From Macrostomum hystrix (taxonomy: Eukaryota > Animalia > Platyhelminthes): a stretch of 64,000 nt of DNA. The stretch is from the NCBI GenBank assembly GCA_950097015.1, contig CATNEN010000011.1:248001-312000 (forward strand). The letters are read 5' to 3'. Numbering within the stretch: position 1 is the first letter of the stretch; the number at the start of each line of letters is the position of its first letter. Position numbers and translations under genes: made by a program. Positions 1 through 64,000 of this stretch are shown here, piece by piece. The notes beneath the pieces were generated by a model that had not been told where the DNA came from, searched no databases, and saw nothing but the letters and a program-made list of their open reading frames with translations.

Positions 1-329
1 AAAATTTTTTTTAATCCATAACCTGTCTCGTCAATTTATTTTCAATGTATGTAACTCAGATGGTGTTACACCTACAACACACACAAAAGCAGCGCGCAGG
101 TTAAATATCTACAAATTAACATATAATTGTATAAAATAATGGCTTTTAATGAATTATAAAAAAACTATTTTGAAATGTGAAGCCAAACAAAATTGGAAGA
201 GATATGTGCTAAACCAGCTTTGTAGATTTTATTGTTTGTCCTATTCCTCGTTTAAAAAGCCACTGCCAAAAGAGATGAAATTATTAAATAATAATGTGAC
301 TAAATGGAAAAACAGAGTAGTGATTTTAA

Positions 330-1346
330 TTAAAAATTGCTAAGTCGAATTTGAAAGTTTCCCCCAAAGTCAATACAATATTGACCAGTAATACTGCTAG
401 GCAGAACAAATTGAATGCAGATAGGTTGCAACTGTCCTTCAACAACAGGTGGAGCTTGATCAGCCACTGCTTGTGCCGGCGCCGCTGTTGGTGGTGGTGC
501 GACTGGAGCAGGGTCAGAGTCAGACTCTAACTCACGGAGAATGTCAGTTAGGGCGTTGGTTTCTGCCAGCATCCTTGCTCGCTCGATATTTTTTCCTGCA
601 ACTGCGGGAATGGCTCGGCGCTGTTGATGCTGCTCCTGCTCCTCCTCCGGCAGCTGCTGCTGATGCTGCTCCAGTCCAGTCTGCTGCTGGTGCTGGTGCT
701 GCTGATGATGATGATGAGGCACTGAATCCTCCCGCTGCAGCAGCTGTTGGAGTGCCTGATGTTGGGGTCGATCCTGTTGATTAAATCGGCCCTCTAAATC
801 AAGCTCATCGATAAATGCGGTGTCCAGCTCAGTGATTTCATCATCGATCGCATTTACGATTTCGATGTCGTTAGCTTGTCTGCCGACCAGAAGATTTTCT
901 GTAGCATCGGGCAGCAAAGCCGGCACGGCAGCGAGGATGGGAGCAACACCAGCAACAGGATGATCGTTTGAAGATGATCTGCCACAGACGTTGGAGATGA
1001 TCTGACTAAGAGCGCTCTCAGGCTGGCGAATACGCTCAAGCGCTTGAAATGCCTCTTGCTGGCGTGCGGATTCCAATGCAGTTTGCCTGGCTCGCTCGAG
1101 GTCTTCAGCAGAGCCCCAGTTGACAACAGCATGATTTTTGTGTCGTCGAATTTGTCCGCGGACGGTAAAAAGCTCAGCTGAATCGCATTCATGGCAAACG
1201 AGCCAGCGACTGACACTACAGCCTTCGCGCGTAACATGATGTCTCAATTTTCCGAGTGAGCAAATATTGCAATTGATGCACACCTCATGTATGTATGAAG
1301 GGCAGTGGTACTTGCTCATGTTTAAATAATTTCCCAATAACAACAT
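330..1346 (-). CDS. Uncharacterised 338-aa ORF with an N-terminal Cys/His cluster and a Gln/His-rich low-complexity region
   Basis: Long GC-rich open frame in AT-rich flanks. N-terminal CINCNIC...CHEC...HKNH pattern and a central QQQH/QQQLPEEE tract. No family recognised; a possible acceptor (ttttcaatag) lies just upstream, so it may be a last exon. Confidence 0.55.
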   Translation of the reverse strand: MLLLGNYLNMSKYHCPSYIHEVCINCNICSLGKLRHHVTREGCSVSRWLVCHECDSAELFTVRGQIRRHKNHAVVNWGSAEDLERARQTALESARQQEAFQALERIRQPESALSQIISNVCGRSSSNDHPVAGVAPILAAVPALLPDATENLLVGRQANDIEIVNAIDDEITELDTAFIDELDLEGRFNQQDRPQHQALQQLLQREDSVPHHHHQQHQHQQQTGLEQHQQQLPEEEQEQHQQRRAIPAVAGKNIERARMLAETNALTDILRELESDSDPAPVAPPPTAAPAQAVADQAPPVVEGQLQPICIQFVLPSSITGQYCIDFGGNFQIRLSNF

Positions 1347-1614
1347 TACTATTGAAAATCCGAGTCTTTATATCCAACCCCTCCCCACTCCCGCATATGT
1401 TTACAGCTTGTGTATGTACATACACTAATTCAAAGTAGATAACATCAGAGAAAATTGCCGACTGCTACAAGCATCCCAGCTTTATCCCTTGAATGTTGTT
1501 GTTGTGCAGGAAACTTTGGACATAATTTATTATCTCTCCTATGCTCTATAGTTCGTTCACCACAAAGCAACAACTCCTGGGCCCCGTGCGCGATCACCAC
1601 TTCACACCTTTAGC

Positions 1615-1790
1615 CGCTCAAGTTCAAGCGCACCGGCACTCAACAAATGACTAAATAGTAGTAAACTTATTTGTTATTGATTATTGAGAATTCCCTTAAT
1701 TCTGAATTCGCTCAAGTTCAAGTGCACCGGCACTCAGCAAATGACTAATAAGAGTAAACTTATTTGTTATTGATTATTTGAGAAATTCCC
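1615..1790. repeat. Tandem duplication with a period of about 94 bp
   Basis: cgctcaagttcaagYgcaccggcactcaRcaaatgacta...gagaattccc occurs at 1615 and again at 1709. Confidence 0.8.
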
Positions 1791-2221
1791 ACTGAAATTT
1801 CTAATAAATGCCAAACTTTTTAACTTCATTAAACTAAATTAGCTTTCCCTGCGGCAGAATCCACCAATGCATTTACATAGGCCACTATGTTCACTCACTA
1901 ACCCCAAGGTTACTCCAGCCCTAGAAACGCACGATATGAAATTTCAGGTCTCCATGCATTTAAAATATTTGTGCGGAACGTAATGCAGTGAACAGTGAAC
2001 AGTGAATATACTTGTGGCATGCTTTGTAAAAGAGGGTCAGTAATGTACACTACCCTTGTTTCTATTTTTAGCAAATCCGCCTGGGCCTCCCCGGAACTGC
2101 CACGGCTTTCCCTGCGGCAGAATCCACCAATGCATTTACATGGGCGCCTATGTTTACACACTGAGCCCCGTGGCTTTTCCACGGAAATTCCTGCGGCAGA
2201 GTGCACATAACCCCTACTACT

Positions 2222-2777
2222 CAGGTCCGTGGGGATAATTGGAATCCGGGGAACGAACACAGACTCTCCTCTGCCAGATCCAGTCATTATCGTGGCCTCA
2301 ATCACGTGTGGGAAGAGCCGCCTGACTATCAGTCTGGTGCCGTTACACAGCCTTGGCGCATTCAGGTTGCGGAGGAGCATAATTGGTGCCCCAACTTTCA
2401 GCTGCAAGTTGTGCGATGGAGTTCCAGGAGGATCTAGAGAGTTCAGAAACTCAACAGGATACTCCACAGCGGTGTCATCAGTCAACGTTGTATCAATTGA
2501 CTTGTAGGTGAAAACTGCACCTGGCAACTCCTGAAGCAGTTGGTAGTTAATTTCGTTGGCGGCATCATTTCTAGGACACAGAATTGCCCTCTCTGACAGC
2601 CAGTCAACGTCAGCATATCGAACCATCAGGTTCGGGTAAACTTTCGCCTTGAGCTCCTGCACTGACTGCACAATGGTTCCGATTGTAGCGATCGATGACT
2701 GCCCATCCTCGGTGCTAATCTCCAGCAGACCATTGCCGATTCGCAATTCGCAATTCGCAATTCATGAGTTATATAGA
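2222..2777 (-). mobile_element. Truncated Helitron (family A): 8-bp 5' end TCTATATA fused to a PIF1-helicase fragment
   Basis: Minus strand reads CTAG|TCTATATA, then (attgcga)x3, then RIGNGLLEIS...LLRNLNAPRLCNGTRL...IPIIPTDL, nearly identical to 3713-4232. Confidence 0.85.
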
Positions 2778-2847
2778 CTAGCTTTTTTTGCCCGTTGTTT
2801 TTGGGGCAGAAATTTAAAGCAAAGCAGTAAGCAATTCACGTCTCTGT
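2778..2847 (-). mobile_element. Solo 70-bp Helitron A 3' terminus
   Basis: Reverse complement of tacagagacgtg...gccccaaaaacaacgggcaaaaaaagctag, the same as 5057-5126. Confidence 0.85.
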
Positions 2848-3498
2848 AATCTATATATATAAAAGTGAAAACTCTGTCTGTCTGTGTGTGTGTGTGTGTG
2901 TGTGCAACCTTTTGTCTTTATAGACGCCGAAACCGCTCAACCAAATCGCACCAAACTTTGCACATACCTAAAACCACCTACGCTGAGTGCAATAGGCTAC
3001 TCAAATTCCCGAAAAATCATTTCCTTCCTGCTCAAAAGTGCAAAAAAACTGCTCAAAAATTGTCAAAAAATCACTCAATTCGACATATCGTCGCCCCACT
3101 TTATCAGATTTTCTCCAAATTTGATCCACTTACACTTTACATGTTTTCCAACAATGCTGTCAATTTTGAACATCTCTACTCAATCCAGAGCAAAGCTGCA
3201 TCATCTCAAAGTGAGTCACTTTTTGTTTTCCGAGGACAGCCACCCCAACTCCCCTCCGCCACTCTGCGGGCCAAATTTTATTACAGCCACCCCCTCCCTT
3301 CCCCGGGCGCCGAAGCCCCAGACTGTACATTGTATTTCAAGCCGTGAATGTACACAGCCCAAACCCCTAGACTGTCTACTGGCCCCCAAGCAGCACTGAG
3401 ACTGAGTGCGGTGAGTGCGGTGGCGTCCCAGTGCGCAGGGCTCTCCGGTCGATATTTCTCTCCAGCCAGCCTGGGATAGAAGAAAGAGAGAGGCTGGC

Positions 3499-4464
3499 GA
3501 TCAACTGATGGGTGGTGTCACTCTGCTGCTGTCTGGAGACTTTAGACAGACGCTGCCTGTGATTCCGCGTGGCACTCCTGCTGATGAGATTAATGCTTGC
3601 CTAAAATCATCTCACCTGTGGCCATCGGTTGTGAAGTTGCACCTACGAACAAACATGAGAGCTACAATTCAAGGAGACGAAACAGCTCATGAGTTCTCTG
3701 CCAATCTATTGCGAATCGGCAATGGTCTGCTGGAGATTAGCACCGAGGATGGGCAGTCATCGATCGCTACAATCGGAAACATTGTGCAGTCAGTGCAGGA
3801 GCTCAAGGCAAAAGTTTACCCGAACCTGATGGTTCGATATGCTGACGTTGACTGGCTGTCAGAGAGGGCAATTCTGTGTCCTAGAAATGATGCCGCCAAC
3901 GAAATTAACTACCAACTGCTTCAGGAGTTGCCAGGTGCAGTTTTCACCTACAAGTCAATTGATACAACGTTGACTGATGACACCGCTGTGGAGTATCCTG
4001 TTGAGTTTCTGAACTCTCTAGATCCTCCTGGAACTCCATCGCACAACTTGCAGCTGAAAGTTGGGGCACCAATTATGCTCCTCCGCAACCTGAATGCGCC
4101 AAGGCTGTGTAACGGCACCAGACTGATAGTCAGGCGGCTCTTCCCACACGTGATTGAGGCCACGATAATGACTGGATCTGGCAGAGGAGAGTCTGTGTTC
4201 GTTCCCCGGATTCCAATTATCCCCACGGACCTGCCATTTCAGTTCAAGAGACTGCAGTTCCCTGTGAGAGTGTGCTTTGCGATGACTATTAACAAGGCTC
4301 AGGGACAGTCGCTGAAGGTGGCTGGCATCAACCTGGAGACTCCTTGCTTCTCGCATGGGCAGCTTTATGTCGCCTGCTCCCGTGTTGGAAATCCAGCTGG
4401 CCTATTCATTTTCGCACCAAGGGGAAGAACGAAGAATGTGGTGTATCCCCAGGCCTTGAGGTGA
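3499..4464 (+). pseudogene. Helitron RepHel, C-terminal PIF1-like helicase half
   Basis: Motifs GDFRQTLPV, ILCPRN, LLRNLN...LCNGTRL, QFPVRVCFAMTINKAQGQS, FSHGQLYVACSRV, TKNVVY. No Walker A/B in this copy. Confidence 0.92.
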
Positions 4465-4616
4465 CTCGCAAGCAATTAATAGAAAAGTAGTCACGAATTG
4501 ACCTTGACCTGTCTAACTCTGAACTCTGAAACAGTTTAATTTTGTTTCTTTGACATTGTTATTGTTATGCCATGGCTATTTTCCTTATGTATACGCGTGT
4601 ACATGCATACTGTATA

Positions 4617-4889
4617 CAGAGGCAGATTTAGGGGGGGGCGGGGGGGCAGTTGCCCCCCTAAATTTTAATCATGGGAATAAGATGCCCCCACCAGGGGCGC
4701 CAGTCGCAGCACTGGCGCCCCTTTTCGGCTGCTGGCGCCCCTTTTTCAGCCGCTGGCTCCCGTTTTTCAGCCGCTGGCGCCCTTTCTTGGCTCCTGGCGC
4801 CCTTTTTCGGCCGCTGGCACCCCCTCTGTGATTCTCATGGCGCTCCCCTGACAGACCGCCCCAAAACAAAATTCCTGGATCTGCCACTG
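4617..4889. mobile_element. hAT-type MITE (MITE2) nested in the Helitron 3' region
   Basis: Imperfect TIRs CAGAGGCAGATT / GATCTGCCACTG; perfect 8-bp TSD ACTGTATA at 4609-4616 and 4890-4897. Confidence 0.88.
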
Positions 4890-5646
4890 ACTGTATAGAG
4901 GAGTGGCTAAGAGACATGTTTCTAAAGAAGTAATCAAGAGGGGGCTGTTTGGACAAACTTTTCACTTATTTTTTACTTAAAACGCCCTCAAACAAACTCT
5001 TCACTTTTCATTAATGCAGTAAATAAATAAATGGTGACCTTCACTATAAAGTTAGTACAGAGACGTGAATTGCTTACTGCTTTGCTTTAAATTTCTGCCC
5101 CAAAAACAACGGGCAAAAAAAGCTAGTCTATATATATAAAAGTGAAAACTCTGTCTGTCTGTGTGTGTGTGTGTGTGTGCAACCTTTTGTCTTTATAGAC
5201 GCCGAAACCGCTCAACCAAATCGCACCAAACTTTGCACATACCTAAAACCACCTACGCTGAGTGCAATAGGCTACTCAAATTCCCGAAAAATCATTTCCT
5301 TCCTGCTCAAAAGTGCAAAAAACTGCTCAAAAATCGTCAAAAAATCACTCAATTCGACATATCGTCGCCCCACTTTATCAGATTTTCTCCAAATTTGATC
5401 CACTTACACTTTACATGTTTTCCAACAATGCTGTCAATTTTGAACATCTCTACTCAATCCAGAGCAAAGCTGCATCATCTCAAAGTGAGTCACTTTTTGT
5501 TTTCCGAGGACAGCCACCCCAACTCCCCTCCGCCACTCTGCGGGCCAAATTTTATTACAGCCACCCCCTCCCTTCCCCGGGCGCCGAAGCCCCAGACTGT
5601 ACATTGTATTTCAAGCCGTGAATGTACACAGCCCAAACCCCTAGAC

Positions 5647-6400
5647 CAGGGGTCGGCAAACTCCGGCCCGCGGGCCAGATGCGGCCCTCGAAGCTCCCAA
5701 ATCCGGCCCGTTGCCCCTTCTGACATCTACAGTGTCCTGTTTCATCTTTCTCGGTCTAATCCCTCCCGTGTCTCATCTCTCCAGTGTCTTATTTCTCCAC
5801 TGTCTTATCTTACCCGTGTCTCATCTCTCCAGTGTCTCATCTCTCCAGTGTCTCATCTCTCCCGTGTCTCATCTCTCCAGTGTCTCATCTCTCCCGTGTC
5901 TCATCTCTCCCGTGTCCCATCTCTTCCGTGTCTCATCTCTCCCGTGTCTCATCTCTCCCGTGTCTCATCTCTCCACTGTCTTATCTTACCCGTGTCTCAT
6001 CTCTCCAGTGTCTCATCTCTTCCGTGTCTCATCTCTCCCGTGTCTCATCTCTTCCGTGTCTCATCTCTTCTGTGTCTCATCTCTCCCGTGTCTCATCTCT
6101 TCTGTGTCTCATCTCTCCCGTGTCTAATCTCTTCCGTGTCTCATCTCTCCCGTGTCTCATCTCTCCCGTGTCTCATCTCTTCTGTGTCTCATCTCTCCCG
6201 TGTCTAATCTCTCCTGTGTCTCATCTCTCCCGTGTCTAATCTCTCCCCTGTCTCATCTCTCCCGTGTCTAATCTCTCGCGTGTCTAATCTCTCCCGTGTC
6301 TTATCTCTCCCCTATCTCATATTTATACAGTCAATGCGGCCCGCTGTCGTCTTTTAGGTTCTCTCTTTGGCCCGCCAGCAAATAAGTTTGCCTACCCCTG
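5647..6400. mobile_element. hAT-type MITE (MITE1) containing a minisatellite of about 17 bp
   Basis: TIRs CAGGGGTCGGCAAACT / AGTTTGCCTACCCCTG; 8-bp TSD CCCTAGAC / CCCTTGAC. Empty site visible in copies 1 and 3. Internal (ccgtgtctcatctctc[c])n at about 5765-6315. Confidence 0.9.
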
Positions 6401-7017
6401 CCCTTGACTGTCTACTGGCCCCCAAGCAGCACTGAGACTGAGTGCGTGCGTGTGAAAACTCTGTCTGTGTGTGTGTGTGTGCAACCTTTTGTCTTTATAG
6501 ACGCCGAAACCGCTCAACCAAATCGCACCAAACTTTGCACATACCTAAAACCACCTACGCTGAGTGCAATAGGCTACTCAAATTCCCGAAAAATCATTTC
6601 CTTCCTGCTCAAAAGTGCAAAAAACTGCTCAAAAGTCGTCAAAAAATCACTCAATTCGACATATCGTCGCCCCACTTTATCAGATTTTCTCCAAATTTGA
6701 TCCACTTACACTTTACATGTTTTCCAACAATGCTGTCAATTTTGAACATCTCTACTCAATCCAGAGCAAAGCTGCATCATCTCAAAGTGAGTCACTTTTT
6801 GTTTTCCGAGGACAGCCACCCCAACTCCCCTCCGCCACTCTGCGGGCCAAATTTTATTACAGCCACCCCCTCCCTTCCCCGGGCGCCGAAGCCCCAGACT
6901 GTACATTGTATTTCAAGCCGTGAATATACACAGCCCAAACCCCTAGACTGTCTACTGGGCTCTCCGGTCGATATTTCTCTCCAGCCAGCCTGGGATAGAA
7001 GAAAGAGAGAGGCTGGC

Positions 7018-7635
7018 GTTGACTGGCTGTCAGAGAGGGCAATTCTGTGTCCTAGAAATGATGCCGCCAACGAAATTAACTACCAACTGCTTCAGGAGTT
7101 GCCAGGTGCAGTTTTCACCTACAAGTCAATTGATACAACGTTGACTGATGACACCGCTGTGGAGTATCCTGTTGAGTTTCTGAACTCTCTAGATCCTCCT
7201 GGAACTCCATCGCACAACTTGCAGCTGAAAGTTGGGGCACCAATTATGCTCCTCCGCAACCTGAATGCGCCAAGGCTGTGTAACGGCACCAGACTGATAG
7301 TCAGGCGGCTCTTCCCACACGTGATTGAGGCCACGATAATGACTGGATCTGGCAGAGGAGAGTCTGTGTTCGTTCCCCGGATTCCAATTATCCCCACGGA
7401 CCTGCCATTTCAGTTCAAGCGACTGCAGTTCCCTGTGAGAGTGTGCTTTGCGATGACTATTAACAAGGCTCAGGGACAGTCGCTGAAGGTGGCTGGCATC
7501 AACCTGGAGACTCCTTGCTTCTCGCATGGGCAGCTTTATGTCGCCTGCTCCCGTGTTGGAACTCCAGCTGGCCTATTCATTTTCGCACCAAGGGGAAGAA
7601 CGAAGAATGTGGTGTATCCCCAGGCCTTGAGGTGA
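7018..7635 (+). pseudogene. Helitron helicase C-terminal fragment (copy 2)
   Basis: VDWLSER...TKNVVYPQALR, nearly identical to 3847-4464. Confidence 0.9.
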
Positions 7636-7787
7636 CTCGCAAGCAATTAATAGAAAAGTAGTCACGAATTGACCTTGACCTGTCTAACTCTGAACTCTGA
7701 AACAGTTTAATTTTGTTTCTTTGACATTGTTATTGTTATGCCATAGCTATTTTCCTTATGTATACGCGTGTACATGCATACTGTATA

Positions 7788-8163
7788 CAGAGGCAGATTT
7801 AGGGGGGGGGGCGGGGGGCAGTCGCCCCCCCCCAAAATTTTAATCATGGGAATAAGATGCCCCCACCAGAAATTTTCGGTCGCTGGCGCCCCTTTTCGGT
7901 CGCTGGCGCCCCTTTTTCAGCCGCTGGCTCCCGTTTTTCAGCCGCTGGCGCCCTTTCTTGGCTCCTGGCGCCCTTTTTCGGCCGCTGGCGCCCCTTTTTC
8001 AGCCGCTGGCTCCCCTTTTTCAGCCGCTGGCTCCCGTTTTTCAGCCGCTGGCGCCCTTTCTTGGCTCCTGGCGCCCTTTTTCGGCCGCTGGCACCCCCTC
8101 TGTGATTCTCATGGCGCTCCCCTGACAGACCGCCCCAAAACAAAATTCCTGGATCTGCCACTG
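7788..8163. mobile_element. Second copy of MITE2 with expanded internal GCCGCTGGCGCCC-type repeats
   Basis: Same TIRs and the same ACTGTATA TSD (7780-7787, 8164-8171) at the equivalent Helitron position. Confidence 0.88.
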
Positions 8164-8400
8164 ACTGTATAGAGGAGTGGCTAAGAGACATGTTTCTAAA
8201 GAAGTAATCAAGAGGGGGCTGTTTGGACAAACTTTTCACTTATTTTTTACTTAAAACGCCCTTAAACAAACTCTTCACTTTTCATTAATGCAGTAAATAA
8301 ATAAATGGTGACCTTCACTATAAAGTTATTACAGAGACGTGAATTGCTTACTGCTTTGCTTTAAATTTCTGCCCCAAAAACAACGGGCAAAAAAAGCTAG

Positions 8401-9588
8401 TTGACTGTATAAATATGAGATAGGGGAGAGATAAGACACGGGAGAGATTAGACACGCGAGAGATTAGACACGGGAGAGATGAGACAGGGGAGAGATTAGA
8501 CACGGGAGAGATGAGACACAGGAGAGATTAGACACGGGAGAGATGAGACACAGAAGAGATGAGACACGGGAGAGATGAGACACGGGAGAGATGAGACACG
8601 GAAGAGATTAGACACGGGAGAGATGAGACACAGAAGAGATGAGACACGGGAGAGATGAGACACAGAAGAGATGAGACACGGAAGAGATGAGACACGGGAG
8701 AGATGAGACACTGGAGAGATGAGACACTGGAGAGATGAGACACGGGTAAGATAAGACAGTGGAGAGATGAGACACGGGAGAGATGAGACACGGAAGAGAT
8801 GGGACACGGGAGAGATGAGACACGGGAGAGATGAGACACTGGAGAGATGAGACACGGGAGAGATGAGACACTGGAGAGATGAGACACTGGAGAGATGAGA
8901 CACGGGTAAGATAAGACAGTGGAGAGATAAGACACTGGAGAGATGAGACACGGGAGGGATTAGACCGAGAAAGATGAAACAGGACACTGTAGATGTCAGA
9001 AGGGGCAACGGGCCGGATTTGGGAGCTTCGAGGGCCGCATCTGGCCCGCGGGCCGGAGTTTGCCGACCCCTGGTCTAGGGGTTTGGGCTGTGTACATTCA
9101 CGGCTTGAAATACAATGTACAGTCTGGGGTTCCGGCGCCCGGGGAAGGGAGGGGGTGGCTGTAATAAAATTTGGCCCGCAGAGTGGCGGAGGGGAGTTGG
9201 GGTGGCTGTCCTCGGAAAACAAAAAGTGACTCACTTTGAGATGATGCAGCTTTGCTCTGGATTGAGTAGAGATGTTCAAAATTGACAGCATTGTTGGAAA
9301 ACATGTAAAGTGTAAGTGGATCAAATTTGGAGAAAATCTAACAAAGTGGGGCGACGATATGTCGAATTGAGTGATTTTTTGACGATTTTTGAGCAGTTTT
9401 TTGCACTTTTGAGCAGGAAGGAAATGATTTTTCGGGAATTTGAGTAGCCTATTGCACTCAGCGTAGGTGGTTTTAGGTATGTGCAAAGTTTGGTGCGATT
9501 TGGTTGAGCGGTTTCGGCGTCTATAAAGACAAAAGGTTGCACACACACACACACACAGACAGACAGAGTTTTCACTTTTATATATATA
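8401..9588 (-). mobile_element. Inverted partial copy of the Helitron A 5' leader plus the left part of MITE1
   Basis: Reverse complement of about 5129-6334, including the TIR at 9057-9072 and the TSD gtctaggg; a few substitutions; terminal TC missing. Confidence 0.88.
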
Positions 9589-9624
9589 CGAGCTAAACTC
9601 CTCCTCCGGAGGAGGTTGAGGGGA

Positions 9625-10775
9625 GAGAACTCCCATCGCCTGATCTCCAATCGCCTGATCTTCCCCCGCCTGATCTCCCACCGTCTCATCTCCCATCGCC
9701 TCATCTCCCACCGTCTCATCTCCCATCGCCAGATCTCCCATCGGCTGATCTCCCATCGGCTGATCTCCCAACGCCTCATCTCCAATCGCCTGATCTCCCA
9801 TCGCCTAATCTCCCATCGCCTCATCTCCCATCGACTAATCTCCCATCGCCTCATCTCCCATCGCTTCATCTCCCATCGCCTCATCTCCCATCACCTCATC
9901 TTCCATCGCCTCATCTCCCATCGCCTCATCTCCCATCGCCTGATCTCCCATAGGCTCATCTCCCGTCGCCTGATCTCCCATCGCCTGATCTCCCATCGCC
10001 TCATCTCCCATCGCCTGATCTCCCATCGCCTCATCTCCTATCGCCTGATCTCCCATCGCCTCATCTCCCATCGCCTCATCTCCCATCGCCTCATCTCCTA
10101 TCGCCTGATCTCCCATCGCCTCATCATCCGTCGCCTGATCTCCCATCGCCTCATCTCCCATCGCCTCATCTCCTATCTCCTGTTCTCCCATCGCCTAATC
10201 TCCCATCGCCTAATCTCCCATCGCCTCATCTCCCATCGCCTCATCTCCCATCGCCTCATCTCCTATCGCCTGATCTCCCATCGCCTCATCTCCCATCGCC
10301 GCATCTCCTATCTCCTGTTCTCCCATCGCCTAATCTCCCATCACCTCATCTCCCATCGCCTAATCTCCCATTGCCTCATCTCCCGTCGCCACATCTCCCA
10401 TCGCCTGATCTCCCATCGCCTCATCTCCTATCGCCTGATCTCCCATCGCCTCATCTCCCATCGCCTCATCTCCCATCGCCTCATCTCCTATCGCCTGATC
10501 TCCCATCGCCTCATCATCCGTCGCCTGATCTCCCATCGCCTCATCTCCCATCGCCTCATCTCCTATCTCCTGTTCTCTCATCGCCTAATCTCCCATCGCC
10601 TCATCTCCCATCGCCTGATCTCCCATCGCCTCATCTCCCATCGCCTCATCTCCTATCGCCTGATCTCCCATCGCCTAATCTCCCATCGCCTCATCTCCCA
10701 TCGTCTGATCTCCCATCGCCTAATCTCCCATCGCCTGATCTCCCATTGCCTGATCTCCCATCGCCTCATCACCCA
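9625..10775. repeat. 15-bp satellite (atctcccatcgcctS)n, array 1
   Basis: Dozens of 15-bp units; source of the spurious ISHRL ORF. Confidence 0.95.
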
Positions 10776-12022
10776 GTGCGATCTTGCGTGAATGTACAGT
10801 CATTTCTATTCAATTCAGAGAGTTCAGACCTCAGTGTCGAAACTGACTAACCAAAAACTCCTCACCCAATGATGTCTGAAAGTAGCAATGTGCGTAAACC
10901 GCCTTTTGTCCGACTAAACTGTTGAAAACAATTCAAAATTGACCAATTTTTCTTTAGCTACCATGCCCAGAATCTTCAGAATTAAAATAGACGACAACTT
11001 TCGGATAAGATTGAGGGGCTAGAAATCATATCGCGCGAACTCCATCAACTTTAAATTAAACCCCACCCGTTAAAACAGGTGAAGTCCGAGCCATTAATAT
11101 TGACAACAGCGAGTTCTCCGGGCCCCGCTCAGTCAGAGGTGCGAATTTCAATAAATAAAATTCAACAGCCCGCCTTCGAGAATAGGAATGTGTGAAACTG
11201 TATTGTGGCGAATTCTCTCTCCTTAGCAATCTCGCCGAGACACTGTACACTCAGCTGAAAGCATTGCAAAAGTATAAAAACTTTATTTGCCCTTGGCATC
11301 CCCAATTTTCGGAATTCAGCAATGAAATTTATATCTCTGGATTTAGAACTTCAAGTTCTCTCCAGCAGTACAAATTTTATCCACAAATCTTAAAAAAGCA
11401 AAATAATAATTCTCAGTTGAAATTTCTGCAAAAGGCAGCCAGTTTAGTAAGCACATTCTTCTCCGCCTACACTGAGAGGCCCGCTAATTTTATAAATTGA
11501 ATTTTAACCCAGCCAACTCTGCCCTGCCCATTGTACGCACTTCAATATTGAACAAATCAGACCCCTCAATAGAACTGACTAACGGCACCCTCTCTCCGCC
11601 AATACACAGAGGCAGTTAGAATGTGCGTACGGCCACCTCTCCGCCCCATTTTTTTTCAAACCGACTGCCAACCCTCCACTGGAGAGAAAATACACTAAAC
11701 AGATAGGCACAAAATGTTGACGCAACTCATTTAACCGAGGCCAATTTCATCACAGCGGGAAGGACATTTGCCTACTATATACTACTTAATAGCCTTTCTG
11801 CTTTTTTGAGGATCATAGAATTTGAAATTTCAGAATTAAAATAGCCTATAGCCTTCCTCGGAAAATTTCCCATTTTCCCATATAAGTTTCAACGCTGAGT
11901 TGCCAGTATTCTAGGAGGAGATGTCGAACTGACACACACACACACAGACAGACAAACAACACGTGAAAATTAGTATATTTACGAGCTAAACTCCTCCTCC
12001 GGAGGAGGTTGAGAGGAGAGAA
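10776..12022 (-). mobile_element. Helentron-associated (HINE/DINE-1-like) non-autonomous element, family B
   Basis: Perfect 16-bp palindrome CCTCCTCCGGAGGAGG (11993-12008) beside an ACAG/CA microsatellite (about 11933-11955). The body (about 11395-11990) recurs, diverged, at about 13640-14243. Left boundary approximate; the class call is by architecture only. Confidence 0.55.
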
Positions 12023-12023
12023 C

Positions 12024-13210
12024 TCCCATCGCCTGATCTCCCATCGCGTCATCTCCTATCGCCTGATCTCCCATCGCCTAATCTCCCATCGCCTCATCTC
12101 CCATCGCCTCATCTCCCATCGCCTCATCTCCCATCGCCTCATCTCCCATCGCCTAATCTCCCATCGCCTGATCTCCCATCGCCTCATCTCCCATCGCTTC
12201 ATCTCCCATCGCCTCATCTCCCATCGCCTCATCTCCCATCACCTGATCACCCATCACCTCATCTCCCATCGCCTAATCTCCCATCGCATCATCTCCCATC
12301 GTCTCATCTCCCATCGCCTCATCTCCTATCGCCTGATCTCCCATCGCCTAATCTCCCATCGCCTCATCTCCCATCGCCTGATCTCCCATCGCCTGATCTT
12401 CCCCCGCCTGATCTCCCACCGTCTCATCTCCCATCACCTCATCTCCCATCGCCTCACCTCCTATCGCCTGATCTCCCATCCCCTCATCTCCCATCGCCTG
12501 ATCTCCCATCGCCTCATCTCCCATCGCCTCATCTCCCATCGCCTGATCTCCCATCGCCTCATCTCCCATCGCCTGATCTCCCATCGCCTCATCTCCCATC
12601 GCCTGATCTCCCATCGCCTCATCTCCCATCGCCTGATCTCCCATCGCCTCATCTCCCGTCGCCTGATCTCCCATCGCCTCATCTCCCATCGCCTCATCTC
12701 CTATCGCCTGATCTCCCATCGCCTAATCTCCCATCGCCTGATCTCCCATCGCCTGATCTCCCATCGCCTAATCTCCCATCGCCTCATCTCCCATCGCCTG
12801 ATCTCCCATCGCCTAATCTCCCATCGCCTGATCTCCCATTGCCTCATCTCCCATCGCCTCATCTCCCGTCGCCTGATCTCCCATCCCCTCATCTCCCATC
12901 GCCTGATCTCCCATCGCCTCATCTCCCATCGCCCGATCTCCCATCGCCTGATCTCCCATCGCCTCATCTCCCATCGCTTCATCTCCCATCGCCTCAACTC
13001 CTATCGCCTGATCTCCCATCGCCTAATCCCCCATCGCCTCATCTCCCATCGCCTAATCTCCCATCGCATCATCTCCCATCGTCTCATCTCCCATCGCCTG
13101 ATCTCCCATCGCCTCATTTCTCATTGCCTCATCTCCCATCGCTTCATCTCCCATCGCCTCATCTCCCATCGCCTGATCTCCCATTGCCTGATCTCCCATT
13201 GCCTGATCTC
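12024..13210. repeat. 15-bp satellite, array 2
   Basis: Same unit as array 1; both arrays start at the same point after the family B palindrome. Confidence 0.95.
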
Positions 13211-13700
13211 AAATCGACTCAGTTCTTTTCAAATGTTAAAAAGCAAAAGCAAAATTCACAGTTGAAATTTCATTGCCTTTAGCGCAAACTCCAATCGCCT
13301 CATTTCTCATTGCCTCATCTCCCATCGCTTCATCTCCCATCGCCTCATCTCCCATCGCCTGATCTCCCATTGCCTGATCTCCCATTGCCTGATCTCAAAT
13401 CGACTCAGTTCTTTTCAAATGTTAAAAAGCAAAAGCAAAATTCACAGTTGAAATTTCATTGCCTTTAGCGCAAACTCCCATCGCCTCATTTCTCATTGCC
13501 TCATCTCCCATCGCTTCATCTCCCATCGCCTCATCTCCCATCGCCTGATCTCCCATCGCCTGATCTCCCATTGCCTGATCTCCCATCGCCTCATCTCCCA
13601 TCGCGGCTCCGATCGCCTGATCTCAAATCGAGTCAGTTCTTTTCAAATGTTAAAAAGCAAAAGCACAATTCACAGTTGAAATTTCATTGCCTTTAGCGCA
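13118..13700. repeat. Triple tandem duplication with a period of about 186 bp (satellite end plus start of family B body)
   Basis: tctcattgcc...ctcaaatcgaStcagttcttttcaaatg...gcctttagcgcaaa starts at about 13118, 13304 and 13490. Confidence 0.85.
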
Positions 13701-13704
13701 AAGG

Positions 13705-14243
13705 GCAGCCAGTTTTTTAGTAATAAGTACATTCTTCTCCGCCTACACTGAGAGGCCCGCAAATTTTAAAATTATATTTTAACCCAGCCAACTCTGCCCT
13801 GCCCATTGTACGCACTTCAATATTGAACAAATCAGACCCCTCAATAGAAATAACTCGCGGCACCCTCTCTCCGCCAATACACAGGGACAGTTAGAATGTG
13901 CGTACGGCCACCTCTCCGCCCCATTTTCAAACCGACTGCCAACCCTCCACTGGAGAGAAAATACACTAAACAGATAGGCCGAAATGATAGCGCAACCACT
14001 TTAACCGACTCCAGTTTTCTCAGCTCAAAAGAAAAAAGTGTCCAGAGAAGGTTACGAAATCATTTTTCTGCTTTTTTGAGGATCTTAGAATTTGAAATTT
14101 CAGAATTAAAATAGCCTATAGCCTGACCAGGAAAATTTCCCATTTTCCCATATAAGTTTCAAAGTTGACTTGTCAGTATTCTAGGAGGAGATAACCAACA
14201 GACAGACAGACGGACAAACAACACGTGAATTTTAGTATATTTT
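13705..14243 (-). mobile_element. Family B (HINE-like) body, second diverged copy
   Basis: Collinear similarity to about 11430-11990, including the ACAG microsatellite and caacacgtgaa..tagtatattt. Confidence 0.7.
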
Positions 14244-14254
14244 AGTTAGTGAGA

Positions 14255-16671
14255 CTAGCTTTTTTTGCCCGTTGTTTTTGGGGCAGAAATTTAAAGCAAA
14301 GCAGTAAGCAATTCACGTCTCTGTATTAACTTTATAGTGAAGGTCACCATTTATTTATTTACTGCATGAATGAAAAGTGAAGAGTTTGTTTAAGGGCGTA
14401 CTGGCTCTGACAGCCAGTCAACGTCAGCATATCGAACCATCAGGTTCGGGTAAACTTTTGCCTTGAGCTCCTGCACTGACTGCACAATGGTTCCGATTGT
14501 AGCGATCGATGACTGCCCATTCTCTGTGCTAATCTCCAGCAGACCATTGCCGATTCGCAATAGATTGGCAGAGAACTCATGAGCTGTTTCGTCTCCTTGA
14601 ATTGTAGCTCTCATGTTTGTTCGTAGGTGCAACTTCACAACCGATGGCCACAGGTGAGATGATTTTAGGAAAGCATTAATCTCATCAGCAGGAGTGCCTC
14701 GCGGAATCACAGGCAGCGTCTGTCTAAAGTCTCCAGACAGCAGCAGAGTGACACCACCCATCAGTTGATTGCTATTGCGCAGGTCTTTCAAAGTTAAGTT
14801 GAGTGCTTCAAATGCCAGTTTGTGGGACATGGTACACTCATCCCAGACGATAAGCTTGCAAGCCTGAAGCACTCTGGCAGTGCCTGTGTTTTTCTTGATG
14901 TTGCACAGCGGATTCTCCGCTCAAGACAGATCAAGCGGCAACTTCAGTGCTGAGTGGGCAGTGCGACCGCCTGGCAGCAAGGTGGCTGTAATTCCAGAGG
15001 AAGCTACAGCAATGGCAACGTCGCTTCGTTGCCTGACCTTTGCCAGAAGGAGGTTGATTAGAAATTTTTTTCCTGTGCCACCTGGAGCATCAAGAAAAAC
15101 CATGCCACCAACGTTGTTGTTGACTCTGCGCAATAGCTCGCGGTACGCCTCTAGCTGCTCAGGCATGAGTCGGGGCTCATTCTCCTCTATGAACTGTCCC
15201 AGCTGCTCCTGGTCATCCAGCTCTTCCAGCAGTCCCAGTCGCTGACATGCTTCATGAAAAGTTTGGCAGGTATGGCCTTCCACCGTTCTAATGTGTCTAA
15301 ATGACGTCGGACCAATCACGGTGTGTAGCAGGTAGTAGCATTCACTGTGGTTTGGGTGCACCGTGTACTCTGGCTAATGCATCAGTCTGTCGTATTTCAG
15401 GATGGCCTGGAACTGCAGCGCCTTGAACCCGCCGCTTCCATCCTTTCGAAGAGGCGTTCCATGTGTAATAGGCAGGCACCTGGTGGTACAGCAAAGTCCT
15501 GGCAAAGGGGTCTTCAGCGCACAACTTGAAGAAAGCAGTAAGAGTAGTGTCCTGTGGCCTTTGAGCACGCTGCTGGATGTTCTCCTCCGTAAAGTATACT
15601 CTCTGACCGTTTTCCAGGTGCACACTGAGGTGCATGACAGTTGGGTGGCGTTCATGAATAGAGAATCCGAAGATTCGCCACATTGCCTCGTTAGAGCTGA
15701 TACCTTCCGCTCTTGAAGCGATTGACTTCGTCAAATTCGTTTACTATGCCTCCAGGTCCCTCAATGTTGAACACTGCTTGGTCGCTACCCTTGTTCACGT
15801 ACTTGCAAATGTACTTGATTGATTTAACATTTAACAGTTGATGTGTGGATTGAACACCTTGGACAGTAGCGGGCAGTAGGGAACGACCCATCTGTTGTCC
15901 AGATCGATCTCTTCATTCCCATGGCTGCATAGAATAATGCGAGTGGTAAAGCCGCCATCCTCACGTGATCTCCGTCGATACAGCGGATAACCGTCTTGTA
16001 TTTTAGCAAAGCACTGTACGCCAGCCTCTCTCTTTCTTCTATCCCAGGCTGGCTGGAGAGAAATATTGACCGGAGAGCCCTGCGCACTGGGACGCCACCG
16101 CACTCACCGCACTCAGTCTCAGTGCTGCTTGGGGGCCAGTAGACAGTCTAGGGGTTTGGGCTGTGTACATTCACGGCTTGAAATGCAATGTACAGTCTGG
16201 GGCTTCGGCGCCCGGGGAAGGGAGGGGGTGGCTGTATTAAAATTTGGCCCGCAGAGTGGCGGAGGGGAGTTGGGGTGGCTGTCCTCGGAAAACAAAAAGT
16301 GACTCACTTTGAGATGATGCAGCTTTGCTCTGGATTGAGTAGAGATGTTCAAAATTGACAGCATTGTTGGAAAACATGTAAAGTGTAAGTGGATCAAATT
16401 TGGAGAAAATCTGACAAAGTGGGGCGACGATATGTCGAATTGAGTGATTTTTTGACGATTTTTGAGCAGTTTTTTGCACTTTTGAGCAGGAAGGAAATGA
16501 TTTTTCGGGAATTTGAGTAGCCTATTGCACTCAGCGTAGGTGGTTCTAGGTATGTGCAAAGTTTGGTGCGATTTGGTTGAGCGGTTTCGGCGTCTATAAA
16601 GACAAAAGGTTGCACACACACAGACAGACACACACACACACAGACAGAGTTTTCACTTTTATATATATAGA
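14255..16671 (-). mobile_element. Helitron family A copy 3, both termini intact, internally deleted
   Basis: Minus strand A|TCTATATATAT at 16671 and hairpin plus CTAG|T at 14255; the same 5' leader; lacks both MITEs. Confidence 0.92.
14408..16015 (-). pseudogene. Frameshifted Helitron Rep end plus helicase N-terminal half
   Basis: GYPLYRRR, DNRWVVPY, SIKYICKYVNKGSD (Rep tyrosine motif), EAMWRIF, Walker A FLDAPGGTGK, Walker B IVWDE, GDFRQ, spread over several frames. Confidence 0.9.
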
Positions 16672-18389
16672 TTCTTGCCTCTGTCCCCTTAGACCCACAT
16701 TCGTGGTTGACGTACATGTAGTACTGCAGTACGTTTCAATTAATTATGTACGCATGTAGCTCTTACAAGTGGCATGGAGTAGCGCTTCTCACCTATATAG
16801 GCTAGGTTACCAGAAAATGGCAGTAGTATACTATAGTTTAGATAAGTATCGCTTTTGACAATTTAAATAGGAGATAAAGCTCTCCATTCGGGATTGATCA
16901 CTGGCTTTCGTAAGCCTAGGCACCAATCGTCGCGTAAGCACTTCATTACCTGTTTGCTTATCTTTTAGTGATTTGGATCGCCGAATCATCGGTGTACAGT
17001 TTGTACATATTGTGACGTATCGGGGCTTGGCCCCAAAGTAACGAAGGCAAGGCTGTGTAGCGGTAGCACTTTTCTTTGACACAGTAGAACGATGTCGGTA
17101 CAACACCGGCGATGATAGCTTTAAGTTTATTATTGATATGACTGTACTGATAGGGGTTCCGTTATCAGTCGGACCGCAATGGCAGTATTGGGAGTGCACT
17201 AGACGGCTACGCAACAAATTGGGTAACTTAATTTAGCAAGATGACTAAGTGGCGAAGATATCAATGTAGTGAGACTGCCCGAGCTAGGCGAGAATCCAAA
17301 TGACGATGATACCGAACAATGAACCGAGGCGAGAGAAAGGGTGACGATACTACAGTGGCGATAAAGCGAACTGGGGCGGTGGCATGATCGAGTAGCGGCG
17401 GTACTTATGGCTGATGAGATAACGAGACGAGAATTGGCGGAATGGAGATGGCAGAGTGAACTCACTATGACTCCAAAAACCCCACTAACCCCGGGGCAGC
17501 CAAACCAGCCTAGACTATTATTTTTATTTTTATTATTGAGGTGCGCACGCCGATTGGGTGCTGATTTATTTGTTTATTTTATGTTTGAGGCTGAACAATT
17601 AGATTTTTTAAAAGAAAGCGATAGGAAAACAGTAGCATGCATGAGGTTAATTTTTTGTGAATAAAAAAAATAATTTTAAATAAACAAAGGCTTTAAAAAT
17701 ATGAAATATAGAATTTAAAGAGAAAATTCAAACCGACCGAAAGAAGAATAGCTATCGTGTTTTTGCATTGTAACTATAGGCCTCAGGGCAGTGGCTTTTT
17801 TATCTAGCTTTAAGTATGCTTTCTATGAAGTCCACAAAACTTTCTGTTAAGTCTGTGCTTTAATTTCTGTGTCATTAAATACACAAATTTGTCATCAGCT
17901 GTTAGGCTTTCGAAATTTCGAACAGTACCTGCCACTTTCTCCAGGCGCGGATCCAGGATTTTTTTGGGGGAGGGGGCAAAATTTATGAAGGCAGACCCCC
18001 GGTAAGGACTTTGACTTGTGCCTTCATCATTCTCAAAAAAAATTGTCTAAGGGTGCAGTTTATCATGGTGTACAATTCTCTGTATATATATTAGAGCACA
18101 ACTGTTCCGACACATATGTTATTGTCAATGACTCACATGACCGCTATAGGTATTAGCAATTAATAGCATAGGTAATTATATATTTCATTATAATTATTAC
18201 TTGTGTTGTGTAAACAATAGTTATGATAGTAAAAATGAAATGCGTTTTTGAATATTAGCAGTGAATTTTATCGTTCAGTACGCAAAGATCAGCTACAATA
18301 AACGCTTCCTTTGGTCTGTGGCAAACTGCCAACCGTCCAACGCAACAATGGGAGTTGACTAAGGGCGAACAGAAAAAAAAATAATTATT

Positions 18390-18920
18390 TCAGTTAACCG
18401 AATTATGAGGATTATGTAAAGAGAGCAGTAGCTTAATGTGACTTAATGTGTTAATGAAACTGGGCAGAAGTTTTTGCAAGGCAAGCTGAACTGGAGTTTC
18501 ATCTGAATCTGAACTAAATCGCTGCCGCAGCTGCTGAAGAACGTCATCTAGATACGGCAAGTATACGTTCACTCGAAAATGTTCCAGTGGGGCATTGGCA
18601 GAAGCACGGTGACGCTGACGTCCGATTTTCCGCGGGACACAAAGTCCACCAACCAATCCAACTTTAGTTGCGAGCTCCTCAGCTTCCATAAATAAATCAC
18701 TGAAGTGAGAGTCTGCATCACAGCGAATTTCCTCTAAATTCCTCTGTGAGGGTCCGAATGCGAATTAAGATAAGCTCAGCACCAATATCAATATTATGCT
18801 TCGGAAGAGCTTTTGAAACTGGCAAAGTGCGTGTCATAATACTTTTTGCGATTATTAGGCTGACTAAAAAAGTTGCATCTTTAACAGCCGCAAATAGAGT
18901 GCCAGCTTCAGAAGTCGAAC
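18390..18920 (-). pseudogene. hAT transposase remnant (ZMYM1/PRKRIR-like family), downstream part
   Basis: FLVSLII...PVSKAL... and VPRKIGRQRHR...FRVNVYLPYLDDVLQQLRQRFS, with stops and frameshifts. Confidence 0.8.
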
Positions 18921-18933
18921 GATCTTTGATCTT

Positions 18934-21900
18934 AATAATAATAATAATAGTTACACTCCACGCCGACCACAGAAGTGGCCAAGAGGGGGGAGCGTCAAAA
19001 CGCGCGTTTCAGTGCCAGGTCTCTGACGTGCTTCACGCCTGCCGCCTGGCTGGGTGCTCGGGCGTCTTCAAAAAGGCGGTCAATATAGCGGGCTGTACGT
19101 CCCTGGCCGCGCCTGCGCGGTCCCTGCGAGGTCCACAGCAGGACATCCTGCAGCGGCTCTGGGCAGTAGGCTTCGGCGCGGATGACATGCCCGGCCAGCC
19201 GCAGTCGCCGCTGACTCAGCAGGACAGAAGGCCGCGTTAGGCGCGCACGCTGGTACAGGGACTCGGTTGTCTCGCTGCCAGGGCCGCGGCGGGCGCCGAA
19301 AGCGGCGCGAACTAGGGCCGCATGCGCCGCGTCGAGCTGCGCCTCGAGCGCCCCGGTCATCGTCCAGGTCTCAGCATTGTACAAGAGGGCGGTCTCGACA
19401 ACTGCCTGGAACAGCTGGGACCTGGCGCCGTTCGACAGGGCCTCGGAGAGTAGCACCGCCCGCACAGAACGGTAGGCGGCCCAGGCCTTGCCGCGTCGTC
19501 TCGCCAGGTCGTCGCCCACGTCAGGCACCAGTCCGCCGAGGTAGACGAACTGACGGCACTTCGGGAGCACGGTCCCGGGGCCGTCACCGTCTCTTAGTCG
19601 AATCTCGGCAGGTAGGTTTTGCGGCACCGTCAGCACCTCGGTCTTCATGGCGTTGATAGCGAGGCCGACCCTCGCCGCCGCCGCAGTCAGGCCATCCAGC
19701 AGCCGTTGGGCGCCTTCGGCCGTCGTAGACAGCAGGGCAAGGTCGTCCGCGTAGCCGAGGACAGACAACTTCTTCTCCGGGTGCCGTCGACTAGTGCGTC
19801 TTTGAAGCAGAAAACCGTCCTCTGCAGTCGGCAGGCCGGTCCTGAGCACCCAGTCCATCACCAGCACGAAAAGAAAAGGCGCCAGGGTGTCACCCTGCAG
19901 CACTCCGGAGGTAGTGCTGAACAGGTCCGACGGTCCGTCTGGCGTCGCTACCACAGCGGTGGTGTCCTGATACAGTGCCATGATGGCGGAGATCAGCTGC
20001 TGCGGTATGTTGTAGGCACGGAGCACGTGAGGCAGCGCGCCGCGGGCCACCGAGTCGAAAGCTTTGAGAAAGTCAACAAAGATGACGACAAGGCTTGACT
20101 GGTGGATGCGCGCCTCCTCGATGATGCGACGGAGGGCCAGGATCTGAGTCACCGTGCCGCGACGGGGCCGGAACCCATTCTGCTCGTACCGCAGAAACGA
20201 GTCCAGCACAGGCTGTAACCGTGCTAACAGCACCCGGTTGAACAGCTTCGCGGCACAGGACATGAGCGAGATCCCGCGATGCTCCTCCTTCTTTGTAGTG
20301 CCCGGCTTCTTCGGGATGCCGACGATGGTGGCCTGGGTCCACTCGCGGGGCGCAGGGCCTCCCGCCAGGACGCCGTTCATCACGCGGGCCACCTCGGTGG
20401 CAACCCTTGTGACTCGCAGTGCCTCTACGGGGACCTCATCCGGACCGGGGGCGCGGCCTCCCGGTGCCCTGCGGGCGAATTCCACGATGTCGGTGCTGGT
20501 CACTGGACTGGTGTCGAAGTCCTCCTGCCGCGGTAGCGCCACCTCGGGGGGCAGCGGCATCTCGTTCGGCAGAGTCGGCGGCGGCGCGTTGACAATGGCG
20601 GCGAAGAAGGTGCGCAGCTCGTTTCTGCGCTCCTCGGCAGTATCGCCAGCCAGGTTGAGCGCCGCTTTCGTTTTGCGACCGGTGAGGGCGTTCACAACGG
20701 GCCAGACGACCCTGTTCTGCCGTTCAGGCCCGACAGAGGTGACAGCCCGGATCGCGTCGTCAACAGCGGCTTTCTGTCGACTTGCGTAGGCGTCTGCCAG
20801 GGCTTTCTCGGCATCGGATGTCGGTCGCCTGGCTCGCCGCAGCTGCTCGACAGTGCGGCGGGCCTCACGTACCTCCGGGTCGCTCGCCCAAACTGGAAGT
20901 TGCCGTGACGCGGGTTCCATAAGCGGCAGAGTCTTGGCAGCGGCAGTGGCGATGGCTGAGCTAATTGTGCTGTAGTCCGGCGCCTGCGCTGATCCCAGGG
21001 CGGTCGCGAAGGCGTACGCAAACCTGCTGCGGGTGCCTGGGTCTTGCAAGGCGCGGAAGTACCTTCTTCTAGGGCGTTTTGGTGGTCGGTACAGCGGATC
21101 AGAGAGCCTCAGGTCGCAGTAGAGCAGGCGATGGTCGGACCGGACAGCCAGGGGTTCCATTGTGTCGCAGTTCTGCAGCCGGCTGCGTTCGCGATGGCGA
21201 ATCAGCACGTGGTCGAGCTGCGCCAAGCGGGTCGTAGCGAATCGGCCTCGCGCGTTCCGCCTCCTTCGCTTGCAGCCGGCGAAGGTCGCCAGCCGGTTGG
21301 GCGGTTTGCGGAAGCGCGTGTTGGCTGACACCAGGTCGAGCCTCGCCATCAGGTCCGCAAGCGCGGCGGTGTTGGCGTTCTGGCGTGGCGACACAAACGG
21401 GCAGCGCTGGGACCGCGGCGCTACGGCGTTGAGATCACCAAGCATCACCACAGTGTCGCGATGCGCCACCATCTCGAGCTGCTCCGACAGGAACTCGAAG
21501 AATTCCTGCGCCTCCTGCTGATGGGCAGCTGTGGGAGCGTACGCACAGAAAAGCCGCACATTGCGGCGACGTAGTCTCACGTCCACGCGCAGCAGTCGGG
21601 CTGACAGGCTGACGCAGCAGATGCTCTCGCGTAGCCGTGGTCCGACAAGCACGCCGACTCCTCCACGGCCTCTGCTGTCCGCTGATGTGTAGTGCAGCGT
21701 CCAGCCGCTCCCCAGATCCTCACGGTGTAGGCCAGACTCAGCAGTGATTGACACCTCCTGCAGCATGACGAGGTCCAGCCGCAGGTCAGATGCCAGCTTT
21801 GCGAGCATGCCCCTTCTCCAGGCAGACTTTAGCGTTCGGCAGTTAAAGGTTGCTAGCCTTAGAGCGCGGTTTGTAAAGGCTGGGGCCCGATGTTGGTGGG

Positions 21901-22244
21901 CCTCACGGTCCCCGGCGCCACCCGGCGGAGCCGACTGGGCGGGGGTCGGCAGATCAGTGTTGCCAGCAGACTGGCGGAGGCGGCCTTTCATTCGCCCTCG
22001 CCGGTTGCGTTCCCTTCGCCGCTCGGTGCGACGTCGGGTGCTTCGCTGTCCACGCCGTCCTCCCGACCTGCCCCACTTGGCAGCCGCAGCACCAGGGCGC
22101 GGCTCTCCGTGTTGGCCGAGGCAAGCGCTGGGGACTCCAGCGTCACCAGGAGGCGGCGGCATTTATTTGCACTAGGGTGCAAATAATTTAACACTGCAAA
22201 TAATTTAACACTGCAAATAATTTAACACTGCAAATAATTTAACA
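18934..22244 (-). mobile_element. Apparently full-length non-LTR retrotransposon, RTE-like
   Basis: 10-bp TSD CTTTGATCTT at 18924-18933 and 22245-22254; (TTA)5 3' tail; short 3' UTR; single APE-RT ORF. Confidence 0.92.
18995..22162 (-). CDS. 1055-aa apurinic endonuclease plus reverse transcriptase polyprotein
   Basis: APE motifs ATFNCRTL, LQEV, GVG, AYAPT, GDLNA, LDHV, SDH. RT motifs RGISL, QNGFR, FVDFLKAFDSV, GVLQGDTLAPFLF, YADD, FVYLG. C-terminal RLRLAGHVIR as in RTE elements. No stops. Confidence 0.95.
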   Translation of the reverse strand: MPPPPGDAGVPSACLGQHGEPRPGAAAAKWGRSGGRRGQRSTRRRTERRRERNRRGRMKGRLRQSAGNTDLPTPAQSAPPGGAGDREAHQHRAPAFTNRALRLATFNCRTLKSAWRRGMLAKLASDLRLDLVMLQEVSITAESGLHREDLGSGWTLHYTSADSRGRGGVGVLVGPRLRESICCVSLSARLLRVDVRLRRRNVRLFCAYAPTAAHQQEAQEFFEFLSEQLEMVAHRDTVVMLGDLNAVAPRSQRCPFVSPRQNANTAALADLMARLDLVSANTRFRKPPNRLATFAGCKRRRRNARGRFATTRLAQLDHVLIRHRERSRLQNCDTMEPLAVRSDHRLLYCDLRLSDPLYRPPKRPRRRYFRALQDPGTRSRFAYAFATALGSAQAPDYSTISSAIATAAAKTLPLMEPASRQLPVWASDPEVREARRTVEQLRRARRPTSDAEKALADAYASRQKAAVDDAIRAVTSVGPERQNRVVWPVVNALTGRKTKAALNLAGDTAEERRNELRTFFAAIVNAPPPTLPNEMPLPPEVALPRQEDFDTSPVTSTDIVEFARRAPGGRAPGPDEVPVEALRVTRVATEVARVMNGVLAGGPAPREWTQATIVGIPKKPGTTKKEEHRGISLMSCAAKLFNRVLLARLQPVLDSFLRYEQNGFRPRRGTVTQILALRRIIEEARIHQSSLVVIFVDFLKAFDSVARGALPHVLRAYNIPQQLISAIMALYQDTTAVVATPDGPSDLFSTTSGVLQGDTLAPFLFVLVMDWVLRTGLPTAEDGFLLQRRTSRRHPEKKLSVLGYADDLALLSTTAEGAQRLLDGLTAAAARVGLAINAMKTEVLTVPQNLPAEIRLRDGDGPGTVLPKCRQFVYLGGLVPDVGDDLARRRGKAWAAYRSVRAVLLSEALSNGARSQLFQAVVETALLYNAETWTMTGALEAQLDAAHAALVRAAFGARRGPGSETTESLYQRARLTRPSVLLSQRRLRLAGHVIRAEAYCPEPLQDVLLWTSQGPRRRGQGRTARYIDRLFEDARAPSQAAGVKHVRDLALKRAF

Positions 22245-22255
22245 CTTTGATCTTG

Positions 22256-22530
22256 TTAACTTTGATCTATTAATTTAATAATTTGATCTTGGATGTCTTG
22301 CAATGCAATGCTGACGTATGGTACAAACTCTACGAAAGTGAGCACTGCATCATAACTGTCCACCCATCGAGTAGGACACAGTAAACGTAGACGGCGATTC
22401 TTATGATCTGATGCAGTATTTGGACCAGAGCTATCATTAAGCTCACTGTCTATAATCTTCTCCAGCAGGCGTACTCTTTTAGACGAAGCCAAAATAAAAT
22501 CGCTCACTTTGCTAATTTACACCTAAGGCA
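22256..22530 (-). pseudogene. hAT transposase remnant, upstream part
   Basis: LRLLCPTRWVDSYDAV, matching the hAT TRW motif; continues into the 18390-18920 piece once the LINE is removed. Confidence 0.8.
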
Positions 22531-23261
22531 TTCCGAATGGATTGTAGAAATGCATTGTAGCATTTGCATTGTAGAGCATTTGCATGCTATATGTATTGTA
22601 GAAATGCAGAAAAATGCTCATTCGACATGATACGATTTAAAAAAATTCTTTTTCTATTTCTTTTACTTAGAAAAACAATTTCTAAGTCACACTAAAAAGT
22701 TCGGAGGGGGGCATGCAGCTGCCCCCCGCCCCCCCCTAGATCCGCCGGCCATTGACTTTCTCTATGAATTTATTTCTAATAACGATCTAACGATATAATC
22801 TTTCTCTAGACTGATAACGAGCGGGCTGGGGTGGGTGCACGCGGGAAGCTTAATTTTGGCCACGCATAAAATATGCACAGCCCTCTCATTGGCTGGCACG
22901 AAAAAAACATTGACCTTACAGCCAGGCTCAAAATTATTGATTATTGTATTGATCATTATTGATTATAATTATTATCATAATATCATAATCATTATTGATT
23001 ATGATTATTGTACACAGGGGTCGGTCGCGTTACGCAAATTATTAAGATGAATTCGTACTCTAACGTTTACTTATAGTACCGCGTAATGAAAAGAAAAAAT
23101 AATGGCTTAAATTAAACATACGTGTTATTGTTAAAACAGCCTCCCTCGGGGCCACCAACACCTTACAACGTCACAATATTTTAGCAGAAGCGAAATGTTA
23201 TACTTTTATCTTTCTTTGAATTTTTAATCAGTAAAATTTATGATTAGCATAACATTTTTTT

Positions 23262-25170
23262 CACCCGACGGCAGAGGTCTAGACGGGGAAAAAGCTTAAA
23301 ATATCTCCCGTCTAGCCTGGAAAAAGCTCGTCTGTTAAGCTTTCTTCTATGGACTAGACCGGAAAAAGCTCATCTGTTTTAACTAACTAGTACTTCAATG
23401 CAGCAAGGCTAGAAATTAAGCGATTTATTGTGTTTTGTTTAACCTGTTAAAAATCCTAAATTTTGAAATACGACTTTGTTTTAAAGTGCTGTTTGAATAA
23501 AAACGAATTTAAAATTCATCAGCACGGGGCTGGCACTGGTATATGATTCATTATCAGGTTTGATGTTACTTGCAGAATTTACAAGCTAGTCAGTTGCTTT
23601 AAAGCTATACATAGATGTGACTTACATTGTATGGTGAAGTTGAAGATTGCTTTTTGTCGAATATGAATTTTCTTGTAATGTAACAGTAAAGCCACTATAT
23701 TACTACTTGCTAGATTAGAAAGTTGTAGTAACAGGTTACAGGAATTAACTATTAACTCAGGTTCTTTAGCTTTATGGGCTTTTTCTGATGTGAAACTTTT
23801 GTTAAGTAGAAATCAAGCTAGGCTATGCCTAGGCACGATATATTTTCTAAACATTTGATCTATTTATCCAATAATGTGCTGATAAAAACTGCATAGTTAG
23901 AACCTTTTGTTATTATTAATGCTAGTTTATATATATAAATGCTAGCTGTCCAGTCCTCTTAGTTACCCAGCCCTCTAAGCATTTGATCTATTTATCCAAT
24001 AATGGGCTGATAAATACTGCTTAGTTATAGCTTTTTTGTTATTATATATGCTAGTTAGTAGTTTAATATAGGCACTCATTTGCATGGAGAAAATTTATTG
24101 AATTGTTCTAAAATACCAAATAGCTTTTTATGTTATGATCTAGTCATATTTGTTAATTTAGAGACATTATCTATTTTAGTATTAAAATACATTTTGCAAT
24201 ATAAAGTATAACATATATATACCATATATATCCTGTCCTCCTAGCTACCCAGCCCTCTAGTCCTAGATATCCTGCCCCTAGCTGTCCAGTCCTAGCTAAC
24301 AATCTTGCCCCCCTAGCTGGCCAGTCCTAGCTAGCTATCCTGCCCCCTAGATGTCCAGTCCTAGCTAGGTATCCTGCCCCCCCTAGCTAGCTATCCTGCC
24401 CCCCCTAGCTAGCTATCCTGCCCCCTAGCTGTCCAGTCCTAGCTTGCTTTCCTGCCCACTTAGCTTGCCAGTCCTAGCTAGCAGTCTTGCCCCCCCTAGC
24501 TGGCCAGTCCTAGCTAGCTATCCTGCCCCCTAGCTGTCCAGTCCTAGCTAGCAGTCTTGCCCCCCCCTAGCTGTCCAGTCCTAGCTAGCAATCTTGTCCC
24601 CCCTAGCTGGCCAGTCCTAGCTAGCTATCCTGCCCCCTAGCTGTCCAGTCCTAGCTAGCAGTCTTGCCCCCCCCTAGCTGTCCAGTCCTAGCTAGCAATC
24701 TTGTCCCCCCTAGCTGGCCAGTCCTAGCTAGCTATCCTGCCACCCCTAGCTAGCTATCCTGCCCCCTAGCTGTCCAGTCCTAGCTAGCCATTTTGCCCCC
24801 CCCCTAGCTGGCCAGTCCTAGCTAGCTATCCTGCCCCCCTAGCTAGCTATCCTGCCCCCTAGCTGTCCAGTCCTAGCTAGCCATCTTGCCCCCCCCTAGC
24901 TGGCCAGTCCTAGCTCGCTGTCCTGCCCCCCCTAGCTAGCTATCCCGCCCCCCTAGCTGTCCAGTCCTAGCTAGCCATCTTGCCCCCCCCTAGCTGGCCA
25001 GTCCTAGCTAGCTATCCTGCCCCCCTAGCTAGCTATCCTGCCCCCCCCCTAGCTAGCTATCCTGCCCCCCTAGCTATCCTTTCCCCATAGCTGTCTAGTC
25101 CTACGCCACCTTCCTTTCCTCCCAGCTACGCTGCCTCCTTGCTCTCTAGTCCTTTCAGCTATCCTGCCAA
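23262..25170 (+). repeat. Left terminal inverted repeat (about 970 bp unique plus minisatellite at about 24230-25110)
   Basis: Reverse complement of 36450-38947. Inner part is an array of ctagctagctatcctgccccc and ctagctgtccagtc units. Inner boundary approximate. Confidence 0.88.
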
Positions 25171-25313
25171 GTACCCTGTACTTCATTCGATTCCTTATCC
25201 TTTTGCTTTCTTATCTTATTTATCAGTCCTAGCTCTGCAGTACCTTTTAATTCTGCAACCTGTTTTGTTATTAGTATCTGTAACCTGCTGGTTTTTCGTT
25301 TTAACTTTTGCAG

Positions 25314-28241
25314 ATGGTTCACACTGCGTATTCATCCTTTTTGCAGGAAAATAAACGATTCGGTAAGATAGTATTCTTCATTGTATGTGCTTTCTTAATC
25401 CTTTTTAATTGTGTAAGTAATATAAGAATAAGTTCATGCATTTTTTTCATTTTTTTCTTGAAACGGATGTGTATATGTACATGTTTAATGATGTGATTTT
25501 AGTTATTTAGCATATCCATGAAGCTGACAAGTCGTTTATACTGTAGCTAATTGCTCAATTTTTTTAATTGGTTGTTATAAAGCAAAATCCCGAATGTACA
25601 GTAAAGGTAATAAAGGTGCATGATATATTTATACTGTTACTTTTCTATTTTCAGATCAACAGAAGGAGTTGGCAGCCAGATTCAAGTCTCTCTGTGGCTC
25701 GGAAAGACAGCGGCTCGCTGCAAAGGCAGCACAGACTGCCCCCAAGCTCTCAACGATAGAGAAAATGGTAAACTGCATTTTTTTGCTTGGCGGACTCACT
25801 TTTTATCGCTACCACACCTTTTTGATTTGCTATCACACCTATCGAAAAGTTTAGCTTCGCAAGGACCCATCGTGGAAATTTTTTTTAATTGTGGCCCGTC
25901 AGGATAAGCCACCATACTTTTCATGCAGCCCAGAAGATGTAGAACTTCATCCATTGGCGCGGCAAGTGTCAGAGGTATGAGCCACGTCTCATTGGTTAAT
26001 GACCTACGCTTACTCTTGATTAATTAATAATGCTCTGTTTAAAACTATTTTTAGAAGCTTATCGGCCATTTGAAAAATCCGCCTAAAAAAGCATAATGGG
26101 TTTGAGAAAGGCCCTTCGCAAGCAGGCTCAGGATGCATATAGTAAGTTATTTTTCTCTAGCTGGTTTTTGGGCATATACAGATCCTAGAGAAGATCAAAT
26201 TTATTTTAGCGTTCAATGTGGCTATGAATAATCTTATTGGTAATTAAGATGTGTCAGCAGTAAGATTGTAATAGGAAACTACTTTTATTAGGGATTATAT
26301 TATAGTTAAATAGACAAAACGTGACAAAAGTTGCCACATTTTTTGGATTGTTAACATTTTAGATGCAGCAGGGTTTCATGGCCGCGTCCAATGGAAGAAG
26401 TTGCCTATAATTGGCCAATTCGAACCATGGTTATGCGATCCTACATGGATGACAATGGAGTCTATTAAAGCGGCACTTTCGAGCCCTATCGTATTCCATC
26501 CATCAAGATCAGGTCTTAGTTTTAGTTCTTACTTCTTACTTAGCTAAACTTACTTACTTACTAACTAAACTAAACTAAACTAAACTAAACTAAACTAAAC
26601 TAACTAATAAACTAAACTTACTTCTTAGTTTAGCGCACAATATGAAGTTATTTCGTTATTTACACTGCTTTACTTTACCGATTTATACGATAAAGGTGAT
26701 TTTAATTAGTGCAGAGAAGTTTGAGTGCTTTGAAATATCGTCTAGCTGTTTCCGTTTATTCACTGACTGATTTATCCTTATTTTAAAATCATGACTCAAT
26801 TTAAACTAGCCGTTTTGTTTAATTTCTTTATTTCTCTCCAGTTCCAATCGACGTAAGCGAACCCGAAGGCAACGAAGACCATATCGACCAATCAGAAGAC
26901 CTTGACTGGCCGAGCTCCGGCGGTCCGCACTTCGGTGTGCCGAGCTCCAGTGGGCCTAGAGGCGGTGGGCCTAGTGGCGGCGGGCCGAACTCCAGCGGGC
27001 CTAGAAGCGGTGGGCCGAACTCCAGCGGGCCTAGAAGCGGTGGGCCTAGTGGCGGCGGGCCGAACTCCAGCGGGCCTAGAGGCGGTGGGCCTAGTGGCGG
27101 CGGGCCGAACTCCAGCGGGCCTAGAAGCGGTGGGCCGAACTCCAGCGGGCCTAGAAGCGGCGGGCCGAACTCCAGCGGGCCTAGAAGCGGCGGGCCGAAC
27201 TCCAGCGGGCCTAGAGGCGGTGGGCCTAGTGGCGTCGGGCCGAACTCCAGCGGGCCTAGAGGCGGCGGGCCGAACTCCAGCGGGCCTAGAGGCGGCGGGC
27301 CGAACTCCAGCGGGCCTAGAAGCGGTGGGCCTAGTGGCGGCGGGCCGAACTCCAGCGGGCCTAGAAGCGGTGGGCCTAGTGGCGGCGGGCCGAACTCCAG
27401 CGGGCCTAGAGGCGGTGGGCCTAGTGGCGGCGGGCCGAACTCCAGCGGGCCTAGAAGCGGTGGGCCGAACTCCAGCGGGCCTAGAAGCGGCGGGCCGAAC
27501 TCCAGCGGGCCTAGAAGCGGCGGGCCGAACTCCAGCGGGCCTAGAGGCGGTGGGCCTAGTGGCGTCGGGCCGAACTCCAGCGGGCCTAGAGGCGGCGGGC
27601 CGAACTCCAGCGGGCCTAGAGGCGGCGGGCCGAACTCCAGCGGGCCTAGAAGCGGTGGGCCTAGTGGCGGCGGGCCGAACTCCAGCGGGCCTAGAAGCGG
27701 TGGGCCTAGTGGCGGCGGGCCGAACTCCAGCGGGCCTAGAGGCGGTGGGCCTAGTGGCGTCGGGCCGAACTCCAGCGGGCCTAGAGGCGGCGGGCCGAAC
27801 TCCAGCGGGCCTAGAGGCGGCGGGCCGAACTCCAGCGGGCCTAGAAGCGGTGGGCCTAGTGGCGGCGGGCCGAACTCCAGCGGGCCTAGAAGCGGTGGGC
27901 CTAGTGGCGGCGGGCCGAACTCCAGCGGGCCTAGAGGCGGTGGGCCTAGTGGCGGCGGGCCGAACTCCAGCGGGCCTAAAAGCGGTGGGCCGAACTCCAG
28001 CGGGCCTAGAAGCGGCGGGCCGAACTCCAGCGGGCCTAGAAGCGGCGGGCCGAACTCCAGCGGGCCTGAAAGCGGTGGGCCGAACTCCGGTGGACCAGGA
28101 AGCGGCGGGCCTAGAGGCGGCGGGCCGAACTCCAGCGGGCCTAGAAGCGGCGGGCCTGAAAGCGGTGGGCCGACAAGGGATGGGGATTTAGCTAATAATG
28201 TTTTGTATGAAGATGGAGAACTTTTTGTTCTTGCTGATTAA
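25314..28241 (+). CDS. Transposon companion gene: HMG-box-like N-terminus, conserved-looking middle domain, Gly/Pro/Ser repeat tail; one apparent 1-nt deletion
   Basis: GT-AG exons 25314-25362, 25655-25767, 25855-25974, 26055-26141, 26363-26512, 26842-28241. All phases agree if one A is restored in the A6 run at 26085-26090. [11 protein letters not shown]...[11 protein letters not shown]...ERQRLAAKA resembles HMG helices. Confidence 0.75.
26530..26625. repeat. (ACTAA)n microsatellite in intron 5 of the companion gene
   Basis: Direct reading of actaaactaaactaa... Confidence 0.85.
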
Positions 28242-30530
28242 TTATGCTTCTTAACATGGCGCGCAGCACAAAGTTATTTCGCAATATATATTTTACTGCA
28301 AAGTAGTTTGAGTGCTTTGAAACATGGTCTTGCTGTTTTGTATTAGATAATTTGTGATTTGATGATTTGTACGAGCTATGTAGAACTTTTTGTTTTTACT
28401 GATTAATTTTGCTCGTTTCGGGTGGGTGCGGTGGGTGGTAATTGAGGGTGGGTGCCGGGTCCCCTCAGTCCATGGACTGAACAGCCGTTCGCAGCCTTCA
28501 GGTGCGCCGCGCAGTAGCTGCCAGCTGTGCTGTCGGATGCACATGTGGCAAGATTGGGACAGGCGTAATCGATTATTATTAAAAATATTATTATCATCGT
28601 AGTGCGAGTGCACACAAAGTCTTGCACTTTTGAATCCACCACCAAAAATTAAAACGGCAATATTGTTTTCGTGACCTAGACAAGGCACGCAATTTATGTT
28701 ATCAATGTTTGAACAGAATGTGCAGCTGAAGAGAATTAAAAAAAATGCTTCCTGTTTTCCACTTCTTTCAAGTACAAACTAAAAAACTGTCGAGGCAGAT
28801 TGAGAGGCGGCGGATAGCAGTACATGTGCCACGGATGGTCGTATGCGACCGGCCAAATTGTCGACCAACTGCACGGATCGTAAACGAGTATACTGGGCAG
28901 CGGCAGCTTTAATAATCCAACTCTCCCTCACCCCAACCAAAGGCTTAGCACCTTGCGCGTTGTGCGAATTGCGCAAGTTACAATACTGCGGAGAGGGAAA
29001 TGGATCACTAGTTGGGATGAGTGAGTTATTCAGGGTGGACACGCGCAGGTTTCAATTGCGCAAGTTGTGATAGGAGGGAGAAATTGCTCACTTGCTCATG
29101 TGAACACTTTTCAATGTCCAATAGTGTAACACTGACAATATCAAAGCGTAGCTTTTAACAGATATTAAGGGATAACTCTGATATCATAGCCTAGCACTGG
29201 TAGTAGGTTAGTTTTAGGGTAGATTGTACAGATTCGATTTTAGGATATTGGGATTTAGGGAAGTGCTTAGAAGATAAAAACATTTACGTGGGGAACTTTT
29301 AGTGACAATCGTATACTAAAATAGTTGCTTACAAAAATAGTAGGGGCATTAAAACAGTAAACGCTTATTCTTCCTTTTAATAATATACTTTATCGATACT
29401 CACGGCTGCATCTTATTCGTCCGTCCGTTATTTATAAGATCGGAGGTTTTGTCTGCACATCTGTTCTCGAGATGTCGGTTTTCGAGCAGTCAGATTTTTT
29501 TACATTTTCCATGAAATTAGGTAAAGAGAAGGTAAATTCCTAAGGTGAGTTCTGTACCGCTGGCTTAGCCGACCAACACCTAGAATCATGCTGATGATGC
29601 GTTCCTTGATACACAAACAACCATGAGCTGTAAACTTTGGCACGAGGACCATTAGTAAAAGGGATGTTACACTACTCATAAGCATAAAAGGATATGAAAA
29701 AATGAAATGCCGCCTTCGGCAAAACCGGGCGACCAGACTTGGGGTAAACCCCGAACCCGGAACCCGACCCGGACCCAAAAACCGACCCGACCCCGAACTT
29801 TACCCGACTATCTCCTGGACTTGGAGTGATGGCTAAGAAGAGTACTTGTCTTAAAATACCGCCTTTTCCTTTTTCTACTTTTCTATTGTTAACTCTTCTC
29901 CCCCACTATCACTACACTACTCGACTCCGAGGACAGTCGTACTCTTCACTTTACCCTCTACTCCTGAAAGCCTCAGGCAGGTTTGTATGTTAAAAATTCA
30001 GATTTAAGTTGCTGACGTGGGATTACATAGCTAACGAAGTAAAAAGAAAACATAATTAAAGACCATTTAAAGACATAATGCAGAATTAGGATGAGCTGTT
30101 TAGACTTTAGAAATATGTATATCTATATGTATGTATTATAATTCAAGGCCTAAAATTCGTAGAATGATTTATATACATTAGAATGACTAAGGCATCACGA
30201 TTATTAATTCATTAGTGCAGTGCAAATTACGCCAGTTCAGTTTAAGAAAAAAATATTTTTGAAATGGCGCGATTTCGAAAGACGCTTTATCACGTAATAA
30301 GGCAATACTTAAATAAAACTGATAATAATAAAAACACCGGAAACCTGAACCCGGTACCAAAACCCGACCCGAAAACCCGAACCCGAACACCCAACCCCGA
30401 ACCTCGAACCCGACCCGGACATCTACACCCGAACCCGGTACCAAAACCAAGAGCAAGAAAACTGAGAAACTTCAATTCTAGACTTCATTTGCTTTCAAAG
30501 ACTATAGTCTGAAGCTACATGTATACTGCA

Positions 30531-30895
30531 TACGAGGGGGTTAAAAAGTTTTGCCGTTGACTACTTTGAGAAGCCACTTCTACTCTTCGAGAAGAAGCTA
30601 AAAGTTTGGGGAATCAAAGGTTCGGATCCATGCACCCATGAAAGCTCGTCGAGAGGCATTTCTAGAAGGCAATGCGCATGACACTTGTTCTGCGACCGCA
30701 CTGGACCCCTTACGATCGAGCTTATGCAGGAGCCTGACACAAGCATCAATTCTGATCGCTACATGTACATGTACTGAAGGATGCATGACATTCAAAACAA
30801 GCGTCACAGAGACACCAAGCCCTTCATTCTCCATCACGATAATGCAATAACACACACTGCTCAGAAGACCACTGAGGCTGTCACAAGGCTCAAAC
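30531..30895 (+). mobile_element. Decayed, internally deleted mariner-like fragment
   Basis: TA-initiated TACGAGGGG...AAAAAGTT terminus typical of mariners; FILHHDNAITHTAQKT matches the mariner second-Asp motif HHDNAxxH. Confidence 0.6.
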
Positions 30896-31834
30896 CTTCT
30901 GCCACACCCGCCATACTCGGCCAATTAGCTTTGCTCGACTGGCTCACTACAGTCTGCAGCAGCAAGCACCAGGACGCAGGTGTCGAGCGGCGCTTCGTGC
31001 CGCCCTTCCTGCGTTCCTCCCGTACATGTACTTTTGTGTCTCAACCCCTTGCCCAGTGTATTTGCAATTACCCCCACCAGCCCAATCCGGTTCTCCGGTT
31101 TGTCTGGCCCTCGGCTTAGCCAGGCAGGCCGCTGATTGGCTGCAAACACTTATTTTCTCGACGCTCTAATTCTCTTCTTCGCCTCTCGGCTCTACTGCAG
31201 CCTGCCCCAACCCCAACACCCAACTCGGGGTGGCTAAGCCCCACTCCTCCCCTTCTCACCTCCATGGATGCGAGGCTGGTGCGAGCCAATTTTGCGTCTG
31301 CCACCCCCTGGCAATGTCATTGGCTGGAGGGCGCAGCCCGGCCCCGCCCCTGCTCTGATTCTCTCGCCCCTCCCCGCCACTATTTATTTGTGCGCTCCGC
31401 TCGCCATGCCATAACGCGCTCTCGACCGCCCTACCCTGCTTAATTGCTCCGGAAAACTTGGTTTGACGCGCGGTCTCTTACTCCGACGAATCAAATCGAT
31501 TACCTAAGATCAGATTTTGACACTTAGAAGAACCACACAGTGCATTGCGGTGAGCGCAGGCACAGAGCAGAGGATTGCCAATAATACTGAGCAGTCAGCG
31601 CGTGCACGACCTGCACTACTAGCCCGAGACGCGATTTATGAGCTCCCGGTAAGATTCGACTTTCCGCGTTTATTATTTCACCTGGTTGTTCTCATTGCTC
31701 GAGCGTCTTCGGTTATTTACGTTACGTTCGATGGAGTCCGAGTGGCCGTCTGCTCACTCGACACTTTTATTATCCGTTATTTCGATCATTATTGTCTGCA
31801 AAGTGTCCGTACGCCTCCAGGCTTTTGCTTACCC

Positions 31835-31950
31835 TAACACTCTGTAGTGCACAAGACCGACTGCAGGTGAGATGGCCAGGCAGATGCTGAGGTTCTGACC
31901 GCGCTGACCATTCACAGTCGCATTGGTTCTGTCCGATTGAGATGTCCAAC
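31835..31950 (-). pseudogene. IS630-Tc1-like transposase fragment
   Basis: TVNGQRGQNLSICLAISPAVGLVHY resembles the GQRGxNxxxCxAISxxGxxH segment of Tc1-like DDE domains; short and isolated. Confidence 0.45.
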
Positions 31951-32570
31951 CCAGCAGAAATTGCAGAAATTGCTTGCAAACTTGCCTAACTAGCATGCAA
32001 AAAGGTACGGTATAGTCGAACTCCACAGCTTAATTACAGTGAATGAGACTAGGCAAATATGCATTTACGTGTCAATTCCGATATTCATGGTAGATCGGCT
32101 ACTGCTAGTAGTTAAGCAGAATTATGAAAAAAACGAAGGCGCATTAACACTGCCTTTTAGGGTTTGACATTTGGTTTGTTGTTACTTTTTAGCAAAGTAA
32201 CTGCGACCATATCCAATCAATTTTCAAAATGGACGCGAATTCTCGCTTCTCTCGCCACTGTGGCATAAGAATTGTGCTCAAAGTAACAATTATTATTAAC
32301 TAAATCGCAGCACTGAAAACAAAAGTAATAAAATAGCGCGCTAGTGAGTAGATTCACAAAGTTGTTTTGATGTAAATCCACAGTCAGCAAGAAATACAAG
32401 AAATACAATTTTCCGTATTAAGGAAGATTGTACTGCAACAATATAAATGGGAACTGTAGGAAGTAATTGTGCACACCAATAACACATCGAAAAAATTTCT
32501 TCTGTTGCAGTTAAATGAGTTAGAAAATAACAGAAAGAAAAAAACTTTTATCTTGCACGACACCGTAAAA

Positions 32571-35500
32571 TCAATGCATTTGTGCGATCACATCAACGCA
32601 TTGAAACCGCAGGTCTTCAAGGACATGGCGACAATGGGAAAGCAAGCCTGTTTTGCCTTGTAACGACTCGATTTCTTGATAGAGCCGTAACTGCAGACGC
32701 GAAGCTTCTTCGCGGATCAGATTTTTCTCCTCACCTATTCGGGAAAATAGAGACGAAGCTTCGATCATGAGAAGACGATACCGTGCAGCAGGTTCAGATA
32801 GAGACACGCCGCAGTAGACATCGGCCGTTGGATTGTAATATGTGGCCAGAGGTTCCCGTGAAAATTGTGGCAGATCCTTGGACCAAATGGCCGCCATTTC
32901 GCGCTGAACAACAGACAATCGCGCGATGTACACCTTGGCGTCGCTTTGTGCACTGCATTGGCGAAGGCTTGCATACAAGCGCAGCCGCTCAACAGCTCCG
33001 CACCGAAGGCGCTCTAATGGAGTCAGCGGAGAGGATTCTTCTTCAACTAAATACTCCTGAAGGTGCAGCTGTCCTCGTAGAAATAGCTGGTGCGGCTCAC
33101 GATCTGAAAAATATGATTTCATTGCACGACTGTTTTATTGCTTTACTCACGCGAGACAACCGCAATTAAGGCAGTGTGTTACCTTCTGGAAGCAATTTCT
33201 GCAAGAGACTGGTCAGAGACGCCGAGTGCCTGCGCAGCAAACGAAGTCTGTTTTGCAGCCATTTCCCTGGAGTGGAGGAAGTTGAAAAAAATTCTTTCAA
33301 TAAATCGGCGCCCATAAATGATAACCGCCATCGAATAACTGAATAAATGACATCCATTTTTAATACATTTGCTGTCAAAAGTTGAGGATATATACATTTT
33401 CAACCTTTAAACTGAGAAAATATGCGACAGAGAACAGAGAGATAGCATTAAAGTAAAAGGACAAAAAATCAAACACTGACCACATTCCAGTAAGTGACTG
33501 ACATTCGAACGCCAAATGTAATGAGCTAGAGTGTAAGTGCGGTGGTCAATGCGCATCTCCTTTAACTGTGGGCCGTATGGTCGGAACGATGAATTCAACC
33601 TCTCACAGTGTTCGCCATCGGTTAGGCCGCAGCCTTCAACGAATCTAACTGAGTTTTTTAGCTGAAATATGAAATAATAGGAATGATATGTGGCAAAAAA
33701 TATAATGTACAATCAAAACTATTTTCTTTCTTGTTTTGGTACGAACAAATGTAATACGAAATTTATAAATGAGACACAAAATACATACTCGGCAGGATGT
33801 CTTGTGAGCGAATGCATGAAAGGCGTTTACAGCAGGAACAATGGTTACATATGGATAGTCAGCCGCGATCTGCTGCAATCGACGGAACATCTTGCAGGCA
33901 ATGTCATAGACAAAGATGACTACCCCATTTACGCCACTTGCTTCCAAGAAGTATCGAAGACATTGTTCAGCGTATACAAGGCGTTCTCCTGGCGATCGGA
34001 TGTCAGCGCATGAAACTATAATTGAGTGGCGACAGGAGAGCATGAAGAGTCCGTTAACATCAAGGGCTCTTGAAGAAATTCTCCGAGTGACTGAGCCAGC
34101 TTGAAAATTCGAACACGAAGCAGTATCTTCGCCAGCTTCCTTGGGATCGACATCAACATGAATAAAAGGTGCCGGAAGACGACCATCGAGTGGTGATGGA
34201 CACAGCTGCTGACCAGCCCGGCGTCTGTGACGCAAACCCATGCACCCATCTCCTGTGACGATTGTTGTGGACGGCAACGAACCTGGAGTGTTCTGAATAA
34301 TTTGACGGATCCGCGATTTAAATTTTACAACAATTATTGATTCGTGTATACATGCGAATGCTTGCATTTTAGTAAATTTCAACAGTGATCTAATTAAGAG
34401 CAGCAATTTAGAAATTAGACACCGTAGCTGGGGTAGCAAATTTTAGACACAATGTGCACTTCGTCTATCGTCTTTCCTAAGGAAAACCTGCTCAATTTCG
34501 AAAAACAGTAGCAAGTTATTACTCACAGCATCTGGACACAACAAGCAACCGGTCGGCCAAGGAAGCACATCGCGAAGAAGTTGCCTATATCTTTTAAGCA
34601 CATCGTTTCGACGAAGAGCATCGTATAAATGCAGCCATGTCTGGAAACGAAAATGTTTTTCCAATTGTTATCGGCTTTGAGTTTGTTGGTAAAACGCTCT
34701 ATACTTAACCATATTTATATTTTAAGATACTATCCCATTTTTAGTATATAGGACTAGAAGATACAAGTTTTTTATAACTTACGCGCTGTCGACCCTCAGT
34801 GATATTATCAAACGTAAGCAAGCAGCGCACAGCTCGTAGAAGTGACATCTTTCCGTCGGATGTGAGACAATCGAGCATATCCAGAAGTCTCTTGTGAATG
34901 AATTTGTCGGAACTAACTTTTGTAACAGGAAAGTAGCCCGCAATAAGCATAGCATCGTTAATAGAACATTCCGCACAAAGATGAACTGACACAAAGATGC
35001 GATCTAAAATGATATTGCCCCAGAATGTAAATACGTAAAACAATGTTAATACGGGTAGCACCATCGCAATACACAGCAAATGTTAAAAATTACGTACGAC
35101 CAAGATGGTCGTATACATTAGCAGACGTGCTACTATGTAAATCCTCTCGGGAATTAACACAGCAATGAATGACAGGCCGCTCAGCAGGAGTAGAGTCTTG
35201 GTACATCTCTCCCTATAATGAGTTTGAAGAGTAAACGAAAGTCACATCCACGACATAAGAAGATGCACTTTCATATGAAGTTATGAACAGTCAACTTACA
35301 TTCCACTCGGTAAATTTGTGCACCAGAAAGGTGCCATGCGTATCTTTCATACAATCCGAGCAGAATTTGCTGGCGCATGTAGTACAATATACGAAACCAT
35401 CATTCATGCAGCGGCAGCACGGCTGTAGAATAAATTGCTTTAGACAGGCAGACGACTGCTGCTCAATAACTGGTTCTTCTCGCTCCCAGTCCTGTAGAGG

Positions 35501-35725
35501 CTGCTGCAACTTTGGTGATGCTGCCACGGAATCTACGACGTCCCAGTCCCTTTCTGCATGATCTGATACATGATCTGCTACAGAATGCTGAGAAGCTGCG
35601 GATTCCTGACTGCTTTGAGTAGTTTGCCGGTTAAAGTTGGCTCTAGCGACATTATAGGGCAGAAAGAGTGAACCACGGCCGCGGCGCCGCGATACTCGGA
35701 TGCCAAGATTTACTGAACGAGGAAA
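32571..35725 (-). CDS. KDZ (Kyakuja-Dileera-Zisupton) transposase, spliced, first exon not located
   Basis: Zn cluster CCRC...CTTC...CSDC...H...HKFTEWNG; CxC2-like CAEC...LIAGYFPVT; CLLCP; catalytic region GDG, SCRH, GER..Y, YDIAC, FHAFAH...C, GCGLTDGEHCER. About eight GT-AG exons with compatible phases and no internal stop found. Confidence 0.88.
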
Positions 35726-35783
35726 CTGAAATAAAATAAAGCATAAGAAAACTACAGTAAGGAAAAAGGAACAAAGTAGTGCT

Positions 35784-36100
35784 ACAGCAGGGCAGGGGCT
35801 GGTGGTGGGGCAGGGGCAGGACTACTGCAGGGTTTGGGCAGGGGATGGGACTGGGCAGGGGCAGGGGGTTTGGGGCAGGGGCAGGGACAGGGGGTTGGGG
35901 CAGGGGCAGGGGGTTGGGGCAGGGGCAGGGACAGGGGGTTGGGGCAGGGGCAGGGACAGGGGGTCGGGGCTGGAGCAGGGGCAGCGGCTGAGGCTGGGTC
36001 TAGGGCAGGGGTAGGGCATCGGTAGAGGCAAGGGGTGGGGTAGGGGCCAGACAAGGGCAGTGCGAAAGTTGGACAGGGGCAGGGGCAGGGGCAGAGCAGG
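35784..36100. repeat. (GGGGCA)n-type G-rich repeat upstream of the KDZ gene
   Basis: Direct reading of ggggcaggggcaggg... Confidence 0.85.
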
Positions 36101-36449
36101 GTCCGTGTCATATAAAGGGAACATAATAAATGACTTCGTTAAATCCAGCTTTATAGGCCACAGCTTGTAGTATATAAATATAACCTTCTAGCTAGTGGTT
36201 GGTATAGCTACCCTGGTAAGGTTGGCAGGTTGCTCATAACTGGAGATTTATCTTAATTTAAGTAATTAAATGAAATATGAATTGTATCTCATTTGTCATA
36301 TAATAGTTTAGGAAATCAAATAGATATAGCCTTATTTAATCACTTCGAAATAGTGCCTCGGTTAGCAATATAAAATCATAAACCAAGTTTAATAAATTAT
36401 TCTTTATAATAAATTATAAAGAAAAAAAGTATTCTTGTATAAATACTGG

Positions 36450-38947
36450 ACTGGACTGGATAGCTAGCTAGGACTAGAAAGCTAGGGAGGCAAGATAGGA
36501 CTAGACAGCTAGTGGGGGGGCAGGATAGCTAGCTAGGACTGGACAGCTAGGGGGGCAGAAAAGCTAGCTAGGAATGGACAGCTAGGGGGCAGGATAGCTA
36601 TCTAGGGGGGGCAGGATAGCTATCTAGGGGGGGCAGGATAGCTAGCTAGGGGGGCAGGATAGCTAGCTAGGGGGGCAGGATAGCTAGCTAAGGGGGGCAG
36701 GATAGCTAGCTAGGACTGGCCACCTAGGGGGGTGGCAAGATTTCTAGCTAGGACTGGACAGCTATGGGGCAGGATAGCTAGCTAGGACTGGACAGCTAGG
36801 GGGGCAGGATAGCTAGCTAGGACTAGGCAGTTAGGGGGGCACTGGGCACAATAGCTAGCTAGGACTGGACAGCTAGGGGGCAGGATAGCGAGCTAGGACT
36901 GGACAGCTAGGGGCCAGGATAGCTAGCTAGGACTGGACAGCTAGGGGCCAGGATAGCTAGCTAGGACTGGCCAGCTAGGGGCCAGGATTGCTAGCTAGGA
37001 CTGGGCAGTTAGGGGGGCACTGGGCACAATAGCTAGCTAGGACTGGACAGCTAGGGGGCAGGATAGCTAGCTAGGACTGGACAGCTAGGGGCCAGGATAG
37101 CTAGCTAGGACTGGCCAGCTAGGGGCCAGGATTGCTAGCTAGGACTGGCCAGCTAGGGGGCAGGATAGCTAGCTAGGACTAGACAGCTAGGGGGGCAAGA
37201 TTGCTAGCTAGGACTGGACAGCTAGGGGGCAGGATAGCTAGCTAGGGGGGCAGGATAGCTAGCTAGGGGGGCAGGATAGCTAGCTAGGGGGGCAGGATAG
37301 CTAGCTAGGGGGGCAGGATAGCTAGCTAGGGGGGCAGGATAGCTAGCTAGGGGGGCAGGATAGCTAGCTAGGGGGGGCAGGATAGCTAGCTAGGGGGGCA
37401 GGATAGCTAGCTAGGGGGGCATGATAGCTAGCTAGGACTGGCCAGCTAGGGGGGGCAAGATTTCTAGCTAGGACTGGACAGCTAGTGGGCAGGATAGCTA
37501 GCTAGGGGTGGCAGGATAGCTAGCTAGGACTAGGCAGTTGGGGGGCACTGGGCACAATAGCTAGCTAGGACTGGACAGCTAGGGGGCAGGATAGCTAGCT
37601 AGGACTGGACAGCTAGGGGGGCAGGATTGCTAGCTAGGGGGGGCAAGATTGCTAGCTAGGACTGGACAGCTAGTGGGCAGGATAGCTAGCTAGGGGGGGC
37701 CTGGATAGCTAGCTAGGACTGGCCAGCTAGGGGGGGGGCAAGATTTCTAGCAAGGACTGGACAGCTAGTGGGCAGGATAGCTAGCTAGGGGTGGCAGGAT
37801 AGCTAGCTAGGACTAGGCAGTTAGGGGGGCACTGGGCACAATAGCTAGCTAGGACTGGACAGCTAGGGGGCAGGATAGCTAGCTAGGACTGGACAGCTAG
37901 GGGCCAGGATAGCTAACTAGGACTGGCCAGCTAGGGGGGCAAGATTGCTAGCTAGGACTGGACAGCTAGGGGGCAGGATAGCTAGTTAGGACTAGACAGC
38001 TAGGGGGGCAAGATTGCTAGCTAGGACTAGACAGCTAGGGGCAGGATATCTAGGAGGACTAGAGGGCTGGGTAGCGAGGAGGACTGGATAAATATAGTAT
38101 ATATATATGTTATACTTTATATTGTAAAATGTATTTAATACTAATATAGATAATGTCTCTAAATTAACAAATATGACTAGATCATAACATAAAAAGCTAT
38201 TTGGTAGTTTAGAACAATTCAATAAATTTTCTTCATGCAAATGAGTGCCATATAATTTTTTATATAACTACTAACTAGCATTTATAATAACAAAAAAGCT
38301 ATAATTAAACAGTATTTATATAATTTATCAGCACATTATTGGATAAATAGATCAAATGTTTAGAAAATATATCATGCCTAGGCATAGCCTAGCTTGATTT
38401 CTACTTAACAAAAGTTTCACATCAGAAAAAGCCCATAAAGCTAAAGAACCTGAGTTAATAGTTAATTCCTGTAACCTGTTACTACAACTTTCTAATCTAG
38501 CAAGTAGTAATATAGTGGCTTTACTGTTACATTACAAGAAAATTCATATTCGACAAAAAGCAATCTTCAACTTCACCATACAATGTAAGTCACATCTATG
38601 TATAGCTTTAAAGCAACTGACTAGCTTGTAAATTCTGCAAGTAACATCAAACCTGATAATGAATCATATACCAGTGCCAGCCCGTGCTGATGAATTTTAA
38701 ATTCGTTTTTATTTAAACAGCACTTTAAAACAAAGTCGTATTTCAAAATTTAGGATTTTTAACAGGTTAAACAAAACACAATAAATCGCTTAATTTCTAG
38801 CCTTGCTGCATTGAAGTACTAGTTAGTTAAAACAGATGAGCTTTTTCCGGTCTAGTCCATAGAAGAAAGCTTAACAGACGAGCTTTTTCCAGGCTAGACG
38901 GGAGATATTTTAAGCTTTTTCCCCGTCTAGACCTCTGCCGTCGGGTG
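36450..38947 (-). repeat. Right terminal inverted repeat (minisatellite at about 36450-38090 plus unique outer part)
   Basis: Mirror of the left TIR, with a longer satellite array. Confidence 0.88.
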
Positions 38948-41832
38948 TTTTTTTCGTGTTGCTCAGAAGTCAAAACAGAACGATATCACCATCTATAAGT
39001 CTATTGCCAAGAGATGGATTTACTAAAATTTAATATAAGCAGTACCACACTACCAGTCTTCATCTTGTACGTTTGATCTTTTGTTGAAGACGACGCATTT
39101 TTATACGACCTGCACCCTAAATAAGTTTGGCATTATACATTTTTCAATCTCGTCAGCTCACTTAAATAAGTAGGCCCAACTTAAGAATAATAATTTATGG
39201 GCCCCTAGCAGTGCTGCCTGCAAATACTTGTAGCCTAACCTTTTTAATGTAGCCACATTTTCAGCTCTAGTTCGGCCTATTTTCTACTACAGTCTACAGT
39301 ACTAGGTTCAATGGCAGCACTCTTATTTTGCACTTTACCCATCCATTTCAGTTTTTAAGTGATTAGGCCTATGAATAAACAACCAGTTGATTGATCTTAA
39401 GGGAATGAAGCATGAACAAGTATTTTGTACTAGGCCTAAGCAGTTTAGCAGAAAAGAAAAGGCAAAATGCTTGGCCTAGTTCTGCAGAAAAGGCTCAGGG
39501 GCAATCTTCTGGTTTTAGGCCTACACATTTAATTATTAACAAAAGTTAACTTTTCCTAAATTAAGATAAGCAAAAATTTATAATTGTCTAGCTAGGCCTA
39601 CTGGCAGTGTATGGAGCTATGTCTATGGCAAAATAGGCCTAGGCCTACTTGCAGTTGCAGGTTTTGAATGACATGTCAATGTTATGTTTATGAGTTTAAA
39701 ACTTTGTCCACCTTGGAATTCTTTGCCTCAAATCCCACCTTGAAATGTAATAACATATTAAGGTAGAGGATTCCACCTCAAATTTTCTGTCTCTGTCTCA
39801 AATATATAGGGCCTACATGATAATAATATTACTAATATCAAATAAGTTACAAGTAAAATGTGAGACTTGATGCCATTATGAATTTTAGTCAAAATTGATT
39901 TAGAGAGCTCACTTTCAGTTGGAGGATTCAGCCTTCAATTCAGCCTTATCTATTTCTTGTTTAATAATGTAATGTGGTCAATAATAATGGTATCATGTGA
40001 CAAATATTACTAGGTAAGCCTATACTGAGTTGATAGTAGTCATACATGCGCAACACCTGGCCGACCCAGCCAAACCAGCCAGGTGAAACAAGGGCCAAGC
40101 AAGGTAAGTCACAAAAACCAATCAACTAAGTGCAAAAAAATTAAAGGGGGACCAAAGGACAAAAAAGGAAGGTGTGAAGAAGAAGAAAAAGGGGAGAGAA
40201 AAAATAGAGCAAATGAGAGCAAACTAGGCCTAAGTCATAAATAGAGCAATGAAACGAACTAGGCCTATGTTGCAATTGAGAGCAAACTAAGTTGTAAATA
40301 GAGCAAAAACTAAGTCACACAGCCGGCTAAGATTTGGGAGGTTGCACATGTATGATACTAGTTACAATTATCAAGACAAAATTCAATGCAGAATTCAAGG
40401 TGGAATTCAAAGTGCTCATCTAAATAAGAGTAGCATGAGTGAAAAGCTGCCTAAAAGGCCAAATAGCACTGGAAAGGACTACCAAATGATAGTCCTAGAC
40501 CAGTATACTTTTGATAGAGATAGATGGCACAATAGTACAATGTACATATCCTCTACTCAAGAAAATTTGGACTAGGACTCCATTGTTACTTGTGAAGCTT
40601 ATACCAGTAGGAAACCCTATGTGTATCTGATATTGGGAAGAGTGTCACTATTGTATTGAGATATATGTATATGGCATATTTTATATAACAATCACACTAG
40701 GGCCTAGTAGGAGCTAACTTTAGTAAGTTCCAATAGTTTTATAGTTTCACCCTATTGGAGCAAATAGGGGTTTATGTGGACAGCGTCCGGCACACTTGTG
40801 AAACATTGCCTGCGCGGCTGCAGGTCAAAAAAGGTCATTTGGTATGTGTCCATATTTTCGCAAAATCACCACGTAGCTGTTCTATTTTTAGAAATACACT
40901 ACGGAGATCAAAAATGGTCTTTCAACATTTTTTTCACAAAATCAATCATCTAGTTGAGTCAGACTGAAGATATTTAGACTGAAGATACAATATTGAAGAT
41001 ATATAGCAATTGCATGTTTGGGCTCTTTTTCTTGAAACCAGCTGCGCACTTGTGTGCCCAGCGGGAGTGTCCACAGCTTTTTTTAATTTTGCTCCATTAG
41101 TGTAGTTTCATAAAAAATTTTAACATAAAAGTTATAAGCCTACTTGAATATTTTATATTTTATATATATTATATTTTATAGGCAAAAATATTGAATTTGA
41201 AATGTTTTTATGTTTTTATTACTTTTATACTTGGTTGTAGCACTTTTTAATACACTTTTTGTTTATTATGGCAAAAATACATCTTTATGATTGATTGCCA
41301 AAATCTATATAATTTGCAGCATAGTATGAGTATATACCTTTTTTTCTTTGATTTTAAATATTTTTTTGTATTCGCTGTCACTTATTTTTTCTTGATAGTG
41401 ATTTGTGTTTTATTTTTAGGACTATCTTATTGCCTTTTGTATTTACCAAGTTAAAGTTAGGCAGCCTGTTGCTTTTTGTTGGTTTATTTCCTAAATATTC
41501 AGACACATTACCACTTTTTTGTAATAAAACAGAAAATTCATGTTCACCTTAAAAAGGTTGTTGATTACGATTACTCGTATGCATATGGTAAACTAAATAA
41601 AGGCCTAATATATGTTCAATTGTATTTTCTAGTCTGTGTTTATAGTAGACAAAGTTTCTAAAAAAAATAAAATGCTTGTAGCAGAATTTTCTATTCTTAG
41701 ACAAGATCTATTTTCTTAGACAAGAAGCTGTAAGCATTACATTAAGAGCATGCTATCACTCCTTAGATTGCAGAAATTAGCTATTAGCCAGCTTGCAAAA
41801 AAACCTTCAAGGTACCAGAGACTAATTGAAAA

Positions 41833-44800
41833 ATGGACAAGTCCAGCGAGAACTCTGAAGATGACATCTTTGCTGAGACCAACGAAAATGTAGAGGACGT
41901 CAACCTGAACAGCAGCATTGCGGCTGACAGCCAGCCCGCTGCTCTTGTGGCCACAGCTCCGTCCGCTGAGAAAGTGGAGTCTTCAGCTCCGTCAGCCCCT
42001 GCCTCGAAGGTATCTGGACATGCGCCAAGCTCTGCCACGCCTGGAAAACTTGAACTGCCGACCTCACTGTCATTTGAGTACTTGCTGACTGTGCGGGTCA
42101 CTCACCCGGAGAAAATCGGGGACGGCATGGGTGCCTACGTGGCATACAAAGTTTCATTCTCAACCACCATTCCGGCCTTTTCCCGGCCGGAAGGCAGCGT
42201 TCGAAGGCGATTTTCTGACTTTCTGGGCCTCTACGAGAAGCTGCACGAGAAATACGTGAGGTGAGAGATAGAAAATCTCAATGCCAAATGCTGCAAGATT
42301 GTTCACAGCATCAGTGCAAAAGCTTCAGCCATTCCTGTTATTAAAATAAAAAGATGTGAAATATTGGAAGTGTTTTGCCACTGTTTAAGTTTTGCGTTTT
42401 GCTTATTTTAAAATGAGTTTTGAGATTTGTTATTTTGACATGTTAAAAATAAATCTATTAGTTCTTCGAGTTTTTCTCAAGCATTTATAATGTATAAGAA
42501 ATTAATTGGATTTAAAGTACTCGTACTTGCAAGCAGCAATGGGTTTGCAAAGTTGCCGATACAATCTTGAACCAAAGAATTTGATCGTACAAATATTTCA
42601 TAACCCTCTCGTCATTTATTTGCTGATTTGCTTACAAGTAAAACTGGCAGTCATTGTCCAGCGCATCCGGGGAGCTGCCACACGCAGCTCAGATTTTTAT
42701 CCCAGTTTTTTAGCAATCAGACGCTTTAGGCACTGAGCTAAAACCTGTGATCTAAATCTGTGCATTCCATCCAGGGACGGCTTTGTCATCCCACCAAAAC
42801 CCGAGAAATCAGTTGTTGGTGCCACAAAAGTCAAGATGTCGAAGGATAGCGTGGAGGAAGACCACTTTGTGGAACGGCGGCGCGCCCAACTGGAGCGCTT
42901 CCTGAACCGCTGCGCCGACCACCCCGTGCTGCGCATGGATCCGGATTTCAGGGAATTTCTCGAGCACGACGGCGACCTGCCCAAGGCTAGCGGCACTAGG
43001 GCGCTGAGCGGCGCCGGCGTTTTGCGCGTCTTCTCCTCCATCGGCAGCTCCGTGCAGCGAATGACCTACAAGATGGACGAGAGCGACCAGGTGCGTGGCT
43101 TAGACCAAATTGACTTGTGTGCCTTCTAGTTAATGGCTAAAAGCAGTAGTTTTCTTGTCACTTTTTCATTAGTTTCTTTTACCATTCTCCATGGTCTCTT
43201 ATCCCATTATCCATGTTCTCTTATCCCATTCTCCATGGTCTCTTATCCCATTCTCCATGTTCTCTTATCCCGTTCTCCATGTTCTCTTATCCCATTCTCC
43301 ATGGTCTCTTATCCCATTCTCCATGTTCTCTTATCCCGTTCTCCATGGTCTCTTATCCCATTCTCCATGTTTTCTTATCCCGTTATCCATAGTCTCTTAT
43401 CCCATTCTCCATGGTCTCTTATCCCGTTCTCCATGTTCTCTTATCCCATTCTCCATGTTTTCTTATCCCGTTCTCCATAGTCTCTTATCCCGTTCTCCAT
43501 GTTCTCTTATCCCGTTATCCATAGTCTCTTATCCCATTCTTCATGGTCTCTTATCCCATTCTCCATTGTCTCTTCTCCCGTTCTCCATGGTCTCTTATCC
43601 CATTCTCCATGTTCTCTTATCCCATTCTCCATTGTCTCTTCTCCCGTTCTTCATGGTCTCTTATCCCATTCTCCATGTTCTCTTATCCCATTCTCCATTG
43701 TCTCTTCTCCCGTTCTCCATGGTCTCTTATCCCATTCTCCATGTTCTCTTATCTCGTTATCCATAGTCTTATATATTATTCCCCATGGTCTCTATTACCA
43801 TTTTCTGTGGTACAATTTGCTATCCTCAATTGTACAAGTTTTGTATTTTTGTCCTATTCTCTCATTTTAATAATCTTTGATTTGTCCTTTTATGGGCTTT
43901 ATTTTTACTCCTCAATACGAAATGTTTAGAAATAGCTCAAGCTTTGCACCCTTCCTTACACATGCTTACACATCCAGTGGTTCGAAGACAAGAACCAGGA
44001 GGTGCACCAGTTGGAGGAGCACCTGCGCCGCCTGCACAGCAGCATCGAGGCGCTGGTGAATCACCGCCGCGAGTACGGCTGCATGGCTGAGCAGTTTGCC
44101 GGCTCGGCCAATATGCTTTCAAGCGTTGAGGAGAACACCAACCTGTCATTCGCTTTCACTAAGCTGGCTGAAACTGAGGAACGCGTTGGACGGCTGCAGG
44201 TTGAGCAGGCGGATTCTGACTACTACGGCCTTGCCGAGCTGCTTAACGATCACCTGGCCATGCTGGAGTCTGTTCGGGCCAGCATGCACGAGAGGGTGCG
44301 TGCCTACAAAGCCTGGAAGGACGCCGAGACCGCGTTGAATAAGAAGCGCGAGGAAAAGGTGCGCAACGAGCTTAGCGGCAAGGCGGACAAGGCCGCCGCT
44401 TGTGACGCCGCAGCGCGCGAGCTCGAGGGGCAGGTGCGTTGAAGATTGGAGTTCTCATATAAAGTTTCGTATGGGATCAGAAGCCATGAAGAGGCTTTGG
44501 CTGCTCGTACAGTCAAATCATTTAAAGCTTACAAAATTATCATTTCTTAAGTGGGGTATTAGAGAATTCCGTAAGTACCTAATCATTCGAATATAGCTAT
44601 TCTGTCAGTGGAATATAGCTATTCCGTCAATGGAATATAGCTATTCTGTCAGTGGAATATAGCTATTCTGTCAGTGGAATATAGCTATTCTGTCAATGGA
44701 ATATAGCTATTCTGTCAGTGGAATATAGCTATTCTGTCAATGGAATATAGCTATTCTGTCAGTGGAATATAGCTATTCTGTCAGTGGAATATAGCTATTC

Positions 44801-45385
44801 TGTCAGTGGAATATAGCTATTCTGTCAATGGAATATAGCTATTCTGTCAGTGGAATATAGCTATTCTGTCAATGGAATATAGCTATTCTGTCAGTGGAAT
44901 ATAGCTATTCCGTCAATGGAATATAGCTATTCTGTCAGTGGAATATAGCTATTCTGTCAGTGGAATATAGCTATTCTGTCAGTGGAATATAGCTATTCTG
45001 TCAGTGGAATATAGCTATTCTGTCAATGGAATATAGCTATTCTGTCAGTGGAATATAGCTATTCTGTCAGTGGAATATAGCTATTCTGTCAGTGGAATAT
45101 AGCTATTCTGTCAGTGGAATATAACTATTCTGTCAGTGGAATATAGCCATTCACTCAGTTAGCTACTTCCCGTCCCGACCTGGCCAGGTGGAGCGCGGTC
45201 AGGAGGCATTCGACAAGATCTCGGCGACTGTGCGTCGCGAGCTCGAGCGATACGATCTGCGCCGCGGCTACGAACTGAAAAAGGCCATTGTTGCCAGCCT
45301 GGAGCATCAGCTGCGCCAGCAGCAATGCGTGCTGGAGGCCTGGGAGGCTTATTTACCTGAGGCCAAGCGCATTCTAGCCGCTTGA
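41833..45385 (+). CDS. SNX1/2: Sorting nexin 1/2 (PX plus BAR)
   Basis: Exons 41833-42260, 42775-43090, 43978-44433, 45188-45385 with compatible phases. PX motifs [53 protein letters not shown] motifs [14 protein letters not shown]. Confidence 0.95.
43183..43760. repeat. Minisatellite of about 22 bp (ctcttatcccattctccatgKt)n in SNX intron 2
   Basis: Tandem degenerate units. Confidence 0.9.
44593..45150. repeat. 22-bp minisatellite (RtggaatatagctattctgtcA)n in SNX intron 3
   Basis: About 25 nearly identical abutting units with no spacers. Confidence 0.95.
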
Positions 45386-48249
45386 GTAGGCATGGAGCAT
45401 ACTTGTCTGGTTGGGGTCAGTTCTTCAGTTCTACACTGGGTTGAGCAAAGTACATGTTATTAATATCTAACACGCTTTCTAATATGGATAACTATTCAAG
45501 GTTGCTCTGTGCACACTCTGTGCTAGATTGACTGCTATGAATTGCTAATTGGTCATTTAAAAATCCACTAGAAGCATTGAATGAATTAACAAAACTGTAG
45601 GCTCATCGCTGCCTAACTCAGTAATTGGTTTGGAAATATAATTTCAAGTCAAACCATATTCCTGATTGACAATGTAGAATATAATAAGTGGTAAAATAAG
45701 TATTCATCTATCTAATACCACTATTTGTTACAATTTATTATTTTCGCTGTTGATTCGTGTTTTCACCTGTTCAACTCATTATGTTATTATCTATAGAAGC
45801 AAAAAACTTTGCTGGCGTAAGAATCCGCTCTGATTATGCTCGTTTCGTTTTCACCCAGTCGATATTTGCCTTTTCAAACTGTTCTGATTGTTGTACGATT
45901 TCACTCGTATTTGATTCGGTATTTATGGTCGTATATACAGCGGTTCAATTTGAAAAGAATTGTACCTTGAATCTTTGTCGGTCTGACTCAATTGATTAGT
46001 ATGTTCGATACCTGCTTCTGATTTCGGCGCTGTGAGTAGCTAGCTTAGCGTTTTTCTTGTTTAGAAGTTTCTTTTGTTTCCTGTGATCATTAGCGCCCAT
46101 GCAATAGATGATTCAATTATAATCGCTGAAAAAATATAATTTAGCCACAGGCGGTATCTGATAAATCTAACAATAATTTTCGTGTCCTGTCAATCGTGTG
46201 TTTAACAATTTTTTTTCTACAATTGCGAATCGCAACTATTCTCTCGTCTAAAAAAATATAAAATATGCCATATACTAATTTCTTGTATTTATCAACTGCA
46301 AATAATCCAGTAGTTTTATTTTTAAAACGCAAATTTCTTTAAAAATATATAATTGTTGATTTCTTATGTTACTATACTATTCCAAACATGCCTATATTAT
46401 TATTTAAACGCGCACGCCATCGATAAGTGCTGATTATTTATTTTTTTTCCAATAAATTAAATTTAATTAGGACTGAGCGTCTGTGCGAGTGTTTTAAGCC
46501 CGTATTGACTCGAGCCTTATATTCCGTCTTACTAACCGGCGAAATCGCAGTTACAAAATGAAATCAGCCTAGGCAGTGAAATCCTGCGTATTTGTCAAAG
46601 CCGGTTCTGTAAGTCCGCAGTTACTAACTATATTTACTTAACAGTTGAAAGACCATGATACGAGGGACAATAAAAAAGTTGTGACACTTTATTAACTAGA
46701 AAATAAATAAATAACGATGTAACTGTTAATCATCCTGAGCCTTCTCAACAAAGTCGCTGCTCACGCTCATGCTGCTGACGCAAACGGACGCAGCAATTTC
46801 TTTTGCTGTTGTTCCTCGCCTCCACTCAAAATGAATGACGGCACGTATGGCTTTTCTTGATTCAGACATAGTCACTTGAGGTGTGGTGAAGTAAAAGTGC
46901 TGCAGATTCTCGAGCTGTTGAATAAAGGCTACAATATTTTCTTTTCAAGTAGGGTACACAATGTGACTATAGAAATTACTAAGAAAAATTGATGCAAGCC
47001 ACATGCGCTGAAAAAATACGAGCGTAAGGCAGTGACAAAACTTTATTACAAGGACCACTAGGAGTAGGACGGGAAACTACGTTTCTTAAAAAAATTGGAG
47101 GCAGGTTTTTGCGAAAAATGCACTACAGAGATAGGAAATTTACATTTTTCAGATTTAAATGGCGAGTTTGATACAAATTGTTATTTTGCTTCAAGTTGCC
47201 TAACATGTTGCTATACCGAATGTTAAAGTTTTGTAAATTACAATTTGATCCTCATACGGTTTTCTTTACTAAATAACCTATCATAAGTCTGAAATTTATT
47301 GAACTACAAACTATAAATAGTAACATTAGCTTGTCCGTATAACTGTGTTCCTATTGCAATTAAGTGTTAGTTAATTAATTAATTAAATTGTATTAGCTGG
47401 TTCTTCCTAGCATTATTAGAAAGCAATGCTTATTTGATTATTTGTCATAAATTTATTATTTATAAATTTTTTCTTTTTAAATTATTTTGTACTTCACATG
47501 ACCTACAAGCTTCATTTTGCTAAATAATGAATATTCACTAGTCGAAAAACGACAACTGTAAAAACTGTAAAGCTATAGGCTCACTTAGAATTCGACGATG
47601 CCGATGTTTTTTAATTCTGGAAGTTGTTTCATCGGATAAAGAGTGTTCCGGATTTTCGTGGCGCTTGGTTGAATATTTTAAGAGATACAGAAAGAAGTAA
47701 AATTTGATTATTTGAAATACCCCCGAGGTCCCACTCAGGCAAATTTGTCATTCTACTTTCTGTTTAGTAGCAGTCAATAAAATTTCTTCTACACTTGCAA
47801 AAAAGCTCCTGGGCTAAAAGAAAACTTGTTAGTGAGCCTATGCGGTAGGTCATAGGTTGACAAGCATAAACACGACAAGATATGACTTAAAAATGTCTAA
47901 TCGCCCAACCATGTTTTTTATTCCTAGCTCTGTGCTACCGCCAACCGAGGATCGAATTCCAGTGAGTATGTGCAGGTTTCCTAGAGACTGGCAAACAATG
48001 TCAGCACAAGCTTGGTGCAAGCTGCCCGTGTAGCTTGCTCTTTACAGACTAAGTCTATAACTGCCCTTCAAAACGCCACGGAGAAGGCACTAATCTTCGG
48101 TGGGACGCAATGCCTCAGAGAGTTGGTGCCTCCTCGTCTTGTTCGCATGGAGCTGCGATCTTCTTCTTTAGGGCGCCCCCGTTCCGTCTGGGCCGCTCTG
48201 GAGGAATAGCCGCCCCATGCTGCGGAGGAGCTCAATGATGGCCCTGGCG

Positions 48250-48790
48250 AGTCCATTACATCATCGTTGGGGAGGCCGCTGAGCGCCCGGTGGCCATTGC
48301 CTCTCGGGCACTCAAAAAGGAGGTGCGGGACAGTGTCGAAAGTGCCTCTGTCCGGGCGTGTCTCGGACGCGGATAGTGGCCTACCGCTGTATAAAATTGT
48401 AAACTCTCAGCTGGATCACACACCGGCCAGTGCCAGGTTTAGTTGTCGATGGTGCTGCTGCCGACTCTAAACTGGTTGACAAATATACCTGTTGGTATAC
48501 CTCGGGAGGCCGTCCGGCGGCGGGCGGCGCGGTGGTATTACGGATGCATCCATGACCCGCCGGCAGCGTCGGGTCGCCGCCTTGGCCGTGTCGAGCTCGT
48601 TGGCGACGGCCTGTTGGTCTATTGGCGATGCAGTCGCGGCGGCGCAGTCCGCAGCCTCATTTCCCGCGACGCCGTGGCCAGGATCCAAGCCAGGCGCACT
48701 TTGCGGCCAGCACGGGTCAATTGTAACAGAAAGTGGCAGCAATCCGCGGCATCGGGAGGATCTGGGTGCGAGCATTCGTACTCAAGGGCG
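48250..48790 (-). pseudogene. 3' remnant of an RNase H-bearing LINE (I/Ingi/R1-like)
   Basis: RKVRLAWI / PGHGVAGNEAADCAA (RNase H C-terminus) across a frameshift, followed by a degenerate C-terminal region. Confidence 0.65.
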
Positions 48791-48824
48791 ACTCGAATGG
48801 TGGACAGCTCCGCGGGAGGGAGGG

Positions 48825-49640
48825 AGCTGCTGCTGCTGTTGTTGTTGTTGCTGATCTGAAGACAGGGGGGACGAAACACTCATGCCTGTCGGCACGTAGC
48901 CGCGGGTTCGGCCGCGGACGGGAGGTCGAAGGCTTCTGCCCAGGGAGGTCTGTCGCGGTACCACCTCCAGAAGCTGATGGCCGCCTGCGGGTTGTTGCAC
49001 AGGTCCTCCAAGCCACGGAAGTCTAGCTCGTCTCGCTTCCAGTAGCTCGCCGGGCAGTCGCAGACGTGACACAGCGTCTCCTGCTCGATCCCGCAGAGCC
49101 TGCACCTTCCATGGTCCTCTTTGCGGATCCACTTCCGGTAGGCCGCGAGCTCGATGGAGTGCCCAGTGCGGAACCGGCGGAAGCTGACAGCATCCGCTCT
49201 GCTTGTGAAAGTCGGGGCCGGGATACTCGGCCAATGGCGTTCGTAGACGTCCTTTAATTATCTGCTGACAGGTTGCCGTTTGCCCAATTTCTCGCTGGCT
49301 TCGCTCGGCTCTCCAGTCTCTTCCGGACCAGCCTGGCCAAAATACCCTCTTTCTCCTGGGGCAGCTTCACAGCCTCGCCAGCCTTGGCATCCGCGGCCTC
49401 GTTACCTTCGCAGCCACAGTGGCTCGGCACCCAGCAGATGGTGATCTTGCCTCGGTGCTCCACCTCACAAATCTTGGCCTCACTGTTCGGACCAGTGGGT
49501 TTTCGCTATAGCTGTTTAGGGCCTTGATGATGCTCTGGCTGTCGCTGAAGATGGTGACTTCTCTCCATGCGATCTCGGTTTGGGCGAACCAGTCCAGGGC
49601 TGTAATTCCTGCGTGCAGATCACACACACGCATGGCATGT
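48825..49640 (-). pseudogene. Second, different RNase H LINE 3' remnant with a CAA/CAG tail
   Basis: VTIFSDSQSIIKAL, ITICWVPSHCGCEGNEAADAKA, RFRTGHS...CRLCG..QETLCHVCDCP; microsatellite tail at about 48825-48855. Confidence 0.8.
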
Positions 49641-49940
49641 GCAGCGCCAAATATTCATGAGATTTTGCACAGCTCCGACTGCACAATTGGTGCCGCTGCG
49701 AGATGAGAACCTTGCGAGCAGGAGCGGAGCACTTCGCAATTGCCTTGACCAGCAAAAAATATTAAAAGCAGTGTGCTTTTGTTTATACAGCTTTTTGATA
49801 CGTTTTTTGGAAAAGAAATGGTAGTACTACACTTAATTATATGTTTAGTTACATTTCTTCGCTTTACAAAGCTACAAAACCTACAACTTTATAAAAATAT
49901 TGTATATTCATAATTAAATAAAGTAATAAAATATTTGCTT

Positions 49941-50235
49941 GTAGCTACATATTCCCAGTAGCTATATATTCCCAGTAGCTACATATTCCCAGTAGCTATA
50001 TATTCCCAGTAGCTAGATATTCCCAGCAGCTAGATATTCCCTGCAGCTAGATTCCCAGTAGCTAAATATTCACTGCAGCTAGATTCCCAGTAGCTAGATA
50101 TTCCCAGTAGCTAGATATTCCCAGTAGCTAGATATTCCCAGTAGCTAGATATTCCCACTAGCTAGATATTCCCAGCAGCTAGACATTCACAGCAGCTAAG
50201 ATTCCCAGTAGCTAGATACTCCCATTTGCTAGATA
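49941..50235. repeat. Minisatellite of about 17 bp (tagctagatattcccag)n
   Basis: Tandem degenerate units. Confidence 0.9.
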
Positions 50236-51330
50236 TTCCTTGTCCTGAGATCGGTTTTAGTATAGAAAAATGCGATAGAAAACTCATCTGTAAGAACGAT
50301 TTTTGACGTATCTTTTGTTCATAAAGTACCTATGGTAATATTGTCTACATTTTGCATATTGCCCAGCTTTCCGTCGCTAAAATCTAACGAACTTAGTTTA
50401 GATTACTTCTTTTTTCTTACTAAAATATTTCAATTTATAACTACGTTTTAAAATTTCATGCAGAAAAAACGTTAAAATGTTTATACTCGAATTTCTACTG
50501 AACAGAAAGTACAATAAAAACCAACAACAAAAATTTGTCAGAGTGGACCATGATATAGTGAATACGCTCTTATAGTATCTGTGTAAAACCTAGGTTTTGA
50601 TTTTTGTATCAAACCGCTGGGGAGGCCTGTGTAAAGTAAAGATTTACTTTATCGTAAAGCCGAGTATAATACTACTAAATACATAATTTAAGTAGTAAGA
50701 ATAGGTTTTTATAGCTACAGACGAGCAACTTCAGCATTCAGCAAAAATTTCAGTATTCAAATCGCGTGAAAAATTCACGAAAAATTCGCGTATTAGTCGG
50801 TGAATGCATGTTACTAAATTGCTAAGAAATTTGTTAAAAATCGTTGAACAAAGCTACTCGTACGAGCGTATGTTCAAGAATATTCAATAAGAAAAAAATC
50901 TAGAAAGTATACCAGTAAAGTATCAGTAAAGTACGAGATAAAAATAAGTCGGATTTTCTATAAAGTCACAAGGACACTGTGAGCTCCCAATTCTGGCCAG
51001 CAGAGACTTTCTAAACATTGGTTCCCGCCATGTAACTACGAGTTACGAGTTGCTCGTAAAGGTGCAGCTTATGAATTACTTAAATTTAGATAGGAATCTT
51101 GACTGCATAGCATCAAAGTGCCTATCTGAATGGTCTGAAGCATTCAGCCCCGAAATTTTAGTTTGTATCTAAGGTAAGCAATTTCGTTGCTATGTAGCCA
51201 GGATAAAAAAACTACTAGCAACCAACATTCTGGTCCATGTGAAATGTTAGTTTTCAATAATTTAATTGACCCTGCTATATTCAGTAGCAGATCCCGTCAA
51301 CTCTACATGTCCTCAAGTGCTGATAGATTC

Positions 51331-51687
51331 TTAGCAGCCAAGCCTGTAGCAGCAGCGCTTGCCCCAGAGAGCCGAGTTATGGCACCAACCATGCTTCCAC
51401 AGGCCGTAGTCGTAGCCACGCAGGTACTCGGAGTAGTACCTGGGGTACAGATCGTATGGATAGGCATGCGGCTTCGGATAGTAGCAGCTGTGGCAGCCCA
51501 GATAGCCGTGATCGGCAACCCGATGATCCAGATAATAGGGCCAGTACCTGTAGGAATAGTAGTGCGCGGTGCAGCAATACGGATAGCCACGCATGCTGCA
51601 CTTGGATCGCTCGGCGGTTACCTTGTGCCGGAAGTCGGTTTCCGAGAGCAGTCGGTCCAGCGAAGCGGATCGTCGCAGGTTGCTCAT
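51331..51687 (-). CDS. Small intronless Tyr/Cys/His-rich protein (118 aa), function unknown
   Basis: caacATG start context; MSNLRRSASL... followed by a strongly Y/C/H/W-biased sequence; GC-richer than flanks. Confidence 0.5.
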   Translation of the reverse strand: MSNLRRSASLDRLLSETDFRHKVTAERSKCSMRGYPYCCTAHYYSYRYWPYYLDHRVADHGYLGCHSCYYPKPHAYPYDLYPRYYSEYLRGYDYGLWKHGWCHNSALWGKRCCYRLGC

Positions 51688-53829
51688 GTTGGATAGCAGC
51701 TATAGTCTGCCTCGTACTGTGAGATGCGGCAGCTTGGCTCTGAGGGCTACGAGTGAGACTGACTGAGTGGAAGAGTAGAATTATATTCTGGCATGCTGAT
51801 CTCCTTCTTCTTAGCTAGCAGTGAGCCTGCCCTGCACATTGTAGAAGAAATGCATTGGGCTGTCGGGCAGCTGCTCTGTCTGTGGGGTGTGCGCCTTGGG
51901 CGAGAGGTGCAGGTTAGTGCTGTGGTGGTCAAAGCAATTAAAGTTTCAGCACCTAAAACAGTACAGAGCGGAGCAGAATTTCTGCCTGGCCCGATAAAGA
52001 GGGGAAGGGCTGAAAGAGTGCGCTGAAGCGAGAATTTTAGTGGCGTAAAGTAGACTGCTGATATTGAAGAATTAATCCTGACGAATTGGCGCTGTGATAG
52101 CAAGCGAGACAAAATTCAAGCAAATAACTATTAAGCAAATAAGCATAATCATGAATTTTCTTATTAAGTATTGCATTCTTCCAATTTAGAAGGTGACTTT
52201 TAATACGCATGCTCGAATTTTTTAAGGTATTTCGTTCATTCTGCATTCAATCATGTACTCTTATGTTCTTTTGTGAATAGTACTAAAACGGCAGATAGCC
52301 ATCTGACAAAAGGTTTTATGAAAAGTTCTGTATTTCAATAAGCCTTATTAATTAAAGTCTGCACTACGAGAGATTACGTTCAAGACCTGCCTGCATTTGT
52401 AAAGGTATAAACTTTGAGTACTTAGTGCATAGCAATTAACTGCTCAGAACTCTTTAGTGCTATATTAAAAGGTGCATTCTTGCCCTGAGAATTAGCCGGC
52501 TCCAGTTTCTGTCCTCTGGCCAGGTCTGACTCAAACTGCTTTGGCTGCTCCTTTCATGCTCACTCATCTGAAGCAGCTTTCAATAAAACTTATTCTCACT
52601 GCTCTCCAGTGACTGTCGCCCTTGAATTGTGAGCCCAGTTGGCCAATGCATCTGAGGAGCAGCTGGGCAAACAACGGCGATCTAAAATTGGCTGGCCGAG
52701 ATGGTGAAGCGCTGGCAAGCCCACGCAGTACTCGTCGGCTTTTTTAATTTCAGCTTTAGAATTGGATAACCACATTTTATCATTTGCAAAGAGCAGCACT
52801 AAGTTCAAGAAGACAAGCTCAGCTTCTGTGTGAAGGTCTAAGCAAATAAGCTCACATATGTAGTGCAGTCAACAATAGGCTCGAGAATAATGAATGCTTC
52901 GATTCCTGCCGCTGAACCAGTTAAGTTTCGTTCAATATTTTCCTAACGGACACATAACGAAAGTCATCTTGCTTAACTCCGCCAGCGCAGGAGCAAAATA
53001 CTCGTATTTTCACTAGACCGCAGAATACGATTATATCGAAAACTCGTAAAATATCCTTCACAATTTGGGAGAAATACACAAATTGATACAAATAAATAGT
53101 TTTTAAGTGAACAAAGATGGGTAATTGATGATGTATTATATATTAGTTAAATTGTGATTTTAACTCTATCTCTATAACACACAAAACAGAAAATTCAATA
53201 GTCGCAGCTAATTCTAGTAGCAAATGGTAAAATTCAAAAGGAGATTTTCAGTCAAATGAATGTTCGATGGCCGAAAAAGGCAGGAAAGAGAAATTGAAAC
53301 ACGCTACTTGTTCTCGCCAAGCAGTAGCAATTAGAAAAAACTAATATCTTCAAATATGCAGACTTGAAAGCCACCCGATTACCCAGCAGAAAGTTACAGA
53401 CCATGGGTTTAACACGGCGCTTCAATAAATTCAGCACACGGAACTTGTTAGAGCGCTAGTCAATTTTTCTGGTTAATTGTGGAACATGATCGCATGTTAT
53501 TATAAAGAGCTTAAACTAATTTTTTATTACTAACAGTAGCCACAGAATAATAGTGAGGTGTAAGAAACTCACTCTATTATAAGCAACGTGAAACAGCGAC
53601 GCAATGGACTTAGAAAAGTAACTCTCTAGGGTTCCTTCCACGCAGTTTTTAGTTAAATAGAATATAAGCATTTTAGCAATTCACTAATAGTGAATTAATA
53701 GCATTTTATACTTATGCAAAGCTTCAGCACGGTGACTAAATTCCACAAGAGCGGAGCAGTCACCGCGATGCTTGAAATAAAGTGAAGAACTACCTGGAGA
53801 GCCACGCTCCCATAAGCGAAGCCGTCCGC

Positions 53830-55017
53830 TCATTGCTTCTGTCGCTGGTCCTGCAGGAATTTGTAGAACACGGAGAAGTCCTTCGCGGACATGCCGTTGG
53901 CGCACATCAGGCTGTAGATCTGGTAGGCCAGGCCGCCCATAACGGTTGAAACACGGCTGTTGGCAGCGGCCGCCTGTGCCAGGCCCAGGTCCTTTAGCAT
54001 CAGGGCGCACAGGAAGCCGCCGTCGTAGTCACGCGATGAAGGAACTCCGGGCACAACGCCAGGCACTGGATTGTAAACCTCAGAGCTCCAGCATCGGCCA
54101 GAGCTGGCGTTGACAACCTCGGCCAGTTTGACGGGGTCCAAGCCCAGCTGCCGGCCAAGAGCCATGGCCTCACAGGTACCCAGCATGGAGACCGCCAGCA
54201 ACATGTTGTTGCAAATCTTGGCCGCCTCACCGCTGCCCACTTTGTCGCCGCAGTGAATTGACTTCTTGCCCATCGCCGCTAGAAGCGGAGCAGCTCTATC
54301 GAATGCTGCCTTGGGGCCACCGCACATGAATGTTAGCTGGGCATTCTTGGCAGCCACCACGCCTCCGCTAACTGGGGCGTCTATGTACACCGAGCCTGCT
54401 CTTGTCGCCTCTTCGGCCACCTTCAGTCAAACGAATTTTAGATAAAGTGTTAATGACTATTGAAACGTAATCGAAGCGGTCTTTCCATCCGTAACACCTG
54501 TCTCTTCTCCAACAAAAGCGGTCTTTCCATCCGTAACACCCGTTTCTCCTACCAGGGCTGAGAAACTGTTCACCCCAGGTTGCTCCCACTATCACAGTGT
54601 CCCAGTATTAGTCACCTTCTCGCAGACGCCTGGCTCGCCGGTAGTGCTGTCAATGAACAGGGTATTCTTGTCCTTGCCAACGCTCGCAGCTGCGGCTAAC
54701 AAACCTCCGGGTCCGCAATAGATCTGCGTGACCTCCCTGGAGCTCGGCAGCATTGTGACTACGGCGCTGGCTCCGTGTACAACGTCAACAGCGCTGGCGG
54801 CGGCCACAGCTCGGCCTTCGCTGTCGGCGATAACGGTTTCAACAGCCGACCGGCTCAGGTCGAACACCTTCACTCTGTGGCCAGCCTTGGCCAAGTTGGT
54901 TGCCATGGAGCCGCCCATGTTGCCAAGGCCGATAAAGCCAAGTTGAGTGGTCGCGGCTGCAGAGGAGACCATGCGGCGACAGACGCCAAGGTTCAGGAGT
55001 AACAGGCGACTGGACAT
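53830..55017 (-). CDS. HIBADH: 3-hydroxyisobutyrate dehydrogenase, mitochondrial (about 330 aa)
   Basis: Exons 55017-54616 and 54420-53830. Transit-like N-terminus; GFIGLGNMG, TMLP, IDSTT, DAPVSGG, LTFMCGG, KICNNMLL, SSGRCWSS, KDLGLA. Confidence 0.95.
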
Positions 55018-56132
55018 AGCGGGCTGGAACACCAGGATGGCATTGGGACTGGAGCCAACATGTCAACTTCATTTTACCAAGCTTTTTGAATACTCAAGCT
55101 CAAACGTGAAGACATCGGCATTGGGGCCTGTTCTACCGCCCCATAGCTCCAGCATGGGGCTATGAAATATATTAAAGCTATCTGTTGCGGAGTTTGTTCT
55201 TTCTGTTTGTCCTTTATAGTAAAGTGCAAAGTCAGTTATCGTTTGGGAAGTCACAGGAGTACCTAAACTATAAGTCTTTTGTACATCATTATCAGTAATA
55301 TATTGGAGCATGAGAGTATTAAAACGGAGGTGAGCTTTAGGGAAAAAAGTGTCGGTTTGCTCGTTTAGCACAATATAGCGCGCAAAACATCTGTATTTAA
55401 ACAAGTGAAATCATGTCAAAGTGGTAGCAGGCATAAAATGTAATAGGTGGAGATGCTGACATGGAATGTAAGAAGTGATCAAACAGTGTGATATAGCGAT
55501 ACTAATAGAAAGCAGGCACCCTGACACACAAGCCGCAGTCTTTCCAAAAGCCCAAACAAAACAAAAAATATTCGAGAACTGCCATGGAGACGTAATTTTA
55601 GTGAACATTTGCTATTCAATAAGCTACTAGTGTCTTAGTTTTTAGCGCAAAAAGTCTTTGTGTAGCCAAATGAGGAAAATGGAGCACACAGAACACATGA
55701 AGTAGGTAAATTATCTCCGAACCTATTGAATAATCGAATGGAATCCATTGATCGACAGCATTATTCTATGGATCGAATAAAGAGTCACTTTTGGTGGATT
55801 AGGTAAAGAATTATGTACGAGTTGGTACATGACTTTGCAACCAATTACAGATCATTTAAAATCCGTGAAAAAAAACAGAAACCGACAAAATAATTTTCTT
55901 TCACCTGTGACGCAAAACCATTTCTACCTATACCGCCCATTCGGAGTGGAGTTCAATTCAATAAAACTATTTATGCTGTCGGTTGCGACATAAAAACTTA
56001 AACTAAACTAAAACAGTGCAAATCAAACTAAGCAATTTATATAAAATATAAATAGCATCATCCTTAGCGCACCACCGATAATAGCACGCTGAAAAACTCA
56101 GCTACGAATATCTTTGAGAACTGCTCAGTCGA

Positions 56133-58113
56133 TCAGCAGCTGGTCTCGCAAATGCCACCGTCACTTCCATCGCCGAAGCCACCGATGAAAGTCCACCACT
56201 GCCGTCTATGGCTGTCAGCGCAAGCCGCAGAGTCACTCTGTGTGTCTGACTGGGCCTGCAATTGTCAGTGTTGGCTGACACAGTGCCACCAACCACATCG
56301 GATCAAACCAGCACTGAACAGGCACTGCCCCACTCACCCCATCGCCGATTCTGCCTAACAGTTGCCGCAGAGCCAGCTCGCTGTAGACCGCATCGGACAG
56401 CGTCAGAAGCAAATCCTCCAAACAGGCGTCGATGCTGCGGCCGCGAAAGCTGGCCAGCAGTGGCTTCAGCTGATCTTCCAGCTCGCTTGTGCTGTCAGCA
56501 GCCACGGCTGTCCGCATATACTGCTGCTGATCCTCTTCTAGCAGCAGACGAGGTACAGTGGTGCGCAGCCAGGCTAGAAAGTCAGTGGAGACAACCGAGC
56601 AGCCGCTAGTGAAACGCGACCGAATCAGCGGGATTAGGCGGCGGATTAGCCGACTAACACGGCGATCGATTTCGCCTGCGTTTAATTTGGTTGAAGCTGC
56701 TGGTCAATTTATGTCTAGCTTATGAATACTGAATGATAGGGCGGATCAGATCAAAGATCTCGTGTATGTTTGGTGGCGGCGGTGAATCAAAGATCTTAAA
56801 GGATCTGGTGTAGCTTGAGCTATGGCGGTGAATCAAAGGATCTGGTGTATGTTTGGTGGCGGCGGTGAATCAAAGATCTTAAAGGATCTGGTGTAGCTTG
56901 AGCTATGGCGGTGAATCAAAGGATCTGGTGTATGTTTGGTGGCGGCGGTGAATCAAAGATCTCAAAGGATCTGGTGTAGCTTGGGCTATGGCGGTGAATC
57001 TAAGGATCTGGTGTAGCTTGGGTTATGGCGGTGGATCTAAAGATCTGGTGTAGCCTGTGTTATGGCGGTGGATCCAGTTTGGGTGGGTGGCGGCGGTGGA
57101 TTAAAATAGGGTTTGGTGTGGGTAGCGTAGCGAGTTCCAAAACCACACCTCTTGTCTCCCCGCCAAAGCCAGCGCCGCGCGCCCCAATTCGCCGGCTGGG
57201 CTCGTCGCTGGCATCAACAAGGCGGCGCCGGCGTTCGTCAGCGAGACGGCGATGTTCATTGAGAACCCGGTCGGCCGTTTCAACCAAGTAGCTTCCGCAG
57301 CTGCGGCTGTCCGAGTCGCTGTCGGACTCGGTGGTGGTGACGCTGGGCAATCGACGATGCCTCGGGTCGTCAGCCGTCTGTGTTGAGGCTGTGGCCATGG
57401 CAACAAAGCGCTGGGTATTGACGCAATTGTACTCGCAGCCGTTGTCTGAGCGAGTTGCTCCGTTTCCACAGCAGGAGACTGGATGGGTAGGCAAGTGGAG
57501 ATTTAAACTGAACGATTATTGGAACAGTTGCATACAACTGAGTCTATCATTGAAAAATATTTCATCGGAACGATAAGAACGGCACAATAAAAGTAGAGGC
57601 GCTTATCAACACAAAAATTTCGACTCGAAACTCACTATAACCGCTGCCGGCCTTGGCGCTGACTGAAAGTGACAGCCGGTTAACCTGGCCAGACAGCTTG
57701 TCAATGACCAGCTGGTGTTCAGCCAGCAATGATTTACATCGGACCAGGCAGCCAAGCATCAGTTGACGGCCAAGCAAGTCGACTTCTTTGTCGAAGCTAT
57801 GCAGCGGACTGCTAAAAAAACGGGACGAATCGGTTTTGTTTCTTCGCGGTTTCTTTCTGAAGCCGGCACGTCGGTCACATGATCCGGGAGTGCGCACAAA
57901 CTGCTGCCGATTTAGCAGCTGAACACATCGTCTCTCTCTGACCGTTAGCCAGCGAACCAGCCGATCCAGCTGCGCTCTGCCCCCAGCGGTGCAGCCCGAG
58001 CCTGGCTTGCAACGCCTGAGCTGCGCAGTGGCTGAGCGCAGATCTGCCCGAACCTGAGACAGCTGAATAGTCAGATCGGCTTCACTGAGCCCAGAGAGCG
58101 AGTCACAATCCAT
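56133..58113 (-). CDS. Four-exon gene of unknown function (about 430 aa, helical/coiled-coil N-terminus)
   Basis: Exons 58113-57636, 57478-57149, 56699-56338, 56255-56133; GT-AG with phases 1, 1, 0 all compatible. The intron 2 donor (gtgtgg) is weaker. No family recognised. Confidence 0.6.
56745..57075. repeat. Composite tandem repeat of about 83 bp (ggcggtgaatcaaagRatct...) in predicted intron 2
   Basis: Three near-identical units plus degenerate ones. Confidence 0.85.
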
Positions 58114-58882
58114 TTCTTTGCTGCCCTTGGTGGCCTAGAAATTTTAATATATTTGTTGTCAGACTTTCTAGTCCTAGGGCATGTATTTTAGCACATGTAT
58201 ACTATTGTTTTTCAGACAAAAATCAATAATTTTTCTTTCTATCTCTTTTTTAACTACTAAAAACCTATTCTTCACCAGAGCCTTGAGTACATGTAGTCAG
58301 AAACATATTTCAAAGTCCTGTTCAGTTTTCAACCATGCTTAGCTCTGAGAGTAGAGCCTATATAAGTTTATCTCAAAGGCCACTGAGTAAATGGGGTTGA
58401 AAATTATTCATGTTTGCTTCTAACAGCAAAAATATCAATTTTCAGCTGTGGAAAGTGATTACTTGTGCTCCTTTGCTTTTCCTTTAGAAAACTGAAGCTA
58501 GTTTCTTTCTTTTTAAGCATATTTACTTTATACTTATAAACTAACTTGAGTGACTAATGTCATTTTAAGCTAAAATTTGAATATTTTGGAATTCAATTTA
58601 CTCTGTAGGTAGCAATACTTTACAATTTGCAAAAAGTGTCTATTTGAAATATAAAAAAATAACATTTATGAATCATCAAAGTTTCTAAAATTACAATGTC
58701 CTGTCTTTGTTACTTGATGAGTTGATGTAACATTTCGGCTATCCTTCAGTTTCATTTGCTTAATTATTTTCAGAGTCTTACATCATTTTTTACCCCTTTT
58801 TCAGCATGGCGGGTCTGCTCCAACGACGATTGTCCCACCGGCTGAGGTCAGGCCAACGACTGACCTATGCGATCTTCCATTC

Positions 58883-59265
58883 ATGAAGATGCGTGACCTC
58901 ACTATCCTGACTGCTGACACGCAATCTGTGATGCGCTGGCTGGTGAAGTACCGGCTGCTACCCAACAAACGCCAGTGCCACAATGACAACTGCCCTACGA
59001 CACCCCTAATGCGGCTTCAACATCGTCAAGGTGATCGTTACGTTGATGGCTGTGCCTGGGCCTGCAAGGACTGCCTTGCTCAGGAGTCCATCAGGAACGG
59101 CTCATTCTTTGAGTGTAGCCACCTGCAGCTAACCCAACTGGTGGACTTCCTGTACTGGTGGGCCCTCAAGACACCGATGAAGGACACCATGCAGCGATTG
59201 GGCCAACTTCTGCCGTGATGTCTGTGCCCAAGTCCTGATTGACCACCCCATGCAGCTTGGTGGCT
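58883..59265 (+). pseudogene. Merlin/ISXO2-like transposase 5' fragment
   Basis: C...C...DG..WAC..C...SIRNGSFF..S.L....FLYWW then, frameshifted, DWANFCRDVC...LGG; breaks off before the VEIDE catalytic motif. Confidence 0.75.
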
Positions 59266-60197
59266 CGGTGAGCCACTACTACCCTGCCTGAAGTGGCTCA
59301 ATGATATAAGACTCTGAAAATAATTAAACAAACAAAACTGAAGGATAGCCAACATTTCCAATCCAAAAGTAATTATTGCCTAAAACCTAGGCAATGACTT
59401 AAGCAGAAAAGTCACAGTAAATTGAGTCAGTAGGTTGAGAATTGCTAGACTAAAAATCTAAGTGCACATTTTCATATGTACAATTGCCCAGAAAAGACTA
59501 GGACAATATAGAGTATTAGTATAGCATAGCTATCTTTTTAAGCAAAAGAGAGAAATTGAATTACTTAAAAATCATCTAAAATAATTCATTGCCTTTTGTC
59601 AGTAGCTAGACTAAATAATTGGAAAATAAAACTTTACTGCTGTCATAGTTACTGCTATAGTTTTTTTAGAGGCAGTGCTTATCCCCACGGTACTGTAGAA
59701 ATAATTTTTGTCTTATTCCTATGGTACCATGGGAATAATTTCCTGCTTATCCACATGGCACACTGACGAGATAGCTGTCCTATCTTCAACATATTCCGTG
59801 GGAATAATTTCCTGCTTATCCACACGGCACTGCCTTTTTTAGAAAGATAAGACAGCATCGCGGTTTCTTGTACTTTTACAATCAATTCTGACTTGAAATG
59901 AAACAATTAAACTGATATATACTTGACAACAGAAAGAAGTCGAATAATACGCACACACACTAGCCCTATTAAGAAACAGATAATTTAATTTCCTTGTGGC
60001 TACGTTAGCTTAGCTACAGGAATATTAGAACTTTTTTTCTACGAAAAAACAACGTTAAAAAGAGTTGCACTAGCAAGTTTTAACAAGTGCTTACCTTATT
60101 TAAAGAATAAAGAATATGTAACTACCCTAATGTATACATTTTTACAACCAACTTAAAATATAGTAAGTGATGAAATTTCTCTGTGTAGTGTGTGCTA

Positions 60198-60211
60198 GTT
60201 TCTATGGCAAA
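60198..60211. promoter_or_regulatory. Candidate RFX X-box upstream of CFAP43
   Basis: GTTTCTATGGCAAA matches GTYNCY-AT-RGNAAC at 13 of 14 positions, 78 bp before the ATG of a ciliary gene. Confidence 0.4.
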
Positions 60212-60288
60212 GAAATGTATTGTATTTTAAAACTATGCTTTTTGATCCATTTTCGTCTGACCTTTTGCCAATACTCCAATCAGCAGAC

Positions 60289-63200
60289 ATGGCTTTATCG
60301 AAGGCGAATCTAAGGTAAGCAGTTGCTTTCTATGCTAATTGAAAACCTTTATCCCTATACTTTGACTACCGGTAAATCGGTACTTGGTTTGATACACGAT
60401 CACATTTTTATGAAATGTTCCAAAGCTTTCTGTTTATCACCTGGGTCTAGTTGGTACACATTTTAAAGCATGATGCGTTGCAAGCTTCAATAAAACTTGC
60501 TATATTTACTGTTTGATAATTTTCAAGTCTTTTCTTAACTACACCTGATTTTCTACCTAAGGTAGAAAATGAAACTCTTCAACAGAGCAGCATACGCCAT
60601 GACATTATAGAATATGAAACTTCGAAGTCAACTTTCAATATATGATAACACTTATAGAAAAGCGGCAAAATTTTTTCTATTTTTGTGACTATTTTATTCT
60701 TTCAAGCGATGTTGTCTAAGTGTCAATATTATAGTAAAAGCATTTTTAAAAGCATTCAAAGCATGTGATTGCATTTTTTATTGAATGGGCTGATAGAGAA
60801 AGCTAGATGATTGAATATTTTAATATATAATCAAGAAACAGCAGTTTGTACTGTTGGCAAGCATTACCTTACTTTTCAAACTTAAAATTCTTATTTAAGT
60901 CCTTAAATTGGTACAAATAATATCGAGCTACTCTTAAAAATCAGCCACTATATGGAATTAAAAACTGTAAAACTATTTTTGCACCCATTTGAATCTGACA
61001 GCTGGTGCCAAGGATACGATGGCGGCAGGGTCTGGTTCGTAACTGATAACACAGTGTGTCACGCCTGCGGGAACAATGTAAAGTTTCATACAGAGGGTGC
61101 ACCAACTGCCATGGACTTCCGGCATGAACTAAGAAATTTAGGTCAACTAGCCACACAGCAGCAGAATCATCTGTTTGCCATAGCCGAAAGCGGCGTGCTC
61201 AAGCCGCGAATTCAAGTTTACGCTTACCCGGACATGAAATGCATTAACAAACCTATGGAAGGTAAGCGGGAAGTTTGAGCTGCCGGCAGTACATCTTGAG
61301 TATATTAAGAGCTAGCTTTTTTCAAGTTAAGTCCATGAACTATTTGCAGGCTCCGGCGAGCTCGAGATCACCGCACTGGCCTTCAGTTCTAGTGAGTACC
61401 TGTACGCTGCAACTGGCCTGCCAGATTTTCGCTTGTGCGTCTGGGACTACAACAAAGGTCACCTGCTTGCCCGAGTTGCCATGCCCGAGGTCGCTCCTGT
61501 ACAGCTGCTGGTCAGCCCAATGAACTGGCGCCTGGCAGCCATGCTGCACGGTACCAAAGTCACAGTGTTTGAAGTTGAGCGGTGCCAGGATCTCTTCCAG
61601 ATCAATTCTGTCACTCATCGATTGCCTCCTGCTGAGTCTGAGGTAGATTATATTACAATTTTCTGTGCTGACGCATCAGTCAGCGTATACTCTTGCAATA
61701 AAGTTCTCAGTGCAAATCAATTACGAGCTAGGTGCCTATTTTATAATTCAAAGCCAAAAAACAACCCGCTGCAGGTCGGCGCCGTTCAAGAATGCGACGC
61801 AGCTGGTGCCAAATCTCGGGTACCGACGCGTTCCTCGACTGCTGGGCGACAGCGCGGCCTTGTCGACTTGCCCGAATCTTCAGTGGCCGGTCTGGATCCA
61901 GAGTTTGCCGCCGAATTCGAAGAATATCGCGATATTGCAACCTGTCCCGAGCGCATGAAGGGTCGCAGCCTCGCCTGGTCCGAGCTGGATCGAGACTTCT
62001 ATGTGGGCTGCGCAGACAACTGCCTGGTGCGGTACGATGATGAGCGGCGAGCCATCCGGGTGCTGTACCGACCGACAGCCTCAACCTCACCCAGACACCC
62101 AGAGACAATTGCTGAGGAGGCCGAAGAGGAGGACGAGCAGGTGAACCTTGATTAACATGGTTTTAATTTGTACTCGCACATGGTGCTCATATTCATTCGA
62201 TAAAATTGGCCTGATCGTGCCAGGCGCCACAGCAAGCCGTTGTCACAGCTCCGTCGGCCCAACCAGTCTCATTCGAGCACATTTCTCTATCAACCCGTGG
62301 CCTGTACGCTGCTGGTGACTTCCTTCACCTTGTAACATTCGCTCCTGGCGGCGGTGACTTCTACATCCGCGGCGTTGAGCCAATCGAAACCGGACTGGTT
62401 GGTTTGGCCGTGTCCAGCCTGAGCGCCAACATGCGGCACGCCAAGCTGGCCGTCGGAACCCGTGACGGAGGAGTTCACCTGTTGAGCGTGGACAATGCCA
62501 GCCACGGCGCGACGGCTGTTCCAGTCTACCGCTGTCGCTCCGGCGGCTTCGTTGGAGCAGTCACTCTGCCCGGCGGCTCCGGAAATCTTGTGGCTGTGAG
62601 TCAGGAGTAACATTATTTAACAATTGATAGATAATTTTGACGGTGCGGGTATGGTTGCACCCATTTTGAATCAGAATGCCGAAAACCCAAACCCAAGTAC
62701 GAATGCTGTTGTTCTTCGACCAAGAGTTCATCGCCCATATCAGTATCAGCTTAGTCAAAGTGCAGTCAGTATCAGCTTTTCGCAGGCCTTTTATTATTTT
62801 CGTTTCAGTTCAGTGAAATTTCAACTCGAATATTTCAGACTGTTCGAGCCAGCGGCTTAGTGCAAGTGTGGGATTCAGGCTCAGGTGGCGCGCTGCTGTC
62901 TTCGCTGGAGCTGGGTGTCGAAGTGAGTATATAGTTTTGAGGTTGAAGAAATAGAGCGAAGCTCGTAATCATATATCCCAAATATTCAAACAATTGAATT
63001 GAAAGTTACATTGACTTAGCTGCAGGGTGGTCTACGGGCACACCGGGGAGGCAAGGGTCGCCCATACCGCTAACCTTTGTAGGCCTGCAGGCAAACAATG
63101 TACATAGACTTACGATCTAAAAAACGATCAGCTACCTCTACTGGCTCTTAAATCTCAGACTGGCAACGCAATGCGGACAGCTGAATGCTGATAAGCCTAA

Positions 63201-63905
63201 ATCCAACAATCTTAATCGCATTTCCAGGCGGCCTCCTTTGCCGGCAACCCCACAGCAAACGTGGCCCTCGTAGGCGGCCTGGACGGATCCGTCTCTGCCA
63301 TAGATTTTAGCAAACCGCGCGAGCCACGCCTCCTGTGCCGCCGCCAGCTGCACCAGGCTTGTCCCGTTGCCAAGATTGTCGTGGACCCAACTGGCCGCCT
63401 GTTTGTCACCGCCGCAGCCGATGGTCGAGCCTTCATTGGGTGGGCTCGGCCGTCGAGGTCATTTGACATCCTCGGCGGAGTGTCGGTGCCCGGCCAGGTA
63501 CAGGATATGTCCGTCTGCGGCATCAGCAGCGGCGGCGGTGCCGTTCAGGTGCTGGCATTGGCCAAGCTGCCCGGTCAGAAGGATCCTGGTCACGTGACGT
63601 TCTTCGAGATTAGCGACGAGCTAATGAAAAGTGAGTGCCGCTCGGATGCCTGCTAAGCAAAGTAGGTAAATTGATACATTTATTCTGAAAGGGCCTCGTC
63701 CGCCCACAATTTTGCACCCACAGACCCGTCCCAGTTCTATGGGCCAAGCCGTGGCCTCTTCGATGACGCCGCTGTGAAGCGGCAGGCCTTCAGGCTGGAT
63801 GCCAGCGGCTACGGCTGCACTCTATTCGGCGGTGATCGGCCCCGCTTTTACACCATCAGCAAAAGCACCCGGCAGTTGCTACTCTATCCGCTGCCCACTA
63901 GCCAG
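60289..63905 (+). CDS. CFAP43: Cilia- and flagella-associated protein 43 (WDR96), 5' part; continues beyond the window
   Basis: Exon 1 60289-60314. Exon 2 (61002-61261) WCQGYDGGRVWFVTDNTVCHACGNNVKF...KPRIQVYAYP matches my recollection of the CFAP43 N-terminus. Further WD40 exons (LPDFRLCVWDY, LAVGTRDG, LVGGLDGSV) with GT-AG boundaries. Confidence 0.88.
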
Positions 63906-64000
63906 GTAAATAAGGGCCGGCATAGCAACAAAAGTAGTCGTGAACTATTTAATCAATTGATCCAGTTCAATAGTCGGCTCCCTCATCTTCCATCTCCCTA

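Follow-up and report, generated by a model that had tools for sequence, protein, structure and literature searches.

The window, a 64,000-nt stretch of the Macrostomum hystrix genome, contains at positions 23262-38947 a 15,686-bp (~15.7 kb) element enclosing a convergent gene pair, in which each gene starts beside one arm and points inwards. The left end of the element begins with CACCCGACGG at 23262 and the reverse complement of this sequence, CCGTCGGGTG, closes the right end at 38947; its termini, read at both tips, are CA..TG. Comparing the two ends identifies terminal inverted repeats (TIRs) of 625 nt, located at 23262-23886 (plus strand) and 38324-38947 (minus strand), that differ by two mismatches and one 1-nt indel and are 99.5% alike. 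The sequence-only reading had placed inverted ends at these same tips, and the near-identical TIRs agree with it. Directly outside the tips, TTTTTTT is read on both flanks (23255-23261 and 38948-38954), indicating a 7-bp target duplication (TSD) whose position within a T-run makes 7 bp an upper bound on its length; the 7-bp reading is perfect, whereas an 8-bp reading is mismatched between the two flanks. Together with the KDZ transposase enclosed between them, the TIRs and the TSD bear out the proposal that this region is a single TIR-bounded KDZ transposon. Moreover, the element looks recently inserted, as had been suggested, in view of its TIR likeness, its intact 7-bp duplication and the open frame of its transposase.

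Satellite-filled arms and subterminal motifs

The inverted arms extend well beyond the TIRs, with measured lengths of about 1.8 kb (left) and 2.45 kb (right), close to the kilobase arms of about 1.9 and 2.5 kb first reported from the letters. Inward of the 625-nt ends, the arms are only ~83-97% alike, and their interiors are tandem arrays of the CCTAGCTAGCTATCCTGCCCCC / CTAGCTGTCCAGT type. In particular, TRF and inverted matches identify a CTAG-rich array with units of ~22 and ~36 nt in the left arm (24239-25076, plus strand), and an inverted array of the same unit family, about twice as long, in the right arm (36496-38085, minus strand); the array lengths are 0.8 and 1.6 kb, respectively. The density of CTAG is 81 per kb in the left-arm array, compared to a background of 1.5-3 per kb. 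The arms had been called foldback-like, and long inverted arms of tandem repeats are indeed present; the likeness is one of architecture alone, as the transposase is KDZ. A separate GGGCAG-type microsatellite, found by TRF, lies upstream of the transposase (35853-36094).

Further, a subterminal CTAG-core motif (CTAGMCNGG..AAAAGCT) occurs three times in the left end on the plus strand, at 23279-23296, 23312-23328 and 23354-23370 (spanning 23279-23370), and is mirrored in the right end at 38839-38897. The pattern search yields four matches, all of them inside the two ends, versus 0.04 expected; the third left copy is longer by one base and was identified by direct reading. These motifs are candidate binding sites for the transposase.

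The same arms allow a different explanation, in which no mobile unit exists and a host gene pair sits inside a segmental duplication in inverted orientation, or two satellite-rich regions were falsely joined in the assembly. Kilobase satellite arms assemble poorly, and no part of the element recurs elsewhere in the window; neither flank is repeated there. However, the inverted identity ends exactly at the CA..TG tips beside identical 7-bp flanks, the enclosed transposase belongs to a class that creates 7-8-bp duplications (PMC12730594), contigs from other runs link the left satellite edge to the second gene as assembled, and diverged copies exist in RNA-type contigs. An origin without mobility is considered extremely improbable.

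A predicted spliced KDZ transposase on the minus strand

The transposase gene is modelled with at least eight exons, all separated by GT..AG introns, yielding about 724-755 open codons and no internal stop; the exon model, with its splice joints, is predicted from the sequence and from a colinear relative. Along the encoded protein, a B-box-like zinc finger comes first, a putative CxC cysteine cluster second and a KDZ core of the RNase-H type third. The first mapped exon (35300-35725) encodes an RG-rich stretch and the zinc finger, where B-box families score 17-20 bits, under the Pfam cut-off. The next two exons carry, according to the gene model and alignment, the first half (35098-35212) and second half (34783-35003) of the CxC cluster, followed by an exon at 34523-34640. 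The main exon (33789-34282) contains the first D (TGDG), CRH, GER, the second D (YDIAC) and FHxxxH..C; the exon at 33481-33661 contains the GLTDGEHCER motif, corresponding to the catalytic E region, and KEM. The model ends with exons at 33183-33266 and 32571-33103, the latter with its stop codon at 32573-32571. Pfam KDZ (PF18758) matches the main exon with 67.8 bits (profile positions 3-168) and the exon at 33481-33661 with 38.5 bits (profile positions 164-216), both above the gathering cut-off of 26.6 bits, which supports the spliced KDZ transposase of the sequence-only reading.

An alignment of 18 sequences (the transposase and 17 relatives) shows that the near-invariant columns are kept with two exceptions. 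The kept motifs are the D of DG.FGL, CRH, GER, YD.AC, FH..H...C, GLTDGE..ER and KEM; the exceptions are an F to M change in DG.FGL and a W to N change after GE..ER, the second of which is common to the transposase and its closest relative. The assignment to the CxC2 type fared less well. The conserved cysteines of the CxC region align across the 18 sequences. The type of the putative cluster is weakly determined, as the exon pieces from the window have no Pfam CxC match and, for the closest homologue, the scores are 19.7 bits (CxC2) and 19.4 bits (CxC1), both under the cut-off of ~27.

The likely acceptor of the first mapped exon is TTTCAG at 35726-35731. Beyond 35725, the frame stays open to 35821 and reaches an in-frame TAG at 35824-35822, upstream of which lies an ATG-led open stretch. 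No ATG was found upstream of the zinc finger in the exon at 35300-35725, including the open frame to 35821. A search by hand for an upstream exon with an ATG came upon more than one workable GT/AG combination, none of them convincing. Across the transposase region (32500-35900), the fraction of sampled words present in runs X5-X8 is 0.62-0.65, compared to a modelled exon share of 0.64, which indirectly suggests that the transposase is expressed.

A six-exon second gene on the plus strand

The second gene (gene 2) is convergent to the transposase, and five GT..AG joints in RNA-type contigs divide it into six plus-strand exons, the same count that had been read from the sequence. Exon 1 (25080-25362) has its ATG at 25314 and is defined by contigs covering 25080-25342 or 25080-25361 and by the joint of 25362 to 25655; the transcript extends leftwards past 25080, towards the arm satellite. 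Exons 2 (25655-25767) and 3 (25855-25974) follow from RNA-contig joints, in the case of exon 3 also in run X4 from a second organism. Exon 4 (26055-26141) rests on RNA contigs and frame analysis, and exon 5 (26363-26512) on runs X6 and X7, in which the depth over introns 1 and 5 is zero. Exon 6 (26842-28241), with its stop at 28239-28241, is supported by the joint of 26512 to 26842, contigs reaching 26938, the open frame and TRF. It holds a G+C-rich satellite with 15-bp units (26939-28171, by TRF) that is read as protein repeats. Overall, the product has a head of ~190 aa followed by a low-complexity repeat tail of ~430 aa encoded by this internal satellite, which makes up two thirds of the coding length and is open in all six frames. 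Further gene 2 copies, diverged from this one, are present among RNA-type contigs from two organisms, and in one of these copies arm-satellite-like sequence adjoins position 25739.

In exon 4, an A6 run (26085-26090) breaks the frame of gene 2 into 104-codon and 534-codon parts, while RNA contigs with no other difference from the window have one extra A behind 26084. The gene may be genuinely broken at this point, or the homopolymer may have been misassembled. A genuine break would point to a copy that is complete in outline and no longer autonomous, with gene 2 frameshifted and the transposase start lost through the TAG, and that moves only with proteins from sister copies. The missing ATG of the first exon and the TAG in frame with the upstream ATG-led stretch would fit such a copy, as would the repeat-like filler between the genes. 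Against this, the extra A in the RNA contigs allows an assembly error or an allelic difference; the relatives of the transposase begin just ~20-25 residues ahead of RRGRPR, which fits a start at the 35725 acceptor; and 755 codons are open over seven introns. For a start at that acceptor, the AUG could be supplied by a very short 5′ exon or through trans-splicing of a leader, and such leaders are known in flatworms. Loss of autonomy is a possibility to be taken seriously, though on balance an unlikely one.

Searches for the identity of gene 2 used single-exon pieces and frames, unspliced. Pfam, applied to nineteen stop-free frames on both strands (ten of them plus-strand frames in the gene 2 region), identified no gene 2 domain, and sequence searches with the stop-free pieces against the protein database, the Atlas (noise alone) and the PDB returned no homologue. 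HMG-like and GTF2I-like readings of the protein had been offered, and neither gained support from these searches on exon pieces. For an HMG-box, the exon frames have no match at E up to 1 and the PDB has none, with the putative box being split by intron 1; for a GTF2I repeat, the exon-5 piece is without a match in Pfam, the PDB or the databases, with the region in question spanning exons 4 and 5.

The absence of a recognisable domain or homologue in the exon-piece searches would suit a gene 2 that rides along as a passenger, or that arose as a transcript out of the element's own satellites, and is expressed with no role in transposition. Satellite open in every frame accounts for two thirds of its coding length, the gene is missing near two Macrostomum lignano relatives, and fungal KDZ elements carry extra ORFs, whose function is not known, and cargo that includes TET/JBP genes (PMC11343200, PMC12730594). 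On the other hand, one diverged copy, which is also expressed in the second organism, retains the division into exons and introns. Changes in this copy amount to 7 substitutions and 2 indels over 87 nt in introns versus 3 over 120 nt in exon 3. We judge the passenger explanation conceivable and doubtful.

Relatives and known KDZ systems

A search with the main exon identifies 230 relatives, the nearest of which are multicopy hypothetical proteins of Macrostomum lignano with 47-52% identity; taking the closest homologue as query for a word-indexed protein search added only three more. The transposase and Macrostomum lignano PAA67003 (P0001) are colinear over six blocks, and the transposase forms a clade with P0001, P0002, P0004 and P0005 (99% SH-aLRT). 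It falls, with moderate support (85% SH-aLRT), into the tree half that also holds a 'Tcr1 ORF2' protein and a protein with a strong CxC2 match, a half whose interior is a polytomy and in which the rows of these two proteins are long-branched. The other half consists of CxC1 proteins that are fungal wherever a source is named. The Kyakuja, Dileera and Zisupton labels used here are taken from later papers and from Pfam CxC types.

The Macrostomum lignano proteins, annotated as 'B box-type / CxC2 domain-containing' (PAA67003, PAA74961, PAA68011 and paralogues), share the order of B-box-like finger, CxC cluster and KDZ core, and their identity to the transposase is 47% in the main exon and 52% in the core. 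The protein family is thus already public. Unlike the element, these relatives are annotated as proteins alone, and a look at 10 kb around two of their loci revealed no enclosing TIRs, matching tips or gene 2 homologue; downstream in one of the two lies a SET-domain gene instead.

Kyakuja elements have 7-bp TSDs and CA..TG termini, compared to 8 bp for Zisupton and Dileera (PMC12730594), and both Kyakuja features are present in the element. The KDZ domain, 7-bp TSD and CA..TG termini are common to it and to Tcr1 / Kyakuja-3_cRei of Chlamydomonas and Kyakuja-1/2_LB of Laccaria (PMC12730594). The green-algal Tcr1 belongs to Kyakuja (PMC9940879), and the name 'Tcr1 transposon ORF2' of its KDZ protein indicates more than one ORF, as in the flatworm element, with both transposases in the same tree half. 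In contrast, the fungal Kyakuja families are described without TIRs, whereas the flatworm element has 625-nt TIRs and satellite arms, an animal host, and a gene 2 that is unrelated to TET/JBP.

KDZ1, KDZ2 and KDZ3 of Cryptococcus, which belong to the Dileera clade, are likewise large (9-11 kb) cut-and-paste elements that have been shown to move, whose TIRs are long (236 bp in the case of KDZ1) and which encode a CxC + KDZ transposase and extra ORFs lacking known domains, as here; they differ by an 8-bp TSD, the CxC1 type, and arms for which satellites are not reported (PMC11343200). Membership in Dileera / CxC1 was considered and rejected, as the transposase lies outside the fungal CxC1 half of the tree.

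Zisupton had been named as a usual animal relative. The fish Zisupton protein also carries a Ulp1 protease domain. Pfam found no match to CxC4, SWIM or Peptidase_C48/Ulp1 in the exon pieces or the nearest homologues, and this result and the 7-bp TSD show that Zisupton is not the closest relative. Zisupton from fish and other animals is similarly an animal KDZ-class element with a multi-exon transposase and TIRs (Bohne et al. 2012, cited in PMC9297572 and PMC12730594), and differs in its 8-bp TSD (PMC12730594), the CxC4 + SWIM domains of its canonical protein (PMC11343200) and its single gene. The two-gene plan, put forward as possibly undescribed, is not new to the KDZ class because large multi-ORF KDZ elements are published in fungi, with long TIRs (PMC11343200 for Cryptococcus, PMC12730594 for others), and in green algae, with the 'ORF2' of Tcr1 (PMC9940879).

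Interpretation and proposed mechanism

The locus is, with high probability, a complete and recently inserted copy of a flatworm-lineage DNA transposon that belongs to the Kyakuja-Dileera-Zisupton (KDZ) class, on its Kyakuja/CxC2 side. It is a well-preserved animal example within the known KDZ class, not a new kind of element. We infer a mechanism in which the transposase would bind the terminal and subterminal motifs, excise the element and reinsert it with a 7-bp staggered cut, while the arms would hold the promoters of both genes. The gene 2 protein may act as an accessory factor on the reiterated arm repeats, in end pairing or regulation, by analogy to TnpA in En/Spm and the Myb-like protein in PIF/Harbinger. 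En/Spm encodes TnpA and TnpD, PIF/Harbinger encodes a transposase and a Myb-like protein, and reiterated subterminal sites are part of such systems. The resemblance to these two and to Drosophila foldback is a likeness of working (a second protein, arm repeat arrays) and not kinship; their transposase superfamilies are unrelated to KDZ. The present copy may need gene 2 in trans, because the A-run breaks its frame.

A bolder version would make gene 2 a novel transposition cofactor, whose head reads CTAG-core repeats in the arms and in its own coding satellite, whose G/P/S/N/R-rich tail clusters the arms into a paired-end complex, and for which the arrays serve as inward promoters of both genes. 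This version is a long shot; were it true, an animal KDZ lineage would be using a mechanism with two components, of which no example has been described in the class.

For fungi, green algae and fish, there is good documentation of full KDZ elements whose ends are defined; most of what is known of KDZ in animals, by contrast, consists of orphan 'hypothetical proteins' alone. This copy gives a flatworm-lineage family its ends, target duplication, both gene models and RNA evidence, and the complete element favours a transposase reading of the multicopy Macrostomum proteins. The copy is also a candidate for a cut-and-paste element that is native to, and possibly still active in, a group of animals on which regeneration is studied, and its accessory gene poses a concrete, testable question.

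Between the genes lies an intergenic region of ~4.3 kb (28242-32570), in which the segment at 28437-28581 is the sole feature accounted for. A mariner remnant at 30778-31116, seen by eye as HHDNA..H, was dropped with no Pfam match. The segment at 28437-28581 is labelled short interspersed-repeat-like because tRNA and Rfam scans of the element called no family; sequence comparison shows that it has 81-85% identity to three repeat copies in one Macrostomum lignano locus.

Boundaries and arms of the element

The element extends from position 23262 to 38947 of the window, beginning on the left with CACCCGACGG and closing on the right with its reverse complement. Over their terminal 625 nt the two ends are near-identical, with just two mismatches and a 1-nt indel between them; the inner parts of the arms are only 83-97% alike. 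The measured arms, about 1.8 kb on the left and 2.45 kb on the right, agree with the lengths proposed by the sequence-only reading, and each contains a tandem array whose units belong to one CTAG-rich family (0.84 kb at 24239-25076 and 1.6 kb at 36496-38085, respectively). A TTTTTTT run directly adjoins both tips, exact in each flank; the target-site duplication is at most 7 bp, because an 8-bp reading would require mismatches, and an allele without the element would read ...AACATTTTTTTCGTG... at the insertion site. Within the window, neither a second copy of any part of the element nor repeats of its flanks were found.

Further, a CTAG-core motif (CTAGMCNGG..AAAAGCT) has three copies in the outermost 110 nt of either end and is absent from the rest of the window. 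The CTAG tetranucleotide itself has a density of 81 per kb in the arm satellites, 36 per kb in a coding satellite inside the element and 14 per kb in the terminal inverted repeats (TIRs), over a background of 1.5-3 per kb.

The transposase gene

Two minus-strand exons match the Pfam KDZ domain above cut-off (67.8 and 38.5 bits). With the main exon as query, exhaustive HMMER searching returned 230 relatives, the best of them 47% identical. The foremost are hypothetical proteins of Macrostomum lignano, multicopy in that genome and annotated as 'B box-type' or 'CxC2 domain-containing'. The closest of these, PAA67003, is colinear with the window in six blocks and, together with canonical splice sites, guided an eight-exon model with 755 open codons and a stop codon at 32573-32571; each of its seven introns has GT..AG borders and an acceptor rich in pyrimidines. 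The model and the two domain matches agree with the earlier proposal of a spliced KDZ transposase. In an alignment with 17 relatives, the window protein keeps all near-invariant columns: the cysteines and histidines of the zinc finger, the CxC pair, the D of DG.FGL, CRH, GER, YD.AC, FH..H...C, GLTDGE..ER and KEM.

Exon 1 has no ATG upstream of the zinc finger. An ATG-led stretch farther upstream, encoded in a CTGCCC microsatellite, is separated from the transposase frame by an in-frame TAG (35824-35822), and a strong acceptor, TTTCAG, immediately precedes position 35725. A predicted start at or just before 35725 fits the relatives, because these begin just 20-25 residues or so ahead of their RRGRPR motif. 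Trans-spliced leaders are known in flatworms, and one idea is that a leader ending in AUG could supply the start; with an acceptor in phase 0, a leader AUG joined there would be in frame. Sequencing runs X5-X8 contain 0.62-0.65 of the words sampled from 32500-35900, a stretch of which the model exons make up 0.64, a share that fits, indirectly, spliced transposase RNA.

The second gene

Logan contigs from four runs were compared with 25080-26938, the unique stretch between two satellites. Contigs from X6 and X7 together show five joints, each GT..AG on the plus strand, and have zero depth over introns 1 and 5, so both runs behave as RNA. The joints define six exons, the number claimed from sequence inspection: exon 1 ends at 25362, exons 2 to 5 span 25655-25767, 25855-25974, 26055-26141 and 26363-26512, and exon 6 runs from 26842 on. 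Since contigs pass the left edge of the compared stretch, the transcript starts at or inside the left-arm satellite. Run X4, from a second organism and labelled 'DNA?', also has a GT..AG-skipping contig and some introns without depth, resembling an RNA library and not DNA.

In the window, the ATG at 25314 opens 104 codons before the frame breaks in exon 4 at a run of six A (26085-26090); a second frame then continues for 534 codons to a stop at 28239-28241. Contigs that match the window at every other position have one extra A at this run, which places both parts in a single frame; the window has thus either truly lost 1 nt or contains an assembly error in the homopolymer. Exon 6 holds a 1.2-kb G+C-rich satellite with a 15-bp unit, which translates as repeats of a ten-letter protein type (letters not shown). 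Searched as separate unspliced pieces, the head of the protein (its N-terminal 190 residues or so) and the unique start of its repeat tail returned no domain or homologue; HMG-like and GTF2I-like readings consequently gained no support from these pieces, and the spliced protein would be a fairer query.

Contigs of diverged gene-2 copies, 90-95% alike, are present in two organisms, A and B. One such copy retains the splice of intron 3 and differs by seven substitutions and two indels over 87 nt of intron 2, versus 3 in 120 nt of exon 3. Ahead of position 25739 its sequence resembles the arm satellite, indicating that gene 2 and the arm repeat occur together in at least one other copy. A variant copy, seen in contigs of X4, X6 and X7, has 264 nt of 26204-26469 swapped for 13 other letters, lacks another 101 nt (26514-26616) and is unlike the window past 26653.

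Classification and relation to known elements

Maximum-likelihood analysis of 92 KDZ cores places the window transposase in a clade with four M. lignano proteins (99% SH-aLRT). The same half of the tree contains other animal proteins (sea urchin, sea cucumber, amphioxus, snail, priapulid and sponge), a protein of Lentinula whose CxC2 domain is strong, and the green-algal 'Tcr1 transposon ORF2', Tcr1 being a Kyakuja element (PMC9940879). The sampled proteins of the opposite half have CxC1 and are fungal wherever the source is named. Kyakuja elements have 7-bp duplications and CA..TG termini, and Zisupton and Dileera 8-bp duplications (PMC12730594); canonical Zisupton carries CxC4 and SWIM domains (PMC11343200). 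In contrast to Zisupton, neither CxC4 nor SWIM was found in Pfam scans of exon pieces of the window element and of its nearest homologues, and the duplication of the element is shorter than 8 bp and matches that of Kyakuja. Because its half of the tree holds Tcr1 ORF2, its 7-bp duplication and CA..TG ends are of Kyakuja type, and neither Zisupton domain was found, the element is best called Kyakuja-like, with the cautions that the deep branches of the tree are weak and that its proteins are not a curated reference set.

Several of its traits have precedents. Cryptococcus KDZ1-3 are large mobile elements of 9-11 kb with long TIRs (236-bp TIR) and extra ORFs (PMC11343200), fungal KDZ elements carry TET/JBP genes (PMC12730594), and multi-exon animal KDZ transposases have been published (PMC9297572). 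What is new is that a two-gene copy from a flatworm-lineage family is delimited at both ends and expressed; satellites fill its arms, and its accessory gene is an orphan.

Proposed mechanism

The zinc-finger-rich N-terminus of the transposase would read the CTAG-core sites at the tips, and its DDE-type core would cut and paste the element with a 7-bp stagger. Both arms may drive the two genes, which point inward. By analogy with En/Spm and PIF/Harbinger, gene 2 may encode an accessory factor working on reiterated repeats.

Neighbouring and internal sequences

About 1.1 kb left of the element, an intact-looking LINE of about 65% G+C (18995-22162, minus strand) contains an uninterrupted 1055-codon ORF with Exo_endo_phos endonuclease and reverse transcriptase domains. 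No gene or domain was recognised in the 4.3 kb separating the two stop codons of the element (28242-32570), where AACCCG-type microsatellites occupy 30342-30437 and G+C reaches 54-55% across a block at 30740-31740. A repeat of about 140 nt at 28437-28581 looked tRNA-like by eye, and ARAGORN and Rfam made no call; it has 81-85% identity to three copies in L001, an M. lignano locus around a transposase relative (994-1078, 14110-14247 and 23451-23562). Together with the nearest proteins, this repeat makes a flatworm close to Macrostomum the probable host. In a second such locus, L002, a SET-domain gene (14857-16860, plus strand) shares its strand with a KDZ transposase gene and lies 2 kb downstream of it.

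Follow-up and report, generated by a model that had tools for sequence, protein, structure and literature searches.

A spliced companion gene inside a KDZ-type cut-and-paste transposon of the flatworm Macrostomum hystrix

Cut-and-paste transposons that carry two genes are already known. In PIF/Harbinger elements the second protein is a Myb/SANT-like DNA-binding protein, and in En/Spm (CACTA) elements two proteins, TnpA and TnpD, are produced by alternative splicing of one transcript, one of them binding subterminal repeats. KDZ elements with passenger genes are also known from fungi, where the passenger is a TET/JBP dioxygenase. The two-protein arrangement of the Harbinger type is restated in the literature (PMC12730594), and published accounts of Zisuptons give them a single large transposase gene with multiple exons, together with target duplications of 8 bp (PMC12730594; PMC9297572). 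Our literature search returned no animal KDZ element reported to have both 7-bp duplications and an orphan companion gene, and no paper linking Zisupton with GTF2I or HMGXB3 with Zisupton. The locus described here combines a KDZ transposase gene with such a companion. It lies in a 64,000-nucleotide stretch of M. hystrix contig CATNEN010000011.1 (assembly GCA_950097015.1), hereafter the window, to which all positions refer unless another contig is named.

The companion gene is enclosed by a KDZ-type cut-and-paste element that occupies positions 23262-38947 (15,686 bp) and is flanked by a 7-bp target-site duplication, ttttttt, at 23255-23261 and 38948-38954. The inverted ends of the element are approximately 625 bp long and perfect (arms of 360+267 nt), the left terminal inverted repeat at 23262-23886 on the forward strand being 100% complementary to its partner at 38324-38947. 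A subterminal satellite array with units of 18-107 bp is found at 24263-25076, and its inverted mirror at approximately 36500-38250. The transposase gene, located on the minus strand at 32571-35527, consists of several exons and is convergent with the companion gene. PF18758 was detected on its minus-strand ORFs at 33407-34439 (1.5e-18 and 1.3e-9; 67.8 and 38.5 bits), and the gene also encodes a B-box-like zinc finger whose score is under the Pfam cutoff. The PF18758 domain, the terminal inverted repeats and the target-site duplications at independent insertions place the element in the KDZ/Zisupton type. A 1055-aa ORF at 18995-22162 belongs to an unrelated LINE and lies outside the element.

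In silico analysis of the genome revealed six full copies of the element, ranging from 14.9 to 22.3 kb. Over the companion gene, which each of them carries between its inverted ends, they are 99-100% identical. The copies have identical tips, CACCCGACGG, and each insertion site carries its own distinct 7-bp duplication. The same tips also occur in many short pairs, approximately 300-1300 bp apart, which resemble MITE derivatives; among three that were examined, two have a distinct 7-bp duplication and the third has no clean duplication. Each of the nine insertions checked, among them that of a second element family described below, has a duplication of 7 bp. This element family is a recently active, autonomous cut-and-paste transposon of the KDZ superfamily.

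Compared with PIF/Harbinger, the locus is similar in that a transposase gene and a separately transcribed gene for a small protein lie between inverted ends, but the transposase is KDZ and not PIF, and the companion carries neither a Myb/SANT domain nor any other Pfam domain. The resemblance to En/Spm concerns the tips starting with CAC, the long inverted subterminal arrays at both ends and the presence of two element proteins, whereas the flatworm element differs in having two convergent genes and a 7-bp target duplication. With the Zisupton/KDZ elements of fish, nematodes and fungi it shares a multi-exon PF18758 transposase, terminal inverted repeats and target-site duplications; however, its duplications are of 7 bp in the nine insertions and it possesses an orphan second gene. 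Unlike the fungal KDZ elements, it carries this orphan companion instead of a TET/JBP dioxygenase.

Short open pieces with consensus splice sites at their flanks fill positions 25314-26940, where a preliminary description had proposed a gene of five short exons, missed by the ORF track and ending at 26940. We compared positions 25080-26960 with the assembled contigs (Logan) of four public runs, and the joints came from three of them, X2, X3 and X4, all from one organism and one study. The occurrence of spliced joints and of a spliced leader (see below) indicates that runs X2-X4 contain RNA-derived sequence. The contigs confirmed that the short exons exist and are spliced. Five introns, all GT..AG, are seen, with joints at 25362/25655, 25767/25855, 25974/26055, 26141/26363 and 26512/26842, so that the skipped intervals are 25363-25654, 25768-25854, 25975-26054, 26142-26362 and 26513-26841. 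The number of exons and the end of the gene had to be revised, since there are six exons and the last runs 1.3 kb further. Companion genes of this kind are missed entirely by ORF-based transposon annotation.

All six exons are on the forward strand. Exon 1 (25314-25362) comprises 16 codons plus one base, and its joint to exon 2 was recovered in three runs. Exon 2 (25655-25767) encodes a basic, helical part, the one previously called HMG-like, and is followed by exon 3 (25855-25974), exon 4 (26055-26141) and exon 5 (26363-26512), the last containing the part called GTF2I-like. The peptide pieces reported earlier agree with exons 1, 2, 4 and 5. Exon 6 (26842-28241) encodes an acidic head, a tandem repeat and a conserved C-terminal motif, with the stop codon at 28239-28241; the repeat extends over DNA positions 26939-28171 (approximately 1.2 kb) with periods of 15-330 bp, and encodes about 410 residues of Gly, Ser, Pro, Asn and Arg, after which comes a short non-repetitive C-terminus. 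The intact companion protein thus has about 640 aa. Its first 170 aa or so, encoded by exons 1-5, are basic, with a net charge of about +15. They are followed by a short acidic segment, then by a long spacer of low complexity that contains Arg/Gly and differs in repeat copy number between copies, and finally by a short, conserved C-terminus of hydrophobic/acidic character.

A search of the genome with the exon 5 protein as query returned one diverged match, on contig C39. Using tblastn exon by exon, five short exons were located on this contig in the same order and with the same phases, the amino acid identities of exons 1-5 being 44, 62, 68, 59 (over the 29 codons of exon 4) and 49%, respectively; exon 3 is therefore the most conserved. 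The last exon of this paralogue has an acid/His-rich head and an Arg/Gly-type tandem repeat unlike that of the window copy. The C-termini of the two proteins can nevertheless be aligned, with a common Tyr, a common Glu and the run Gly-Glu-Leu-x-Val-x-Ala. The paralogue resides in a second element (G000:C39:4610101-4628264, 18.2 kb), which has inverted ends of 967 bp (99.9%) and its own 7-bp duplication. The tips of this second family are 79% identical to those of the window family, and the pieces of its KDZ gene are 44-76% identical to their window counterparts and are convergent with the companion as well. A second gene that lies inside the ends and is conserved with the transposase is thus present in two element families.

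No blastn match was found between the introns of the window element and those of the C39 element. Summed over exons 1-5, the comparison of the window gene with its paralogue gave a pN of 0.28 and a pS of 0.79, the latter being saturated. The maintenance of the phases and the low pN relative to the saturated pS show purifying selection on the gene as part of the element. The exon pattern is far beyond chance, given that the paralogue keeps the five short exons and their phases at 44-68% amino acid identity while synonymous sites are saturated. The view that this is a separate gene partnered with KDZ was well founded, as it is spliced, expressed and found inside the ends in six copies and in a diverged second family.

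The distribution of the companion appears to be narrow. Profiles of exons 3 and 5 detected no further relative in the 220-Mb genome, except for a rearranged remnant at C1:15.94 Mb. KDZ loci of other families number at least 50 in this genome, and since the profiles found no other relative among them, the companion is specific to one KDZ lineage and has no host paralogue. HMMER, run exhaustively with the exon 5 profile against 1.84 billion protein representatives, identified no relative; the sole match was an unrelated repeat protein in which 15 residues were matched seven times. The ESM Atlas feature search returned nothing. Two metagenome contigs obtained by an exon 3 scan were discarded: the pattern used for the search had itself selected them, and they show no match to any other exon. 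The conservation of the companion is accordingly known from two families within one genome.

The copies of the window family are not all equivalent with respect to the reading frame. In the window copy, the A run at 26085-26090 consists of six A's, which shifts the frame of exon 4 into a TAA stop at 26094-26096. In the spliced RNA contigs this run has one extra A (A7), and exon 4 is then open and continues into the peptide reported earlier; in the paralogue, exon 4 is a single open frame. Among the six genomic copies, A7 was found in those at C1:10.73 Mb, C1:25.89 Mb and C38:24.60 Mb, and A6 in the window copy and in those at C11:189 kb and C5:5.10 Mb. The one continuous frame claimed in the preliminary description thus holds for the spliced RNA and for half of the genomic copies, but not for the copy from which it had been read. 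Both C11 copies share A6 plus two other variants, so that A6 looks inherited and not an assembly error, while in the C5 copy it may be an assembly homopolymer error. A programmed -1 frameshift at A6, or slippage there during transcription, was also considered and set aside, because three genomic copies have A7; an inherited deletion of one nucleotide is the simpler reading in view of these copies and of the variants common to the C11 pair.

Exon 6 encodes 385-505 aa in five copies, with an identical C-terminus; in the sixth, the 22-kb copy at C1:10.73 Mb, this exon has an interruption. Taking A7 and an uninterrupted exon 6 together, the copies at C1:25.89 Mb and C38:24.60 Mb are those with a companion gene open throughout. 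At position 25877, the window copy alone has an A (Lys), while all other copies have a G (Arg), and Arg is also found in the paralogue.

Regarding function, we tentatively favor a role of the companion as an accessory transposition factor encoded by the element, which may use its N-terminal part to bind the ends or arrays and its tail to contact partners. This proposal, in which our confidence is appreciable but falls somewhat short of even, is based on the location of the gene inside the ends, its preserved position and orientation, the purifying selection, the absence of a host copy, the basic N-terminus and the conserved C-terminal motif beyond a variable spacer. It takes as its model the Myb-like protein of PIF/Harbinger and TnpA of En/Spm. 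The basic N-terminal part would bind the element tips or the subterminal satellite arrays, and the tail with the C-terminal motif would contact the transposase, or else the nuclear import or chromatin machinery. Given that A6 copies were inserted independently three times, the gene is dispensable in cis and perhaps altogether. A companion protein supplied in trans by the A7 copies would explain the A6 insertions and likewise the MITE-like derivatives. The window copy itself is a frameshifted allele, which, if the protein is needed, could be mobilised only with companion protein in trans. An orphan second gene under selection in two lineages of a KDZ element, within a young, intact-looking animal KDZ family that has clear ends, target duplications and MITE-like derivatives, makes it practicable to ask, in a flatworm genus amenable to transgenesis, what a KDZ transposase needs in order to move.

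A different role, directed at the host, can also be envisaged. The companion would then act through its Arg/Gly tail as an RNA-binding or condensate factor, protecting transcripts or blunting small-RNA silencing. A long Arg/Gly-containing low-complexity tail is indeed present in both families despite its differing sequence, the length of exon 6 varies (385-505 aa), and frameshifted copies were nevertheless inserted, all of which would be compatible with such a function. However, Pfam searches conducted exon by exon identified no RNA-binding or silencing-related domain, and it is the N-terminal region, rather than the tail, that is most conserved. We thus consider a host-directed role unlikely.

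The preliminary description had recognized an HMG-box-like head in exons 1-2 and a TFII-I (GTF2I) repeat-like module in exons 4-5. In this scenario, a diverged, DNA-bending HMG box combined with a TFII-I-type repeat would represent the detached partner of a KDZ protein, to be compared with the HMG-KDZ fusion of HMGXB3. No HMG_box match was obtained from Pfam at E<=10 on exon 2 or on the other scanned exons of both paralogues, the 16-aa exon 1 being too short; with the exons tested singly, the curated cutoff of PF00505 (25.4 bits) was not reached. The sole Pfam family reported at E<=10 was RAWUL, on exon 4 of the paralogue (E 0.09), which we attribute to chance. We also used a local profile built from 14 HMG boxes of this flatworm genome. 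With hhalign, exon 2 was placed on positions 34-57 of this profile, in the predicted register, with a P-value of 0.0023 and a probability of only 12.7%. Exon 1 was aligned to positions 6-17, so that the register corresponds to helix 1 for exon 1 and to helices 2-3 for exon 2. Against the same profile, HMMER scored exon 2 at 4.0 and 2.3 bits and exon 1 at 0.4 and 1.7 bits.

Few shuffled sequences reached the exon 2 score (5/300 for the window copy and 13/300 for the paralogue; 2-10% overall for exons 1-2), which, together with the expected register and the basic character of the N-terminal part, speaks for the HMG reading. Against it, the scores are sub-significant, approximately 18 profile positions between the helix 1 and helix 2 matches (about 18-34) have no counterpart, and where these HMG boxes have an invariant Trp in helix 2, the window copy has Phe and the paralogue Tyr. 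It appears that exons 1-2 bear a faint, in-register resemblance to the HMG box that does not amount to membership, and an HMG-box head is not supported exon by exon.

For the GTF2I repeat, the likeness consists only of a by-eye pattern across exons 4-5. At E<=10, PF02946 matched neither exon 5 in the two paralogues nor exon 4 of the C39 paralogue, and its cutoff (27 bits, over 75 positions) was not reached, with the limitation that the putative module spans exons 4-5 and the exons were tested singly. The same model applied to the whole genome in six frames also returned nothing. AlphaFold modelled exon 5 alone as a hairpin followed by a helix, an arrangement that would suit a GTF2I repeat, though with low confidence (pLDDT 54); Foldseek on this low-confidence model retrieved only noise, and the exon 5 profile had no match among PDB sequences at E<=10. 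Exon 3 alone was modelled as strands plus a helix, again with low confidence (pLDDT 66), and its profile gave three chance-level PDB matches, to talin and IL-9 (E 0.25-0.8). In the Pfam, PDB profile and Atlas searches, all performed exon by exon, no DNA-binding domain was recognized. The identification with a TFII-I repeat was therefore not upheld in the exons, in the genome or in solved structures, and we regard the combined HMG and TFII-I interpretation as very unlikely.

A related idea is that exons 3-5 may form a new DNA-binding fold by which a single KDZ transposon lineage recognizes its own subterminal repeats, or be very remotely related to the TFII-I repeat, and to this we give only a slim chance. 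Were the remote relationship true, a domain that has so far been vertebrate-centred would gain an origin as a transposon accessory. Finally, that the companion is a mere passenger, i.e., a host gene or fragment captured by the ancestral element and of no service to it, would be in keeping with a protein in which no transposon-related domain is recognizable and with a gene broken in half of the copies, but it is highly doubtful, as the exon 3 and exon 5 profiles found no host paralogue in the genome, the frame is open and the phases are the same with pN well below pS across two families at saturated synonymous sites, and the position and orientation relative to the transposase gene are kept.

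In contrast to a gene with its own transcription start, the companion gene has a trans-splice acceptor as its 5' end. An AG at 25312-25313 on the forward strand stands immediately 5' of the ATG, and the paralogue likewise has AG and then ATG without a gap. In one contig, the same acceptor is joined to a 5' piece of 107 nt, the last 30 nt of which correspond to G000:C11:247919-247948, on the same strand and 52 nt 5' of the window start; a GTAAG donor follows the end of this upstream exon at G000:C11:247948/9. The upstream join would represent a 25-kb cis splice, or it may be a contig chimera, which is possible because the 30-mer is also present on C1. In another contig, 22 letters that do not match the window precede position 25313, and with the G at 25313 they form 23 nt that are identical to the final 23 nt of the Macrostomum lignano spliced leader, which is 35 nt long (printed in PMC8629364). 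The leader is joined at 25313/25314, so the companion mRNA is trans-spliced at the AG directly 5' of the ATG. The gene is a clear example of transposon dependence on the host, whose spliced leader supplies the 5' end. At up to one mismatch, the 23-mer is absent from the 64-kb window and occurs 43 times in the genome, including regular arrays with a period of approximately 11.7 kb.

The A-run in exon 4 of the companion gene, the second gene of the KDZ element, is length-polymorphic among the six copies of the element in the Macrostomum hystrix assembly (G000). Three of the six carry six A residues (A6) and are frameshifted (window 26085-26096, C11:189k and C5:5.10M), while seven (A7) are found in the other three (C1:10.73M, C1:25.89M and C38:24.60M). 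Every A6 copy is flanked by a target duplication of its own. Either KDZ elements with a defective companion have thus transposed, or the run is an error of assembly in some copies.

The window element itself is bordered by a 7-bp target-site duplication (23255-23261/38948-38954), and this length was observed in nine of ten insertions checked from two KDZ element families, none being seen at one MITE-like derivative. In contrast to the 7 bp of both M. hystrix families, 8-bp target duplications have been reported for Zisupton (PMC12730594). Short pairs of the terminal repeats of the window family, spanning 300-1300 bp, look like MITE derivatives (C38:29521352-29521722, C40:206972-207412 and C1:27000107-27000537, among others), and clean 7-bp duplications were present at two of three checked. 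Genome-wide, at least 50 KDZ-domain loci belong to several other families, some being single open frames of 827-845 aa, and no exon-3 or exon-5 relatives of the companion were found near them.

Companion-gene parts also occur, rearranged and tandemly triplicated (314-bp period, ~90% identity), at C1:15941016-15942187. RNA contigs with an unusual joint (26204/26469) and 13 inserted letters, present in all three runs, probably derive from this remnant, which may thus be transcribed. Another RNA contig joins C11:247919-247948, an exon ending at a GTAAG donor 52 nt before the window start, onto the companion's first acceptor (25314). This 25-kb joint is either a chimeric read-through transcript or a chimera of the contig.

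Just beyond the left end of the element lies an intact-looking LINE ORF of 1055 aa (18995-22162, minus strand) with endonuclease and reverse transcriptase domains. Between the 3' ends of the companion and KDZ transposase genes, ORFs at 30600-31150 bear the mariner/Tc1-like transposase C-terminal signature 'HHDNA..H' and are probably a fragment nested within the KDZ element.
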